Source of the DNA: an uncultured Verrucomicrobiae bacterium
GTDB taxonomy: Bacteria; Verrucomicrobiota; Verrucomicrobiia; Limisphaerales; JAFGQR01
NCBI GenBank assembly: GCA_963788655.1
Contig: CAWBHS010000039.1
Location: 1-64,000, forward strand
Length of the DNA stretch: 64,000 nucleotides
Direction: 5' to 3'
How positions within the stretch are numbered: the stretch's first letter is position 1; each line of letters opens with the position of its first letter. This document shows positions 1-64,000 of the stretch, piece by piece. A program made the position numbers and the translations under genes. The notes below the pieces were generated by a model, which was not told where the DNA came from, made no database searches, and saw only the letters and a list, made by a program, of their open reading frames with translations.

Positions 1-48
1 GCGTGGTTTCTGAGGTTGCCGCGGCGGGGGCCCCGGCAGACTCGTTTT

Positions 49-79
49 CGGATAAACCGACAAATTGTCGGTTTATCCG
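49..79. repeat. Perfect palindrome (15-bp arms) upstream of integrase remnant
   Basis: CGGATAAACCGACAA-A-TTGTCGGTTTATCCG. Confidence 0.85.
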
Positions 80-109
80 GGCGCGATTGAACTGGCAAAA
101 CCGACACCA

Positions 110-304
110 ATGAAGGAGCCTGAATATTGCAATTGGCCCGAGTGGCTGGCCAACGCCGACCTCCCCGAACGTCACAAAACCAGTTTCGCCATTACCCTCC
201 ACTGGTACCTCAACTTCTGCCGCCGGGGCCGGGGCGAGGTCAACCATGACTCGGCCCGCGACTTCATCGCCTGGGCCCAGGCCCAGAAACAGCCCGAACC
301 ACTG
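110..304 (+). pseudogene. N-terminal fragment of an integron-type/phage integrase, truncated at a REP pair
   Basis: WPEWLANADLPERHKTSFAITLHWYLNFCRRGR..SARDFIAWAQAQKQPEP resembles the N-terminus of verrucomicrobial integron integrases (recalled, not searched); similarity stops exactly at the repeat at 305. Confidence 0.5.
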
Positions 305-475
305 GGTAGGGCGAGACTCCGTTGTGCCCTGACATTTCCGCATCGTTTCCGCATTCCCGGCCGCGTTGATGCGGGAATCCTACGGCGTTCGAGGATCAAA
401 GGCTTCCCCGTGCCCGACATGGGGTTGACGAACGCGCTGCGGGGAAGTCAGGGCTCGACGGAGTCTCGCCCTACC
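305..475. repeat. REP/MITE-like inverted pair, family A
   Basis: GGTAGGGCGAGACTCCGTTGTGCCCTGAC ... GTCAGGGCTCGACGGAGTCTCGCCCTACC; related copies at 41203-41373 and 59295-59338. Confidence 0.8.
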
Positions 476-639
476 AGGTGGTTGGGGGCGGCGGCATTGC
501 TTTGCGTCGCCATTGCTGGTTCGGAGCATGGATTCAGTCGTTGAACCACGGATTTCAGTTACGAAGAGGTTGCTTTATTGACGCCGGGAGGCTGGCCGGT
601 AGGTTAGCCCCTTGATCGTGAACCATCGACCTCGTGTAA

Positions 640-2476
640 TTGGACATGTATCTCGTCGCCGCCATGATGCTGGGATTGGGCAGCGGGCACAGTTTGGCGG
701 AGCCAGCCTGCGACACGGGCACGGGCCTGGAGGGTTTTATCCGGCGTTACTCCACGGATCGCAAGGCACTTCGCCAATTCTACGAGATGCCGTGGTCCGA
801 CCTGCGCTTTGACCGGCTCGAGGCGTTTTTCAACGACTGGCGAAGCCGTCTGGCCCAGGTCGAGTTCTCGCAACTCGATCCACCGGGACAAGTTGACTAT
901 CTCCTGCTGCGAAACGAACTGGCCGGCGAGTTGACCCGGCTCGCGCGAGATCGTAAGCGGTTGGGTGAAATGGACGTCTCTGCTGGCGTGGCGGCGATCC
1001 GTGCAGGAACTCGAACAGGCCCGGGAACGAATGGAACCTTTGGATGCTCCGGCCGCCGCCGCCAGAATTGCGGCGCTACCCGAGCGGTTGCAAAAGCTAC
1101 GCGAACGAATTGAGCTGGGGCAGAAGCCCAAAGCAAAAGTTCGCCAACCGAAACTCGGCACCCAAAACGAGAGTTCCAACCAGTTCGTCAGCATTGTCAG
1201 CCAGCATCAACCCGGACCAGCACCGCCCTCTGCCCTCAGCGTTTCCCCGGCCTTGGCCCAGCGGACGGCGGCTGCTGTGGACGACCTGCGCGAGACGTTG
1301 AAGACGTGGTTCACGTTTTACGACGGTTATCAGCCGGAATTCTCGTGGTGGCTCAAGCAGCCTTACGACGACACCCACCAGGCCATGGAAGATTACGCCA
1401 CGTATCTGCGCGAAGAGGTTGCCGGACTTAAAGGCAAGGATGACGATCCGTTGCTGGGCGAACCCATTGGCGCTGACGAATTGGCCAAGGATTTGGCGGT
1501 CGAGATGATTCCCTACACGCCGGACGAATTGATTGCCATCGGCGAGCGCGAATTTGTCTGGTGCGAAGCCGAGATGAAGAAGGCGGCGCGCGCGATGGGC
1601 TTCGGGGATGACTGGCAAGCTGCCCTGGCCAAGGTGAAAGCGGACTACGTGCCGCCCGGCGAACAAGACGACTTGGTCGCGCAATTGGGACGCGAAGCCA
1701 TTCGTTTCGTCAAGGAGCACCACCTCGTTTCCGTGCCGCCGCTTTGCGAAGAAACCTGGCGCGTGGCCATGATTTCCCCCGAGGGACAGAAGCTCAATCC
1801 TTACGCGGCTTATGGCGGCCAGAAGATGCTCGTGGCCTACGCCAAAGATGAAATGAAGAACGCCGATAAACTGATGGCCATGCGTGGCAACAACCGGCAT
1901 TTCACGCGCATTGTTACCGCGCACGAACTGATTCCCGGACACCATTTGCAACTGTTTATGGCCGCCCGGCTACGGGACTATCGCCAGGTGTTTTCGACGC
2001 CCTTCCTGGTCGAGGGGTGGGCGTTGTATTGGGAGACGCGGTTGTGGGATCTGGGCTATGCGCCCACGCCGGAGGATCGCATCGGAATGCTGTTCTGGCG
2101 GATGCACCGCTGCGCGCGGATCATTGTGAGTCTCAAGTTTCACCTGGGCCAGATGCAACCGGCAGCAATGGTGGACTTCCTGGTCGAACGCGTCGGCCAC
2201 GAGCGGTTGGGTGCCACCAGTGAAGTACGCCGTTACATCGGCGACGGTTTTTCGCCGCTGTACCAGTGCGCCTACATGATCGGCGGCCTGCAACTTCGCG
2301 CGTTGCGCCAGGAGGTTGTGGGCGCGGGCAAGATGACGGATCAACAATTCAACGACACGGTCCTAACTTGCAACGCGATTCCCATTGAACTTATCCGGGC
2401 GGAAATCCGGAAGCTGCCGCTGACAAAAGAAAGCCAGGCGGAATGGAAATTTGCGCCACCGGAGTCAACTGAGTAA
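640..2476 (+). CDS. DUF885 family secreted protein (one frameshift near 965)
   Basis: Signal peptide in ORF 640..1113; [12 protein letters not shown] and [11 protein letters not shown] motifs in ORF 965..2476. Confidence 0.8.
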
Positions 2477-2480
2477 AACC

Positions 2481-2891
2481 ATGCCGGTCGAACCCAACGA
2501 TCCGAACCGTGCCGTCCCCAAACTGCCGCCGGTCCTGGCCAAAACCGCGGCTACGCTGGGGCTGGAGGGCTATGCTCGCCATATCTTCCTCTGCGCGGAT
2601 CAATCCGAGCCCAAGTGTTGTGCGAAGGAAACCGGACTCGCGGCGTGGAATTTCCTAAAACGGCGCCTGAAAGAACTGAACCTGGCGGGACCGTCTCCGC
2701 GGGTGTATCGCAGCAAAGCAAATTGTCTGCGCGTCTGCACGCACGGCCCGATTGCCGTGGTTTACCCTGAAGGTGTGTGGTATCACTCCTGCACCGCGGA
2801 AGTCCTGGAGCAGATCATTCAGAAGCATTTAATCAAAGGCGAAATCGTTGAACGATACGTCTTGGCGCGAAACAAAGGAGCAGCCGCCTAG
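2481..2891 (+). CDS. Thioredoxin-like (2Fe-2S) ferredoxin
   Basis: [40 protein letters not shown]. Confidence 0.9.
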
Positions 2892-3065
2892 CGGACTGCC
2901 GGCACCTTGCCAGCAGAACGAACGCATGCATCGGCAGCAAACGACAGCGGTGGCGCGCGCAAAATTTCCCAGTTCAATGCCATCCCAATCCTTCGGTCAA
3001 CGGTCTTCGGAATTCGGATTCAATCCGGCCCGGCTCACCAAGATGGCGGCGCTGGCGGACGCCCG

Positions 3066-3123
3066 GTGAGGGCACCGGGCCTACAAACGAACGCCGTTCT
3101 CCGTGTAGGCCGCGTGCCCTCAC
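3066..3123. repeat. REP-like inverted pair
   Basis: GTGAGGGCACCGGGCCTACA ... TGTAGGCCGCGTGCCCTCAC. Confidence 0.7.
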
Positions 3124-3232
3124 GCGGCGGATGATACAGATCCACCGACAATTTGGAGATGCGCCGCGGCTTCCCCCAGTTCGGAAACGGTGCTTGATTC
3201 AAATGCCTGCCGGACCTATCCCATTTTTCATC

Positions 3233-6200
3233 ATGAAACGTCTTGTTCGGCTGCTGGTTTTCGTTGGTGCAATCTCGCTTGCCAGTGCCCAGTCGGCAGT
3301 GCCCTGGCACCACCCGTTATACCTGGCCAACCACGGTTACTGGCCCAAGCGGGTCTCGGTGACCGTTGAGAACGACTCCGTCCGCTCCGTCGCCGGCGAA
3401 GCGGTGGCCGTCGCCATTCCGGGGCTGGCCGGTGAACCGGTGGCCTCATTGCGGGTCTGCCGCGCCGATGGCGTGGAACTCCTCTTCGACTTGCGCGACG
3501 CTCAAGGCCGGGTCAAACGCACCGGCGCCATTGCCACAACGGATCGGCTGATTTTCCCGGCAGAGTGCGCGGCGAAAAGCGCGGCTACCGTGTTTGTCTA
3601 TGCTGGCAATCAATTGGCTTGGGCCGTGCCGGATTTTTTGCCCGCCGAATTTATGAATGGCGACTTCGAACACGGCGACAATTCTCCCGACGGCTGGATG
3701 CCGGTTCAAGCTGACGAACAATATCGCCTGACCTGGACGCAATCCGGCGGACGAGACAACAGTCGTTGCGCCAGAACGGAAGTCGCCGCCGGGGCGCCCG
3801 CCACGTGGGTGCAATGGCAGCAAAGCGGCATTCCGGTCGTGCCGGGACGGACTTATCAACTCCGTGGTTGGGTGCGCGCGGAAAACGTGGCTGGCAACGC
3901 GGGCTGGTACATTCACGTGAACGGGGAACACCCGCAGTTGATCAACCGGACGTTAAACGCCGGCAGCGGGACCTACGATTGGAAACAAGTCACCGCCACT
4001 TTCACAGCGCCCACCAATGCCCGGAATGCCACCGTGGGCACTGTCCTGCACGGCACGGGGACCGCGTGGTTTGACGAGGCGGAATTCAAGGTTGTGGACA
4101 GCGAGAAGACCCTGCGAATCTAAGTCGGCCCAGTGGAAACAATGCGCTTGGATCGAGTCAATGCGGAGAGCCAATCATCGGGCAGATTGGCCGTATGAAT
4201 GCCTGGCTGTCGCCCGCAACTTCAGCGGTCAGTCCATCGGTTCGGCATTGGTTCATTTGGATCTGCGTCCGGCTTTTGCCAAGTTGCCCGCCAGCCAATC
4301 CGAAGCGCAGCTTCTCGTTCGCGGCGGGGCCACCAATCTCCCGGCCTTTTGGCTCGATGGCAAACGCGACCTGCTGTTCCCTGCCAATCTGCCGGCGAAA
4401 AGCGAATGCGAGTTTCGTGTCGGTTTCAAGACTGCTGCCGGCGGCCCGACTGATTCGCCGACCAACGAATATCCGAAGTTACTGGCAAGTTCTGTGAATC
4501 TCGCTCCGGGTGGTGATTTCGAAAATGGCGCCGCCGTATCGAACGCCTGGCGGTTGCCCAATCCGGTCGCGGGCATTTCCTTTGGGCTCAGCCGCGACGG
4601 GAAGTTCGGCCAGCATTGCTTGGAGCTTACCGTGCCCGCTAATCCACAAGAGAACTGGATCGGGTGGCGTTCGCGTGAAATCCCGGTCAAGCCCGGTGCC
4701 ACTTATTTGTTCAGCGGCTACCTCAAGGCCGTCGGGTTAAAGGGCAGCGCCGCGCTGCACGCGCATTGGCATGAGCGCTCCGGCAAACTCACCGCCACCG
4801 GCCCTTTTGCCAGCACTGCGGCGCAAGTGTCCGGCGACAGCGAATGGGTGAATTCCCGTGCGTTCCTGCAAGCGCCCCCGGATGCGGCCTTCATCCAACT
4901 TCATCTCACCATGAACGGCGTCGGCACCTTGCGACATGACGGCATCTTGTTCGCTGAAGTGATGCCGGCCGACGTACTTGAGATTACCGCGCTCACCCGG
5001 GAATCACCGGACCAACCGCTGCATGTGTGGCAGGTCAATCCGTTGGTGAAAGTGTTCCCGGACACCCTGCCGGGTCCGCCTACAACCAGCGTTGCGGTGG
5101 AGTTGGCGCGCAATGAATTTGAACCCTTCCAGCTTGCTTTGCGCGGGATTGACGAACGATCCGGGAGCCATGTCAAAGTCAGTGTGACCTCGTTGAGAAA
5201 TGCCTCGGGTTCCACGTTGCCCGCCGTAAAAGTCGAACGGGTTGGCTTGGTGCCGATTGACCATCCCAGTGCCTATTTCCGGACGGATGTGCCGGAATGG
5301 TGCCGGAAGATTCCGCACGGCGCCGCGCGCACCGATGGCTGGGCGGGATGGTGGCCGGACCCGTTGGAACCAAACGGCGGGTTCGATCTTGCCCGCGACC
5401 GGACCCAATCGCTTTGGTTTACCGTGCGCGCGTCCGAAGAGGCGGCCCCAGGCGATTATCGCGGCGAAGTACGTATTGAGGCGGACGACGGCATTCGCCT
5501 GACGTTGCCTTTGACCGTCATAGTGTTGCCGTTCGCCTTGCCGCAATCGACACACTTGAAGGCGATCTTTGATTTCCGGCGCGGACGCGGCGGTTGGTAT
5601 GGCCCTGATCCCAAGTCGCCACCAGAATACCGGAAATGGCTGCGCTTCATTGCCGAACACCGGTTGGGCATTGATCAGATCGAGCCGCCGCCCAAGTTCA
5701 GTTACGCGAACGGCCGGGTAAGCATGGACGCTACGGGCTTCGATGAGACGGCCCATTTCTGTTTTGACGAACTCGGAATGAACGTCAGCTACACGCCGTG
5801 GTTCTTCTACCAGTTCGGCTGGGCGTATCCGCCGAAGAAGTTGTTTGGACTGGCGCCCTTCACTTCGGAATGGACCAATGCCTTCCGGCAAGCCTATCGC
5901 CTGTTCAGCGACCATCTGCGCGCCCAAGGCTGGCACGACAAATTTGTCTATTACATTTCGGACGAACCGCATTTCGATCACGAGTTCGTGGTGGAGCAGA
6001 TGAAGAAGCTCTGTGGGCTGATCCATGAGGTGGATGACACGATCCCGATTTACTCCAGCACCTGGCGGCATTGCGCGGCGTGGGATGAGGCGCTCGATCT
6101 TTGGGGCGTCGGCCAATACGGCTGCTTCCCGGTGCCGGAGATGGAGCGATTGCAAAAGGTCGGCAAACATTTCTGGTTTACTTGCGACGGCCAAATGGCC

Positions 6201-6689
6201 ACCGACACCCCTTATCTGGCCACCGAGCGGATGTTGCCATATTACTGTTTCAAATACGGCGTCGAAGGCTTCGAGTTCTGGGGATTGACCTGGTGGACCT
6301 ACGATCCTTGGAAACTCGGCTGGCACGAGTTCATTCGGCAGAGCAACGAGGGCAAGGATTACTACTGGGTCCGCTATCCGGACGGCGACGGTTATCTCGC
6401 CTATCCGGGAAAAGCAGTGGGTGTGGATGGCCCGGTCAGCTCCATTCGCCTGGAGCAGGTGCGGGAAGGATTGGAGGATTACGAAGCGATGCTTTTGCTA
6501 ACGCGACTGGCGGACGAAGCCAAACAAGCCGGACGTTCCACTGCGGCCGCGGAGCGAGCGCTCGCGATGGTGCGCGCATTGGTAACCATCCCGAATGCTG
6601 GAGGGCTGCGTTCGACCGAAATCCTGCCGCACCCCGATGAACTCCCAGCCATCCGCAAAGCGATTAACGCCGCGCTACTTCTGAAATAA
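3233..6689 (+). CDS. Secreted carbohydrate-active protein: two CBM4/9-like modules plus GH123-like/DUF4091 C-terminus (frameshift near 4120)
   Basis: Signal peptide; NGDFE/GGDFE CBM starts; ARNEFEPFQL, YYISDEP, DGDGYLAYPG, SIRLEQVREGLEDYE. Confidence 0.75.
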
Positions 6690-6691
6690 GC

Positions 6692-6741
6692 GTGATCAGT
6701 GACCAGTAATCAGTGACCAGTAATCAGTGATCAGTAATCAG
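6692..6741. repeat. Heptamer tandem repeat (CAGTAAT/CAGTGAC/CAGTGAT), about 7 units
   Basis: gtgatcagtgaccagtaatcagtgaccagtaatcagtgatcagtaatcag; inverted units at ~6801-6824. Confidence 0.8.
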
Positions 6742-6867
6742 ACCGTGCGCGACAGATTCCGTCCCCAAGAAGGAGTCATTTCAGGTGAACGCGGACACTC
6801 CACTGATCACTGTTAACTGATAACGGAAAACTCGTTTGTTTCAGGGCTAGTGTCACGGTCGCAATAA

Positions 6868-7121
6868 GAGCCTGTTTTAAAATTTGGCGTGGTCCTGTTT
6901 TCGCGGAAAAGGCCGGCTGGCGAGGCGCGACGAAGGAGCATACCCGCAGCAACGAAGCCGGCCGGCCTTTTCCGCGAAAACCCGCAGGGCGGCGAGTCTT
7001 TTGAACGTGGGCTTCGTTGGCTCGATCCTTACAGCCCACTGCGGGGATGCGCGGACCTCGCCGCCTTGCCCGCGTCCAAAATCCCTCGCCGCAGGACCTC
7101 GCCCAATTTTAGAACAGGCTC
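6868..7121. mobile_element. MITE with IS5-like ends and TAA target duplication
   Basis: taa-GAGCCTGTTTTAAAATT ... AATTTTAGAACAGGCTC-taa; no credible ORF; deletion derivative at 24133-24236. Confidence 0.75.
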
Positions 7122-7143
7122 TAAGTCATTGTTGGCGCCTACT

Positions 7144-7210
7144 GAAGCGCGGATGTCTTCATCCGAACGCAAGTGGTGGCTGTTCGCGCGGATGAAGGCA
7201 TCCGCGCTCC
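7144..7210. repeat. REP-like inverted pair
   Basis: GAAGCGCGGATGTCTTCATCCG ... CGGATGAAGGCATCCGCGCTCC. Confidence 0.7.
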
Positions 7211-7324
7211 GAAGCGGTGAGCGTTAAGGATAAGGACGAAAAACATGCAAGCCCTTGTAGCCTTACTCGCCCCCCGCGAATTGAAGCTTGCCTCACACGC
7301 TCCGTTAGCAAACAGTACCCGGCC

Positions 7325-8362
7325 ATGAAAGAGAAACCGTCAACGTCCGGCTCGTTCCACGGCGCTCCGCTCTCCTCTCGCCGTTTCCTCCAACACAAAC
7401 GCATTAGCCGGCGCGCGTTCGTCCGCTCCCTGGCCGTCACGAGCACAACCATGGCAACACGGCCCTGGCGGGCTTTCGCCGAATCCGACCAACCGCTGGC
7501 TAAACGCACCTTGGGCCGGACCGGGGAGAACGTCACCATCCTTGGGCTCGGCACTGCGCCGATTGGTGAAGGGCCGGTTGAGACCAAAAAAGCCGCCCGC
7601 ATTTTTGGCGAGGTGATGGACCGGGGCGTCAATTACATCGATACCGCGCGGATTTACGGCAACGCTGAGGAAGCCCTGGGTCAACTGGTGCCCAGCCGGC
7701 GCGACCGGTTGTTTTTGGTCACCAAGGTTTGGACTGATTCCGCCCGGCGCGCGGAGGAAATGCTTCACGAGTCTTTGCGGCAGTTGAAGGTCGATCATGT
7801 CGATCTGGTCCACATTCACCACATCGGCGGCAAGGACGTGGACAAAGTGCTCGCGAAAGATGGGGTGTTGGAATATCTGCTCAAACAAAAGGAGGCGGGC
7901 AAACTGCGGTTCATCGGCATCTCAGGGCACGCGCGGCCACCCCGATTTTTGCGCCTGCTGGAAACGCGTCAGATCGACGTGCTGATGGCGGTCATGAATT
8001 ACGCCGACCACAACATTTATGACTTTGAAACCAAGGTGCTGCCGGAATGCCGCAAGCAAAACGTGGGCGTCGTGGCCATGAAAGTTTATGCCGGGATCAA
8101 GGGTGGATTTCCGTTTCACAAGCGCGGTTACGTCGGCTGCGCAACTCCGCCCGAGCGGCTGCGCAAGGCCATGGCTTATGCGCTCGATCTCGAAGGGGTC
8201 AGCGTGGCCAACATCGGTCCCTACACGCTCGAGCAGGCGATTCAAAACGTCGAATTTGCCCGACAGTATCGCCCGTTGACCGCAAGCGGACGGGCCGAGT
8301 TGCTGGCTTACGGACAGGAACTGGCGCAGAAACTGGGGCCGCGTTATGGCCCGGTGGTCTGA
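7325..8362 (+). CDS. Aldo/keto reductase with twin-arginine signal
   Basis: ISRRAFV; LGRTG..VTILGLG, IDTARIYG, LVTK, DHVDLVHIH, RFIGISGH. Confidence 0.9.
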   Translation: MKEKPSTSGSFHGAPLSSRRFLQHKRISRRAFVRSLAVTSTTMATRPWRAFAESDQPLAKRTLGRTGENVTILGLGTAPIGEGPVETKKAARIFGEVMDRGVNYIDTARIYGNAEEALGQLVPSRRDRLFLVTKVWTDSARRAEEMLHESLRQLKVDHVDLVHIHHIGGKDVDKVLAKDGVLEYLLKQKEAGKLRFIGISGHARPPRFLRLLETRQIDVLMAVMNYADHNIYDFETKVLPECRKQNVGVVAMKVYAGIKGGFPFHKRGYVGCATPPERLRKAMAYALDLEGVSVANIGPYTLEQAIQNVEFARQYRPLTASGRAELLAYGQELAQKLGPRYGPVV

Positions 8363-8438
8363 CCGACGAGCGATACCCACTTACCAAAGATCAGACCGTT
8401 GCCCCGTCCGGAATCCCAGAGCGTCCCGAAAGCAGCCC

Positions 8439-8777
8439 ATGAATTTGCCACGCAAGTTTTTCAGCCAGGAAGAGTATGAACGGCTCAGTCGGGCCGCCAG
8501 CAGATCAGCCGACGCGCTTGACGAGGGGATTCGTAGTGAAGGCAAAGAATATCGGCATCTGGCCCCCCATACAGAACAAGCACGGATAGCCAACCTGTTC
8601 CAAGGGACACGCCTCGCCGGGGGAACCATTGTGGATGGTATTTTGATTTCCGAAGGCAGCAGGATTCTGGGCCGTTGTGAAGTGATTACGGATCGCAATT
8701 ACCTGGTGGAATTCACGGTGGACCGCAGCTTTCAGAATCTGGAGATCAAGACCATCGCTGCCGAAGCGCCTTGGTAA
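8439..8777 (+). CDS. Hypothetical protein
   Basis: ATG ORF of 112 aa with plausible composition, co-oriented with the upstream gene. Confidence 0.5.
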   Translation: MNLPRKFFSQEEYERLSRAASRSADALDEGIRSEGKEYRHLAPHTEQARIANLFQGTRLAGGTIVDGILISEGSRILGRCEVITDRNYLVEFTVDRSFQNLEIKTIAAEAPW

Positions 8778-8808
8778 CCGCGCCGCCCGGCCTCAACGCG
8801 CTCCCGGC

Positions 8809-9084
8809 TCAAGTGGACTGGACCCGACGCCGCCGGTAACTGCCCGGCGAAAGGTCGAGCACAATGGCGATGGCCAGGCCGATCAACGGAATGATACTCC
8901 ACTGTCCGCCAAACCAGTGCTGCACCGCTGAGTACCACAGCGTTGTCGTGGGCAGGAAGACAAAACCGAGGAGTGGCCATAACAGCGTCTTGAAAACGCC
9001 ATTGAACCAGTAGGTAAACAGCCACAACAGCACCATCGTGATCCGAGGCACCAACACCGCAAACAGCGCAAAAACTAATGGCAT
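8809..9084 (-). CDS. Small membrane protein
   Basis: Hydrophobic 91 aa (PRITMVLLWLF, WPLLGFVFLPTTTLWY), upstream AAGGA RBS. Confidence 0.75.
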   Translation of the reverse strand: MPLVFALFAVLVPRITMVLLWLFTYWFNGVFKTLLWPLLGFVFLPTTTLWYSAVQHWFGGQWSIIPLIGLAIAIVLDLSPGSYRRRRVQST

Positions 9085-9539
9085 AATTTATTGTTCCTTT
9101 CTTGTTACTGGTAAGCGAAGGTGGGCGCCTTGGCAAGGCGGAGAACGTGAATAATTGACTGCCGCCTTCAAGGCCTCGCACTGGGCCAAGGGAAAACCAG
9201 GGCAGGTTCCCCGCGGTCCAGGCGGTTCGCAAGGTTGGAAAACCACTGCCACGTTGACCAGGATTGCCCTACCTTCGCGCCGCCTCAATGAAACATCCCC
9301 GGCGGAGCCGACCACCAGGGGAACAGCTTATGCTGTTATCTAATCCAATTCTGGACTAAAGCAAAAATCGCGTTATGATGAATACTCTCCAGCGGTTGTT
9401 GCAGGGGATTCACGCATTTTGCGTGATCTTGACGCGGTAGGGCCAACTGCTCCAGGAGCGCAGTTACCAAAGTGTGGATGAAGGTGCATGCCCGGCCTTC
9501 GCCATTAGCAGTTCACCGTTTGCTAACGACTCGTGACTT

Positions 9540-12500
9540 ATGAAAACTCGATTCCAACTCTTCGCAAATTCTCGTCTGTTTCTATTTGGTGCTGCCTTGT
9601 GGTTGACATGGGGACTTTGTTTTCCGTCCCTCATCGCCCAAGTGCCGCCGGCGGGCGGACTGGATCCCAGCTTTGTTCCAGGGACGGGCACCAACGATTC
9701 TGTCCAAGCCATTGCGGTCCAACCCGACGGTCGTATCCTGATTGCCGGTTGGTTGGAGAACCCGAACGGTGTCTCCCGATATACTATTTCCCGACTGAAT
9801 GCCGATGGCAGTCTGGATCCCAGCTTTGACCCCGGCGACGGTTCGGACGACTACATATCTTCACTGGCCGTACAGGCGGATGGCTGGGTTCTCGTTGCGG
9901 GCGGCTTTACGCGTTTCAATGGTGTCTTCTGTAAAGGGTTGGCCCGATTACACCCGGATGGTTCACTCGACCGCACGTTCAACGTCAGTCATTGGGTGCC
10001 GGATGATTTCCGCCAGATTAATCGAGTCGTCGTGCAGGCGGATGGCAGAATCCTGGTAGGCGGATTTTACAGTGACAACGTCAATGGCTGGCTGGCCTTG
10101 TTGCTGCGTTTCAATCCGGATGGCAGTCTCGACCCGACGTTCCAATTGGATTCCCAACTCTGGCGACAATGGAGCCACATCAATGACTTGGCCGTGCTGC
10201 CCGACGGAAAGTTAGTAATTGTTGGCGATTTCTTCAGCCCCTCCACGTTAGGTATCGCGCGACTGTTTCCCAACGGAGATTTAGATCCGGCTTTCGCTCC
10301 CACCTTGCCGGTTAAATTCTCCAATCCCGATTTAACGTCGGTGTTGCGGCAACCGGATGGCAAGCTCCTGGTGGTCGGTCCGCTGCTCGTTTCCGGCACG
10401 ACTTATCGCGACCGGTTGGTCCGTTTGAACGCCGATGGATCGCTGGACAATGGTTTCGTGAGCCAACCAGGTATTGGCGGCCAATACACTCGTATCTATG
10501 CCGTGGCGTTGCAACCGGATGGTAAGCTACTGCTCGGCGGGAACTTTCCAATCTATCACGGGGAAACGAGGAAATACCTGGTCCGTTTATACGTAAACGG
10601 AACCGTGGACCCCGATTTTGATGCCGGCGCCAGCATGGATGTCATTAACGCGCTCGCGGTTCTGCCGGATGGCAAGTTGCTGGTGGGCACCAAAGCAACC
10701 TTCGAGCAGAATCTTCCGTTTGGCGGCATCGCCCGGCTCCTGAGCCAATTGCCGCCGGTCATCATGGTGTCGCCCCAGAACCTGGAGGCACGGCTATGGA
10801 CCACCAATAATCTCACAGTCACCGCCACGGGCAGTCTCCCGATGGTTTACAACTGGTTCAAGAATGGCACTCTCCTGACCGCTGCTTCCCGCACGGACAC
10901 GTTGACGTTTTCGGCGGCGCAAGCTTCCGATGCCGGCAATTATTGGGTGGTGGTTGCGAATGCTTACGGATCGGTCACCAGCCAGGTGGCCACGGTAACG
11001 GTTACCTCGACCGGCACCCAACCGGTCATTACTCAGTCGCCCCAGGATCAGTCCGTCGTCGAGGGGGGAAACGTTGTCTTTGAGGTTTCGGCCACTGGGA
11101 CTGCTCCCTTGTCCTACCAATGGCTGTTCAATGGTCACCTCATAGGCGGGGCGCAATCAACAGAACTGGTATTAACTGGAGCGACTCCCGCGAATGCCGG
11201 CGACTATTCGGTCAGAGTGTCCAATCCTTCCGGAAGTGTGATGAGCCAGGTCGCCGAACTCGCCGTGTTGTCCCCGCCCGTTGTGACGAGCATCACGCCA
11301 CCGGTGCTGGTTTCGCCGGGGACGGAGGTGGCTCTCGAAGTCACCGTACGCGGCACGCCCCCGCTGCATTACGAATGGCATCATAACGGGGAAATCGTGC
11401 CCGGCGCGACCCAAAGCCAATTGGTCCTGCCCAACCTGCAAACGGACGGCATCGGCCGTTACCGCGTGGTGGTTTCCAATCCGGTTGGCCGGACAGCCAG
11501 CCCGGAAATTGCGGTGCAAATTACAAGGGCCGGCACCATCGACCTTTCCTTCAACCCGGACGCCATCAACGGCTTGGTGGACGAAATGTTGTTGCAGGCA
11601 GACGGCAAGGTACTGCTCAGCGGAAATTACGGTTTTATGATTGAAGAGGAAACGTGGAATGATCATATCGCGCGCTTGTATCCGGATGGTGGTTTGGATC
11701 CCGGCTTTGACACCCAATGCGCCGTTGCGTCCTGCTGCGAAACCTGCACCGGCCATTTGCTGGGCTTGCAACCGGACGGGAAGGCATTCGTGGACGGCGA
11801 CTATAGTGGCATAGTCCGACTACAGGCCAATGGCAACCTCGACCCCAGTTTCGAGCCGCCCCCCGGAATGTGGGATGTCCGCGGTTTTCTGGTCCAGCCG
11901 GATGGCAAAATCTTGGTCGGCACGGTGGAGGATAACTATCCTGATCCCACCGTCAGCCATGTCCGGCGGCTCAATTCAGATGGTAGCTTCGACGAAACCT
12001 TCCAATGCAGTTTGACGTGGGAATCCCAATGGCTCGACAAGTATGTATTCGTCTGGGAGCCCAACGGCCAAATCCTCGTCGGCGGTTGGTTTCAAGTGAC
12101 CAATGGCGCCGCCTCCCGCGGACTCGCCCGCCTGAACGCCGATGGCACGTTGGATTCCGCTTTCCCGCAAGCCGAGCCCGATGATCGGGTTACGCTTATT
12201 CGGCGGCAACCCGATGGCAAAATCCTGATCGCCGGCGACTTCTCGGAGGTGGGGAATGTCGCCCGCGCCGGACTGGCCCGGTTGAATCCGGACGGCAGCG
12301 TGGACACCAGTTTCAATCCCTTCTGGAACGAGAACTTGAACATCTCCAGCCTGGATCTCCAAGCCGATGGCAAGATTGTGTTGGCCAAGGCTTACCTTGA
12401 ATCCCCGTTCCCGGCGCCCCCCGGCATCGATCCGTGGTCGGCGGGTGTCATTCGGCTCAATGCGGACGGCAGTCTGGATTCCACATTTTCCACCGAAGCG

Positions 12501-15140
12501 GTGCCGGGAGGAACCGTGAACAAACTGATCGTGCAACCCAACGGCCGGATTCTCATTGCCGGCGAATTCTCCTCGGTCAACGGCGTGCCCCGGGAAGCAG
12601 TCGCGCGCTTGTTCGGTGACGTGCGTCCGCCGGTGATCACTCATGAGATGACCAATCAATTCGTGATGGCGGGCGATGACGTCACGCTCGCTGTCACCGT
12701 CACGGGAGCGCCACCGTTCACATTTCAATGGTATAAAGACGGCATTGCGCTGACGGATCACACCAACGCCACCATAACCTTGGCCGTCGCGCGAACCTCC
12801 GATGCAGGGCTTTATCGCGTGGTCGTTTCGAATGCCTTTGGCACCGCCACCAGCGACGACATTATTACCGTGGTCGAAATGCCGAAACATGCGGGTGCGT
12901 TAGATCTCAACTTCAATGTGGCCTTACCTAATCCGGAGGAAATCCTAGCCATTGTTCAAGATGGGTCGGGTCGGTTGGTCATCGGTGGTACGTTTAGGCA
13001 AGTCGGCGGCTTGGCGCGAAATGGCATCGCCCGTCTCAATATCGATGGCACCGTCGATTCGACGTTTGATCCCGGCCTCGGTGGCGACAGCTATGTAAGC
13101 GACATTAAACTGCAGCCTGATGGTCGGATTTTGGCGGTCGGTGAATTCAGTGAATTTGATGGCGTCGCGCGGAATGGCATTGTGCGACTACATCCTGACG
13201 GCAGCTTGGATTCCAGTTTTGATTCCCAGCCCGGTATCGCCGGCAGTGAACGAGTGATCATGACCCTGGAATTGCAACCGGACGGTCGCATCTTGATCGG
13301 CGGTGACTACCTCAGTGTAAATGGAGTCCCCCAGAACGGGGTGGCACGCTTGCGCTCCGATGGCAGCTTGGACCCCACCTTCAACTCCGGAGGTAATCCA
13401 ACGAATGGCCAGACCCGCGTATTCGCCTTGGCTCTGCAGCCGGACGGCAAGGTGCTGGTCGGTGGGAATTTTATCCACTCGCAGACGTTTTCCTCGAACT
13501 CCCTGTTTCGATTGAATTCGGATGGCAGTATCGACGCGTCGTTCAGGTCGGCGTTACCGCTTATCCTAATGGTGAGGGCACTCTGGTTGCAGCCTGATGG
13601 CCGCATTTTCGTGGGCGGCGGCTTAAGGGGCGGTCCTGGTCGCGCCATCCATCGCTTGCTGCCAAACGGGCAACTTGATCCCACTTTTTCGGCCACCTTG
13701 GACGATGACGCCTATGGGGCCGAGGTGTTCACCTTGGTGGGACAGCAAGACGGGAGCATTCTGGTCGGCGGCCAATTCTCCATCGTCAATGGGCAACGGC
13801 AAAACAGTCTGACGCGCTTAAATCCGGATGGCACGACGGACGGCACCTTTGACATTGGTGCCGGATTTGGCGGTGTTGCTGAAGTTTACAAACTGGCGCT
13901 GCAACGAGATGGGAAGATCGTTGTTGGTGGCGATTTTAACTCCTTCAACTGGGTTCCGGTAAACAGCATTGTGCGGTTGCACGGCGGCGCAAACGCCCCC
14001 CAGCCTTACGTTTATCGAAGCATTGCCGGAGCCCAAGTCTCCTTGTGGGCCACTCCGCCGACCAGTACCTGGAGCATACGCGATTGAAGATCATCCCCCC
14101 GTTGGCTGGCCAGTCTTCAACGTGAGTAGTAACGGTGTCTTTGATGCGATAACTGGGAAGGTGAAGTTTGGTCCTTTCTACGACGCGTTACCACGTTCTT
14201 TCAGTTATGAAGTACCGATTCCCCGACGACGTTCAAGGAGTATTTACGTTTTCAGGACAAGCTTCTGCCGATGGCAAGAATAGCCCGATCGCGGGGGCAC
14301 AATACCTCCTCGTGCCGGCCGTTTATCCTGCCGATCAAAATCCATCCGATTGGCTCCTCACTATAAATGAAGTCACGGCTTACGGTGCCGCTTGGTGCCG
14401 CGGAGAAACCTGGCCGCAGCCGCCCAATCCGATCCCGATGGATTACGTCACCCGCGCTGCGTTCCTCTGGCGCGGCGGGGAATGTTACGAACTCGATTTG
14501 TCCACCAACGCGCCACTTTGCTGGGTGAATTGCGAAGTTGGGAATTCGGAAAGCACACCCCTCTTTGAAGCCGGCCACTTGACGGCAGCCAGCATTGTCC
14601 AGCGCCAAGTCGCTCCCACTTACGTGCCCGGAGAACCGTTGACGGTCACGCTCACCGCCTCTCCGGCTCCGTCGGCATCGGCGTATGCTCTCGAAGAATT
14701 GGTGCCGGACGATTGCACGGTTTCTGCGATCAGTCATGATGGTGAATTGGATCCGGTGAATCGTCGGCTAAAATGGGGACCCTTCCTGGACCACGCCGCG
14801 CGTACGGTGAGTTATCGACTCCTGCCGGAATGCTACCGTGGCGAGCGACGTTTCGTTTGCCGGTTCGGCTTCGGTGGACGGTCAAAGCTTCACGACCGCC
14901 GGCGTCGCCCTCGCACGTGAAGCATGCCGACTGTTGCTCAAACCTGACACCTCCACCGGCCACTGGAAATTGCGCGTCAGCGGCCAGAGCGAGGCCCGCT
15001 TCACGGTGTGGAGTTCCCATGACCTTCACACCTGGACGCTCCTCTCGCTGACGGTGACCAACGGTCAATCCGTCCCGTACACTCCATCAACGGGCGGCGC
15101 CTTTCCGCAGACTTTCTTTCAAGTAAGGCCGATGCCATAA
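9540..15140 (+). CDS. Giant surface protein: three delta-60 (DUF5122) beta-propeller blocks, four Ig-like domains, C-terminal duplicated module (frameshifts ~14070, ~14220, ~14835)
   Basis: Many QPDGKILVGG / RLNADGSLDPSF repeats; Ig motifs W(F/Y)xNG..DAGxYxVVVSN; continuing ORFs 13969, 14168, 14838. Confidence 0.85.
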
Positions 15141-15482
15141 GCACTGTTGAAAATCTCACAACCAAACTGAGGATAAGAAAACTGCCAATCAACTGATCGG
15201 CGGGACACTTGGGCCTGGCTGGTTGTCAACGGCCACTTGCCTGCGTGCGCAAACGAACCCACCCGTTACCCTGATCCCCGCCGGTGCGGTCTGGAGTTAT
15301 CTCTTCTGCCCTCGCCAGCTCGCAACCCTGGGCTTTGAGTAAAAATCACTTTGGGATTGTCGTTGGACGAGCCCAATTGCGTAAAAAGTGCAGCGGTGAA
15401 CTCAGCACTCCCCAAAGCTGGCGCGCCATCTCAGCCGCTGTCCGAATTGTGCGGCGCTGCTGTTCTGTCCGCAATGCGGCCA

Positions 15483-16163
15483 TTACTCGTCTGGTTTCCC
15501 GCTCAGGCGTTGTTTGATCTTCGGATCCAGCTCAGGAATGTCGGTGCTCCGCCAACTGATCAGCCACAGGAATTTGTAATAATGAAATCGTGATCCGCCG
15601 GCCAACGAACCCGTCGCATGCACAAAAGCGCGTGACTTCTGATCATAAGCGAACAACGCGATTTTGCTCACGGCATCGGCCTTTTGCGATTTGTAAAGGG
15701 CGATCTCGGGAATCGTAAGTGTGCCCGCCAACGGAACCGGCACCGGGATTTTCGGAATGCCCAGCAGCGTCTCCCGTTTGTCAATGCCCAATCCGCCGCT
15801 GCGCGCTTCCACAATCAAGTCCGCCTCGTTGGGATCTTCAACCAACAAGGCGCCATGCCGGGAAAGCACTTCACGAATCTTGCCCAGCGCGTATTGCTTG
15901 TCGTACGACTCGAAGTAGCGTTCTTGCAGGTAAACGCGTTTCTGGTTCAAGGGCGCCAGCAACACGTTGGTAAACGCTTGATCCACCGCCGTGCTCAACA
16001 ACAACTGTTCCGCTGCCGAACGTTTGGGCACCGTGACATTCAATGAATGGCAACCCGCGGCCAGCACCCCAAGCAGGCTCAATCCGCCGAGTGCAAACAC
16101 GCGCCCCCAGCGCCGGTTTTGAAGTCGGCAAAAGGTAATTATTTTTCTGATGGCGATTTCCAT
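15483..16163 (-). CDS. Lipoprotein (DUF6655/MafA-like)
   Basis: Lipobox LAAGC; RSAAEQLLLSTAVD, ADLIVEARSGGLGID, PEIALYK. Confidence 0.6.
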   Translation of the reverse strand: MEIAIRKIITFCRLQNRRWGRVFALGGLSLLGVLAAGCHSLNVTVPKRSAAEQLLLSTAVDQAFTNVLLAPLNQKRVYLQERYFESYDKQYALGKIREVLSRHGALLVEDPNEADLIVEARSGGLGIDKRETLLGIPKIPVPVPLAGTLTIPEIALYKSQKADAVSKIALFAYDQKSRAFVHATGSLAGGSRFHYYKFLWLISWRSTDIPELDPKIKQRLSGKPDE

Positions 16164-16224
16164 TGATGGAGTCGTTGTCCGCCTGCCCCACGACCACTAC
16201 CTGGCGGGCAGATTCTTTTTCAGA

Positions 16225-16240
16225 AGCCATTTGCATGCCG
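16225..16240 (-). promoter_or_regulatory. Possible sigma-54 promoter
   Basis: CGGCATGCAAATGGCT (GG-N10-GC) upstream of 16163; weak match. Confidence 0.35.
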
Positions 16241-16307
16241 GTGGCGCGAGGGGGCCGATTGTCGGCCACTTTGCAGGGAGGACTGGTTCGCGAACGAACC
16301 GGCCTCC

Positions 16308-16349
16308 AGCAAAATGCAAGCATTACGCCCGTGCGCCGTGCATATTGCA
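16308..16349. promoter_or_regulatory. Paired TGCA-N3-TGCA candidate activator sites
   Basis: AGCAAAATGCA 16308-16318; TGCATATTGCA 16339-16349. Confidence 0.5.
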
Positions 16350-16483
16350 CCCTGCGGTTGGATCGTTCGGCGTGCTGGCCGATGCCACGCAAGGTTCATG
16401 GCGGTGGTCTGGGTCCGGTGACCCAGCGACTTGCCGGCGGTTGCAACCCACATTGCCGCTACCCGCCGCCTCGAGGAATGCCT

Positions 16484-16499
16484 TGGCATAATGAAAGCT
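16484..16499 (+). promoter_or_regulatory. Possible sigma-54 promoter
   Basis: TGGCATAATGAAAGCT (GG-N10-GC) 100 bp upstream of the DUF748 gene. Confidence 0.5.
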
Positions 16500-16598
16500 C
16501 TAACCCGCCTTCATAGGGATCTTGTGGTGGGGCGAGGCCGTGCAACGTCCACTCGGCCTCCTGCAGGTGCCCCGAAAAGTGAGTGAGCAACACCACGA

Positions 16599-17811
16599 AT
16601 GAAAGCACGGTTTCCGAATATGCCGCCGAACCGAACGGACTCTGACGGCCCACCCGCGCGCACCGAGGCTCCCGCCCACCGGGGCCGGAAACGCCGGCGT
16701 TGGCGGCGCATCGGCCTCGTTTTGCTCGGACTGGCCCTACTGGCCGGCATTGGACGAGTTCTGTTGCCGGGAGCGGTCCGCAAGGTACGTGAACCGGATT
16801 CTGGATCTCAGCCCGCTCTACGCCGGCAGCATTGGCCAGGTGCAGTTTCACCTGTGGCGCGGCGCTTATTCCATCCAGGACGTGCGCATCAGCAAAACGA
16901 CGGGCATGGTGCCGGTGCCATTTTTCCAAGCCCGGCGGATTGACTTTGCGATTCAATGGAACGCCGTGTTGCATGGCCGGGTCGTCGGCCAGGTGCTGAT
17001 GGAGCAGCCCCAAATCAACTTCACCGATGCGCCCGATCAAAACGAAACCCAGACCGGTACCGGCGGAGCGTGGCTGCACATCATCAGCGATTTGTTTCCC
17101 TTTAAAATTAACCATGCAGTGATCCGGCAAGGCGCCGTTCATTTTCACGTTTTTCAGGCGGAAACGCCGGTGGACGTTTATCTCTCGCAGCTCGAGGCGT
17201 CCGTGAACAATCTGGGGAATATCCGTGATGAAACCACGCCGCTCGTGGCCTCGGTCCAAGCCAAAGGACTGGTCATGGACCAGGCCAATTTCGCCTTCAA
17301 GATGACCCTGGACCCGTTTAGCTATCGCCCCACCTTCCATCTCGCCACCCGCCTCCTGGGTTTGGATGTGCGCAAGATCAATGACCTGGCCCTGGCTTAT
17401 GGCAACTTTGATTTTCAAAATGGCTGGTTTGATTTTGTCCTGGAAATGGATGCCAAGGAAGGGCTCGTGACTGGCTATGCCAAACCCCTGTTTCGTGATA
17501 TTCAAGTATTCAGTCTGCGTCAGGACCTGGCCGGCAATCCTCTAAATGCCCTGTGGCAGGCGCTCCTTGGCGCGACCACTCAGGTGCTTGAAAATCCTTC
17601 CCGCGACCAGTTTGGCACGCTCATTCCGTTTACCGGCGATTTGAGCGGAGTCACCACTGCGGACCTGTTGGCCACGGTGGCCAACCTGTTGCGCAATGCG
17701 TTTGTGCGGGCTTACCTGCCCCGGCTCGAACGGGGCTCCCAGTCCATCGATGGCCTGGAGTTTGAACCACCGCAAATGATTGAGTCTCTCACCGTGGGGG
17801 ACACCTATTGA
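16599..17811 (+). CDS. DUF748 (AsmA-like) protein (frameshift ~16785)
   Basis: N-terminal TM helix; LWRGAYSIQDVRI, AYGNFDFQNGWF, GYAKPLF, LRNAFVRAYLP. Confidence 0.8.
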
Positions 17812-17876
17812 ACCATGACATGCGCAATCAATTCTGTCCGTCATTCTCACCGGCGGCACCACAGCGCAGGCTCGTT

Positions 17877-18542
17877 ATGAAAGAAACGCAAATCATCACC
17901 CCGATTCGGCAGGGAAAAGTCAACCGCCTTATCCCCGCCGTTCTTTTGGCCGCGCTGCTCGGCTTGACCGCTGGCTGCGGCGCCGGCCGGCTGGGAAAGA
18001 AGCAGGAGTTCTTTACCTCGGGCAGCCGCGATGCCGACCAGCGTGCCAGCCAGGAGATGGCCAAGCACGAACAGCTCGCGCAGGCCGGCGACGAAAACGG
18101 AGACGCGCCCGGGCATGCCGAAGGCAAACGCACGTTGTTCGACCGGCTCGGCGGCACCGCCGGTATCGAGGCCCTGGTGGCTGATTTCACGCGGCGGGTG
18201 ATCGCGGATCCACGAGTCAATTGGCAGCGCCAAGGCATCACCCAGGGCGGCCTGTTCCGTGCCAGCCGATCCGTCGCGTGGGATCCCTCGCCGGCAAACG
18301 TCGCCACGCTCAAGCAACATCTCGTTCAGTTTCTCTCCCTGGCGACCGGCGGCCCGAGTGATTATGACGGTGAAAACATCAAATCGAGCCACGCCAAAAT
18401 GAGCATCACCAACGCCGAGTTCAATGCTACAGTGGGCGATCTGAAAGTGACGTTGGACCGGCTCAAAGTTGCGGATCGCGAGCAAAAAGAATTGTTGGCG
18501 ATTGTCGAAAGCACGCGCTCCCAGATTGTCACGGAACGCTGA
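17877..18542 (+). CDS. Group I truncated hemoglobin with lipoprotein N-terminus
   Basis: LTAGC lipobox; TLFDRLGG..GIEALVADF, QFLSLATGGPSDYDG, SHAKMSITNAEF. Confidence 0.85.
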   Translation: MKETQIITPIRQGKVNRLIPAVLLAALLGLTAGCGAGRLGKKQEFFTSGSRDADQRASQEMAKHEQLAQAGDENGDAPGHAEGKRTLFDRLGGTAGIEALVADFTRRVIADPRVNWQRQGITQGGLFRASRSVAWDPSPANVATLKQHLVQFLSLATGGPSDYDGENIKSSHAKMSITNAEFNATVGDLKVTLDRLKVADREQKELLAIVESTRSQIVTER

Positions 18543-18550
18543 GGGTTGCC

Positions 18551-18697
18551 CACTGACTACTGACTACTGATCACTGACTACTGATTACTGATTACTGATT
18601 ACTGATTACTGATTACTGATTACTGATTACTGATTACTGATTACTGATTACTGATTACTGATTACTGATTACTGATTACTGATCACTGATTACTGAT
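18551..18697. repeat. 21 x heptamer tandem repeat YACTGAY
   Basis: (T/C)ACTGA(T/C) x21 counted; lies between convergent genes and overlaps the SDR stop. Confidence 0.95.
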
Positions 18698-19735
18698 TCC
18701 TGCCCCCAAAGTGCCGTTTACGGCCGCAACGGCGAGCACCGCAACCACCGCCACTCCGCACGCCCACAGCCAGGGACGTTTTTTGGTCATCCACAGTTGG
18801 CGGCTGGCACTGTGGGAACGGCCGTCAAAAGGCCCGTGCGCCCCGGCATCCCCCGGCAACGGTTCAAACAAATTGTTGGGCCGGTGCGGATCTTCCGGTT
18901 GATGCTGGAGTTGCTGGCTGTCGAAAGCAGTGCGGGCCAGATAATGATCCAATCCGTGCGGCGCTAGTTTGTTGGCCACGATGGCTTTCACGGTCGAGCC
19001 GCCCACATAAATTTCACTGCGGCGATGAGTGGCCGCGAACACAATGGCATCCGCCGCCACTTCGGGTTGATAGATCGGCGGCACTGGTTGGGCCTTATGG
19101 GGCAAATGACTTTTGCCCCACGAAAACTGCGGGGTGTTTAAAGCGGGCATCTGCACCATGCACAATCGCACCCGGCTCTTTTCATGCAGCAGTTCACACC
19201 GCAACGAATCGTTGAAGCCCTGGATCGCGTGCTTGGCGGCACAATACGCCGACTGCAGCGGAATGCCGCGATACGCCAACGCCGATCCGACCTGGATAAT
19301 GGTGCCGTGGTTGCGCGGCCGCATTCGGCGCAGCGCGGCCAGGGTTCCCCACACGTAACCGAGATAGGTGACTTCAGTCACCCGCCGGAATTCCGCGGGG
19401 GACATGTCCACCACCGGCGAGAAGACGGCCACCATGGCGTTGTTGACCCATACGGTCACGGGACCGAAGGCTGCTTCCACGGCGGCGGCCGCGGCTTCCA
19501 CTTGTTGTTCGTCGGCCACATCCGTGATGCACACGAGCGCGCGACCGCCCAATTCTTCGACTTCGCGGCGCGCCGTTTCGAGTCCTTCCAGCCCCCGCGC
19601 CAAAAGGCCAATGGAAGCGCCGCGCTGGGCAAAGGCACGCGCAGTGGCGCGTCCCACCCCCGCGGAAGCGCCGGTGATGATGACGACTTCAGCGGCGGCT
19701 TTTTGGCGTTTGGGGGATGGCCACTGCAGTGCCAT
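18683..19735 (-). CDS. SDR family oxidoreductase
   Basis: TGASAGVG, WVNNA, YCAAK, PALNTPQF. Confidence 0.9.
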   Translation of the reverse strand: MALQWPSPKRQKAAAEVVIITGASAGVGRATARAFAQRGASIGLLARGLEGLETARREVEELGGRALVCITDVADEQQVEAAAAAVEAAFGPVTVWVNNAMVAVFSPVVDMSPAEFRRVTEVTYLGYVWGTLAALRRMRPRNHGTIIQVGSALAYRGIPLQSAYCAAKHAIQGFNDSLRCELLHEKSRVRLCMVQMPALNTPQFSWGKSHLPHKAQPVPPIYQPEVAADAIVFAATHRRSEIYVGGSTVKAIVANKLAPHGLDHYLARTAFDSQQLQHQPEDPHRPNNLFEPLPGDAGAHGPFDGRSHSASRQLWMTKKRPWLWACGVAVVAVLAVAAVNGTLGAGISNQ

Positions 19736-19742
19736 GGAACGG

Positions 19743-19889
19743 CTAATCGGTTTTATCCTGAATCGTTTCGCCTGCGTTCTCCATGTCCTTGCCAAAACCA
19801 TGGGCGGTGTGTTTGCAACTGACTCCGACCAAGGTCAACAGACCACCGAGTACGCACAAGAGGATCCAGCGATGGATTAAACGATTCAT
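19743..19889 (-). CDS. Entericidin A/B-like small lipoprotein (48 aa, absent from ORF track)
   Basis: Manual translation MNRLIHRWILLCVLGGLLTLVGVSCKHTAHGFGKDMENAGETIQDKTD*. Confidence 0.8.
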   Translation of the reverse strand: MNRLIHRWILLCVLGGLLTLVGVSCKHTAHGFGKDMENAGETIQDKTD

Positions 19890-20043
19890 AACGGTTGAGT
19901 TCATGGTTGATGTCGGATGGAGCGCGGGCTTATGCCCGCTTCACCGCGAACCGGCACGCCCAGCGTTGAGTCGATGAGCTCAGGTTGAATCGGTGAAGCG
20001 ACATACCAGCCGCGCTCCAAATAATAATGACGCGAATTGGCTC

Positions 20044-20235
20044 TTAAGCTGACGCCCGTTCCAGCGCCTTTTCGACCGCTTCCCGGCTCTGGCCGGTGCG
20101 TTTTTGAATGCGGCCTACCAGTTCCTCTTCCTGACCTTCCACGTATTGAAGATCTTCGTCGGTTAAGTCAGCCCATTGTTGTTTGAGCTTGCCTTTCGCC
20201 ACATTCCAATTGCCTTTTAATTCCAGTTTATTCAT
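20044..20235 (-). CDS. csbD: CsbD family stress protein
   Basis: KGNWNVAKGKLKQQWADLTDEDL..EELVGRIQKRTG. Confidence 0.9.
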   Translation of the reverse strand: MNKLELKGNWNVAKGKLKQQWADLTDEDLQYVEGQEEELVGRIQKRTGQSREAVEKALERASA

Positions 20236-20320
20236 AACGTCGTTTGAGTTGGGTTTGCCGTTGGTTGTTAAGTGTGGATGCGCATCTCGTTCTCCGAAGT
20301 GCGCCCGTCTCGCCTTCAAG

Positions 20321-20336
20321 TGCAAATCTAATGCCA
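20321..20336 (-). promoter_or_regulatory. Sigma-54 promoter of csbD-entericidin-SDR
   Basis: TGGCATTAGATTTGCA, close to consensus TGGCAC-N5-TTGCA. Confidence 0.7.
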
Positions 20337-20413
20337 CGTCCTGATGCGACGGGAAACTGCGATTTACTCTTTGATTTTGCCCTGCAACACCAGGTGTCGG
20401 TCCCATGAGGCCG

Positions 20414-20444
20414 TGCAAAACGCAGGCGGCATTTGCAGGTTGCA
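20414..20444. promoter_or_regulatory. Paired TGCA-N3-TGCA candidate activator sites
   Basis: TGCAAAACGCA 20414-20424; TGCAGGTTGCA 20434-20444. Confidence 0.5.
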
Positions 20445-20654
20445 ACAGATGGAACGTAGTTCAATGCGGCGGAGAATTTGAACCGGGACGGGCCATGCAC
20501 TACCGCGACACTTCTGCAAAAAAAGCGCGCGTCCTTCAGGCCGCTACCTAGCTCCAAGTCGCCAGCGGCTTGATTTATAGTGCGGTGAAGCGGCGTAAAC
20601 GCCGCGCTCCAACCACGTTTTGCCGTCAGTGTCGCGGTAGTGCCAGGGGACATC

Positions 20655-21995
20655 TCAAAGGGCAAATCGTTTCCGTTTGCGGTACAACGTCACGGAATCA
20701 ATGCCGAGAATCTGCGACGCTTTAGCGAGGGTTTCGGCCCGATGGATCACTTGCCGGATGTGTTCGTTCTCCACCTCTTGCAAGGGAAAATCACCGCCCA
20801 ACTGAACATGTGAGTGGGTCGCTCCGTTGGTGTGTTTCAGTTTCTCGGGCAAATCGGCCAACTGGATCTGGTCGCCTTCGGACAAAATCACCGCGCGTTC
20901 CACCACATTGCGCAATTCGCGGAGGTTGCCCGGCCAGTCATACCGTTCCAGCGCCGCTTCGACTTCGGGGGAGAAACCGCGCATCGGCCGGCCGCATTGC
21001 CGGGCGCAAAACTTCAAATAGCCGGTGGCGATCTTCTGCAAATCCGCGCGGCGTTCGCGCAATGCCGGAATGCGCAGCGGCATCACGTTCACGCGATAGT
21101 ACAAGTCTTCGCGGAACTGTCCGGCTTTGACGGCCTGTTCCAAATCGCGGTTGGTGGCGACGATGACGCGCACATTGGCGCGGCGGAGTTTGGATTCGCC
21201 CACCCGCTCGTACTCTTTTTCCTGGAGCAAACGCAGCAGCTTGGGTTGGATCTCCGGCGGCAAATCTCCGATCTCATCGAGGAACAGCGTGCCGCCTTCG
21301 GCCGCGGCCACCTTGCCCCACGTCTCGCCCACCGCGCCCGTGAACGATCCCTTGCAATGCCCGAAGAGCGTGCTTTCCAGCAGTTCCCGCGACAAGCTGG
21401 GGCAGGCGACCGTGACGAAACGGTTCTCGCGTTGCGGACTATTCTCATGCAGATAGCGCGCCAGCACACTTTTGCCGGTGCCGCTCTCCCCGAGCAACAA
21501 CACCGTCACGGGCGTGGCCGCTGCTTTGCCGGCCATGTCGAAGACTTTCTGCATCCGCGGTTCCATGGTGGTCAGGTCTGCTTCCGGGACATGCGACAAC
21601 AGATGCGATTCCAGGTCGGCCATGCGGCCGCGCATGCGCCGGTCCTTGTTGAGTTTGCTGAACACCTGCCGAATCTGGCCGGAGGTAAAAGGTTTGGGCA
21701 AATAGTCCGCCGCCCCCGAACGCATTGCTTCCACCGCCCGTTCGAACGAAGCAAAGGCGGTAAAGATCACGACGTCCAAACCGGGATTGCGGGTCTGCAG
21801 CGACCGCATCAAATCGAGGTCGCTGGTGCCGTCGAGTTTCACGTCCACGAGGGCGACATCAAACTGCAATTTGTCGAGCTGCTGCAAGGCCGCGGGCGCA
21901 TCGGCCACGGCCACCACTTCATGGCCCATATCTTTGAGCAAGGTGGCGGTCGTTCGGCGGATGTTATCTGCTTCATCAATGATCAAGATTCGCAT
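20655..21995 (-). CDS. Sigma-54-dependent response regulator (NtrC/AlgB-like)
   Basis: REC domain, GESGTGKS, GSFTGA, LFLDEIG, FREDLYYR, WPGNLRELRN, C-terminal HTH. Confidence 0.95.
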   Translation of the reverse strand: MRILIIDEADNIRRTTATLLKDMGHEVVAVADAPAALQQLDKLQFDVALVDVKLDGTSDLDLMRSLQTRNPGLDVVIFTAFASFERAVEAMRSGAADYLPKPFTSGQIRQVFSKLNKDRRMRGRMADLESHLLSHVPEADLTTMEPRMQKVFDMAGKAAATPVTVLLLGESGTGKSVLARYLHENSPQRENRFVTVACPSLSRELLESTLFGHCKGSFTGAVGETWGKVAAAEGGTLFLDEIGDLPPEIQPKLLRLLQEKEYERVGESKLRRANVRVIVATNRDLEQAVKAGQFREDLYYRVNVMPLRIPALRERRADLQKIATGYLKFCARQCGRPMRGFSPEVEAALERYDWPGNLRELRNVVERAVILSEGDQIQLADLPEKLKHTNGATHSHVQLGGDFPLQEVENEHIRQVIHRAETLAKASQILGIDSVTLYRKRKRFAL

Positions 21996-22031
21996 AAAAC
22001 CATTGGCGGTTGGCTGGATGGGATCGCGGGG

Positions 22032-22520
22032 TCACCGGTGCGACGATGGAAAGTGATACGAACGCAGCCAGTCGCGCAGGCAGTGGATCATCTGAACCAA
22101 CGCTTCGTACTGGCCCGGTTTGGTCAAATAAAAGTTGGCGCCCAATTGATAAGCCCGATCCGCATCGGCGCTACTGTTGGAACTGGTCAGCACCACCACA
22201 ATCAGGGAGTGGAAGGCGGTTTGGGATCGTAACCAACTCAGCACCTCGAAGCCATTCCGATGCGGCATGTTCAAATCGAGCAATGCGACATCCGGAAGAG
22301 GATGCCGGCTTCGATCCGCATAGCTTCCAATTCCGCCCAGATAATTCTGCGCCGCTTGTCCATCGGGCACAACGTGCAACGGATTGATCACGCCCGCGGT
22401 TTTGAACGCCCGCTTCACCAAGAAGACCTCGTTTTTGCTGTCCTCAGCCAAAAGAAAGACCTTCTGATCAAAATGCGTCGTGGTTGGCTGGGTGAGCTCG
22501 GGGAGGGATGAAGTAGTCAT
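22032..22520 (-). CDS. Single-domain response regulator
   Basis: LLAED, LLDLNMP..NGFEVL, LTSS, GANFYLTKP. Confidence 0.9.
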   Translation of the reverse strand: MTTSSLPELTQPTTTHFDQKVFLLAEDSKNEVFLVKRAFKTAGVINPLHVVPDGQAAQNYLGGIGSYADRSRHPLPDVALLDLNMPHRNGFEVLSWLRSQTAFHSLIVVVLTSSNSSADADRAYQLGANFYLTKPGQYEALVQMIHCLRDWLRSYHFPSSHR

Positions 22521-23162
22521 AATGTGCTGGGCACTGCGGTCCGAGGCATGATCGATTCGCTAGGACAAATCAAACCCGGTCCCGAGTCCCCAAACGGTGA
22601 AACAACAGGGCGTCCGCTTTCGTTTTTTCGTTCTTTCAATGGTTAAATCTTTCACGACTGGCAAATTCGGCGAGTCGTATGCTTTATTTTCTTCATTGGT
22701 AATTTAGATCGACACACCGAACCCACAATCGGGCAAACGGCTGAATTTCAGTTAGCAAAAGCCCTACTAGGCGAATGGTGCTGAGCGCAGATTGCGCCTT
22801 GCCATGAAACCAAACCATCCGGGGAAAAAAGTCAAAGTCACGGGCCGGATGCTGCAGCCCGGGCGCTGCAAGCTGTCGAGGTACAGAGAATTGAACGTGC
22901 CCGGGCGCCCACTTAAAACCACGCCCGAGCACAAACAGAAATAAACCGTCCACCGTTTTTCAGCCCGCAACCGGAGAAGGCCATCGCCATGAAGGCCTTC
23001 TCTCTTTTGCGTTTTCTGAATCGCAAAATGAACGGTGAATCCCAACGGGATTCCGTTGCAGACGCTTCGCGATCTCGATGGCGCCTCCGACCGGGGGTTG
23101 CGCGCCGGGCCGGCGCGCGGTCCGTTGGTAAGAGCAGCCCCTGTGGAGCGGCGCTCCCCCCC

Positions 23163-23204
23163 AAAAAAGGACGGCCGGCGGACTGCCTCAAATCCGCCGG
23201 CCGT
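23163..23204 (-). terminator. Rho-independent terminator of the OMP gene
   Basis: Stem ACGGCCGGCGGA/TCCGCCGGCCGT followed by a T6 run on the minus strand. Confidence 0.7.
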
Positions 23205-23286
23205 TGCTTACATGCGTAATCACTGACTGCTCAAATTCTCCGCTCTCGATCACCCGATGGCTCGTGATCCGCGAGCGTCGTGTTCT

Positions 23287-23838
23287 TCAAAAGTTAAATC
23301 CTACTCCCAGCGAATAAACGAACTGGCCGCCACCGAAGTTGTTGTCCACCAGTTCAGGCTTATCGAACAGCCATTGGTATTCGCCCATGGCGAACAGGAA
23401 CGTCTTGGGTTTCACGTAGTATTTCAATCCGGCTTCCAGTCCGGCCGCCCCCGTGTCATGGACTCCTTTCCCATAAATGCCGCCGATGTTTCCGCCAACA
23501 AACGGCTGGAAGCGTTTCAAGTTCAAGTGCAGATCCAAGGCGCCCCGGGTCGAACCACTCCAGCCATTGTCACCCGGCACATCATAATAATTCACTCCTT
23601 GACGCACCGAGAATTCAAGGAAGTCGGTGAAGAAGTATCCGATAGAACCGTTGATGCCAAATTGGCCGGCGTCAAAATCGTTGTTGTTGTTTCCCGATCC
23701 GCCCAAGGTTAATTCCCAATCTCCTTTTTGTGGTCCAATGTATTCCAGCGGCCGTATGTTTTGGGCAGCGGCTGCCAGCGGAATAGCCGCCATCATCAAA
23801 CCTGTCATCCAAGCTCTTTTGCATCCTTTGTTGTTCAT
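23287..23838 (-). CDS. Outer membrane beta-barrel protein
   Basis: Signal peptide, alternating beta strands, FQPFVG, C-terminal YSLGVGFNF. Confidence 0.85.
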   Translation of the reverse strand: MNNKGCKRAWMTGLMMAAIPLAAAAQNIRPLEYIGPQKGDWELTLGGSGNNNNDFDAGQFGINGSIGYFFTDFLEFSVRQGVNYYDVPGDNGWSGSTRGALDLHLNLKRFQPFVGGNIGGIYGKGVHDTGAAGLEAGLKYYVKPKTFLFAMGEYQWLFDKPELVDNNFGGGQFVYSLGVGFNF

Positions 23839-23908
23839 AGCTTTCGTTCTGTTTAATTGTTTTATATCACTCGATTGCTGGTCATTTCTGACCAGCGCCA
23901 ATGGTCAA

Positions 23909-23924
23909 GGCATCATTGGTGCCA
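23909..23924 (-). promoter_or_regulatory. Sigma-54 promoter of the OMP gene
   Basis: TGGCACCAATGATGCC (GG-N10-GC). Confidence 0.6.
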
Positions 23925-23992
23925 ATCCCTCCCGATGGTCTAAAGCCGTTGTGCATCAATGTGCCTGCCCAACCCGCGAAGGAATACAGTCC

Positions 23993-24035
23993 TGCATGTT
24001 GCACGGCTCCTTGGAGACGAGGACTGCACCTTGCA
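23993..24035. promoter_or_regulatory. Paired TGCA-N3-TGCA candidate activator sites
   Basis: TGCATGTTGCA 23993-24003; TGCACCTTGCA 24025-24035. Confidence 0.55.
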
Positions 24036-24070
24036 CCCTCGACGCCGAGTGGTTTCATATCTTTGTTGCA

Positions 24071-24100
24071 TTGCTTTGAATTGCTTTGAATTGCTTTGAA
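24071..24100. repeat. 3 x TTGCTTTGAA tandem repeat
   Basis: Seen directly. Confidence 0.9.
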
Positions 24101-24132
24101 CTGAATGAAGGTGGTTGAACGGGGCTGCCATA

Positions 24133-24236
24133 CAGCTTGTTTTAAAATTCGGCGTGGTCCCGTTTTCACGGACCTCGTCACCTCGCCCCCGGCCAAAATC
24201 CCTCTCCGGGATCTCGCCCAATTTTAAGACAGGCCC
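24133..24236. mobile_element. Internally deleted copy of the 6868-7121 MITE
   Basis: CTTGTTTTAAAATTCGGCGTGGTCC ... CAAAATCCCTC ... CTCGCCCAATTTTAAGACAGGC. Confidence 0.7.
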
Positions 24237-24436
24237 TTATTCCTGTCGCGCGGCGACACCATGAAGGCAGTGTTGTGCATCAGGTCCAAGCAGTCCGCAT
24301 CCACCGACAGCCGTTCGTGAGGCATGCAAGCCAAGCAAGGTGATGGAACCAAGTCGATAAACTGAAAAACGGGTCACAAAGTGGACACTCATAGTCTTGG
24401 GAAACAGGAAACTGTTTACAAGTGCTTGGTACTTAC

Positions 24437-24482
24437 TGGCACGCCCGACAGGACTTGAACCTGTAACCCTCTGATCCGAAGT
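24437..24482 (-). repeat. Displaced 3' half of tRNA-Arg (att site)
   Basis: 46 nt with 5 mismatches to 40640-40685; similarity ends at the anticodon loop. Confidence 0.9.
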
Positions 24483-24576
24483 TCAGCACTTGACTGTCCT
24501 CACTTGTTCCATTAGGTTCGTTCTTCATCGCTTTTTATTGGCATTTATCGAAGTATTAACCGGATTTTGTAAAACC

Positions 24577-25968
24577 ATGAAGACACACAAGGGCACAGTT
24601 GAGACTAACGAAAAGGGGACAGTAAAGGGACAGACAAAAGCAACTGTCCCCCAACGAATCAAACGCCATCTTTCCAAGAATCATTCCGATTACTGGTGCT
24701 CGCGGCTCAGGAAACGGACGTACACTGACCGGAGCGGGAAGCTGGTCGAGATTGCTGATTGGCAAGTTCGCCTCAAAAAAGGTGGTCACGAAGGATGGTT
24801 CAACTTGGGCACCCCGAATCAGGCTGCTGCTGCCAAGAAGGCGAAACTAATCTACACATTCCTCGATGCAAACGGCTGGGACAAGGCCATCGCGGAATTC
24901 AAGCCTGATTCGGACGCGGCGCCCCGGCTGCATCTCACTGTCGGCGACTATCTCCGTGCGGTCGAAAGCACGGGGCAGCTTCGCCTCCGCACCTTCTTGA
25001 ATTACCGGAACTGTTTCCGCACGATTCTCAGCGAAATCTTCGGCATCAGGGGCAACGCATCCAAATACGACTACCGCAGCGCCGACAACGGCAACCGCAA
25101 ATGGGCCGAGCGCATTCACAAAATTCGATTGGAGCGCGTCACCTCGGCCCGCATCACGCACTGGCAGCAAAGCCGTCTCAAAAAGGCTGGGCATTCTCCA
25201 ACCGCCATTGCTTCGGCCAAACGCACCGCCAACAGCTACGTCCGTTGCGCCCGCAGTCTGTTCAGCCGCGACCTTTGCAAACGGCTCAAAGGGGTCACGC
25301 TGCCGAGTCCGCCGCCCTTTGCCGGCGTGGAACTCTTCGATTCCGGCAGCATGAAATACGTCTCCAAGGTGAACGTGCATTCGCTCATCGCTGCGGCTAA
25401 AGCGGAACTGAAGGCAGTCGAGCCGGAAGCCTATAAAGCGTTTCTTCTTGGTCTGTTCGCCGGCATGCGGAAGAGCGAAATTGACCTGCTGGAATGGCGA
25501 ATGGTGGACTGGCACCACCATGTCATTCGACTGGAAGAAACCGAGTGGCTGCAACTTAAAACCCAGGACAGCGCGGGCGAGATCACGATTGATCCGGAAG
25601 TGAGCGCCGAGTTGCGCGAGTTCAAATCCGGCAGTCAGTCGCCGTTCATCATCGCCAGCGACCGCCCGCCGCGCAACGACTCGGCCCGCATCTACTACCG
25701 CTGCAAACCTACTTTTGACCGGCTCAACGGGTGGCTACGTTCCAAGGGAGTGACCGCCAACAAGCCACTGCACGAACTGCGAAAGGAAATCGGCGCGTTA
25801 GTGGCCACAGAGCACGGCATTTACGCAGCCAGCACGTTTCTGCGGCACTCCGACATCACCACCACCGCGCGGCATTACGCACAACACAAGGCCCGCATTT
25901 CTGTGGGGCTGGGCAAACTGTTGGATACTGAAATCGCAACCGCTGAGACAAACGCGACCGGCGCGTAA
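24577..25968 (+). CDS. int: Tyrosine recombinase/integrase (exact start uncertain)
   Basis: GMRKSEI, LHELRKE, LRHSDITTTARHY catalytic motifs. Confidence 0.9.
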   Translation: MKTHKGTVETNEKGTVKGQTKATVPQRIKRHLSKNHSDYWCSRLRKRTYTDRSGKLVEIADWQVRLKKGGHEGWFNLGTPNQAAAAKKAKLIYTFLDANGWDKAIAEFKPDSDAAPRLHLTVGDYLRAVESTGQLRLRTFLNYRNCFRTILSEIFGIRGNASKYDYRSADNGNRKWAERIHKIRLERVTSARITHWQQSRLKKAGHSPTAIASAKRTANSYVRCARSLFSRDLCKRLKGVTLPSPPPFAGVELFDSGSMKYVSKVNVHSLIAAAKAELKAVEPEAYKAFLLGLFAGMRKSEIDLLEWRMVDWHHHVIRLEETEWLQLKTQDSAGEITIDPEVSAELREFKSGSQSPFIIASDRPPRNDSARIYYRCKPTFDRLNGWLRSKGVTANKPLHELRKEIGALVATEHGIYAASTFLRHSDITTTARHYAQHKARISVGLGKLLDTEIATAETNATGA

Positions 25969-26950
25969 CGGCAAAACTATGACCAAAGAAAGTCATATCG
26001 CTGAGCGGCTCAAAATGGAACTACTCGGGAAAATCCGCTTACGGATCCCGCTGACTTGCGGGCGTCTTGGAAACCAGAGCATTGGCCAAAACCCGATCTG
26101 GTCGAATTGGCTAAATGTAAATCGAGCCCGCTGGCCTCTGCTCTGAAGCTGCTCTCGCCCGATCTGCTGGCTCAGGCGTCCGCCCAACTCGATCCCTTCG
26201 GCTGGTTGCTGGCTGCGGTTGACGTGACTGCGTGGAGGAAGTATTGCGACAAGCATCATGCGCCTTGGATGTCCCGATATGGCTGGCCACTGCCAGTCAG
26301 TTGCGTGCCCGAAGCAGACTCGTCCACAAGGCCCACGGCTGGGGTAAAACATGGGAAGACCTGCGGCGAAGCCAGGACAAACCCGACCAACTGCGCTACG
26401 CAGAAGATCACTTTTTTGCCGAGTTGAGCCACGCGAATGAAACAAAACGAGCCGAAATGCTCGCATTACCGGGGCTTGAAGAAAGGCTGGCAAGGCTCGG
26501 CAGGAAGGAGACGAAGCGTTTCTTCGGCGGTTTCGTCGAGCCAGGCAAGGGAAAGAATTCCTGGCTGGTGTGGCGAACGCCGAAAAGTCGCAGTGCAGTA
26601 CTGCTTGAACTGCCAGGGATTGCCCGGCTTGTGCTTTTTCGTGACGCCACGGCCAATTCTTATTGAAGTTTTGTGGACTGAGGCCCGGAAACAGAGTCCG
26701 ACGAAACGACTTCGCGTGGCTCGGTTTGATCCAGGCCGGTACCAAGCGACACTTCATTGAGAAGTGGGCACTACAACTCACCAGTGACTCTCAGTGGAAG
26801 AATTATGCGGACGACGTGGATCGTTAGGGGTACGTGGAATTGGAATAAACGGCAATTGTGGCCAAAGTCTGGTTAGGGGTGGGGCGGACAAATCTGCACA
26901 TCATTGGCCGGCCAAGTGTTGTATCTGTCGCTAGTAATGGAACAGATACG

Positions 26951-27110
26951 ATGAAAGACCAATTAGTCGAACCAGCAATCAAGCCGGGCCGCAGGCCCAG
27001 CCAGCGTTCAATCCCACCGGGCTGTGGACACCGAAGCAGGCCGCCATACGGCAATTAGCAATCCCGGCAGCATCGTGCGGGCCTTTCGTCGGGCGAGCTC
27101 CGCGGCTACA
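26951..27110 (+). pseudogene. Possible excisionase-like HTH, frameshifted
   Basis: LWTPKQAA in a shifted frame; lies between integrase and primase. Confidence 0.3.
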
Positions 27111-27373
27111 AATGAATGCGTCGGCCGGACGCTTGAACCTGCCGACATGGAAGCTTGGCTCCTTGCCTCGCGCGTTGGCGGCTAGTCCAGTAAGGAGGCG
27201 TTTGATGACAGGACAAGCCCCCCCACGGCCAAGCCAACGCAGATCGCTATGCGCATCAGCTTCGCACCTGCACCCATGCTGTTGCCCGCCATCGTGTTCA
27301 ACCGCAGGCTGATTAGTTATGCTCCTGTCGTCGTTAAGCGATACATCGCCTCTGCCACAATCGCGTGAGGCGA

Positions 27374-29300
27374 ATGACCGCCCCTGAATTCGTTTCGCGG
27401 CTGGGACCAATGGCAAAGCCAAAGGCCAACGGCGCTGGTGGTTGGTTTGCTGCCGGCGCACGACGACAAAAAGCCCAGCCTCTCGGTCACCAACGGTGCT
27501 GACGGTCGCGTATTGCTGCACTGCCATGCCGTTTGTCCCGGAAGCCATCGTCGCCGCCTGCGGTTTCAAGATGTCAGACTTGTCCGCCAGGAACTGGGGG
27601 CACCGCTACGATTAACGCCGCATCATTGACACCTATGACTACGTCAACACGGACGGAACCCTGGTCTTTCGGGTTGTTCGTTACAAGCCAAAGGGTTCAG
27701 ACAACGACGCCCTGATCCCGATAAGGAAGGCGGTGGCTCTGGAACCTCAACGGCGTCGAGCGCGTTCTGTTTCGGCTGCCCGCAGTGATCAAAGCCGTTG
27801 CCGAACACGAGCCCATTTTCGTCGCCGAGGGTGAGAAGACACGACGCACTCGTCAAAGCTGGCTGCTACGCAACCTGCAACAGTGGCGGAGCCGGTAAAT
27901 GGCAGACAGCTACACAGCCACGCTAAAGGGTGCGCAGGTGGTCGTCATCCCCGACAAAGACGTGCCCGAACGGAAGCACGCCCAAGCCGTACGACCGCTC
28001 TGAACGGCACGGCAGCGGGCATCAAAGTCATCGAACTGCCCGACCTGGACAGGCGCCCTGTCGAAGACGCTTCCGACTGGCTTTCATTCGGTGGACAGAC
28101 ATCGACCTAAAAGAAATGGCCGAATCGCGCCCGATGGACAGCAGCCAGCGCGACGAGACACTCCAAACCATCGAAACCGGCAGTTTGAATAGTGCGATGG
28201 GGAATGTCGGGAGGATCGAATCCGGCACCGTAGCAGCCCAATACGTTGGACCGGAAGCGGCGACACTACAGCGAAAATCGCCGGCAGCAGCGCGACCGAT
28301 AAATTGAAACGCTGGTAGCCCGTCCGCTGTTCGCCATTCCGATGCCTTCTGCCAACAACGCGGACAAGTTGCTGCGCCACAATTACCTTTGCGAGGCGGG
28401 GAATGCTACTGGCAGCCCCGACCGGCGTAGGAAAATCGTCCTTCGTACTCAAGCGGCAATTACGTGGGCCTTGGCGAACCACTTCGGCATTGGCCCGCAT
28501 CGAACCGACGATTAAAACCTAATCCTCCAGGCCGAGAATGACGATAAAGACATACGCAAATGCGCGAAGGCATTGCAACCGCACTGCGACTCTCCGATGC
28601 TGACCGATCCGCCCTCCTTGAAAGCGTCTGGATTCATTGCGATCTGGCAAGATGGGCCCTCCGTTTTTTTCTGACGTAGCCCGCCTACTGCTGGAAAGCG
28701 TCAGCCTGACATCATTGTTGTTAACCCGGTCTTCGCTTATCTCGGTGCAAACGCATCCGACCAGAAAAAGTCTCCCAATGGCCCGCTCCTATCTCGCACC
28801 TGTTCCACGAATTGAATGCGCGGCGATACTCGTCATCACGCGAGAAAACCACTATCAGGTAGGAAACCGAACTGGCAGGCTGGGATTTCGCATACCTCGG
28901 TTCAGGATGAACGGTGGGCCAATGGCCGAGGGCGGTTCTCGCCATCAGTTCATCGGCATCCACAGCATTTTTCAGCTTCATGCTGCCGAGCGCGGTGCGC
29001 GGCTCCGCTGGCGGAATGAAGACGGTTGGCCAGTTTCGAACGAATGATGGCCCACGCCAAAAACCGGCTCTATTTTCTGGCGTGGCGCCGAGTCGGACGA
29101 AGTCACCACCGGCGGTCGATCCAAGCGTATAACGTTGGCAGTTTAGTCGAGTTGTTGCCCCAGACGGGCTCAAACCACAGAGTGGAAAACGGAGACTGAA
29201 ACGGAGTTGGGCATCGGGAAACCAAATAGTTCGAGCTTAAAAATAGCGCACAGAAGAACCGGAAGGCATTTCACTCAAAGGTCACTAAACGTGGACCGGA
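27374..29300 (+). pseudogene. Primase (Zn finger + TOPRIM) / AAA helicase, heavily frameshifted; end approximate
   Basis: Across frames: CCPAHDDKKPSLSV..LLHCHA, DTYDY..VVRY, IFVAEGEK, GGAGKW, VVVIPDKD; Walker A APTGVGKSS near 28415; LQAEND. Confidence 0.7.
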
Positions 29301-29829
29301 GTGCCGAACACCGAACCCAGATCGGAACCTGTGGACTCCCCGTGCGAACCAATTGGTCCGTTAAGTCCGGAAATTTCGAAACTCCTTTAGGAACCGGTAG
29401 GTCCGTTAAGTCCGCCGCTTTATAAGGCGGACCTAGCGGACGAACCTGTGTTGAACCATCTACTAAAAACCACCACGGACGACCGGGCTGGCTCTGCACA
29501 CCACGCGGACGCCCAGTGTTAAACTGCCATACGTTACTTCATGTAAGCAGCACGGAGCAAACGGCAAACAGTTTCACTCCAGGACAATCACTTCGAAGCC
29601 CCGCGTTTTCGCTCCTTCGCTCGGGGGCGGCGACTCCCCGGAAGCGGGATTCCCAATAGCACGCGCCACTGGTCGAATAGCCGCTGGCGCGCTGTCGATA
29701 GCTGATGCCACGCGTGGCTTGACGCCACTGCTCGAGCTGGTCGCCGGCGCGCGCAACCTGGCGTTCGAGCCCGCCCATCGAAGCTGCGCATGGATTTGTC
29801 CTGCCGTCATTTGCCGGCCAAATCGGGCA

Positions 29830-30024
29830 TTACGGCGAAGGGCCGGTCGGGGGGCCGGTGGCTCTTCGATTACGGTACTGCCAGCGTGTACGGGCCGCCG
29901 TCCATTGCCCGTCCCAACACCAGGACCGGACGGTCTGATGCGGAATACCGTGCTGGGCGGCGATTTCCGGCCGTGATCCGCGCCCTTCGACGTAATCCCG
30001 GCGGCAATCCAGCCGGACGGCCAT
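29830..30024 (-). CDS. Small HTH protein
   Basis: RDYVEGRGSRPEIAAQHGIPHQTVRSWC..GQW. Confidence 0.35.
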   Translation of the reverse strand: MAVRLDCRRDYVEGRGSRPEIAAQHGIPHQTVRSWCWDGQWTAARTRWQYRNRRATGPPTGPSP

Positions 30025-30270
30025 CGGATGGTGTCGGGTGCGTTTTGATGTAATCAGTGGCAATTTGCTCCAACAGTAACCCTTGGCCGCACAATGTCCA
30101 TGGACCGTCATTCCACACCTTGGCCGACACTTATTGGTTGACGATTCACGGCGTATTCCCTCCCCGGTCCTGCGTGGTTGACCCTGATGAATCCCTATTA
30201 ATGTCTTTGTGTCCCTGCACCGTCTTGGTACTGTCCCCGCCCTGATGGCGGCTAAAACGGGTCTTTGGCG

Positions 30271-32299
30271 ATGAATAACTTTGGCGAAAAGGTCAACTTT
30301 CTGTGGTCCATTGCGGAACTGCTCCGGGACCGCTTCAAACGAGGCAAATACGCCGATGTCATCCTGCCCTTCACCGCCCTGCGCCGGATTGATTGCGTGC
30401 TCGCGCCGACCAAGGAAAAAGTGCTGGCCACCTACGGCAAACTGAAAGGCAAACTCGAAAACCTCGATCCCCAACTGCGCAAGGCGTCCGGGTTCGCCTT
30501 CTACGACGCCAGCCAATACGACTTCGAGAAACTGCTCGATGACGCCCCCGATCTGGCCGCCAACCTCGCGGCGTACATCAATTCCTTTTCCCCGAACATG
30601 CGGGAAGTGCTGGAGAAGTTCGATTTCTACAACACCATCGCCAAACTGGACGAACCCGGCTGCTTACCTCGTCATGGAGCGGTTTGCCAGCGACACCATC
30701 GATCTCCATCCCGACGTGGTTTCCAATCGCCGAAATGGGCTACGTCTTAGAGGAACTCGTTCGCCGCTTAAATGAAGCCCTCGACGAGAACCCCGGCGAA
30801 CGCTTTACCCCTCGCGAAGTCGTCCGCCTGATGGTCCTGCTGGTCATCATGGTGGACCTGGACATACGCAAACAGGAACACATCATCCGCACGGTTTGCG
30901 ATCCCTGTTGCGGCACCGGCGGCATGGTCACCATTGCCAAGGATCAGATTCCGAAATCAATCCCCACGCCGACACCATCATGTTCGGCCAGGAATCCCAG
31001 CCCGAAACCTTCGCCCTGTGCAAAGGCGGATCTGTACATGAAATGCACCGATGGACGGGACGCCGAAAACATCAAATACGGCAGCACCATGTCCAATTGA
31101 CCAATTGCCGAGATCGTTGTTACGATTATCAATTGCCGACCCTCCCTACGGCAAGGATTGGAAGAACGAGGCGGAACACATGGAAGGCGAAGCCGCTCGC
31201 GGGTACGCGGGCCGTTTCGGGGCCGGTCTGCCTCGCATCAGCGATGGCACTGCAGTTTCTCCAGCACATGTTTCGCGGATGAAACCGGCCCGCAAGGCGG
31301 AGGGCGGATGGCGATCGTAGTGAACGGATCGCTGCTGTCACGGGCGATGCCGGGAGCGGGGAAGCGAAATCCGCCGTTGGATTCTGGAAAGCGACTGGCT
31401 CGAAGCCATCGTCGCCTTGCCCGACCAGCTCTTTACAACACCGGCATCAGCACCTATGTCTGGATCGTGACCAACCGCAAGGAGCCGCGCCGAAAGGCCA
31501 GGTCCAATTGATCGATGCATCGAAATCTGGATTCCCATGCGTAAAAGCCTGGGCAACAAGCGCCACGAAATTCCGCCGAGCAAATCCAGCAGGTCACCCA
31601 GGTCTATCTGGATTTCCAGGCCGGGAACATAGCAGGATTTCCAAACCACCGATTTCGGTTATCGCAAGGTCACCATCGAGCGCCCGCTGCGCTTGAACTT
31701 CCAATCCAGCCTGGAACGGATCGAGCGGCTCAACGAACAGAGCGCTTTCCAAAACTTGGCGATCAGCAAAAGAAGGACCCAACCAAGGCCGCTGAAGAAG
31801 CCACAGGCCGCAAGCAACAAGAAAGCATCTGGCGTATAAAAGGACGCTGCCGGGGACCGTGCCCAAGGATCGCACCGAAGTCCTGACCGTGTTTGAAAAC
31901 GCGCTCAACAAGGCGAAGCTCAAGCTGGCCGCCACACTGCGCAAAGCCGTCTTGAAGGCGCTTCGGAGAACGATGACACGGCCGAAATATGCAGGGATGG
32001 CAACGGGAATCCTGAGGCCGATACCGATTTGCGGGATAAGGAAAACGTGCCGTTGCTGGACAGAGATCCATGGGTTATTCGAAACCGGGAAGTGAAACCA
32101 CATGTGCCGGACGCCTGGGTAAATCAGACTGTCGGTGGATCCCAAAGATGGTGAGATTGGCCGGGTCGGGTACGAGATCAATTTCAATCGCTATTTTTAC
32201 ACCTACTTGCCGACCTCCGCCGCTGAAGAGATTCGAGAGGCTAATCAAGACCCTGGAAAAAGGGAAATCATGGCCATGCTCAAAGACATCACCCAATGA
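30271..32299 (+). CDS. hsdM: Type I R-M methyltransferase subunit, many frameshifts
   Basis: FLWSIAELLR, VILPFTALRRIDCVL, FTPREVV, DPCCGTGGM, PPYGKDW, YNTGISTYVW, VGYEINFNRYFY. Confidence 0.9.
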
Positions 32300-33661
32300 G
32301 CACCGGGTTGAAGCCGTATCCCAGTTACAAGGACTCCGGCGTCGAGTGGCTTGGGGACATCCCAGAGCATTGGGAAGCTGTCAGAATTAAATGGCTTGTC
32401 TCAAAAATTGGCAGCGGGAAATACCACCCAAGGGTGGAGCGCAAATATATTCTGACTCAGGGGTGTTATTCTTGTTCGTAGTCAAAACGTTCATTTCGAT
32501 GGATTGAAATTAAACGACGCTGCTCTACATTGATGATGCGATTGATGTAGAGATGAAGTCATCGAGGGTTCAACCCCGTGATGTCCTTTTGAACATCACC
32601 GGCGCATCATTGGGGGCAGATGTTGTTCAGTTCCGTGATACACAGCAAGCGAATGTAAATCAGCATGTCTGCATCATTCGTCCACTTCATCGGCGAATTG
32701 AAACGGTGTTCTTGACTGGCAGCCTTTCATCTCCGTCCGGTTCAAGCTCAAATATTCGCCGATGAAGTTGGCACATCCCGTGAAGGATTGGCATTCGACA
32801 AGGTTGCAAATTTTGTGGTCGCCCTGCCAATTGATTTGGCCGAACAAACCGCCATCGCCGATTTCCTCGACCGTGAAACAGGGAAGCTTGATGCGTTGGT
32901 GAAGAAGAAGGAGCGGTTGATCGAGTTGTTGCAGGAAAAGCGCACGGCCCTGATCAGCCACGCCGTCACCAAAGGACTCGATCCCACCGTGCCCATGAAG
33001 GATTCGGGCGTCGAGTGGCTGGGGGAAGTCCCGAGAGCACTGGGAGGTCATGCCTTTTAAGAACCTTTTCCGACTCATCTATCGATACCCTACCTACTAC
33101 AATATCAAATACGTGAATTCTGGTGTGCTCGAAATACGAGGCGAAGCTCTGACAAATGATGGTCGGATTGCCCGGCTTGATGATGAGCGCTATATCGCCA
33201 AAGAAACCAGTGCTCTTTTTCCGCGCACTGTATTGGAACTTGGTGACATTGTGATGTCGGTGCGTGGCACAATGGGCAAAATTGGGGTAGTTGAGCAAGA
33301 CTGTGTTGGCGGCAATATCACTGCTAACTTGCTCCGCTTGTCTCCGAAGCGAACTGTAACATCCGGTCATTTTTTGAGATGGCTATTATTGAGCACATAC
33401 TTCGGTCAGTCCTTGGATCGTTGTGCCCCACAGACCACAATCAAAACCGTGACTATTCCTCAACTTTCTCAAATTGGGCTTCCGGTTCCGCCTTTTGGAG
33501 AGCAGCTAACTGTCGTCGATTTTCTTGACCAAGAAACCACGAGACTCGACGCCCTCGCCGCCAAAGTCCGCACCGCCATCGAGCGGTTGCAGGAATATCG
33601 AACGGCGCTAATCTCGGCGGCAGTCACGGGGAAAATCGATGTCAGGAATCAAATCGAATGA
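32296..33661 (+). CDS. hsdS: Type I R-M specificity subunit, frameshifted
   Basis: Two KDSGVEWLG repeats, [32 protein letters not shown]-richer TRDs. Confidence 0.9.
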
Positions 33662-33705
33662 GTGATATAAAGCTATTCCAGATCAACGGTACCTAAGGGC
33701 GGTTA

Positions 33706-36700
33706 ATGGACACCACCGAAAAAAACTTCGAAGCCAGCATCGAGGAAACGTTGATCCGCGATCCGTTTGCTGACACCGGCGGTTCCGTCCAACCTTTCAA
33801 AGAACCGCCAACCAGTTCCACGTTTATTCCCGGCGGCTACCAGAAACGGAAACCGGAGGATTACGACCGTTCCCTGTGCCTGGTTCCCGGTGACGTTCTG
33901 GATTTCATTTACGCCTCCCAGCCGAAGGAATGGGACAAAATGCGCAAGCAGCATGGAGCCGACGCCAAGAACCTGCTGCTTCATCGCTTGGCCTCCGAAA
34001 TCAAAAAGCGGGGCACCCTCGAAGTGCTGCGCAAAGGGATCAAAGCCAATGGGTGCAAATTCCGGTTGGCCTATTTCCGTCCGGCCAGTGGGTTGAATGA
34101 ATCCTTGCAAAAGCTGTATCGGGCCAATGTCTTTTCCATCGTCCGCCAACTCAAATACAGCCAGCAGAACAGCAACAGTCTGGATCTGGTCCTCTTCCTA
34201 AACGGGCTGCCCATCTTCACCGCCGAGCTGAAGAATCCGCTCAACGGCCAGAACGTGGAAACGCCATCCGGCAATACCGGCGAGACCGTGATCCCGAGAG
34301 CCGCTCCTCGGCCATCGCCGCTGCCTGGCTCACTTCGCCGTCGATCCGAATCTCGTGTACGTCACGACTCTCGGGGCACCAAGACGCGCTTCCTCCCATT
34401 CAACCATGGCAACGGCCGGCGGCGGGGAATCCCCCAGCCTGGCGCGGTTTCGCCACGGCCTACCTCTGGGAGCAGGTCTGGGCTCGGGACAGCGTGCTCA
34501 ACCTCATCCAACACTTCATTCACGAGACCCAGGACGAAGACGAGCAGGGCCGGCGGTGGGGCCAAAACGTTTGATCTTTCCGCGCTATCACCAGCTCGAT
34601 GCGGTGCGGCGACTGGTCGCGGATGCCCGCGAGACGGGACCCGGGCATTGGTACCTCATCGAGCACAGCGCCGGGAGTGGCAAGAGCAACTCCATCGCCT
34701 GGCTCGCCCATCAGCTGTCGAGCCTTCACAGCGAACAATCAGCGCGTCTTCGATTCGATCATCGTGGTGACTGATCGACGGGTGCTGGATCGCCAGCTGC
34801 AGAACACGATCCGCCAGTTCGAGCAGACGCTGGGAGTCGTCGAGAACATCGACAAGAACTCGAAGCAGCTGAAGACACGCGCTGGAAGAGGGCAAGAACA
34901 TCGTCGTCACCACCCTGCAGAAGTTCCCGGTGATCGTCAGCGAGATCGGCACGCTCCCAGGCACTCGTTTTGCCGTCATCATCGACGAGGCCCACTCGTC
35001 ACAGTCCGGAGAAGGCTCGAAGCATCTCAAGGAAGTGCTGAGCGCGTCCAGTTGGATGAGGCCGAGCAGGAGGAGGCTGGGGACGAGGAAGACTACGAGG
35101 ACCGCATCGCCGCCGAGATGGCGCATCGGGGCCGGCTCCCCAACCTGAGCTTCTTCGCCTTCACCGCCACCCCCAAGCCCAAGACCCTGGAACTGTTTGG
35201 CACGCGGCAGCCCGACGGTTCGTTTGTGCCATTCAGCCTCTACTCGATGCGCCAGGCCATCGAGGAGGGTTTCATCCTCGACGTGCTGGAGAACTACACG
35301 ACCTTCAAGACCTACTTCAACCTACTGAAGCGGATCGAAGACGACCCGAGTTACGACCGCGACAAGGCCATCTACCTGCTCCGTTCTTTTGTCGACCTCC
35401 ACGAACATGCCATCAAAAGAAGGTCGAGATCATGATCGACCATTTCACGGAGAAGTCGATGTCGCGCATCAACGGCAGAGCCAAGGCCATGATCGTGACA
35501 CGATCCCGCCTCCACGCGGTGCGCTACAAGCTGGCCGTTGACCGGTATCTACGCGAGAAAGGATACGCCTTCAAGGTGCTGGTCGCGTTCTCCGGAACGG
35601 TGCGGGACGGCGGCATTCGACTACACCGAGTCGAACATGAACGGCTTTCCCGAGACACAGACGGCGGAGACCTTCAAGCGGGACGAGAATCGCATCCTGA
35701 TCGTGGCCAACAAGTTCCAGACCGGCTTTGATCAGCCCTTGCTCCACACCATGTACGTGGACAAGAAGCTGGGCGGAGTCAACGCCGTGCAGACACTGTG
35801 CCGACTGAACCGCGTGCATCCTGACAAAGACCGAGACGATGGTGCTGGATTTTGCCAACGAAGCCGAGGACATCCAGCAGGCGTTCCAGCCCTATTACGA
35901 GCGACCCTGTTGAAAGAAGCCACCGACCCCAACCTGCTTCACGATCTGCAAAATCGCCTCGAACGCTTTCACCTGTTCACCGAAGCCGAAGTCGAACGGT
36001 TCGCCCAAATCTATTTCGCCCCCAAATCCACGCAGGACAAATTGTATGCCGCCCTGGCTCCCATCAAGGACCGCTACGGGGCTTTGGAACCGGACGAACG
36101 ATCCGAGTTCCGGGGTTGCCTGGATGATTATGTCCGGCTGTATGCCTTCCTGTCGCAGGTCGTGCCCTTCGTGGATACCGAACTGGAAAAACTCTACGTG
36201 TTCACCAAGCTGTTATGGCGCATCTTGCCGCCGCCGGACCGTGGACGTTTACCCGTGCAGGTCCAGGAACAAATTGATCTGGATTCGCTGCGAGTATCAA
36301 AAACGGGAGGCGGCAAAATCAAATTGGAACGGGGCACAGAAGAACTCGATCCGATGAAGCCCAAGAGTGGCAGTGGGTCCATGGCCGCGGAGATCGAACC
36401 ACTGTCCCAAATCATCGAAGAACTGAACGAACGTTTTGGAACCAACTTCACCGAGCAGGATCGAGTTTTTATCGAGCAACTGGAAGAACGCATTGCCAAC
36501 GATTCATCCTTGGAAGCCAGCATCCGCGTCAATCCCCCCGAAGACGCCCGCCTGACCTTCGATCATGTCATCAACGACCGCCTGCAAGAAATGATCGATT
36601 CCAACTTCAAATTCTACAAGCAAGTCACCGACGACACCGATTTCGCCAATTTCTTTGTGGGCTGGCTATTCAAACGCTACTACGAGAAGAAGAAGCTGGG

Positions 36701-36716
36701 CGAAGACCGGAAATAG
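33706..36716 (+). CDS. hsdR: Type I R-M restriction subunit, frameshifted
   Basis: DLVLFLNGLPIFTAELKN, HSAGSGKSNSI, IDEAHSSQ, FTATPK, KFQTGFDQP. Confidence 0.92.
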
Positions 36717-36742
36717 AATCCGTGCAGATGCATCGGATAGTC

Positions 36743-36804
36743 TGCCCTTACCGCTAATACTGGCTCCGCTTCGCTCCGCAGCAATACACCCTTTATTGTT
36801 GGGC
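36743..36804 (-). repeat. Degenerate short attC site
   Basis: Minus strand GCCCAAC...GCGGAGCGAAGCGGAGC...GTAAGGGC. Confidence 0.45.
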
Positions 36805-37110
36805 ACCCATCTCGTCGTTGGATGCCGATCTTATTACGTCATACGGAAGCAAGAGCGTGTCTATGGCAATGGAAATGGGGAAATCAATTATCCCGACTAA
36901 ACAAGCACCCGCCTTCTTCCCAGCCGACCCTTCAAAGGAGCTACGGAAGGGCGCTGTCATAAGGCTGCCGTCAACGTACGTAGCGGCATATACGGGTGGA
37001 AAGTCATCGCTGGCCTGACTGCGCCACGCTGGAACCCTTGTGGAAATGGTCCCGCATCCTACGCAGAGGAAGTAGGCGACGACGGGAGCGAGAGCGCGGA
37101 AAACAGTCAT
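36793..37110 (-). CDS. Cassette: YceK/YidQ-like lipoprotein
   Basis: GCGTISTR, VYAAT, IDFPISIAIDTLLLPYD. Confidence 0.8.
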   Translation of the reverse strand: MTVFRALAPVVAYFLCVGCGTISTRVPAWRSQASDDFPPVYAATYVDGSLMTAPFRSSFEGSAGKKAGACLVGIIDFPISIAIDTLLLPYDVIRSASNDEMGAQQ

Positions 37111-37125
37111 AGCGTGAAATGCTTT

Positions 37126-37248
37126 ACCCAACGAGATGACCGACAGCCCTGTAAGCGCCAGCACGGACTGGAAATGTGAGCATCGAGTTTCATTACCAAC
37201 GTACACTGCGAGACGGGTGGGCTGTTCGGTCCATCGCACTGGTTGGGC
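37126..37248 (-). repeat. attC site
   Basis: GCCCAAC..GATGGACCGAACAGCCC ... GGGCTGTCGGTCATC..GTTGGGT. Confidence 0.75.
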
Positions 37249-37287
37249 GATTTCGCATGGAGCTTTTGTTTCCGACAGACATTGCCA

Positions 37288-37518
37288 CTATGATGCTGCT
37301 CCCGGCGACAAGAAGCAGTAGAATACCGACGACATCCAAGCCGGAACACCGTTTCTATGTGAACCAAGTATGATGTCATGGTGAACAGCGAAGTAGATGA
37401 AGGCTGCGAGAGGCGGAAGCGTTGGCACGCTGATAGCCAACCATCGAGGTGCCCTGCAAAGCCTTAGAATCACGGTCAACGTGATAACACCGGTTACGAT
37501 AACTGTAAGTAAACGCAT
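37288..37518 (-). CDS. Cassette: small membrane protein
   Basis: Hydrophobic ORF whose ATG lies ~12 nt after an attC core. Confidence 0.55.
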   Translation of the reverse strand: MRLLTVIVTGVITLTVILRLCRAPRWLAISVPTLPPLAAFIYFAVHHDIILGSHRNGVPAWMSSVFYCFLSPGAAS

Positions 37519-37529
37519 GATCTGCTTAC

Positions 37530-37655
37530 GCCGAACGATCAAGGTGAGCCACAGGTGCTGGCAGTGCGCTCCCGACGAAGAACAAAACCGTCGAGTTACC
37601 CAAGACGTCGCAACCGCTGTAACGGGCACCTGTTGGCTCCACTGACTGGTTGGGT
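37530..37655 (-). repeat. attC site
   Basis: ACCCAAC..GTGGAGCCAACAGGTGC ... GCACCTGTGGCTCAC..GTTCGGC. Confidence 0.8.
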
Positions 37656-37662
37656 GATTTCA

Positions 37663-37947
37663 TTATCCGATTCTGCTGTTGCCTTCCCAGCCCTCTCCGA
37701 ACATATCCTCCATCCACGAACCGTAATCCCGCAAATACTCCTTCCGTTTTGGACCTGCCTCCTCTTCGGCAAATGCCCGCCGTGCTGCTTCCGCGAGCGC
37801 GTCCTTCGCCTCCTCGGTCGCGCCTTGGAGATAAGACGCGATGTCCTCAAGCGCGTGAACATCATCATCGAGATGTTCTTCTGTCGGATCAGGCAGACAG
37901 TTGATGTACGCAACTGCGTGAACTAATGCATCGGCGATTGCTTTCAT
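37663..37947 (-). CDS. Cassette: acidic hypothetical protein
   Basis: 94-aa ORF filling the space between two attC sites. Confidence 0.7.
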   Translation of the reverse strand: MKAIADALVHAVAYINCLPDPTEEHLDDDVHALEDIASYLQGATEEAKDALAEAARRAFAEEEAGPKRKEYLRDYGSWMEDMFGEGWEGNSRIG

Positions 37948-37959
37948 AAGCGCGACCCC

Positions 37960-38049
37960 ACCCAATGATGAGCGCAGCCACGCCGGGCCAAGTGCGTCCG
38001 ATTGAAACCCTGGCATTCTCCCGGCGTTGGCTGGCGCGACTTGTTGGGC
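37960..38049 (-). repeat. attC site
   Basis: GCCCAAC..GCGCCAGCCAACGCCGGG ... CCCGGCGTGGCTGCGC..ATTGGGT. Confidence 0.75.
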
Positions 38050-38052
38050 ATG

Positions 38053-38291
38053 TTAATCGGTTTTCGGCGTTATCACCACTCCGGCTGCGTAGACCCATTG
38101 GCTGATCGTCTTGTCAGTTCTCATCTCAATCCAATCGCCATGGATTATAACTCGGTCCACCTGGTAAATAGTGTTGCCCACCTTAACATCGTAGCGCTTT
38201 GCTGGGGAATCGGAGGAGAACTGGCGCAGCCTGAAAGTAGCAGACCAGCGAGTGCGCATGTGACTAGCGGGATGATGACTGAGTGTTTCAT
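38053..38291 (-). CDS. Cassette: small lipoprotein (frameshift ~38215)
   Basis: MKHSVIIPLVTCALAGLLLSGCASS joins DSPAKRYDVKVGNTIY.. Confidence 0.65.
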
Positions 38292-38327
38292 TTTGTTGTG
38301 CTTGAATTCAGTGAGGTGGCATCTGAT

Positions 38328-38446
38328 GCCCAACGCAAAGCTCAGCGACTGCCGGGAAGGGCCCGTCACTCGCAAGGTAAATGTTCAATTTGTTGTCAGA
38401 CCCAATCGAGAGCGGGTCGGCCGTTCGCTGAACCGCCTGGTTAGAC
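38328..38446 (-). repeat. attC site
   Basis: GTCTAAC..TTCAGCGAACGGCCG ... CGGCAGTCGCTGAG..GTTGGGC. Confidence 0.8.
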
Positions 38447-38450
38447 CACG

Positions 38451-38790
38451 TCAGTCTCTTGAACCAAAATCCTCCGCGTCGGGAGTCATGCACTGCTGTA
38501 TCCATCTGCATCCAACGTATCAAACAGCGAAGTGTTCGGCCACTCCGGTCGCGTCTCTCGTGCGTAGGTGAGATGAACGACGGCAAACTGCGGAACAGAC
38601 TCGCCAAGAATTAAACAAACACATCGTCGCAGTCCTGACGGCGGCCAATGGTCTGAACCTTGCGCCCCAACAGAACGTGGCCCGCTGGCATCTCGCGATG
38701 TAGCTCTGCAACAGTCCCAGCGTCCTGCTCCGGTGGAACTGGCCACCAAGGAACACGCCACTGAATCTGAGCCGGGTCGAACTTGGTCAT
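38451..38790 (-). CDS. Cassette: hypothetical protein, frameshifted
   Basis: MTKFDPAQIQWRVPWWPV..REMPAGHVL..RRQDCDDV, then FAVVHLTYARETRPEWP. Confidence 0.6.
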
Positions 38791-38803
38791 GATGTGCGAA
38801 GTG

Positions 38804-38897
38804 GTCTAACGTCCCGGCTCACCGACGCCGGGCCAATGGTGTTCGATTGTCAAACCGAGACGCAATCCCGGCGTTCGGTGCAGCCGGCTGGTTCGGC
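38804..38897 (-). repeat. attC site
   Basis: GCCGAAC..CCGGCTGCACCGAACGCCGGG ... CCCGGCGTCGGTGAGCCGG..GTTAGAC, with extrahelical bases. Confidence 0.85.
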
Positions 38898-38899
38898 GT

Positions 38900-39433
38900 A
38901 ACTGCAAGAAAATCTATCCGAGGGCCTTGAGGTGGGCACGCCATCACCGCAGCGATAAAACTCCTTCGGCGGCAAATAACAATGCGGCCTCAATGTAGTG
39001 AACTATCAACTCCGGGGCCACATATTTCAGCGATAGGAGTGGGAATCCAGACATTGTGGCTGCCTGCTGCGCGGGGGCCGGGTCGCTACAGAAATTCACA
39101 CCTATAGAAAGCCCAGTCGCCATCACGAGGTTCCCACGACTTGCGGGGCGTGCTCAGCGGGGCAGCCTATCCACAAATGCAGTTCATCGGCCTCTCCGAT
39201 AGTGAAAGGGTGGTGGGGCGGGGCCAAAAGAAAGTCCAGAGAAAGCGCCACTGCGCCTCCACACAGCCAGAAACCAACCGGCTCAGGCGGACCTGAGCCA
39301 CTGAAATCCACTATGGGACACTCATTTTGAAAAGGTCCGCGTAAAACATGGCATGTGCGCTCAAGCCTAACAATGATTATACGAACCATCGGTTCGTATC
39401 TTGAACGAACCAAACTCCAATGGTAATTCCATG
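38900..39433 (-). CDS. First cassette: hypothetical protein, fragmented
   Basis: ORF pieces 39123..39413 and 38944..39126 between attC and the intI stub. Confidence 0.35.
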
Positions 39434-39549
39434 CATGGCAGCAGATTAGGTCAATTGTCAGCCCATGTCAACCCTTTAAATCACCCCCCTGGAAAGCGCA
39501 ATTTTCCCGATGAGCTTCCGGTTCGTATATCCGGTTCGTATATTCAACC

Positions 39550-39660
39550 ATGCAAATCCAAGACGCAATTCGTTCCCTGCGAGAGGCTTGTGCTTGCCGG
39601 CACCTCTCCCTCAACACCGAAAAAGCCTACTGCCAACGAGTCGCAAGGTTTGTCACTTGA
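39550..39660 (+). pseudogene. intI: Truncated integron integrase N-terminus
   Basis: MQIQDAIRSLREACACRHLSLNTEKAYCQRVARFVT* matches the RHxSxxTExAY..RF pattern; divergent from the cassettes. Confidence 0.65.
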
Positions 39661-40572
39661 TCCGCAACCCCACCAACGCCCGTGCAATCTGTCGAAGGCT
39701 TACCCGGTATTCCAAAAACCAAATTTGGTAAAGCAGCCTTCCTCGTTCGAACCGCACCTCGAAAAGCCCCCCTCCCCCCATCGGCGCACCCGGTATCCAG
39801 GGTAGAAACATGCTTTCTTTGGCCGCAAGAAACAGCCGTGGCACGGGTGGCACCCTGATCGGAGGTAAGGGCCAGGCGGAGCAGCACCCCATGCCGGGCC
39901 AACCGGGCAACCTGGCCTCTGGGCTCGGCCCAGACCACGACCTGGCACCAAGGCCGCCATGCGCATCCGAGCACGGGCCATCCGGCGGTGTGGTGAACTG
40001 CTCAAAGAGGTTGAGGCAAAGGCGAGCGTTGCAAGAAAGGTGTAGAGGCAAACCTTTCACCTTAGGTCAAGGATGCCGACCATGAAGCAGGCATGTCCAA
40101 AGATCAAGGAACACCAAGCTCTTGGCCTTACCAACATCGCGGCGAATCTTTCAGCGGCAGGTTGAAAGCGACCAACCAAAATCGGCGCTGCCTTGGGTGA
40201 CGATCAACTGCGAATTCTAAAACTCACCACCATCAGACGGCACCTGGCCCCTGGGCTCGCCTCGGACCACGACCGGCAGGCGGAAGGGCCAGCGTCGTGA
40301 AGGTCGAGCGCCACTCGAATGACGGCACCTGTTCCTCTGCCCCCTGGCGACCAAGGCACTCGCAGCCTTGCTCGCTGGCGGGCTGCTGTGGGCTTGGATA
40401 CTGCGGGTGGGGCCATCGCACCCCTGACGGTTCTCGAAGCCGTGCCGCCCTATCCACACGACGCCATGAAGCCTGTGTCAGGGATCGCCGCCAAGACGAC
40501 AGTCATCTACCGATCTTGGTCGTCCAACAGTCAAAGCCGAAGGGGGCGTAACCACGATTGAAAACCTGAAAT

Positions 40573-40591
40573 GGGGACAGAAAGGGGACAG
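40573..40591. other. Integrase arm-type sites
   Basis: GGGGACAG-AAA-GGGGACAG; same 11-bp spacing as 24615-24633. Confidence 0.6.
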
Positions 40592-40639
40592 ACGTTTTTT
40601 CTTGGGACAACGAATTATTTACAACGACTTGATTATGAA

Positions 40640-40716
40640 TGGCGCGTCCGGCAGGACTTGAACCTGCAACCTTCTGATCCGAAGTCAGAAGCTCTATCCA
40701 ATTGAGCTACGGACGC
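40640..40716 (-). tRNA. tRNA-Arg(TCG)
   Basis: 77-nt cloverleaf, acceptor GCGTCCG/CGGACGC, anticodon loop CTTCGGA, GGTTCAAGTCC, CCA end. Confidence 0.97.
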
Positions 40717-40899
40717 GTCAAAGCATGGCACTTGATGGCGCAACCTTAACCGGAGCACCCAGTCGGGTCAACTGCTGCCTGCAGACCGGTTTGCACGTCA
40801 ACGGTGCCTGGCACCTGCGCGGGCGCACTCCGCTTTTTTAGCCTCTCCTCCCATTTCGTTGGTAGGACACAGCTTTTGATCCATTCGGTTGAAGAAATG

Positions 40900-41097
40900 C
40901 CGATCAAGAGTCCCCGCCAAATACGGGCGGCTTCGTCCGGCATAAACAGGGAAATCCATTCCAGCGCCTCCATACGGTCGGCCATCGTTCCGCCCCGCAG
41001 TTCAATGCGCCCGTCCACTTTCACCAGTCGCGCTTCCCCGAAGGAAGCGATCACCACACCGGCGGCACCCCAGTTCTCAATGACTTGGTTTTTCATG
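40900..41097 (-). CDS. Small hypothetical protein (3' end uncertain)
   Basis: MKNQVIENWGAAGVVIASFGEARLVKVDGRIELRGGTMADRMEALEWISLFMPDEA. Confidence 0.5.
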
Positions 41098-41202
41098 GCG
41101 CAATTCAGGCCCAGGGGTGGGACAACGACGGGGGAACCCCAGAAGATAATCGGCAAAAAGTTTTTGCGGTTTCTTGTCGGTTCCACCGAGCCAAGGCGAC
41201 TT

Positions 41203-41373
41203 GGTGGGGCGCGGCTCTGTCGAGCCTCGAGTTTTCCAAATTATGTCTGCCCCGCGAAGCGATCAAAAGATAATTCCTGACATTCGCATCGCCGAAGGCT
41301 TCCCTGCGGTTGCGGTTTCGGGTATTCGATGACCATGCGGAAAAGTTAGGGCGCGACGGAGTCTCGCCCTACC
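41203..41373. repeat. REP/MITE-like inverted pair, family A
   Basis: GGTGGGGCGCGGCTCTGTCGAGCC ... GGGCGCGACGGAGTCTCGCCCTACC. Confidence 0.7.
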
Positions 41374-41432
41374 GGGTGGCGCCCTGGGAAAATGAATTTG
41401 CCATACCCTGCTCGGTTCCGTAGGTTCCCGCG

Positions 41433-41529
41433 GTGCTGGGACACGCGAAAAGACTGCCGACAACGTTTTAGCGTCCGAGGAAATACCGCGGACGCCAACG
41501 CCTCAGACTCGCGGGTCCGAGGCGTTTTT
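41433..41529 (+). promoter_or_regulatory. Candidate thrS attenuator (leader peptide, two hairpins, terminator)
   Basis: GTG-start MLGHAKRLPTTF* 41433-41471; hairpin 41471-41495; terminator ~41497-41529 with T run. Confidence 0.45.
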
Positions 41530-41631
41530 GTTTCCTGGCATAGTCCTGCCGTCGCACTCTCAGGCGAGCAAGAAAGCGTGAAGCTCATGGGCAGGTTTCG
41601 GCAGATGCGCCCACTGTTGATTGGACAATTT

Positions 41632-43697
41632 ATGGAAACTGGAAAATCTGAAACCGAACGCAAGACCCTCGACGAGCGCCAGAAGATGACCGAACTGGAG
41701 CGCATCCGCCACTCGTGCGCCCACGTCATGGCCACCGCCATCCTGCGCCTGTGGCCCGATGCCCAGTTCGCCTCCGGCCCGCCGGTCGAGAACGGCTTCT
41801 ACTACGACGTCGAACTCGAACACCGCATCTCGCCCGAGGACTTTCCCGGCGATCGAGGCGGAGATGAAGAAGGAGATCAAGGCGAACCACGTCTTCGAGA
41901 GAAAGGTCGTCACGCGCGAACAGGCGATCAAGGACTCGGAGAGCGGCCGGCTGGGCGGCACTGACCGAACGGCCGGGCAACCCAGCAAGTTCAAGCTGGG
42001 TAACCTCGAAGCAAATCCCCGAGGGCGAGCCGATTTCCTACTACAAGAACGGCGACTTCATTGACCTGTGCGCCGGGCCGCACGTGATGCGCACCGGCAA
42101 CATCGGCGCCTTCAAGCTCACCAGCGTGGCCAGCGCCTACTACAAGGGCGACGAGAAGAACCCGCAGCTCCAGCGCATCTACGGCACGGCGTTCAAGAAC
42201 AAGACCGAGCTCGAGGAATACTTCAAGATGCTCGAGGAGGCCAAGCGCCGCGACCATCGCAAGATCGGCGCGGAGATGGGGCTGTTCGCGATTGACACCG
42301 AATACGTCGGGCCGGGCATGCCGCTGTGGCTGCCCAAGGGCACGGTGCTCGTCGAGGAACTGGAGAAGCTGGCCAAGGAAACCGAATTCGCCGCCGGCTA
42401 CGTCCGCGTCCGCACGCCGCATCTGGCCAAGGAGAAAATGTATAGAACCTCCGGCCATCTGCCGTATTACGCGGAGTCCATGTTTCCGCCGATGGAGCTG
42501 GCCTTGGACGAACAGAAGCTCGCACGAAAAACCGAGTTGCAAACGTCGAAAGCCTTGGAACTAGAAGACGGTCGAATTGGATGACTGACATCCAAGACTC
42601 GAGGACAAGAACAGGCTGAGTTGGCATCATCGAGAAGAAGATGCAGAAGAGTTGGGCGAAGAGAATTTCGCGACGAGAGATTGCTCGAGAAATCAGCTTG
42701 GCCAGTCGAAGGCGTCTCGCGACGCGGGACCGCTATTACCTCAAAGCCATGAACTGCCCGCATCATCACCGCATTTTTGCGGCGGAGCCGCAGCAGTTAT
42801 CGCGACCTGCCGTTGCGCCTCGCGGAATACGGCACTTGCTATCGCTACGAGCAGAGCGGCGAGTTGTTCGGCCTCATGCGCGTGCGTTCGCTCAACATGA
42901 ACGACGCCCACATCTATTGCACCGAGGAGCAGTTCGCCGCCGAGTTCAACGCCGTGAACGAGATGTATCTGAAGTATTTCAAGATCTTCGGCATCGAGAA
43001 ATACGTCGATGCGCTTCAGCACGCACGTCGCCCGAAGGGCTGGGCAAGAAATACGTCAACGAACCCGAGCTGTGGAAGAAGACCGAGGACATGGTCCGCC
43101 AGGTGTTGATCGATTCGAAGATCAACTACGTCGAGGTGCCGAACGAGGCGGCGTTCTACGGTCCGAAGATTGACGTGCAGGTCTGGAGCGTCATCGGCCG
43201 CGAATTCACCCTGGCCACCAACCAGGTGGACTTCGCCGTGCCCGCCAAGTTCGGCCTGACCTACCGCGACAAGGACAACACGAACAAGACGCCGCTGTGC
43301 ATCCATCGCGCGCCGCTCGGCACGCACGAGCGGTTCATCGGCTTCCTCATCGAGCATTACGCCGGGCAACTTCCCGCTCTGGCTCGCGCCGGATCAGGTC
43401 CGCGTCATCACCCTCAACGACGACGAAGCGCTGATTGAACTACGCCAAGCCCATCGTGAACGAACTCCGCGCCAACATGGTCCGCGTGGAAGCCGATTTC
43501 AGCGCCGACCCGATCAAGGCGAAGATCGCCAACGCCGAACAATTGCGCGTCCACACCATGCTGGTCATCGGCGGTCGCGACATGGAAGCCGGCGACGTCA
43601 GCGTCCGCCTCCACGGCAAGGCGGCCCGCAAGGCGCGAAGCCGAAGGCGGAGGTCGTGGCGGATATTCTGGCGAGCATCAAAGAGCGGAGGGCGTAA
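41632..43697 (+). CDS. thrS: Threonyl-tRNA synthetase, frameshifted
   Basis: [72 protein letters not shown]. Confidence 0.95.
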
Positions 43698-43721
43698 CAG
43701 TCTTTGCCGGCAATCAATACT

Positions 43722-43749
43722 CCGCACGGATGATTCCGTGCGGGGTTTT
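43722..43749 (+). terminator. Terminator-like hairpin between thrS and the FGE gene
   Basis: CCGCACGGA-TGAT-TCCGTGCGG then GGTTTT. Confidence 0.6.
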
Positions 43750-43866
43750 CGATTATTTGAATGTGCCAGCGAAAGCCGGTTCAAGTTTGCCACTCTGGCC
43801 ACGCCCGTTTGGCGGCGATTCCAACACTCACCGGTTCAAAAGGGCGAAAGCATAAAGGAGCAAAAA

Positions 43867-45006
43867 CTAAAGCTCCCTCACACAACGGAACCCAAAGAAG
43901 CTGAAGGTATCGCCCGGGTTGACGTTGTCGCGATAGGCACACCCCGCATAGTAGGCGGCGGCGTTCCACCCGCCACCGCGCATCACACGGCCGCCCGATC
44001 CGGGCCCTGCTCCTGTTGGATTATTTGTGGTGGGCTGGCCATACGGCGTTCCATACCAATCCCAACACCACTCCCACACATTCCCCGCCATGTCGTAAAG
44101 GCCATAACCATTCGGCGCAAAAGACCCCACCGGACTCGTCGCCGGACTCGTTCCCCCGACACTCCCAATAGCGTTATAGCCGTTGGGACCCAAGTCATAG
44201 CTGTAACCGAAGGTCGCTCCAAAGTAATTGGCCTGACTTTCCGAAATGCTGTTGCCCCACGGAAACCGTAGCCCGCTCAACCCGCCCCGCGCCGCCTTCT
44301 CCCACTCCGCTTCCGTCGGCAACCGATACCCGTTTGCTGCCAAATTCTGATAGACTGTCGTTCCCTCGTCCCCATTCGTGAACACCTGCGTAAGTCCCGC
44401 ATCCGTGTAATACACCGGCGGCAACCCCGCCTGCTGTGACCGAGCATTGCACCACTTCGCACAATCAAACCAGTCCACCGTCTGCACCGGATGATTCGCT
44501 GCCTTGCCCGCACCCGCATGCACAAAATCGTAGCCATGGCTCGTGGCATACGCATACACATTCGTCCATTCGCTCCACGTCACCTCGGTCTGGTCCATGT
44601 AAAATGCCGACACATACACATTCGTCGGATTCGCATCGGTTATTTCAGAATCATTTGTAGCGGTGTTATAGAAAAGGTAGTTGCCCATGGTGAACGAACC
44701 CGCCGGTATCAGCACCATGCCCGCCGTCGTATCGGTCGAGGCTAGCAACCGGAAATAACCCGCCGGGGAGGAGTTCGTCACCGTCGCGGCATTGACCGTG
44801 ACCGCATTGCTCGCCGTCACCCAGTTGGGCGCAGCGAGATTGGTGGTCGTCTGCAACACGTAATTCGTCGTGCTCACCGGCCAGTAAAGAATGGATTGCC
44901 CGCCCGGTGCCGGGGCGATGCCCAGATTCGTTACTTGCGCGTTGATCAGTTGAACGCCAGCAATGAGCGCCAGCCCGATGAACAGGGATTGTAGTTTGGT
45001 TTTCAT
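43867..45006 (-). CDS. Secreted FGE-sulfatase/SUMF1 (CLec-fold) protein
   Basis: Signal peptide; MVLIPAGSFTMG, GYRLPTEAEWEKAARGG, NGYGLYDMAGNVWEWCWD, RVMRGGGW, GFRCV. Confidence 0.9.
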   Translation of the reverse strand: MKTKLQSLFIGLALIAGVQLINAQVTNLGIAPAPGGQSILYWPVSTTNYVLQTTTNLAAPNWVTASNAVTVNAATVTNSSPAGYFRLLASTDTTAGMVLIPAGSFTMGNYLFYNTATNDSEITDANPTNVYVSAFYMDQTEVTWSEWTNVYAYATSHGYDFVHAGAGKAANHPVQTVDWFDCAKWCNARSQQAGLPPVYYTDAGLTQVFTNGDEGTTVYQNLAANGYRLPTEAEWEKAARGGLSGLRFPWGNSISESQANYFGATFGYSYDLGPNGYNAIGSVGGTSPATSPVGSFAPNGYGLYDMAGNVWEWCWDWYGTPYGQPTTNNPTGAGPGSGGRVMRGGGWNAAAYYAGCAYRDNVNPGDTFSFFGFRCVREL

Positions 45007-45126
45007 GGTTTCAGGGTCGTAGTTCCTGACACCCCATTAAAACACAATTGAATGGAGAGGGGGAAGCTTTTTTGCCAAGTTCACGGCAAGTTTTACTTCG
45101 CGGTCAGGCTGGTCCCAGCTTTGGAC

Positions 45127-45442
45127 CTGGCTCGCGCCGGATCAGGTGCGCGTCATCACGCTCAACGACGACGAAGCATTGATCGACTACGCCAAGCCCA
45201 TTGTGAATGAACTGCGCGCCAACATGGTGCGCGTGGACACGGATTTCAGCGCGACGCCGTTCAAGGCGAAGATTGCCAACGCGGAACAACTGCGCGTCCA
45301 CACGATGATGGTCATCGGCGGTCGCGACATGGAAGCCGGCGCGGTGAGCGTGCTTCTCCACCACGTCGGATCGCAAGACGCGAAACCGAAGGCGGAAGTC
45401 GTGGCGGATATTTTGGCAACGATTCGGGAACGGCGAAATTAA
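45127..45442 (+). pseudogene. thrS: Duplicated 3' end of thrS (anticodon-binding domain)
   Basis: Diverged direct repeat of 43379-43697 starting at [10 protein letters not shown]. Confidence 0.9.
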
Positions 45443-45756
45443 TTGCAGAGAATTCAGCATGGCGGCAGTAATCAAACCCGGGGACGGCAAGACTCCGTCG
45501 AGCCCTGACTTCCTGGAAGCGCTTGGGTGAAGCGTTAGTCCCAGGAAGAAACCGCCAGCCTGAAGATCGGATTCAGTTACACTTTTTGCTTGCATTAGCG
45601 AGAGCCGAAGTTTAGGCGTACCCCCATCGTAACCGGATGTTGCCGTTGGATGAACGCCCGCGCTTGCTTCGGCGTCACCCCGGCCCAGATGGTTGAAAAA
45701 CGAAACGACGTGTTCTAGGAAATCTGCACTGAGCAAAGTGTGACGAAAGGAATAGC

Positions 45757-46137
45757 GTGAAGAACCGATTGGGAATGGATTCTCCAGGGCTGGCGAAGAT
45801 CTTAAGCGCTATGGCGGCATCAGCGATGGAAGTGCAAGCCCGTTTCGACCAAACGCATTTGCAGGAACTGGAAGAATTTGCGCAGTTCGCCGCCACCGTC
45901 CCCACCGACACCCTGCCCTTGGTGCTACCCCTGGCTCCGGCGCGCCAGCGCGTGGACACGTTCCGTCTCGCGTGGGCAATGGAATTGTCCATCGAGCGCC
46001 GCCATGGTTTCGCCATTACCGTTCGTCTAATCAACCTCGGCTACGAGGCGCGTTTTGGGGTGCGACAAAGCAAAGCAGCGCGGATTGAATTGCAGGTGGA
46101 GCAAGTGCCGGTGGCGGCGGCACAGTTGAAAAGTTGA
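45757..46137 (+). CDS. Hypothetical protein, helix + beta-hairpin (DUF2589/Trypco-like)
   Basis: AAAGGA RBS; LAKILSAMAASAMEVQARFD..RIELQVEQVP. Confidence 0.65.
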   Translation: MKNRLGMDSPGLAKILSAMAASAMEVQARFDQTHLQELEEFAQFAATVPTDTLPLVLPLAPARQRVDTFRLAWAMELSIERRHGFAITVRLINLGYEARFGVRQSKAARIELQVEQVPVAAAQLKS

Positions 46138-46204
46138 AGGAGTGCGGCGGTCGTTTGAATGAACATCGTGGAAGAGAAATGACACTGAACGGAAGGAACT
46201 AACC

Positions 46205-46837
46205 ATGCCAGTCAAACCAAGCAAGTTGATCAATGACCTGAATTATGTGCCGAACATTGTGGGCGCACTGGGATTAAGCATCGCCGCCGCGCAGAAGGCG
46301 TTCAACCTCGACTATTTGCAGAATGTCGAGCGGCTGATTGCCCTCGCCCGATCGATTTTTGGTGAAAAAATCCTCGACGACCAGGGCAAGCCCAAAGACA
46401 TGACCGACGCGCAGAAGGCAAAGCTCGAACAATTCGCGTCGTTCTTGAAGGAACTGCTCGTGGCCACGGCGCCGCCGCGTTACCAGTTCACCGAAACCAC
46501 TCTCAACGTGAAACTGGACCTGGCGCAATCGATGGACCTGAACGTAGGCGCGGGCCTGGGCGTCGGATTTGGTGCCGTGACCGTGAGCGCTTCACTGGCC
46601 ATCGGTTACGGATACGACTATCGGGCGGCCGCGGAGTGTCACACAGTCATCCACGCCATTCCGGCGGACCCCAATGTGTTTCGTCCGCTGCTGGACCGAG
46701 CCAAAGAAGTGAATGACAAAATGCTCGCGCTTTCAGATCCCGCCGGCATCGATAACCGCATCATTGAGCAAAGCCGCGCCATTTTCGAGCAGGTCATGGG
46801 CGTAAAGGCGCCCACGCCGGTCGAGGCGCCGAAATAG
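46205..46837 (+). CDS. Hypothetical protein, DUF2589/Trypco-like
   Basis: GGAAGGA RBS; LGLSIAAAQKAFN, PPRYQFTET, Gly-rich hairpin, VIHAIP. Confidence 0.8.
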   Translation: MPVKPSKLINDLNYVPNIVGALGLSIAAAQKAFNLDYLQNVERLIALARSIFGEKILDDQGKPKDMTDAQKAKLEQFASFLKELLVATAPPRYQFTETTLNVKLDLAQSMDLNVGAGLGVGFGAVTVSASLAIGYGYDYRAAAECHTVIHAIPADPNVFRPLLDRAKEVNDKMLALSDPAGIDNRIIEQSRAIFEQVMGVKAPTPVEAPK

Positions 46838-46877
46838 TCCGAGAGACTGCGAGGCTCGCAACGGCAGCGGCTAGTCC

Positions 46878-46945
46878 GGGGCGCGGACATTCTTGTCCGC
46901 CTTGGAGAACTGGGCGCAGCAGGCGGACAAGAATGTCCGCGCTCC
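46878..46945. repeat. REP inverted pair
   Basis: GCGCGGACATTCTTGTCCGC ... GCGGACAAGAATGTCCGCGCTCC. Confidence 0.85.
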
Positions 46946-47044
46946 AATGCGAGTGTTTGGGAATTGTTCTGCGGCAGTAATTGGCTGACAGCAAAGCTGC
47001 CGACAAGCTCGGAATGGGAAAGAACTCGCTAACGAATAAATATC

Positions 47045-47971
47045 ATGCCGCTTAAGAAAATAGATGTCGTCAATGCCGCCAGCGATTTGCGTGACCGCGC
47101 CAAGCAGTTGAGCGACGCGGCAGACGCGCTGTGGGACAAGGCCCGGAAACAAAGTGGCACGGAGATTCCGGATAACGTACTGGGCGATGAACGCAACGAA
47201 GTACTCATCGAACACGGCACGCTTGAAACCGATTGGGTGGCGCTGGCCCAGGCGCTCAATGTGTCGCTCGAAGGCACGAGCACGGATTTTGCCGAGTTCC
47301 TCACCACCACCGGTGCGGCGCTCGTGGCCACCCAACGGCAATTGGACACCCAGTCCAAAGCGTACCTGGACAGCCTGGCGGGCAGTCCGCACGTGCTGCC
47401 GTCCGTTTTTCGCATTCCCAAATTGTCGGGCGAAATGAAGTTTGCCCTGGAGCGTGTGGCCGGGCAAAAGCTGAACCTGGTCTTCTACGGGAAGGAGGAA
47501 AAGAACACCGCGCTCAACCAGCAGTCGATGTCATTCGAGATCGTTTCGGCGCCGCCCCCGCCGGAATTCATGCAGAAGTTGCTGACGGTGGCACCGCGGC
47601 TCGAACTGGTCCTGGCGCTGCCGGAACGGGAACGGATCATGGCGGTGGTGCAGGCCTCCGATCTCGAACCGAAACTACTACCCCAAGCGGATATGCTCGA
47701 GCATCCGGACGAAGTCTTGATCACTCCCGCGGTGGTGCCCGGTGAGGAACGGGCGTCGAAATACTTTCTGCTGTACGCCAACGAAACCCAGGAAGAGCTC
47801 ATCGGCGCGTGGCACGTCGATGTGGCGGCGGCCGAAATCGTGACGGTATATCGCTACGACTTGAAGCCGGGGTCCAAGGAAACGATCAAGCCGTTCAAAG
47901 ACTTCACGCTGGCGTTGGCCAAATTCCAGGCGGCTTACCTGAGACAATTGCGGCCACCGGGCAATGCCTGA
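47045..47971 (+). CDS. Hypothetical protein with DUF2589/Trypco-like core
   Basis: GAALVATQRQLD, PSVFRIPKLSGEMKF, SFEIVSAPPPPE. Confidence 0.8.
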   Translation: MPLKKIDVVNAASDLRDRAKQLSDAADALWDKARKQSGTEIPDNVLGDERNEVLIEHGTLETDWVALAQALNVSLEGTSTDFAEFLTTTGAALVATQRQLDTQSKAYLDSLAGSPHVLPSVFRIPKLSGEMKFALERVAGQKLNLVFYGKEEKNTALNQQSMSFEIVSAPPPPEFMQKLLTVAPRLELVLALPERERIMAVVQASDLEPKLLPQADMLEHPDEVLITPAVVPGEERASKYFLLYANETQEELIGAWHVDVAAAEIVTVYRYDLKPGSKETIKPFKDFTLALAKFQAAYLRQLRPPGNA

Positions 47972-49292
47972 GGAAGCCGTCAAAGATTTGCGACATCTGC
48001 CCGCAGACGTGGCGGACACCGCGGCAACCTTGCCCCGAGCCGGCGATCAACTGGTTCGCCTTTCCGCCGAGCAACTGGTTGATAATCCGTTGGGCTGGCG
48101 TCAGTGGCTGGTATTGCGACAGGTGGAATTGCGCTGGCGCTTCTACGTGGCGAAGACGGGCAAGCGGGTGGTGTTCTTTTTCTTTCGCAAGCAATCACCG
48201 GTCGAAGTGGTGATGGATGCTCACCTGGAGTTTCGGGTCGCCCCGTCGCCGCTCATTCCGCGACAGGTGCCGCTGGTGCCGCGCGAGATGCTGTGCCAAT
48301 TAGTCTGGCCGCGCCTGCTGGCGAAACGGTCCGTTGGGACCACCGACCGCGTGACCTTTCAACTCGATCAAGCCGGCAACGAAACACTGGACGCGATCCA
48401 TCCGGAGACAGGCCCGGACGAGGCCGAGCTAAGGTACTTGCGCGGACCCACGGAAATCCCGACCCGAGGTGCTGATGGCCAATGGCGCGTCGCACCGTTT
48501 ATCGCTTTCATCGAGGCGGTGCGCGCATGGATTGGCACGGGCTTGCAGCAGGGGCGGGAGGAAATTCTCACCGTGCCCTTGCCCAATGATCCGCTGGTGG
48601 CGCGCCGGATACTCTACTATGGGCTGGTGTCGTTCTGCGCCGCGGCCAACGCCACGAGCGACCTCACCACCCGGCCGACGATGCCCCCGCTGTTCGAAGA
48701 ATTGCAGTCGCCTTACGACATCACCGGCTTCCGGGCGGGAGTCGTATTGCGGTTGAAAGCGGACGGCACCGAGATCGCCGCGCTGGATGATGATCATCCC
48801 GTGCAACTGATGATGGAGTTGGAGGTGCAACGGACACCGGCGGCGGGCGCCCGCGCCAAGGTGTGGCTGGGACCGCCGGATTTTCTACTGACCGGGCCAC
48901 TGCACCAAGCGTTCTTCGATGAGTTTCTGGATGGTTTGCCCCTGTTCGCCAACTCGCCCGTTGCGATGGCCGCAATGCTGGCGCTGCGGACATTCGTGCT
49001 GCAAAACGCGAACCGGATTTCCATTTTCCGCGTCAAACGCGATGGGCGGCGAGATACCAACGCATTGGTGGTGACAGGAATGTGGGAAGGCGAGCGCATC
49101 GCCGTGGTGCTGAAAGGCGTCTTTGAAGTGGATACCGCAACCACGCCGCCGCAGGTCCAACGCCGGGGCAACATCCGCTTGCTGCAAACCGGGCCGGTGG
49201 AACCACAGGATGCCATTCTGGACGAAGACGTGGTCCGGCATTTCTTCCATTTGATGGCGGCGTTGAAATCCTGGGGAGGCGTGTTGCCATGA
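47964..49292 (+). CDS. Hypothetical protein (442 aa)
   Basis: Overlaps the upstream stop; long ORF. Confidence 0.75.
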   Translation: MPEEAVKDLRHLPADVADTAATLPRAGDQLVRLSAEQLVDNPLGWRQWLVLRQVELRWRFYVAKTGKRVVFFFFRKQSPVEVVMDAHLEFRVAPSPLIPRQVPLVPREMLCQLVWPRLLAKRSVGTTDRVTFQLDQAGNETLDAIHPETGPDEAELRYLRGPTEIPTRGADGQWRVAPFIAFIEAVRAWIGTGLQQGREEILTVPLPNDPLVARRILYYGLVSFCAAANATSDLTTRPTMPPLFEELQSPYDITGFRAGVVLRLKADGTEIAALDDDHPVQLMMELEVQRTPAAGARAKVWLGPPDFLLTGPLHQAFFDEFLDGLPLFANSPVAMAAMLALRTFVLQNANRISIFRVKRDGRRDTNALVVTGMWEGERIAVVLKGVFEVDTATTPPQVQRRGNIRLLQTGPVEPQDAILDEDVVRHFFHLMAALKSWGGVLP

Positions 49293-49642
49293 CACCGCGA
49301 GGCATCGGACGTTGGATTCGCCTGCGAGTGCGGCGCGCGTGGCAGGGCCTTCTTCGGAGCCGCGGGATCACCTTGGATTTGCGGAAACGCGGCGGCAGCC
49401 GCACGGCCATCGCATTGGCGTCGGGCTGTGTTGGCGAAATCATTTCCACGCCGGCCCGAAGGCAGTTCGCGGTGTTGCCGGAGGTCGAGCCAATGTTGAG
49501 GGAGGCGGGGGCGCGATTCCGGCAGGGCCAATTGTTTTCCGCCTTGATCGAGCCCGTGCAAGCCGGGGTCAACATCCGCGCCCGCGTCAAGGAACAGGGT
49601 GCGCAGGCCGCGCAGCACTTGATTCTGCTTGGTGGCAACTGA
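49289..49642 (+). CDS. Hypothetical basic protein
   Basis: ATGA coupling with the upstream gene. Confidence 0.55.
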   Translation: MTPRGIGRWIRLRVRRAWQGLLRSRGITLDLRKRGGSRTAIALASGCVGEIISTPARRQFAVLPEVEPMLREAGARFRQGQLFSALIEPVQAGVNIRARVKEQGAQAAQHLILLGGN

Positions 49643-49726
49643 GGAATCAGCAGCGTGGGAGGGGGAAGCAGGAATCACTCGGAATCCACATGCATCTCGC
49701 CCCAGCAGCAGCCGGATGCGTGAACG

Positions 49727-52575
<2,849 letters not shown>

Positions 52576-52667
52576 AAGCCGGGAACTATTGGGGATAATC
52601 CGTTCGGAGGCAATGGCAGATTTTGAGCGGATGAATTGCGCAAGAGCCGCAACGATTCAGTCAAAAA

Positions 52668-52810
52668 GGGGAGCGCGCCCGCCCCGGGCGCCGTGGTTGG
52701 CGCCTCGCCATCCACTTTCGAGAATCGGATTCGGTATTGAGTGACTGCTCAGTCGCGGGGCTAACCGGCAAGGGCGCCGGTTGGCAGCGCCCGAGGCGGG
52801 CGCGCTCCCC
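52668..52810. repeat. REP inverted pair
   Basis: GGGGAGCGCGCCCGCCCCGGGCGC ... GCGCCCGAGGCGGGCGCGCTCCCC. Confidence 0.8.
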
Positions 52811-52851
52811 AAACACAATGGCACAGATACGGCTGATGCCCGCCACATCTT

Positions 52852-53301
52852 TCAGCCCGGATATTGCCCGGTGATGTAATTGTGCAACTGGTCGATGGCC
52901 TGCCGTTGCGCGCTGATGATCCAATTGACCAGATCGCCGATGGAGACAATCCCGAGAATGTCCTGCCCTTCCAGCACCGGCAGATGGCGCACGCGATGTT
53001 TGGTCATCAACTGCATGCACTCCTGGATGGTCTGCTTGGGCGTCACCGAAATCACGGGACTGGAAACGATTTCGCGAACCGGCGTGGTGCGTGAATTCTT
53101 ACCCAGCAAAGCGATCTTCCGGCTGTAGTCCCGCTCGGACATCACCCCGATCAGTTTGCCGCCTTCCATCACCAGCAAAGCCCCGATGTTTTTCTCTCCC
53201 ATCACCTTCAACGCGTTGAAGACCATCTCATCCGGAGACGTCGTCCAGACCTGGGAGCCCTTGTTTGCGAGAATTTCACTAATGGTGCCGACGTTTTCCA
53301 T
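52852..53301 (-). CDS. CBS domain protein
   Basis: NIGALLV..SERDYSRK, HRVRHLPV..GIVSIGDLV. Confidence 0.92.
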   Translation of the reverse strand: MENVGTISEILANKGSQVWTTSPDEMVFNALKVMGEKNIGALLVMEGGKLIGVMSERDYSRKIALLGKNSRTTPVREIVSSPVISVTPKQTIQECMQLMTKHRVRHLPVLEGQDILGIVSIGDLVNWIISAQRQAIDQLHNYITGQYPG

Positions 53302-53447
53302 AGAGTCTAATGTTGTTGCTTGCAATTACTCATGGCACTTTCCCGCGCCCGGAGCAATACATTTCGCGGCCTTTTCTTGAACTTTTTTCGGCCCATCCCA
53401 GCGTTCCGCCGAGCTTCCGGCAACCGGCCCGCGCCCGGTCCATTCGC

Positions 53448-55014
53448 TCATGATCCACGACGTCCCAAGCGCGCTCCGATTTGGGCCAGGATCTCCTTGG
53501 GATAAGGGATTTTCAACCAGAGCGTCAAACCGAAGTAAAGCAGGCTGGCGCCAAGCAACGGAACAAACGTTTCGCCCAGTTTCAAGAGCAGACTCGCATG
53601 ACCCAGCGTCCGGTTCCAGTCCGCGCCAGACCAGCCAGGCCGTCAAGCCCGCCGCCAGCGCCGCCCCCAGCATGGAAAGTAATTCGCCGAGTAACGAGGC
53701 CATGCCGAGCCGGGCCAATTTGCGGCGAAGCGCGTAGAGGAGCAGGCCCACATTGATGGTTGCGCTCAGCGTGTTGGCAATCCCCATGCCGCCTTGTTTG
53801 AATCGCCACACCAGGGCGAACACCAAGACCACATTGAAGCCCAGGCAAAAGATGCTCACCCGCATGGGGGTCTTGGTGTCGCCGAGCGCATAAAAAGCCC
53901 GCGCCACCACATTGACCACGGAATAGGCCACTAAACTGGGCGCCAGGCACACCAACGCGTACGCCGCTTGCGAGGTCGAGTAAGCGTCGAACCGTCCACG
54001 CTCGAACAGCAGGCGAATGATCGGCTCGGCCAGCACCAGCAACAGCGCTGAAGCCAGCAGATTGACGAACAGCAAATGGCCGATGCCTTGCCGTAACAGC
54101 AAACGGAACTCGGGATATTTCTTTTCCGCCGCCAGGCCGGCCAACGCAGGTAACATGAAAGTGGCCAGTGAAATGCCGAACACGCCCTGGGGCAGTTCCA
54201 TCAGCCGCACAGCGTAGTTGAACGACGAGACAATGCCTTTGTCCACCCAGTAAGCCATGCCCTGCGTCAGCAGCACGTTCAGTTGAAACGCGGCCACGCC
54301 GATCATGCCGGGAACCATTTTGCGCACCACCAACCGCACCGTGGCATTCCCCCAGGGTGTGATCCAACGGAAGCGAAATCCTTCCCGCCGCAACACCGGC
54401 AGTTGGAACCCAGCCTGGAACACGCCCGCCAGGAGGACCCCAATCCCCAGGCCGAAAATGCGCTCGTCCAGGCGCGTGCCCATGTGGGGCGCAATGAAAT
54501 ACACTGCGGCAATCATCACCACGTTCAGCATGGTGGCGCCCATGGCGGGAATGAAAAAAAAGCCGCGCGCGTTCAGCATCGCCATAAATACTGCGGCCAG
54601 CGTGACCATGAGCAAATACGGGAACGTCAGGCGCAGCAGACGCAACATCAGCAACGTCGTGCCCGGAAATTCCCCGAAGTGAAGCGCCAGCGAAACACCG
54701 GCAACGCCCAGCACCACAATGGCCAGCGTCGCCAGAACCAATCCCGAAATCACGGCGTTGGCCGCGCGCCACATTTCGGCTTCGCCCTCGAGCTTCTCCT
54801 TCTCCTTGAACACGGGAATAAAGGCGGCGGTGAGTGCGCCTTCGCCGAGCAACCGGCGAAAGAGATTGGGCACCATGAACGCCAGCACAAAGGCATCGGT
54901 CACCCAGCCAATCCCCATGAAACTGGCGTACACCATCTCGCGCACCATGCCGAGCAGCCGGCTGGTGAGCGTGGCGGCCGCCATGGCTCCCGAGGATTTG
55001 AGCATTTGGGACAT
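53448..55014 (-). CDS. murJ: Lipid II flippase MurJ/MviN (frameshift ~53610; corrected stop 53448)
   Basis: SRLLGMVRE, PNLFRRLLGEGA, RLMELPQGVFG, RAFYALGDTKTP. Confidence 0.93.
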
Positions 55015-55078
55015 GTCGGCGGAATAGTTCCGGGTTCACCCGGCTGAGGGCAAGGGGAAAGCATGCGGACCGTGTAGT

Positions 55079-55384
55079 AACGTGCTGCCGGCGTCTCGCC
55101 GGCAGAACCGGACGCGCCGGCACTGCTCAAACCATCGTCACCGTCCGAAGGGGGAATTGTGCGTGCGACGCCTCTTACCAATTCGTGGAGCCTTCCTCCA
55201 TTCGCTCTGCCGGCAGGATGCCGGCAGCACGTTGGGCCGCGTGCTGCTGGCGTCTCGCCGGCAGAAACGGACGCGCCGGCACTGTCAAACCACCGCCACC
55301 GTCCAATGGGGAATTGTGCGTGCGCCGCCTCATGCCATTCGAGCCTCTCCATTCGTTCTGCCGGCAAGATGCCGGCAGCACGTT
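55079..55384. repeat. Tandem duplication of a REP doublet
   Basis: Two units GTGCTGCYGGCGTCTCGCCGGCAG ... CTGCCGGCARGATGCCGGCAGCACGTT with similar spacers. Confidence 0.85.
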
Positions 55385-55393
55385 GGCGCCGCG

Positions 55394-56176
55394 TTAGAAT
55401 TCGATCACGTCTTGGTCACGCGGGAAGATTATCTCCACTCCCGGAAGCAGCTTGGCCGCCAGTTGTTGCGTTTCAGCGAAGTTCTCCCAGTAACGCCGCT
55501 CGAGGTGCGTGAACACCAGATGCTTGATGTCCCGCCCCTGGAGAAATTCAAATAACCGTTCGGCGCGGAAGTGCGACAATTCACAGACCAAGACATCCAG
55601 GGGATTGGCCAAAAGCGGTCCTAAATCGTCCACCGCGCCCAGATCACCGCTATGTCCGAGCCGACGGCCATCCGCTTCAATTAAAAAACAAAACGCGTCG
55701 TAGTTGCCGGGATATTTGCCTTGGAAATTCTTGCGGAAGCCTTCCAGGTGGGTGGTCCGATACGGCGTGAGCTTCCAGGAATCGCCGTTCACCGCTTGGC
55801 CGGACTGGAGCGATTCAAAGCTCAATTCAAACGACAACAACTCCTCGAACAGATAGGCCGTGGTCACCATTTGACGCAAAGGTGCAACGGCGTCGGCCGG
55901 CACGTGTACCACCAGATCCTTGCGCCGTTTTTCGAGCCAGAAACTCTGCAACAACATAAACAGTCCCCCGAAGTGGTCGCTGTGAGTATGAGTCAGGAAA
56001 ATGCGGTCAACGGTGTCATGGCTCAATCCCGACGCTTTGAAGCTGCGGCTCACCGGCTCACCGCAATCGACCAGGAGATGGGCGTCGCCAAGCTGGTACA
56101 TATAGGCGGAGTGATTGCGGTCGCCACCGGCAGAGCCATCTCCGATCCCAAAACATTTCAGATTGTGTTTGTTCAT
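55394..56176 (-). CDS. MBL-fold hydrolase (RNase Z/BN-like)
   Basis: LVDCGE, THTHSDHFGG, HSGD, LVCE, LVFTH. Confidence 0.85.
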   Translation of the reverse strand: MNKHNLKCFGIGDGSAGGDRNHSAYMYQLGDAHLLVDCGEPVSRSFKASGLSHDTVDRIFLTHTHSDHFGGLFMLLQSFWLEKRRKDLVVHVPADAVAPLRQMVTTAYLFEELLSFELSFESLQSGQAVNGDSWKLTPYRTTHLEGFRKNFQGKYPGNYDAFCFLIEADGRRLGHSGDLGAVDDLGPLLANPLDVLVCELSHFRAERLFEFLQGRDIKHLVFTHLERRYWENFAETQQLAAKLLPGVEIIFPRDQDVIEF

Positions 56177-56309
56177 GCGGGCAGCCGGTTTGCGAACAAC
56201 CGACGGCGACGATAATGCATAAACTTGACCTCGGCGCAATCGTGGACTTTGCAGAGCTTAGCAGAACGGTCTGCATGCTGCGAAAAAACACTTCGTGCTT
56301 GGCCTTTGG

Positions 56310-58685
56310 TTACGGGCCAGCGTCAAACTGCACCCAACGCAATTTCCCAAACGAAAACTTCACGGGCGCGGTGTCGGAATTGCAACCAACTTTGACCACG
56401 CGAATTTGCTCGGGATCCAAGTGGTGATTGGGATCGGGTTTGGACCAATCGCTGCCATGCGTCGCGCCTTCGAAAAACGCCAGCGCCTCGGTCGTTTCAC
56501 CCACGGAGGGCGGCGTCATGAAATCGGCGACGTAGGCGCTGCCGTTGGCTTCTTCGAAGATCACCCGGAATTGTCCGCGCCCTTCAGTCAACCGGAAGTT
56601 CAATCGTATTGCTTCGGCATTCGGCGGCGGGACTTCGTCGGGATTGAGTTTCATGGTGGGATAAATCCAACGGTCCTGGCCCCCACATTGAGCGTCCACG
56701 GTCAGGAGGCCATCCGCCGAAGTCACCTGCGCCGTGCCGTTGCCGGAAACAGCGGGTTGCCAGCGGGCAGCCACCATGGCCTGCGGCAACGGAATAACCG
56801 CGCCGCCACCCGGATTCATTAATCGCAGCGATAGCACCGGATGCCCGGCGGGGCCGAAATCGCCGGTAATTCGAACCGTTTGCACCAATTTGCCCGCCGC
56901 GTTCGAAGCATCCACCTGCAAGGCCACTTCCTTGCGTTCGTCCGGTGCCAGTTGCACGGTGTTCGGCAGCGTCACTTGCCAGCCTTGGGGCGAAGTGACG
57001 TTCAAATGTCCATCGACTTGGGTCGGTCCAAAATTGTAAATCCAGACGGGAATGGTTTCCGGCGCAGGTCCGGCCAGTTGATACGCCGATTTGTTCAATA
57101 CTACCCGTTCTTCCGGCCACAGGGATTGCAGGACTATGGACGACGGTTTGCCGGACAACTTCTGCGGCGGAGCCGGCCGGGTAAGCTGGCCCAACTGCTT
57201 CGCGGTACCTTCCGGCAACAACGCGAAGACCGGCGCACTGCTCAAGGACAGGCGGTCGCGCTTGGCGATTTCGCGGCCCAAGTGATTGAACACTGCCTCC
57301 GGCGTAACCGGGAGTGCCAATTCGGAACGCTGCTGATCGTCCCAAGCAACCAACAGTTCACGGGGGCGACCATCCGCTTGGACGTGGAAGAGATACACTT
57401 GCCCGCTGGCAGCCTCCTGGAGACGCCCGAGCGGTTTGGCGTCCGCCATCAACCGTCCGACGGCGGCCAACGCCACGAAACCAGGACGTGGCGTGAGATC
57501 GGGACGCAGCAAACCAAATTGCGTTTGCCCTTCCGAGTAATGCGGCAGTAGAAAGTAGAAGGTCGCTTGCGAGCCTTCGTGGATGGACAAGGCGAACGTC
57601 TTGGCCACGCGCTCGGCCTGCACGTGCAGGTCCGCATCGGAAGGTTCCTTGAGCTGATCGTCGCCGGACCACTTCACCGGGCGAGCGCACTCGGTGACCC
57701 ACAACGGTTTGCCGGCCGACACGGCGCGAAAGGCCGCGTAGAGGTCCGGATATTGTTCGAACGGCGCATAGTGGTGGAGGTCGAACGTATCGAAATAGGG
57801 CCAAGCCGCGTTGTCGCGCAAATCCTCCAACTGCGCCTGCCGATGAGCGGCAAAGACGTTCAAGCACGCGATGACATTCGGATTGCCGGCTTTCAAGCCC
57901 AGGTAGGCGGCTTTTTGCAGGGCCGCCATTTCACTGCCCGGGTGCCCGCCGAACACGGTGATATCCGCTTCGTTCCACGGTTCGAAGGCCAATACCTGAC
58001 CCTGCCAGCGTTTCGCCATGGCGCGGTAGAACCGATAGGCATCGCGCAAATCGAGCGGGAAACGTTTGTGATTGGGATTCGCCCAAGCAGGCGAGGAATG
58101 GTTCACCTGCAACACCTGCAATCCGGCCGCCGACTGCGCCCGCGCCGAGGCGTCATAGCGATTGGGCCCGGCGAATTGTCCCCGCCGCGGTTCCATCTGC
58201 CCCCAGGCCAGCCGGTCACGGACCCAGTTCACTCCCGCCAGGGCACACAGGTTGGCCGCGGCGTCCATTTTATCCGGCGGGTAAAACCACGCCATGGCCA
58301 CATCCAAAGCCACCGGTGACGTAAGCGGCGTGGGCACTCGCAACGGCGCCAGCACGCCGATGGAAATCCAATTGGCCGCAGGATGGTCGTTCTGCTTCAG
58401 GCGATAAAACCCCACCGGCAGCACGCCAAGATTCACCTGGCCATCGGCTGGCGGTGTCAACGCTTGCAGAACCTTGTCGTCGTAATCGTAAAGCTGCCAG
58501 GACGACGCGGTGCCCGGAGGCTGGGCAATCACCACGGATTCGCCCGCGGCAAAGATGTTTCCCGGATGTCCCGGCAAGGGATGCGGAATGGCGCGTGGTG
58601 TTGTGACCAGCTCACCCGCCCCGGCGACATAACCAGCGAGCGCAAAGCACAACAGTGCAGCCCAAGGGGCAAACGGAGTTTTCAT
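56310..58685 (-). CDS. Secreted glycoside hydrolase (clan GH-A-like)
   Basis: Signal peptide; GVNWVRD, FEPWNEAD, DLHHY, LWVTE, FGLLRPDLTPRP. Confidence 0.7.
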   Translation of the reverse strand: MKTPFAPWAALLCFALAGYVAGAGELVTTPRAIPHPLPGHPGNIFAAGESVVIAQPPGTASSWQLYDYDDKVLQALTPPADGQVNLGVLPVGFYRLKQNDHPAANWISIGVLAPLRVPTPLTSPVALDVAMAWFYPPDKMDAAANLCALAGVNWVRDRLAWGQMEPRRGQFAGPNRYDASARAQSAAGLQVLQVNHSSPAWANPNHKRFPLDLRDAYRFYRAMAKRWQGQVLAFEPWNEADITVFGGHPGSEMAALQKAAYLGLKAGNPNVIACLNVFAAHRQAQLEDLRDNAAWPYFDTFDLHHYAPFEQYPDLYAAFRAVSAGKPLWVTECARPVKWSGDDQLKEPSDADLHVQAERVAKTFALSIHEGSQATFYFLLPHYSEGQTQFGLLRPDLTPRPGFVALAAVGRLMADAKPLGRLQEAASGQVYLFHVQADGRPRELLVAWDDQQRSELALPVTPEAVFNHLGREIAKRDRLSLSSAPVFALLPEGTAKQLGQLTRPAPPQKLSGKPSSIVLQSLWPEERVVLNKSAYQLAGPAPETIPVWIYNFGPTQVDGHLNVTSPQGWQVTLPNTVQLAPDERKEVALQVDASNAAGKLVQTVRITGDFGPAGHPVLSLRLMNPGGGAVIPLPQAMVAARWQPAVSGNGTAQVTSADGLLTVDAQCGGQDRWIYPTMKLNPDEVPPPNAEAIRLNFRLTEGRGQFRVIFEEANGSAYVADFMTPPSVGETTEALAFFEGATHGSDWSKPDPNHHLDPEQIRVVKVGCNSDTAPVKFSFGKLRWVQFDAGP

Positions 58686-59209
58686 GATTCCAACTCGGCA
58701 AAAGAAATATCGACCATCAAATCGCCCGCAATCTTTTCCAATTCCTGACGGAGATCACCAGCGTTGCAATGGGGCGGGATCTGCAGGCGCGCCCGGGCTT
58801 TGAACAGCGTTTCTCCGGACATGGGAGCGCTGCTGCACTCGCTGCTGAATTCCTCGACGTTCACACCCTGACGAGCAAGCGCGGCGGAGATCTGGCGCAC
58901 AATCCCCGGCCGATCCTGGCCAATGATCTCAATCGAGCCAAGGCGCGGTGGAACTGGCGGAGACGCTTCCACATCCGGTTGGGTCACCACCCGCAAGCCC
59001 TGGGAATTGAGCGTTTGTAAGGCTTGCTCCAAGGCTTCCTTCCGGTCGTTCGGAACCGTGACGCGGAGGATGCCGGCAAACTCGCCGCCCAGCCGGCACA
59101 TGCGGCTGTCCAGCCAGTTGCCGCCATGGTCGGCCACAAGGCGCGCCACCGATTCCACAAGCCCCGGACGATCTTTGCCAATCACGGTCATTACGAGTGG
59201 GATGTGCAT
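58682..59209 (-). CDS. Double ACT domain protein (GcvR-like)
   Basis: GKDRPGLV..GGNWLDSRM and GQDRPGIV..SAPMSGETLF. Confidence 0.9.
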   Translation of the reverse strand: MHIPLVMTVIGKDRPGLVESVARLVADHGGNWLDSRMCRLGGEFAGILRVTVPNDRKEALEQALQTLNSQGLRVVTQPDVEASPPVPPRLGSIEIIGQDRPGIVRQISAALARQGVNVEEFSSECSSAPMSGETLFKARARLQIPPHCNAGDLRQELEKIAGDLMVDISFAELES

Positions 59210-59294
59210 GGCCCCTGTTAGCCTCAATCCCAACGCGAAGCAAGCTCCAAGCACCGAGGGGTTCGCTCCAAGATGGGGCGAAGCGAAGGCCCCT

Positions 59295-59338
59295 GGTAAG
59301 ACGAGACTCCGTCGAGCTCGACGGAGTCTCGCCCTGCC
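59295..59338. repeat. Spacerless hairpin of REP family A
   Basis: CGAGACTCCGTCGAGCTCGACGGAGTCTCG. Confidence 0.8.
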
Positions 59339-59424
59339 CGGACGGGTGGCGCGGTGACCAAATCACGGGATGTACGTCTCGGTTTGCGAGACGAGATTAC
59401 CTGCGACGTTTCCGAGATAGGCGC

Positions 59425-59704
59425 TTACTCCCCAGACCGTGGGATAGAATACAGTTTGCCGAGAGCCGTTTTGCCCTGGGGCTAGGCGCGTGCGAGGGAG
59501 TGTATCCGCAGCGATACTCGACCGAGCGTGCAACGATGCCCCAGGGCAAAACAGCCTCGGCCCGGAGGGTTGCGGCGCTTTTGGCTTGGGGCCTTGTTGC
59601 TCGTCGGGTCATAGAGCGCTGCGGCTATACTCCCCTTCTCGCGCCTAGCCCCAAGCCAAAATCGCCGCAACAAACTATGTTCTATCCCACGGTCTGGGGA
59701 GTAA
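59425..59704. mobile_element. MITE-like element with ~34-bp terminal inverted repeats
   Basis: TTACTCCCCAGACCGTGGGATAGAATACAGTTTG ... CAAACTATGTTCTATCCCACGGTCTGGGGAGTAA; nested internal palindromes. Confidence 0.75.
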
Positions 59705-59947
59705 ATCCAAATGCGCATACGTGACAGGCATGCGACCTGCTTAACATCACTTGGCTGTTCGGTTTTGGGATAGGCGTAGAGGGCATCGTCCGCGATGGGG
59801 TTCGAACAGTCTTTGTCGATAGCGCCCCATTGCACCTCCTTCCGTCGCGGGTGACGGCGGCTATGTCCTCATCACCCTCTTCTTCTTCTGTTTCCGGTTG
59901 CAGCCTCCCCAGAGGCTGCAATCGCTATTCGCCCTGGGGCGAGACCG

Positions 59948-60229
59948 TCACTTTTTGCCGCGTCGAACTTGCTCCTTCTGTGCTTCCAGCTTTGACTGGA
60001 GCGTCTTGCGTTCCTGGGACAATTGTTGTTCCAGCCGGGCGTATTCTTCCGCATTCCCCGCCTCGGCGGCTTTGGTCATTTGGTCTTTCAGGCTGATTTC
60101 CAGTTCGGCGATTTTAGCCGCATACTTGGAGTCCAATTCGGCCAGTTCCTCCTTCTGTTCGGGGGTGAGTTTGGTGAGCGGATTGGTTTTGTTCAACCGC
60201 TCCATCGCGAGTTCGTAGGCGCTTTTCAT
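59948..60229 (-). CDS. Small coiled-coil hypothetical protein
   Basis: MKSAYELAMERL..ELDSKYAAKIAE. Confidence 0.8.
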   Translation of the reverse strand: MKSAYELAMERLNKTNPLTKLTPEQKEELAELDSKYAAKIAELEISLKDQMTKAAEAGNAEEYARLEQQLSQERKTLQSKLEAQKEQVRRGKK

Positions 60230-60280
60230 GGCAAGTTCTTCTCGGCAAAAAAGGAATTCACGGTTCAAAAGGGAAGCATA

Positions 60281-60757
60281 TCATTCGTTTCCCGACGACG
60301 ATTTGCCGCCGCTTCCAATCGGGCGTTTATTTTTCCAGGGCATATCGGGGAACTTCGTCGGGAGCTTGACCGCCGCCGGTTTGGGCGCGGACATCGGCAG
60401 GTTGCGGGTAGGGGGATCGTCGCTCGGAGATTGCGTCATGCCTTGCTTCCAGGACGCCATCCGCGCCTTCAGTCCGTGGCGTTCGGCAGCTTCCTTGTCG
60501 CCCGCCTTCATGTAGAACAGCGAGAGGTTGGTGTGAACCAATTGCTCATCCGGGCGCAAGGTTTCGGCTCGATGGCCTTCGGCAATGGCAGTGGCCAAGT
60601 CACCTCGGCGGCAATGGGCCATCCCCAATGCCAGGCGCGCTTCAAAATAGTCCGGCGTGGCCGCCAGCAACTGGTTCAGCCGCTCGATGCATATTTCGTA
60701 ATCGCCCTGACTAAAGGCGCCCATTGCTTGGTCGAATTGTTCCTGGTCAGTCGGCAT
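60281..60757 (-). CDS. TPR protein
   Basis: PDYFEARLALG, PDEQLVHTNLS. Confidence 0.8.
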   Translation of the reverse strand: MPTDQEQFDQAMGAFSQGDYEICIERLNQLLAATPDYFEARLALGMAHCRRGDLATAIAEGHRAETLRPDEQLVHTNLSLFYMKAGDKEAAERHGLKARMASWKQGMTQSPSDDPPTRNLPMSAPKPAAVKLPTKFPDMPWKNKRPIGSGGKSSSGNE

Positions 60758-60955
60758 AATGCTTTTGACAATCCCCGATATGACATGATTGTTTGACCCG
60801 CGCAAGTCCGGCGTGGATTCCGTGGAGGCCTGTTAGTACGCGCTTCAGCACCAAAACGCGTTGTGCTGGGGTCGCTTTCAGCACGGTCTGGACGCGATGC
60901 CGCCTGAAGGCGGGACTCCAAACCCGGCTGCCCGGAATTTTGTCAGCGCACCAAC

Positions 60956-61738
60956 ATGACTTTGCCCATTAAACTGATTTCAACTGATTTCGATGGCACG
61001 TTGCACGCGGAATTCGAAAACCCGCCCGTGCCGCACGATCTCCAGCAATTGCTGGACGAATTGCAACACGAGGGCGCGGTGTGGGTGATCAACACCGGCC
61101 GCGACGTCTCTAGCGTGCTCGAAGGCGTCGCGCGTGCCCGACTGAGCATCCGGCCCGATTATCTGGTGACCGTGGAACGCGAAATCTACGTCCGCGAGGG
61201 GGCTTCATTCGTGCCGGTGCAGCCTTGGAACCGGACGTGCGGCGAGGCGCATCGTGACTTGTTTGCGCGGATTGATCCCGACGTGCCCGAGCTGTTTGCC
61301 TGGGTGAGCGGCAAGTTCACCGCCACCGTTTATCGCGATCCGTGGTCCCCGTTTTGCGTCGTGGCCGAGAGCAATTCGGATATGGATGCCATTCAGGAAT
61401 ATCTTCGGCAGTATTGCGCACGGATCGCCGGGCTGAACGTCATGCGCAATGACGTGTATGCCCGTTTCTGCCATGCCTCTTTCAACAAAGGCACAGCCCT
61501 GACGGAAATCGCGCGACTGGCGGGGATCCTGCCGGCGCACACGTTGGCGGCGGGGGACCATTTGAATGATCTCTCGATGCTGGTCACCGCGGTGGCCGGT
61601 TGCCTGGTGGCGCCGGACAATGCCGTGCCGGAAGTCAAGGAAGCCGTGCGGCGCCAACAGGGATACGTGAGCCACCAACCCTGGGGTCACGGCGTCGCCC
61701 GCGGCCTGGAACATTATCTGGGGCGCGGCGGAATTTAG
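60956..61738 (+). CDS. HAD-IIB hydrolase
   Basis: STDFDGTL, NTGR, NKGTAL, GDHLNDLSML. Confidence 0.9.
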   Translation: MTLPIKLISTDFDGTLHAEFENPPVPHDLQQLLDELQHEGAVWVINTGRDVSSVLEGVARARLSIRPDYLVTVEREIYVREGASFVPVQPWNRTCGEAHRDLFARIDPDVPELFAWVSGKFTATVYRDPWSPFCVVAESNSDMDAIQEYLRQYCARIAGLNVMRNDVYARFCHASFNKGTALTEIARLAGILPAHTLAAGDHLNDLSMLVTAVAGCLVAPDNAVPEVKEAVRRQQGYVSHQPWGHGVARGLEHYLGRGGI

Positions 61739-61779
61739 CCCGGTAATTTCCGAGTTCTGATCAAATGACTGACAGGCGA

Positions 61780-61848
61780 TTGCCGCTGACATGAGGAGGC
61801 GGAACATGGTTACCTGCGTCGAGTCCGCCTCGTTACGTCGGCAGCTAC
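61780..61848. repeat. REP-like inverted pair
   Basis: GCCGCTGACATGAGGAGGCGGA ... TCCGCCTCGTTACGTCGGCAGC. Confidence 0.6.
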
Positions 61849-62007
61849 GGCGGGTGAGAAAACTTCAGTTTAAGCCACTCTTTAATCGGGATTTGACACT
61901 GGCGCTGGCAATGATAGGCTGGAAATGCAGTTTGGGTTAAGCAGAATTGTATTTATGCTTATCAAACGAACGATTGATTTTGACCGTGATTTTTGCAGCA
62001 TGACTCC

Positions 62008-63859
62008 ATGAGCGACGCCGCCGACACCACCGACAGGTCCTGAGCCCAGTATCGAAACTCCGCCCGCCCTTCCTTCAAGCATCACCCAAGTCAATGAAGC
62101 GGTAATCCGTATCGCCGGCAACTCGCAGGACGGCATTCAGGCCATCGGCGGATTCCTCGCTCGCCTGGCAGGCCGCAGCGAGCAGGAGGTCATGACGTTC
62201 ATGACGATTCCCTCGACGATTTCCGGCGGGCCTTCGATCTTCCAAGTGCGCATCGGCTCCGGGGAAGTCCTCAGCGCCGGCGACGAAGCCGACGTCCTGC
62301 TGGCGTTCTATCAGCACTCCTACGAAAACCACCTCAGTTCCCTGAAAGACGGCGGCATTGTGCTCTACGACTCCGACCACGTGGAACCAAACTCGGACCG
62401 GGAAAAAGAATATCGCCACGTGGGGGTGCCCATTTCCAGCCTGACCGTCGAAGCCATCGGCGGCACGGCCCGCGACAAGGGAAAGAACATTTATGCGCTC
62501 GGACTGGTCGCCCGCATGTTTGATCTGGACGTGCCCAAGCTCGAGAAACTGCTCTCCGAAAGGTTCGGCGGCAAGGATCCCAGCGTGCTGAACAACGCGC
62601 TGACAGCCTTCCATGCCGGTTACAGCTATTCGCTGGGGCATTTGTTTGAAACGTTTCAGTTTGCCGAAAGTCAAAAGCGCGCCGGCCAACCAGGTGGTGA
62701 TGAACGGCAACGAAGCGCTTGGCCTACGGCTTGATTGCTGCCGGAGTCCGCTTCGGTGCCGGTTATCCGATCACGCCTTGGTCGGACATCATGGAATTGC
62801 TCCGCCGCGAGCTTCCCGAAATACGGCGGCAGCTTTATCCAGTGCGAGGATGAGATTGCCTCGATCGCCATGGCTTTGGGCGCCAGTTATGCCGGCCGGG
62901 TGGCCGTAACCGGTTCCAGCGGGCCGGGGCTGTCCTTGAAAACCGAGGCGCTCGGCTGGGCCGTCATGGCGGAAATGCCGCTGGTGGTCGTGGACGTTCA
63001 GCGCGGCGGGCCTTCAACGGGCATGCCGACCAACGTCGAGCAGTCCGACTTGAACATCGCCTGTTTTGGCGGCCATGGCGACAGCCCGCGGGTGGTGATC
63101 GCGCCGGCCAACGTGGAAGATTGTTTCTACATTGCGATTGAAGCCGTCAAAATTGCGCGCCAATACAGCGTGCCGGTCTTCATGTTGACCGACCAGGCGA
63201 TTGCTACGCGCATCGAGGCGTTCGAAGAACCGGACCTGGAAAAGCTCTGCCAGGATATCACGCCGGATTTCACGCCGCTGCCCGAGCATAAGCCTTACGA
63301 TCTCGCCGCCCCCGACGGCGTGACCCGGCATCGCGCTCCCGGCACCCGCATGCTCAGCGGCCAATATCCCGTGGTGACGGGGCTTGAGCACGATGAATTT
63401 GGGCATCCCACCGGCTCGCCCCGAATGCACGCGCAGATGAGCGCCAAACGCCGCAAGAAACTGCGAGCGCTCGCGGCAGCACTGCCGGTTCCCGAGGTGT
63501 ATGGTCCGGCCGAAGGCAAGTTGCTGCTGGTCGGCTGGGGCTCGACTCAGGGACCGATCCGCGAAGCCGTGGACCGGGCTCGCGCCGCCGGCGACAGCGT
63601 GTCCGCGCTGCACCTCAAACACCTCCATCCCCTGCCGGACGGACTGGACCAGATCTTTGCCGGGTTCGATCAAATCTTCGTCGTCGAGATGAACGACGAG
63701 GGCGTGTACGGCTATGGCCAACTGGCTGGCATTTTGCGCGCCCGTTATTGCCACCCGAAAATCCAGGGAATCAACAAAACCGACGGGTTGACGTTCAAGG
63801 TGCGCGAGATCATTCAGCGCGCCCAGGAAACCGTCGAATCCGGCATGCAAACCTTTTAA
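62008..63859 (+). CDS. korA: 2-oxoacid:acceptor oxidoreductase alpha subunit, frameshifted
   Basis: IRIAGNSQDG, MNGNEA, GYPITP, QCEDEIAS, SSGPGLSLK, QRGGPSTGMPT, GWGST, VEMN. Confidence 0.88.
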
Positions 63860-63905
63860 CCCTTTGAAGTTCCAGCCGTTCACCCTTTGCATTTAATTAT
63901 TTAGT

Positions 63906-64000
63906 ATGAGCGCCACTGTCGAAGAACCTCCGGTCCAAAGCCCCCAGCAAGTCTCCCCCTCCAGTCCGCCCCCGGAAACCCGCAAGCCGATCAGCAAAAA
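63906..64000 (+). CDS. Start of probable oxidoreductase beta subunit (partial)
   Basis: Open ATG frame directly after the alpha subunit; positional inference only. Confidence 0.45.
   Translation, partial: MSATVEEPPVQSPQQVSPSSPPPETRKPISK

Follow-up and report, generated by a model that had tools for sequence, protein, structure and literature searches.

The question raised by this locus is what a run of five co-oriented genes of no recognisable family contributes to the cell in which it is found. Regulated pores that kill the cell, among them gasdermins, Pepco, and EACC1, increasingly turn out to be a frequent endpoint of bacterial immunity, and to our knowledge the regulated killing pores known so far are single proteins activated by proteases. 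The present cassette points to another arrangement, in which a candidate pore subunit (g2) is usually accompanied by three soluble paralogues and by no enzyme, and such a composition suggests another mechanism of pore latency. We regard the cassette as probably an undescribed multi-subunit device that pierces the membrane of its own cell. More specifically, we put a probability of about one half on a regulated complex that perforates membranes, in which g2 is the pore subunit and g1, g3, and g4 are its soluble partners.

Organization and conservation of the cassette

The original prediction placed five genes, the last three of them translationally coupled, between a thrS duplicate and leuS, and the open reading frames in the window (the whole 64-kb stretch of DNA analysed) are found exactly there (Table 1), with all of the motifs quoted at the time present in their translations. 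The g3 and g4 frames overlap by 8 nt and those of g4 and g5 by 4 nt (ATGA), so the coupling of the last three genes is upheld. The sequence AAGGA sits 8 nt 5′ of the GTG start of g1, GGGGAGG lies 9 nt upstream of g5, and the cassette as a whole spans ~3.9 kb.

Table 1. Coordinates of the cassette, its flanking genes, and its internal features
Feature	Position	Strand	Length or residues	Description
thrS 3′ fragment	45146-45442			Left flank; HGTP_anticodon, 7.9e-12
g1	45757-46137	+	126 aa	ORF, GTG start
g2	46205-46837	+	210 aa	ORF
g2 hairpin tip	46538..46615	+	residues 112-137	Uncharged, amphipathic, VGAGLGVGFGAVTVSASLAIGYGY
REP-like double palindrome	46878..46945			Inside the 207-nt g2-g3 spacer
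g3	47045-47971	+	308 aa	ORF
g4	47964-49292	+	442 aa	ORF
g4 module 1			H12-40 with E54-94	Helix plus curved sheet
g4 module 2			H212-236 with E251-303	Helix plus curved sheet
g4 module 3			H312-347 with E352-411	Helix plus curved sheet
g5	49289-49642	+	117 aa	ORF
leuS	from 49727	−		Right flank

The cassette family is missing from Pfam, NCBIfam, PADLOC, and PHROGs, in which none of g1 to g5 found a match with E < 0.04, and neither family nor fold searches assigned the proteins to a known pathway or structure. A Kyte-Doolittle scan found neither a signal peptide nor a transmembrane helix in any of the five, the highest 19-residue mean being 1.60, inside the g2 beta-hairpin, and the other four proteins reaching at most 1.43. 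The earlier description of proteins without a recognisable enzyme motif or signal peptide is thereby confirmed.

The arrangement is strongly conserved elsewhere. Of the loci with enough flanking sequence, 34 of 41 from genomes and 17 of 19 from metagenomes contain g1, g3, and g4 together with g2, in the order g1-g2-g3-g4(-g5). Where there is room for it, g1 lies upstream of g2 in 38 of 46 loci from genomes and 41 of 42 from metagenomes; g3 follows g2 in 39 of 46 and 29 of 30, respectively. Database records place the cassette in at least seven phyla (Verrucomicrobiota, Planctomycetota, Acidobacteriota, Bacteroidota, Myxococcota, Thermodesulfobacteriota, and Pseudomonadota). Most of its neighbours are housekeeping genes, and no gene is conserved beside it across the loci.

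That no protease or NTPase partner is visible, as the original prediction remarked, is correct for the cassette in this 64-kb window, beside which no protease was found, but a protease does adjoin a minority of the related loci. A lone g2 (L018) directly follows a gene for a caspase-domain protein (Peptidase_C14), a full cassette (L033) also comes after such a gene, and another lone g2 (L008) directly follows one for a 1601-aa CHAT + nSTAND1 (6e-87) + WD40 protein. Further protease neighbours occur in L010, judged by layout, and in L097, where a trypsin lies two genes downstream. The lone g2 copies nest within the cassette-type g2 clade (SH-aLRT 87-93 in a quick tree). The suggestion of a conflict system draws support from these relatives with CHAT-nSTAND1-WD40 or caspase neighbours.

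A module shared by g1 to g4

All five proteins had been taken for apparent paralogues, which is supported for g1 to g4 and fails for g5. The paralogy is invisible to pairwise BLASTP among g1 to g5 (best pair g1-g2, E = 0.053). Profile-profile comparison of family alignments with hhalign (31 sequences for g1, 33 for g3, and 18 for g5) connects g1 with g2 (93.8%, E = 1.8e-7, 117 columns), g1 with g3 (95.8%, E = 8e-9), and residues 10-160 of g4 with residues 80-258 of g3 (90.7%, E = 1.2e-6). The direct profile pairs g3-g2 and g4-g1 reach 1.4%, and g1 forms the bridge that joins g2 to g3. These comparisons support the view that one helix-plus-sheet module underlies g1 to g4, its distant copies being linked chainwise, while g5 has nothing in common with the other four and is not a paralogue.

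The layout of g1, a small soluble paralogue, consists of a helix with xQxxxD, Pro-Arg, a polar beta-hairpin, and a closing strand ending in Pro. In g3, the N-terminus is a variable helix region, the shared module occupies approximately residues 77-178 (FRIPK ... FEIVSAPPP), and the C-terminal alpha/beta domain is shared with g4. The AlphaFold model of g4 (pLDDT 84.8) contains three tandem helix-plus-curved-sheet modules (Table 1) and a small beta domain, and together with the profile comparisons it indicates a common module across g1 to g4. It also bears out the idea that g4 holds additional diverged copies, as the strands quoted for them close modules 1 and 2 (E81-94 and E280-291).

g2 as a candidate pore subunit

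The conserved core protein of the cassette, and its candidate pore subunit, is g2, for which 272 homologues were found (48-61% identity among the 120 listed) and a representative search returned 191 clusters among 1.84 billion representatives. Its AlphaFold2 model (pLDDT 75.5) comprises two helices, a 60-residue beta-hairpin (30+30), two further helices, and a tail. The hairpin tip interleaves hydrophobic residues with Gly, Ser, Thr, or Ala and has Tyr/Phe at positions 135 and 137, and an alignment of 40 sequences contains 26 consecutive columns with <10% charged residues, whereas such runs extend over at most 5 columns in g1 and at most 7 in g3. Pro makes up 21% of the C-terminal tail (median 11.5 aa) and 4.6% of the protein as a whole, and 26% of the tail residues are charged. 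The protein also carries a conserved (I/L)(F/L)EKxxG motif.

In beta-pore-forming toxins, each protomer contributes an amphipathic transmembrane beta-hairpin with aromatic residues at its base, and the g2 hairpin, which is likewise amphipathic, free of charge, alternating, and aromatic at the base, appears to resemble this pattern. Structure comparison of the g2 model gave weak neighbours throughout (E 0.05 or worse), and every one of them is a protomer of an oligomeric beta-barrel, from either the FliF collar or a pore (CDTb, iota Ib, anthrax PA, lysenin, and beta-toxin). The caspase-like protease link of some g2 relatives recalls bacterial gasdermins. The differences are that no significant fold or sequence match was obtained for g2, and that both its synthesis and, presumably, its action take place within the producer cell.

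Comparison with DUF2589 and Pepco

The likeness to DUF2589 (PF11655) that had been proposed is sustained as a lead and not as membership. The layouts agree: a helix with a conserved A-Q at the N-terminus precedes a strand that opens with Pro, a long hairpin comes next, and the closing strand leads into Pro. DUF2589 proteins, like those of the cassette, are encoded as adjacent diverged paralogues (two to three copies in eight of nine Pseudomonadota genomes with the family and one in the ninth), the counterpart in the cassette being g1, with its polar hairpin, next to g2, with its charge-free one. In the ESM Atlas, 29 of 30 hits for g2 fall in the DUF2589 set (scores 0.97, 0.92, and 0.91, with 236 of 256 features shared by the first hit), while g3 reaches only 0.77. 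Against small, low-diversity DUF2589 alignments, g1 matches the B-type profile (n = 9) at 54.8% (E = 1.2e-4) over 111 collinear columns from end to end, g3 matches it at 9.2%, and the A-type yields 0.5-3.3% with g2 and 0.1-0.3% with g1. The Pfam DUF2589 model (gathering score 23 bits) has no match in g1 to g5 or the whole genome at E up to 1, in 40 g2 relatives at E up to 10, or in the 37 scanned, mostly weaker, of the 150 representative-search matches listed, and membership is therefore not supported. Instead of a pair, the cassette comprises g5 and four proteins paralogous to one another, and it showed neither a zinc-ribbon nor a small membrane partner. DUF2589, the nearest named family, is mentioned once each in two papers brought up by a full-text search.

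The accompanying comparison with the Trypco/Pepco domains found no backing in Pfam, where the Trypco/Pepco models PF19493 and PF19631 are unmatched in g1 to g5 and give only E = 0.27 and 0.35 in the whole genome, on other contigs. Pepco itself is described as a protease-activated, pre-assembled beta-barrel pore, an SDS-resistant 9-10-mer that is activated by cleavage of a C-terminal tail (10.1101/2025.11.14.688446). By that account, g2 is similar in being a small, non-enzymatic protein whose N-terminal helix and beta strands are followed by a short C-terminal tail rich in Pro and charged residues, and some of its relatives likewise adjoin protease-STAND or caspase genes. It differs in that g2 has 210 aa against 117 aa for Pepco and that most cassettes have no protease but three soluble paralogues and g5. 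Membership in either the DUF2589 or the Pepco family is unproven.

Proposed function and alternative explanations

We propose that the cassette, which would have spread horizontally as one unit, builds a membrane-perforating complex made in the cytoplasm and working in the manner of Pepco or DUF2589 pairs. The executing subunit would be g2, several copies of which would align their 60-residue hairpins to form an oligomeric beta-barrel, with the uncharged, alternating hairpin tips inserting into the cytoplasmic membrane. Most likely, g1, g3, and module 1 of g4 would dock edgewise onto g2 or cap it, and the soluble paralogues could hold g2 as an inactive pre-pore or set its stoichiometry, with g5 as a small basic accessory. 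The outcome would be a loss of membrane integrity, leading to cell suicide upon infection or stress, or the passage of signal-less cell-wall hydrolases. Of the two assemblies originally envisaged, a ring or barrel is the one that we infer for the putatively co-assembling subunits; the filament finds no support. A fuller version is offered tentatively, as something possible rather than expected: an autonomous intracellular pore machine of four diverged paralogues and a small basic protein, in which g2 forms the barrel and the soluble paralogues serve as sensor, latch, or chaperone in place of a protease or NTPase, making the cassette a new DUF2589/Pepco-like branch for suicide on infection or for hydrolase release.

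The hydrolases themselves lead to a neighbouring explanation, rather unlikely in our judgement, in which the same device substitutes for a holin and opens the cytoplasmic membrane to signal-less muramidases, for programmed lysis or lysis-dependent release and not for antiviral suicide. A peptidoglycan hydrolase or binding gene directly adjoins g1 in L006 (GH19), L040 (phage lysozyme + PG_binding_1), L086 (PG_binding_1 + GH46), and L124 (PG_binding_1) and lies nearby in L088 (GH108 + PG_binding_3). None of the five wall-related proteins checked (all but that of L007) has an N-terminal export signal, their domains beginning at about residue 11 or a hydrophobic N-terminus being absent. A Caulobacter variant in which the g2 module is fused to an OmpA peptidoglycan-binding domain is consistent with the same reading, and both this variant and the wall-related neighbours count in favour of the main proposal as well. 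The recurrent link to signal-less muramidases bears on how such enzymes may cross the membrane without a classical holin, and it recalls phage holin-endolysin cassettes and type 10 secretion (PMC9527704, PMC10847048). Holins are small proteins with transmembrane helices, a feature that g1 to g5 do not have. However, such genes make up just 6 of 187 scanned flanking ORFs (L006, L007, L040, L086, L088, and L124), an enrichment that is a matter of judgement, and none of the scanned flanking ORFs in this window is among them. In addition, unlike phage holin-endolysin cassettes, the cassette has no relatives that we found on viral contigs, and the caspase, CHAT, and STAND links suggest a role in sensing and defence.

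Two further explanations dispense with lysis of the producer. The tandem NTF2/VirB8/cystatin-like modules might form a soluble or membrane-peripheral hetero-oligomeric scaffold, a ring or assembly factor for an envelope or storage structure in which the g2 hairpin merely oligomerises. The helix-plus-curved-sheet modules of the g4 model, with weak structural neighbours in VirB8-like OrfG, TraM, VirB8, and cystatins, are in line with this, as are the mostly housekeeping neighbourhood and the weak matches to the g2 model, the best of which include proteins of the FliF ring collar and of phage collars; we nevertheless hold such a scaffold to be improbable. An exported multi-component pore-forming toxin acting on other cells, comparable to bipartite and tripartite toxins, would account for paralogous subunits in one operon, one of them with a membrane-type hairpin, but it is very improbable given five proteins without signal peptide or transmembrane segment, no recurring secretion-system gene nearby, and hosts that database records assign to free-living soil, water, and sediment lineages.

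The g2-g3 spacer and g5

The palindrome in the g2-g3 spacer has 25-nt arms that are 96% complementary (RNA fold z-score −5.55) and yields 78 genomic matches at ≤2 mismatches versus 0 for a reversed control. It is a genome-wide repeat and no conserved part of the cassette, and the g2-g3 gap is short in most related loci. The last gene, g5, encodes a small, basic, fast-evolving protein with W..LLR near the N-terminus and RFxxGxLF ... HL near the C-terminus. An ORF of ~100-150 aa occupies its position in many loci, and a weak g5 profile finds it in 18 of 40 loci from genomes and 6 of 16 from metagenomes.

Paralogous organization of the cassette

Five genes of the + strand, referred to here as g1 to g5, occupy the positions at which the original prediction had placed five co-oriented reading frames, as confirmed by their ORF coordinates, and all of the motifs that it quoted are found in the sequences. 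An 8-nt overlap joins g3 to g4 and an ATGA overlap joins g4 to g5, while purine-rich stretches lie 8-9 nt ahead of the starts of g1, g2, and g5. The cassette is flanked on its 5' side by a 98-aa copy of the anticodon-binding end of thrS and on its 3' side by leuS on the opposite strand, and it is judged intact because the lengths of g1-g5 agree with those of relatives. Database searches and a Kyte-Doolittle scan agree with the original view that no recognizable enzyme motif or signal peptide is present: no match with E below 0.04 was obtained for g1-g5 in Pfam, PADLOC, NCBIfam, or PHROGs, and no signal peptide or transmembrane helix was found in any of the five. Within the g2-g3 spacer, two palindromes lie together (core GCGGACA-AGAA-TGTCCGC); they belong to a REP-like repeat that matches 78 times in the genome when up to 2 mismatches are allowed (reversed control, 0), mostly as inverted pairs with ~40 nt between them.

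Features of the cassette and its surroundings, in window coordinates
Feature	Position	Strand	Length
Phage-type integrase	24490-25968
Candidate degraded mobile or defense island	24490-37000
HsdS	33050-33661
HsdR fragments	33706-36716
34-nt inverted repeat, left arm	41343-41376		34 nt
thrS	~41400-43650
thrS 3'-end direct repeat, first copy	43379-43672
FGE-sulfatase-domain protein gene	43867-45006	-
thrS 3'-end direct repeat, second copy	45127-45417
34-nt inverted repeat, right arm	45478-45511		34 nt
g1	45757-46137	+	126 aa
g2	46205-46837	+	210 aa
Double palindrome	46878-46945
g3	47045-47971	+	308 aa
g4	47964-49292	+	442 aa
g5	49289-49642	+	117 aa
leuS	49727-52575	-

Pairwise BLASTP among g1-g5 gave no paralogy signal (best E 0.053). 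Profile-profile comparison of the family alignments linked g1 to g2 (93.8%, E 1.8e-7, 117 columns), g1 to g3 (95.8%, E 8e-9), and residues 10-160 of g4 to residues 80-258 of g3 (90.7%, E 1.2e-6), with the direct pairs g2-g3 and g1-g4 at 1.4%, and an iterated HMM seeded with g1 recruited the g2 family first and the g3 family next. By these profile comparisons, g1, g2, g3, and g4 are confidently predicted to be paralogues linked as a chain. In the shared module, a helix with a conserved Gln precedes a strand that opens with Pro; a hairpin comes next, and Pro follows the closing strand. This matches exactly the common layout first described.

Distribution and conservation

A total of 272 g2 homologues (the 120 listed have 48-61% identity) were retrieved, all without a Pfam domain, and an exhaustive profile search gave 191 g2 clusters among 1.84 billion representatives; the family is therefore rare but widespread. 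When 185,579 species, represented by a single genome each, were scanned with the g2 alignment, 49 loci were obtained, assigned by record title to Verrucomicrobiota, Planctomycetota, Acidobacteriota, Bacteroidota, Myxococcota, Thermodesulfobacteriota, and Pseudomonadota; a metagenome scan added 57 loci, and a viral-contig scan gave 0. Synteny elsewhere, which the operon reading anticipated, was looked for across genomes and metagenomes, and the gene order and strand of the cassette are repeated in both, with the order kept in at least seven phyla. Counting used profiles from the family alignments and was restricted to loci with enough flanking contig: g1 lies upstream of g2 in 38/46 genome and 41/42 metagenome loci, g3 lies downstream in 39/46 and 29/30, g4 is present in 36/42 and 19/21, and all three accompany g2 in 34/41 and 17/19. 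The fast-evolving g5, for which the profile is weak, was detected in 18/40 and 6/16; in many loci, the end of g4 is abutted by an ORF of ~100-150 aa, and 18 of these ORFs have W..LLR and RFxxGxLF...HL motifs in common. Every other neighboring gene cluster recurs in at most 6 loci. A word-index search with g4 retrieved only g4 itself, which was absent from 40 related genomes, including one of the same genus.

The g2 hairpin and relationship to known families

The g2 model (pLDDT 75.5) comprises two helices, a two-strand hairpin with strands of ~30 residues each (92-121 and 124-152), and a second pair of helices. In an alignment of 40 homologues, charged residues stay below 10% in each of 26 successive columns, residues 112-137, in which Val, Leu, Ile, Phe, and Tyr strictly alternate with Gly, Ser, Thr, Ala, and Asn, with Tyr/Phe at 135 and 137; equivalent uncharged stretches cover only 5 columns in g1 and 7 in g3. 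As read from sequence, residues 112-137 have the chemistry of a membrane-spanning beta-hairpin. A variable C-terminal tail begins after the conserved (I/L)(F/L)EK(L/M/V)xG and has a median of 11.5 residues, 21% Pro (whole protein, 4.6%), and 26% charged residues.

The comparison with DUF2589 in the original prediction is supported as a likeness but not as membership. ESM Atlas puts g2 among DUF2589 clusters (0.97, 29/30 hits), and the alignment of g1 with B-type DUF2589 extends over its full length (54.8%, E 1.2e-4). Other cassette-DUF2589 profile pairs are weak, and the DUF2589 Pfam model matched nothing in g1-g5, 0/40 g2 relatives, 0/37 of those scanned among the 150 representative hits listed, and nothing in this genome; the cassette is therefore filed as a probable distant branch of DUF2589 rather than a member. 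DUF2589 itself occurs as 2-3 adjacent diverged copies in 8/9 Pseudomonadota genomes with the family (301 searched) and, in the phylum of the window, in 7 genomes of one genus among 301, with two copies each. A full-text search for DUF2589 turned up two papers, each naming it once, and no description of the cassette was found in the literature, although supplements of the Pepco preprint may list relatives.

According to that preprint, the 117-aa Pepco, which has an amphipathic helix at its N-terminus, pre-assembles as a 9-10-mer beta-barrel and becomes toxic upon protease removal of a tail with 40% charged residues and 20% Pro (10.1101/2025.11.14.688446); Trypco1/2 were defined as trypsin-linked genes of conflict systems (PMC7159879). 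By analogy, the cassette may work like Pepco (Trypco1/2). The Trypco models, to whose domains the original prediction had likened the layout, gave no match to the cassette proteins.

Genomic neighbors of related loci

Flanking ORFs were scanned against Pfam (130 from genome loci and 57 from metagenome loci, after removal of near-duplicates among the loci and of certain ORFs that were long or truncated) and proved to be mostly ordinary metabolic genes. No protease/sensor, cell-wall, or mobile/conflict neighbor lies beside the cassette in the window. The lack of a protease partner remarked on in the original prediction applies to this cassette, and a minority of related loci do have such a partner. 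In a Myxococcales MAG (locus L008), a lone g2, that is, a homologue outside a full cassette, lies 65 nt after a 1601-aa protein with CHAT, nSTAND1 (6e-87), and WD40 and is also preceded by a Laminin_G_3 protein (L008:2128-7645); L010, in a second Myxococcales MAG, is alike in gene sizes and order, a likeness of layout, as the Pfam scan covered L008. The lone g2 of L018 sits between an upstream Peptidase_C14 protein and a downstream ATP-grasp gene, the full cassette of L033 lies behind a co-oriented gene for a Peptidase_C14 protein, and in L097 the second gene downstream encodes a trypsin. Lone g2 copies are nested in cassette-type g2 of Myxococcota in a quick tree (SH-aLRT 87-93), and L008 and a full cassette (L035) lie on one contig, 33 kb apart; g2 can therefore leave the cassette and become coupled to a protease-STAND sensor. 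In two loci (L014:7004-8898, L018:6995-8833), lone g2 is succeeded within ~50 nt by a gene for an ATP-grasp protein (D-Ala-D-Ala ligase-like, 375-381 aa), which may modify g2.

Cell-wall genes lie directly beside g1 in four loci, encoding GH19 (L006), phage lysozyme with PG_binding_1 (L040), PG_binding_1 with GH46 (L086), and PG_binding_1 (L124), and further neighbors carry GH108 with PG_binding_3 (L088) and Extensin-like_C (L007); no export signal was found in the five checked, namely all but that of L007. A distant Caulobacter variant (L050:6968-10674, L051, L052) has a ~600-aa protein in which a g2-like module is fused to a peptidoglycan-binding OmpA domain (3.5e-14); behind it come three small paralogues, 156-265 aa in length. 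Mobile or conflict neighbors comprise an integrase directly upstream (L103), a serine recombinase (L085), a methylase-Mrr protein with a deaminase (L097), and SLATT_2 (L049). In L039:9939-13115 and L125:10118-13102, g4 was not detected; behind g1-g2-g3 lie, in the same orientation, an ORF without assignment and a gene whose ~1000-aa product has a DNA/RNA non-specific endonuclease domain.

Proposed mechanism

The most economical reading of the cassette is a regulated membrane-perforating complex, in which g2 would supply the barrel, g1, g3, and g4, as soluble copies of its module, would join or cap g2, and g5 would be accessory; these subunits would oligomerize and co-assemble, inserting into the membrane upon a trigger. 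Of this picture, the five genes, the conservation of the cassette, the module in common, and the chemistry of the hairpin are established. A purely structural ring is less likely, and an exported toxin is also a less likely account of five proteins free of signal peptides. For the membrane-perforating complex, suicide on infection fits the protease and STAND links, and a holin-like role, helping signal-less wall hydrolases out, fits as well; the two roles are mutually compatible.

The original interpretation of a paralogous operon forming a pore, polymer, or conflict system is partly supported: the shared module and conserved synteny agree with it, and the DUF2589 and Trypco models found no match. 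The cassette is a conserved, undescribed multi-paralogue unit that probably forms a pore, and it would add a variant to the beta-hairpin death-effector theme. What chiefly sets it apart is that three soluble paralogues replace the enzyme partner.

Surroundings in the window

The last ~290 nt of thrS are duplicated as direct repeats (86-92% identity) that bracket the gene for a secreted FGE-sulfatase-domain protein (PF03781 1.5e-54) and resemble a scar left by an insertion or a duplication at the 3' end of thrS. The two arms of the 34-nt inverted repeat, which are 82% complementary, enclose thrS together with the FGE-sulfatase gene and the thrS fragment. Both thrS and leuS are split over several reading frames, with the five cassette genes intact, which points to assembly indel errors or real pseudogenes; the assembly has 115 contigs and is 86% complete with 5.6% contamination. 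An integrase gene and the pieces of a broken type I restriction system, HsdS and HsdR among them, lie 8-21 kb upstream of the cassette, and this region, in which several ORFs without family match follow the integrase, is likely a degraded mobile or defense island.
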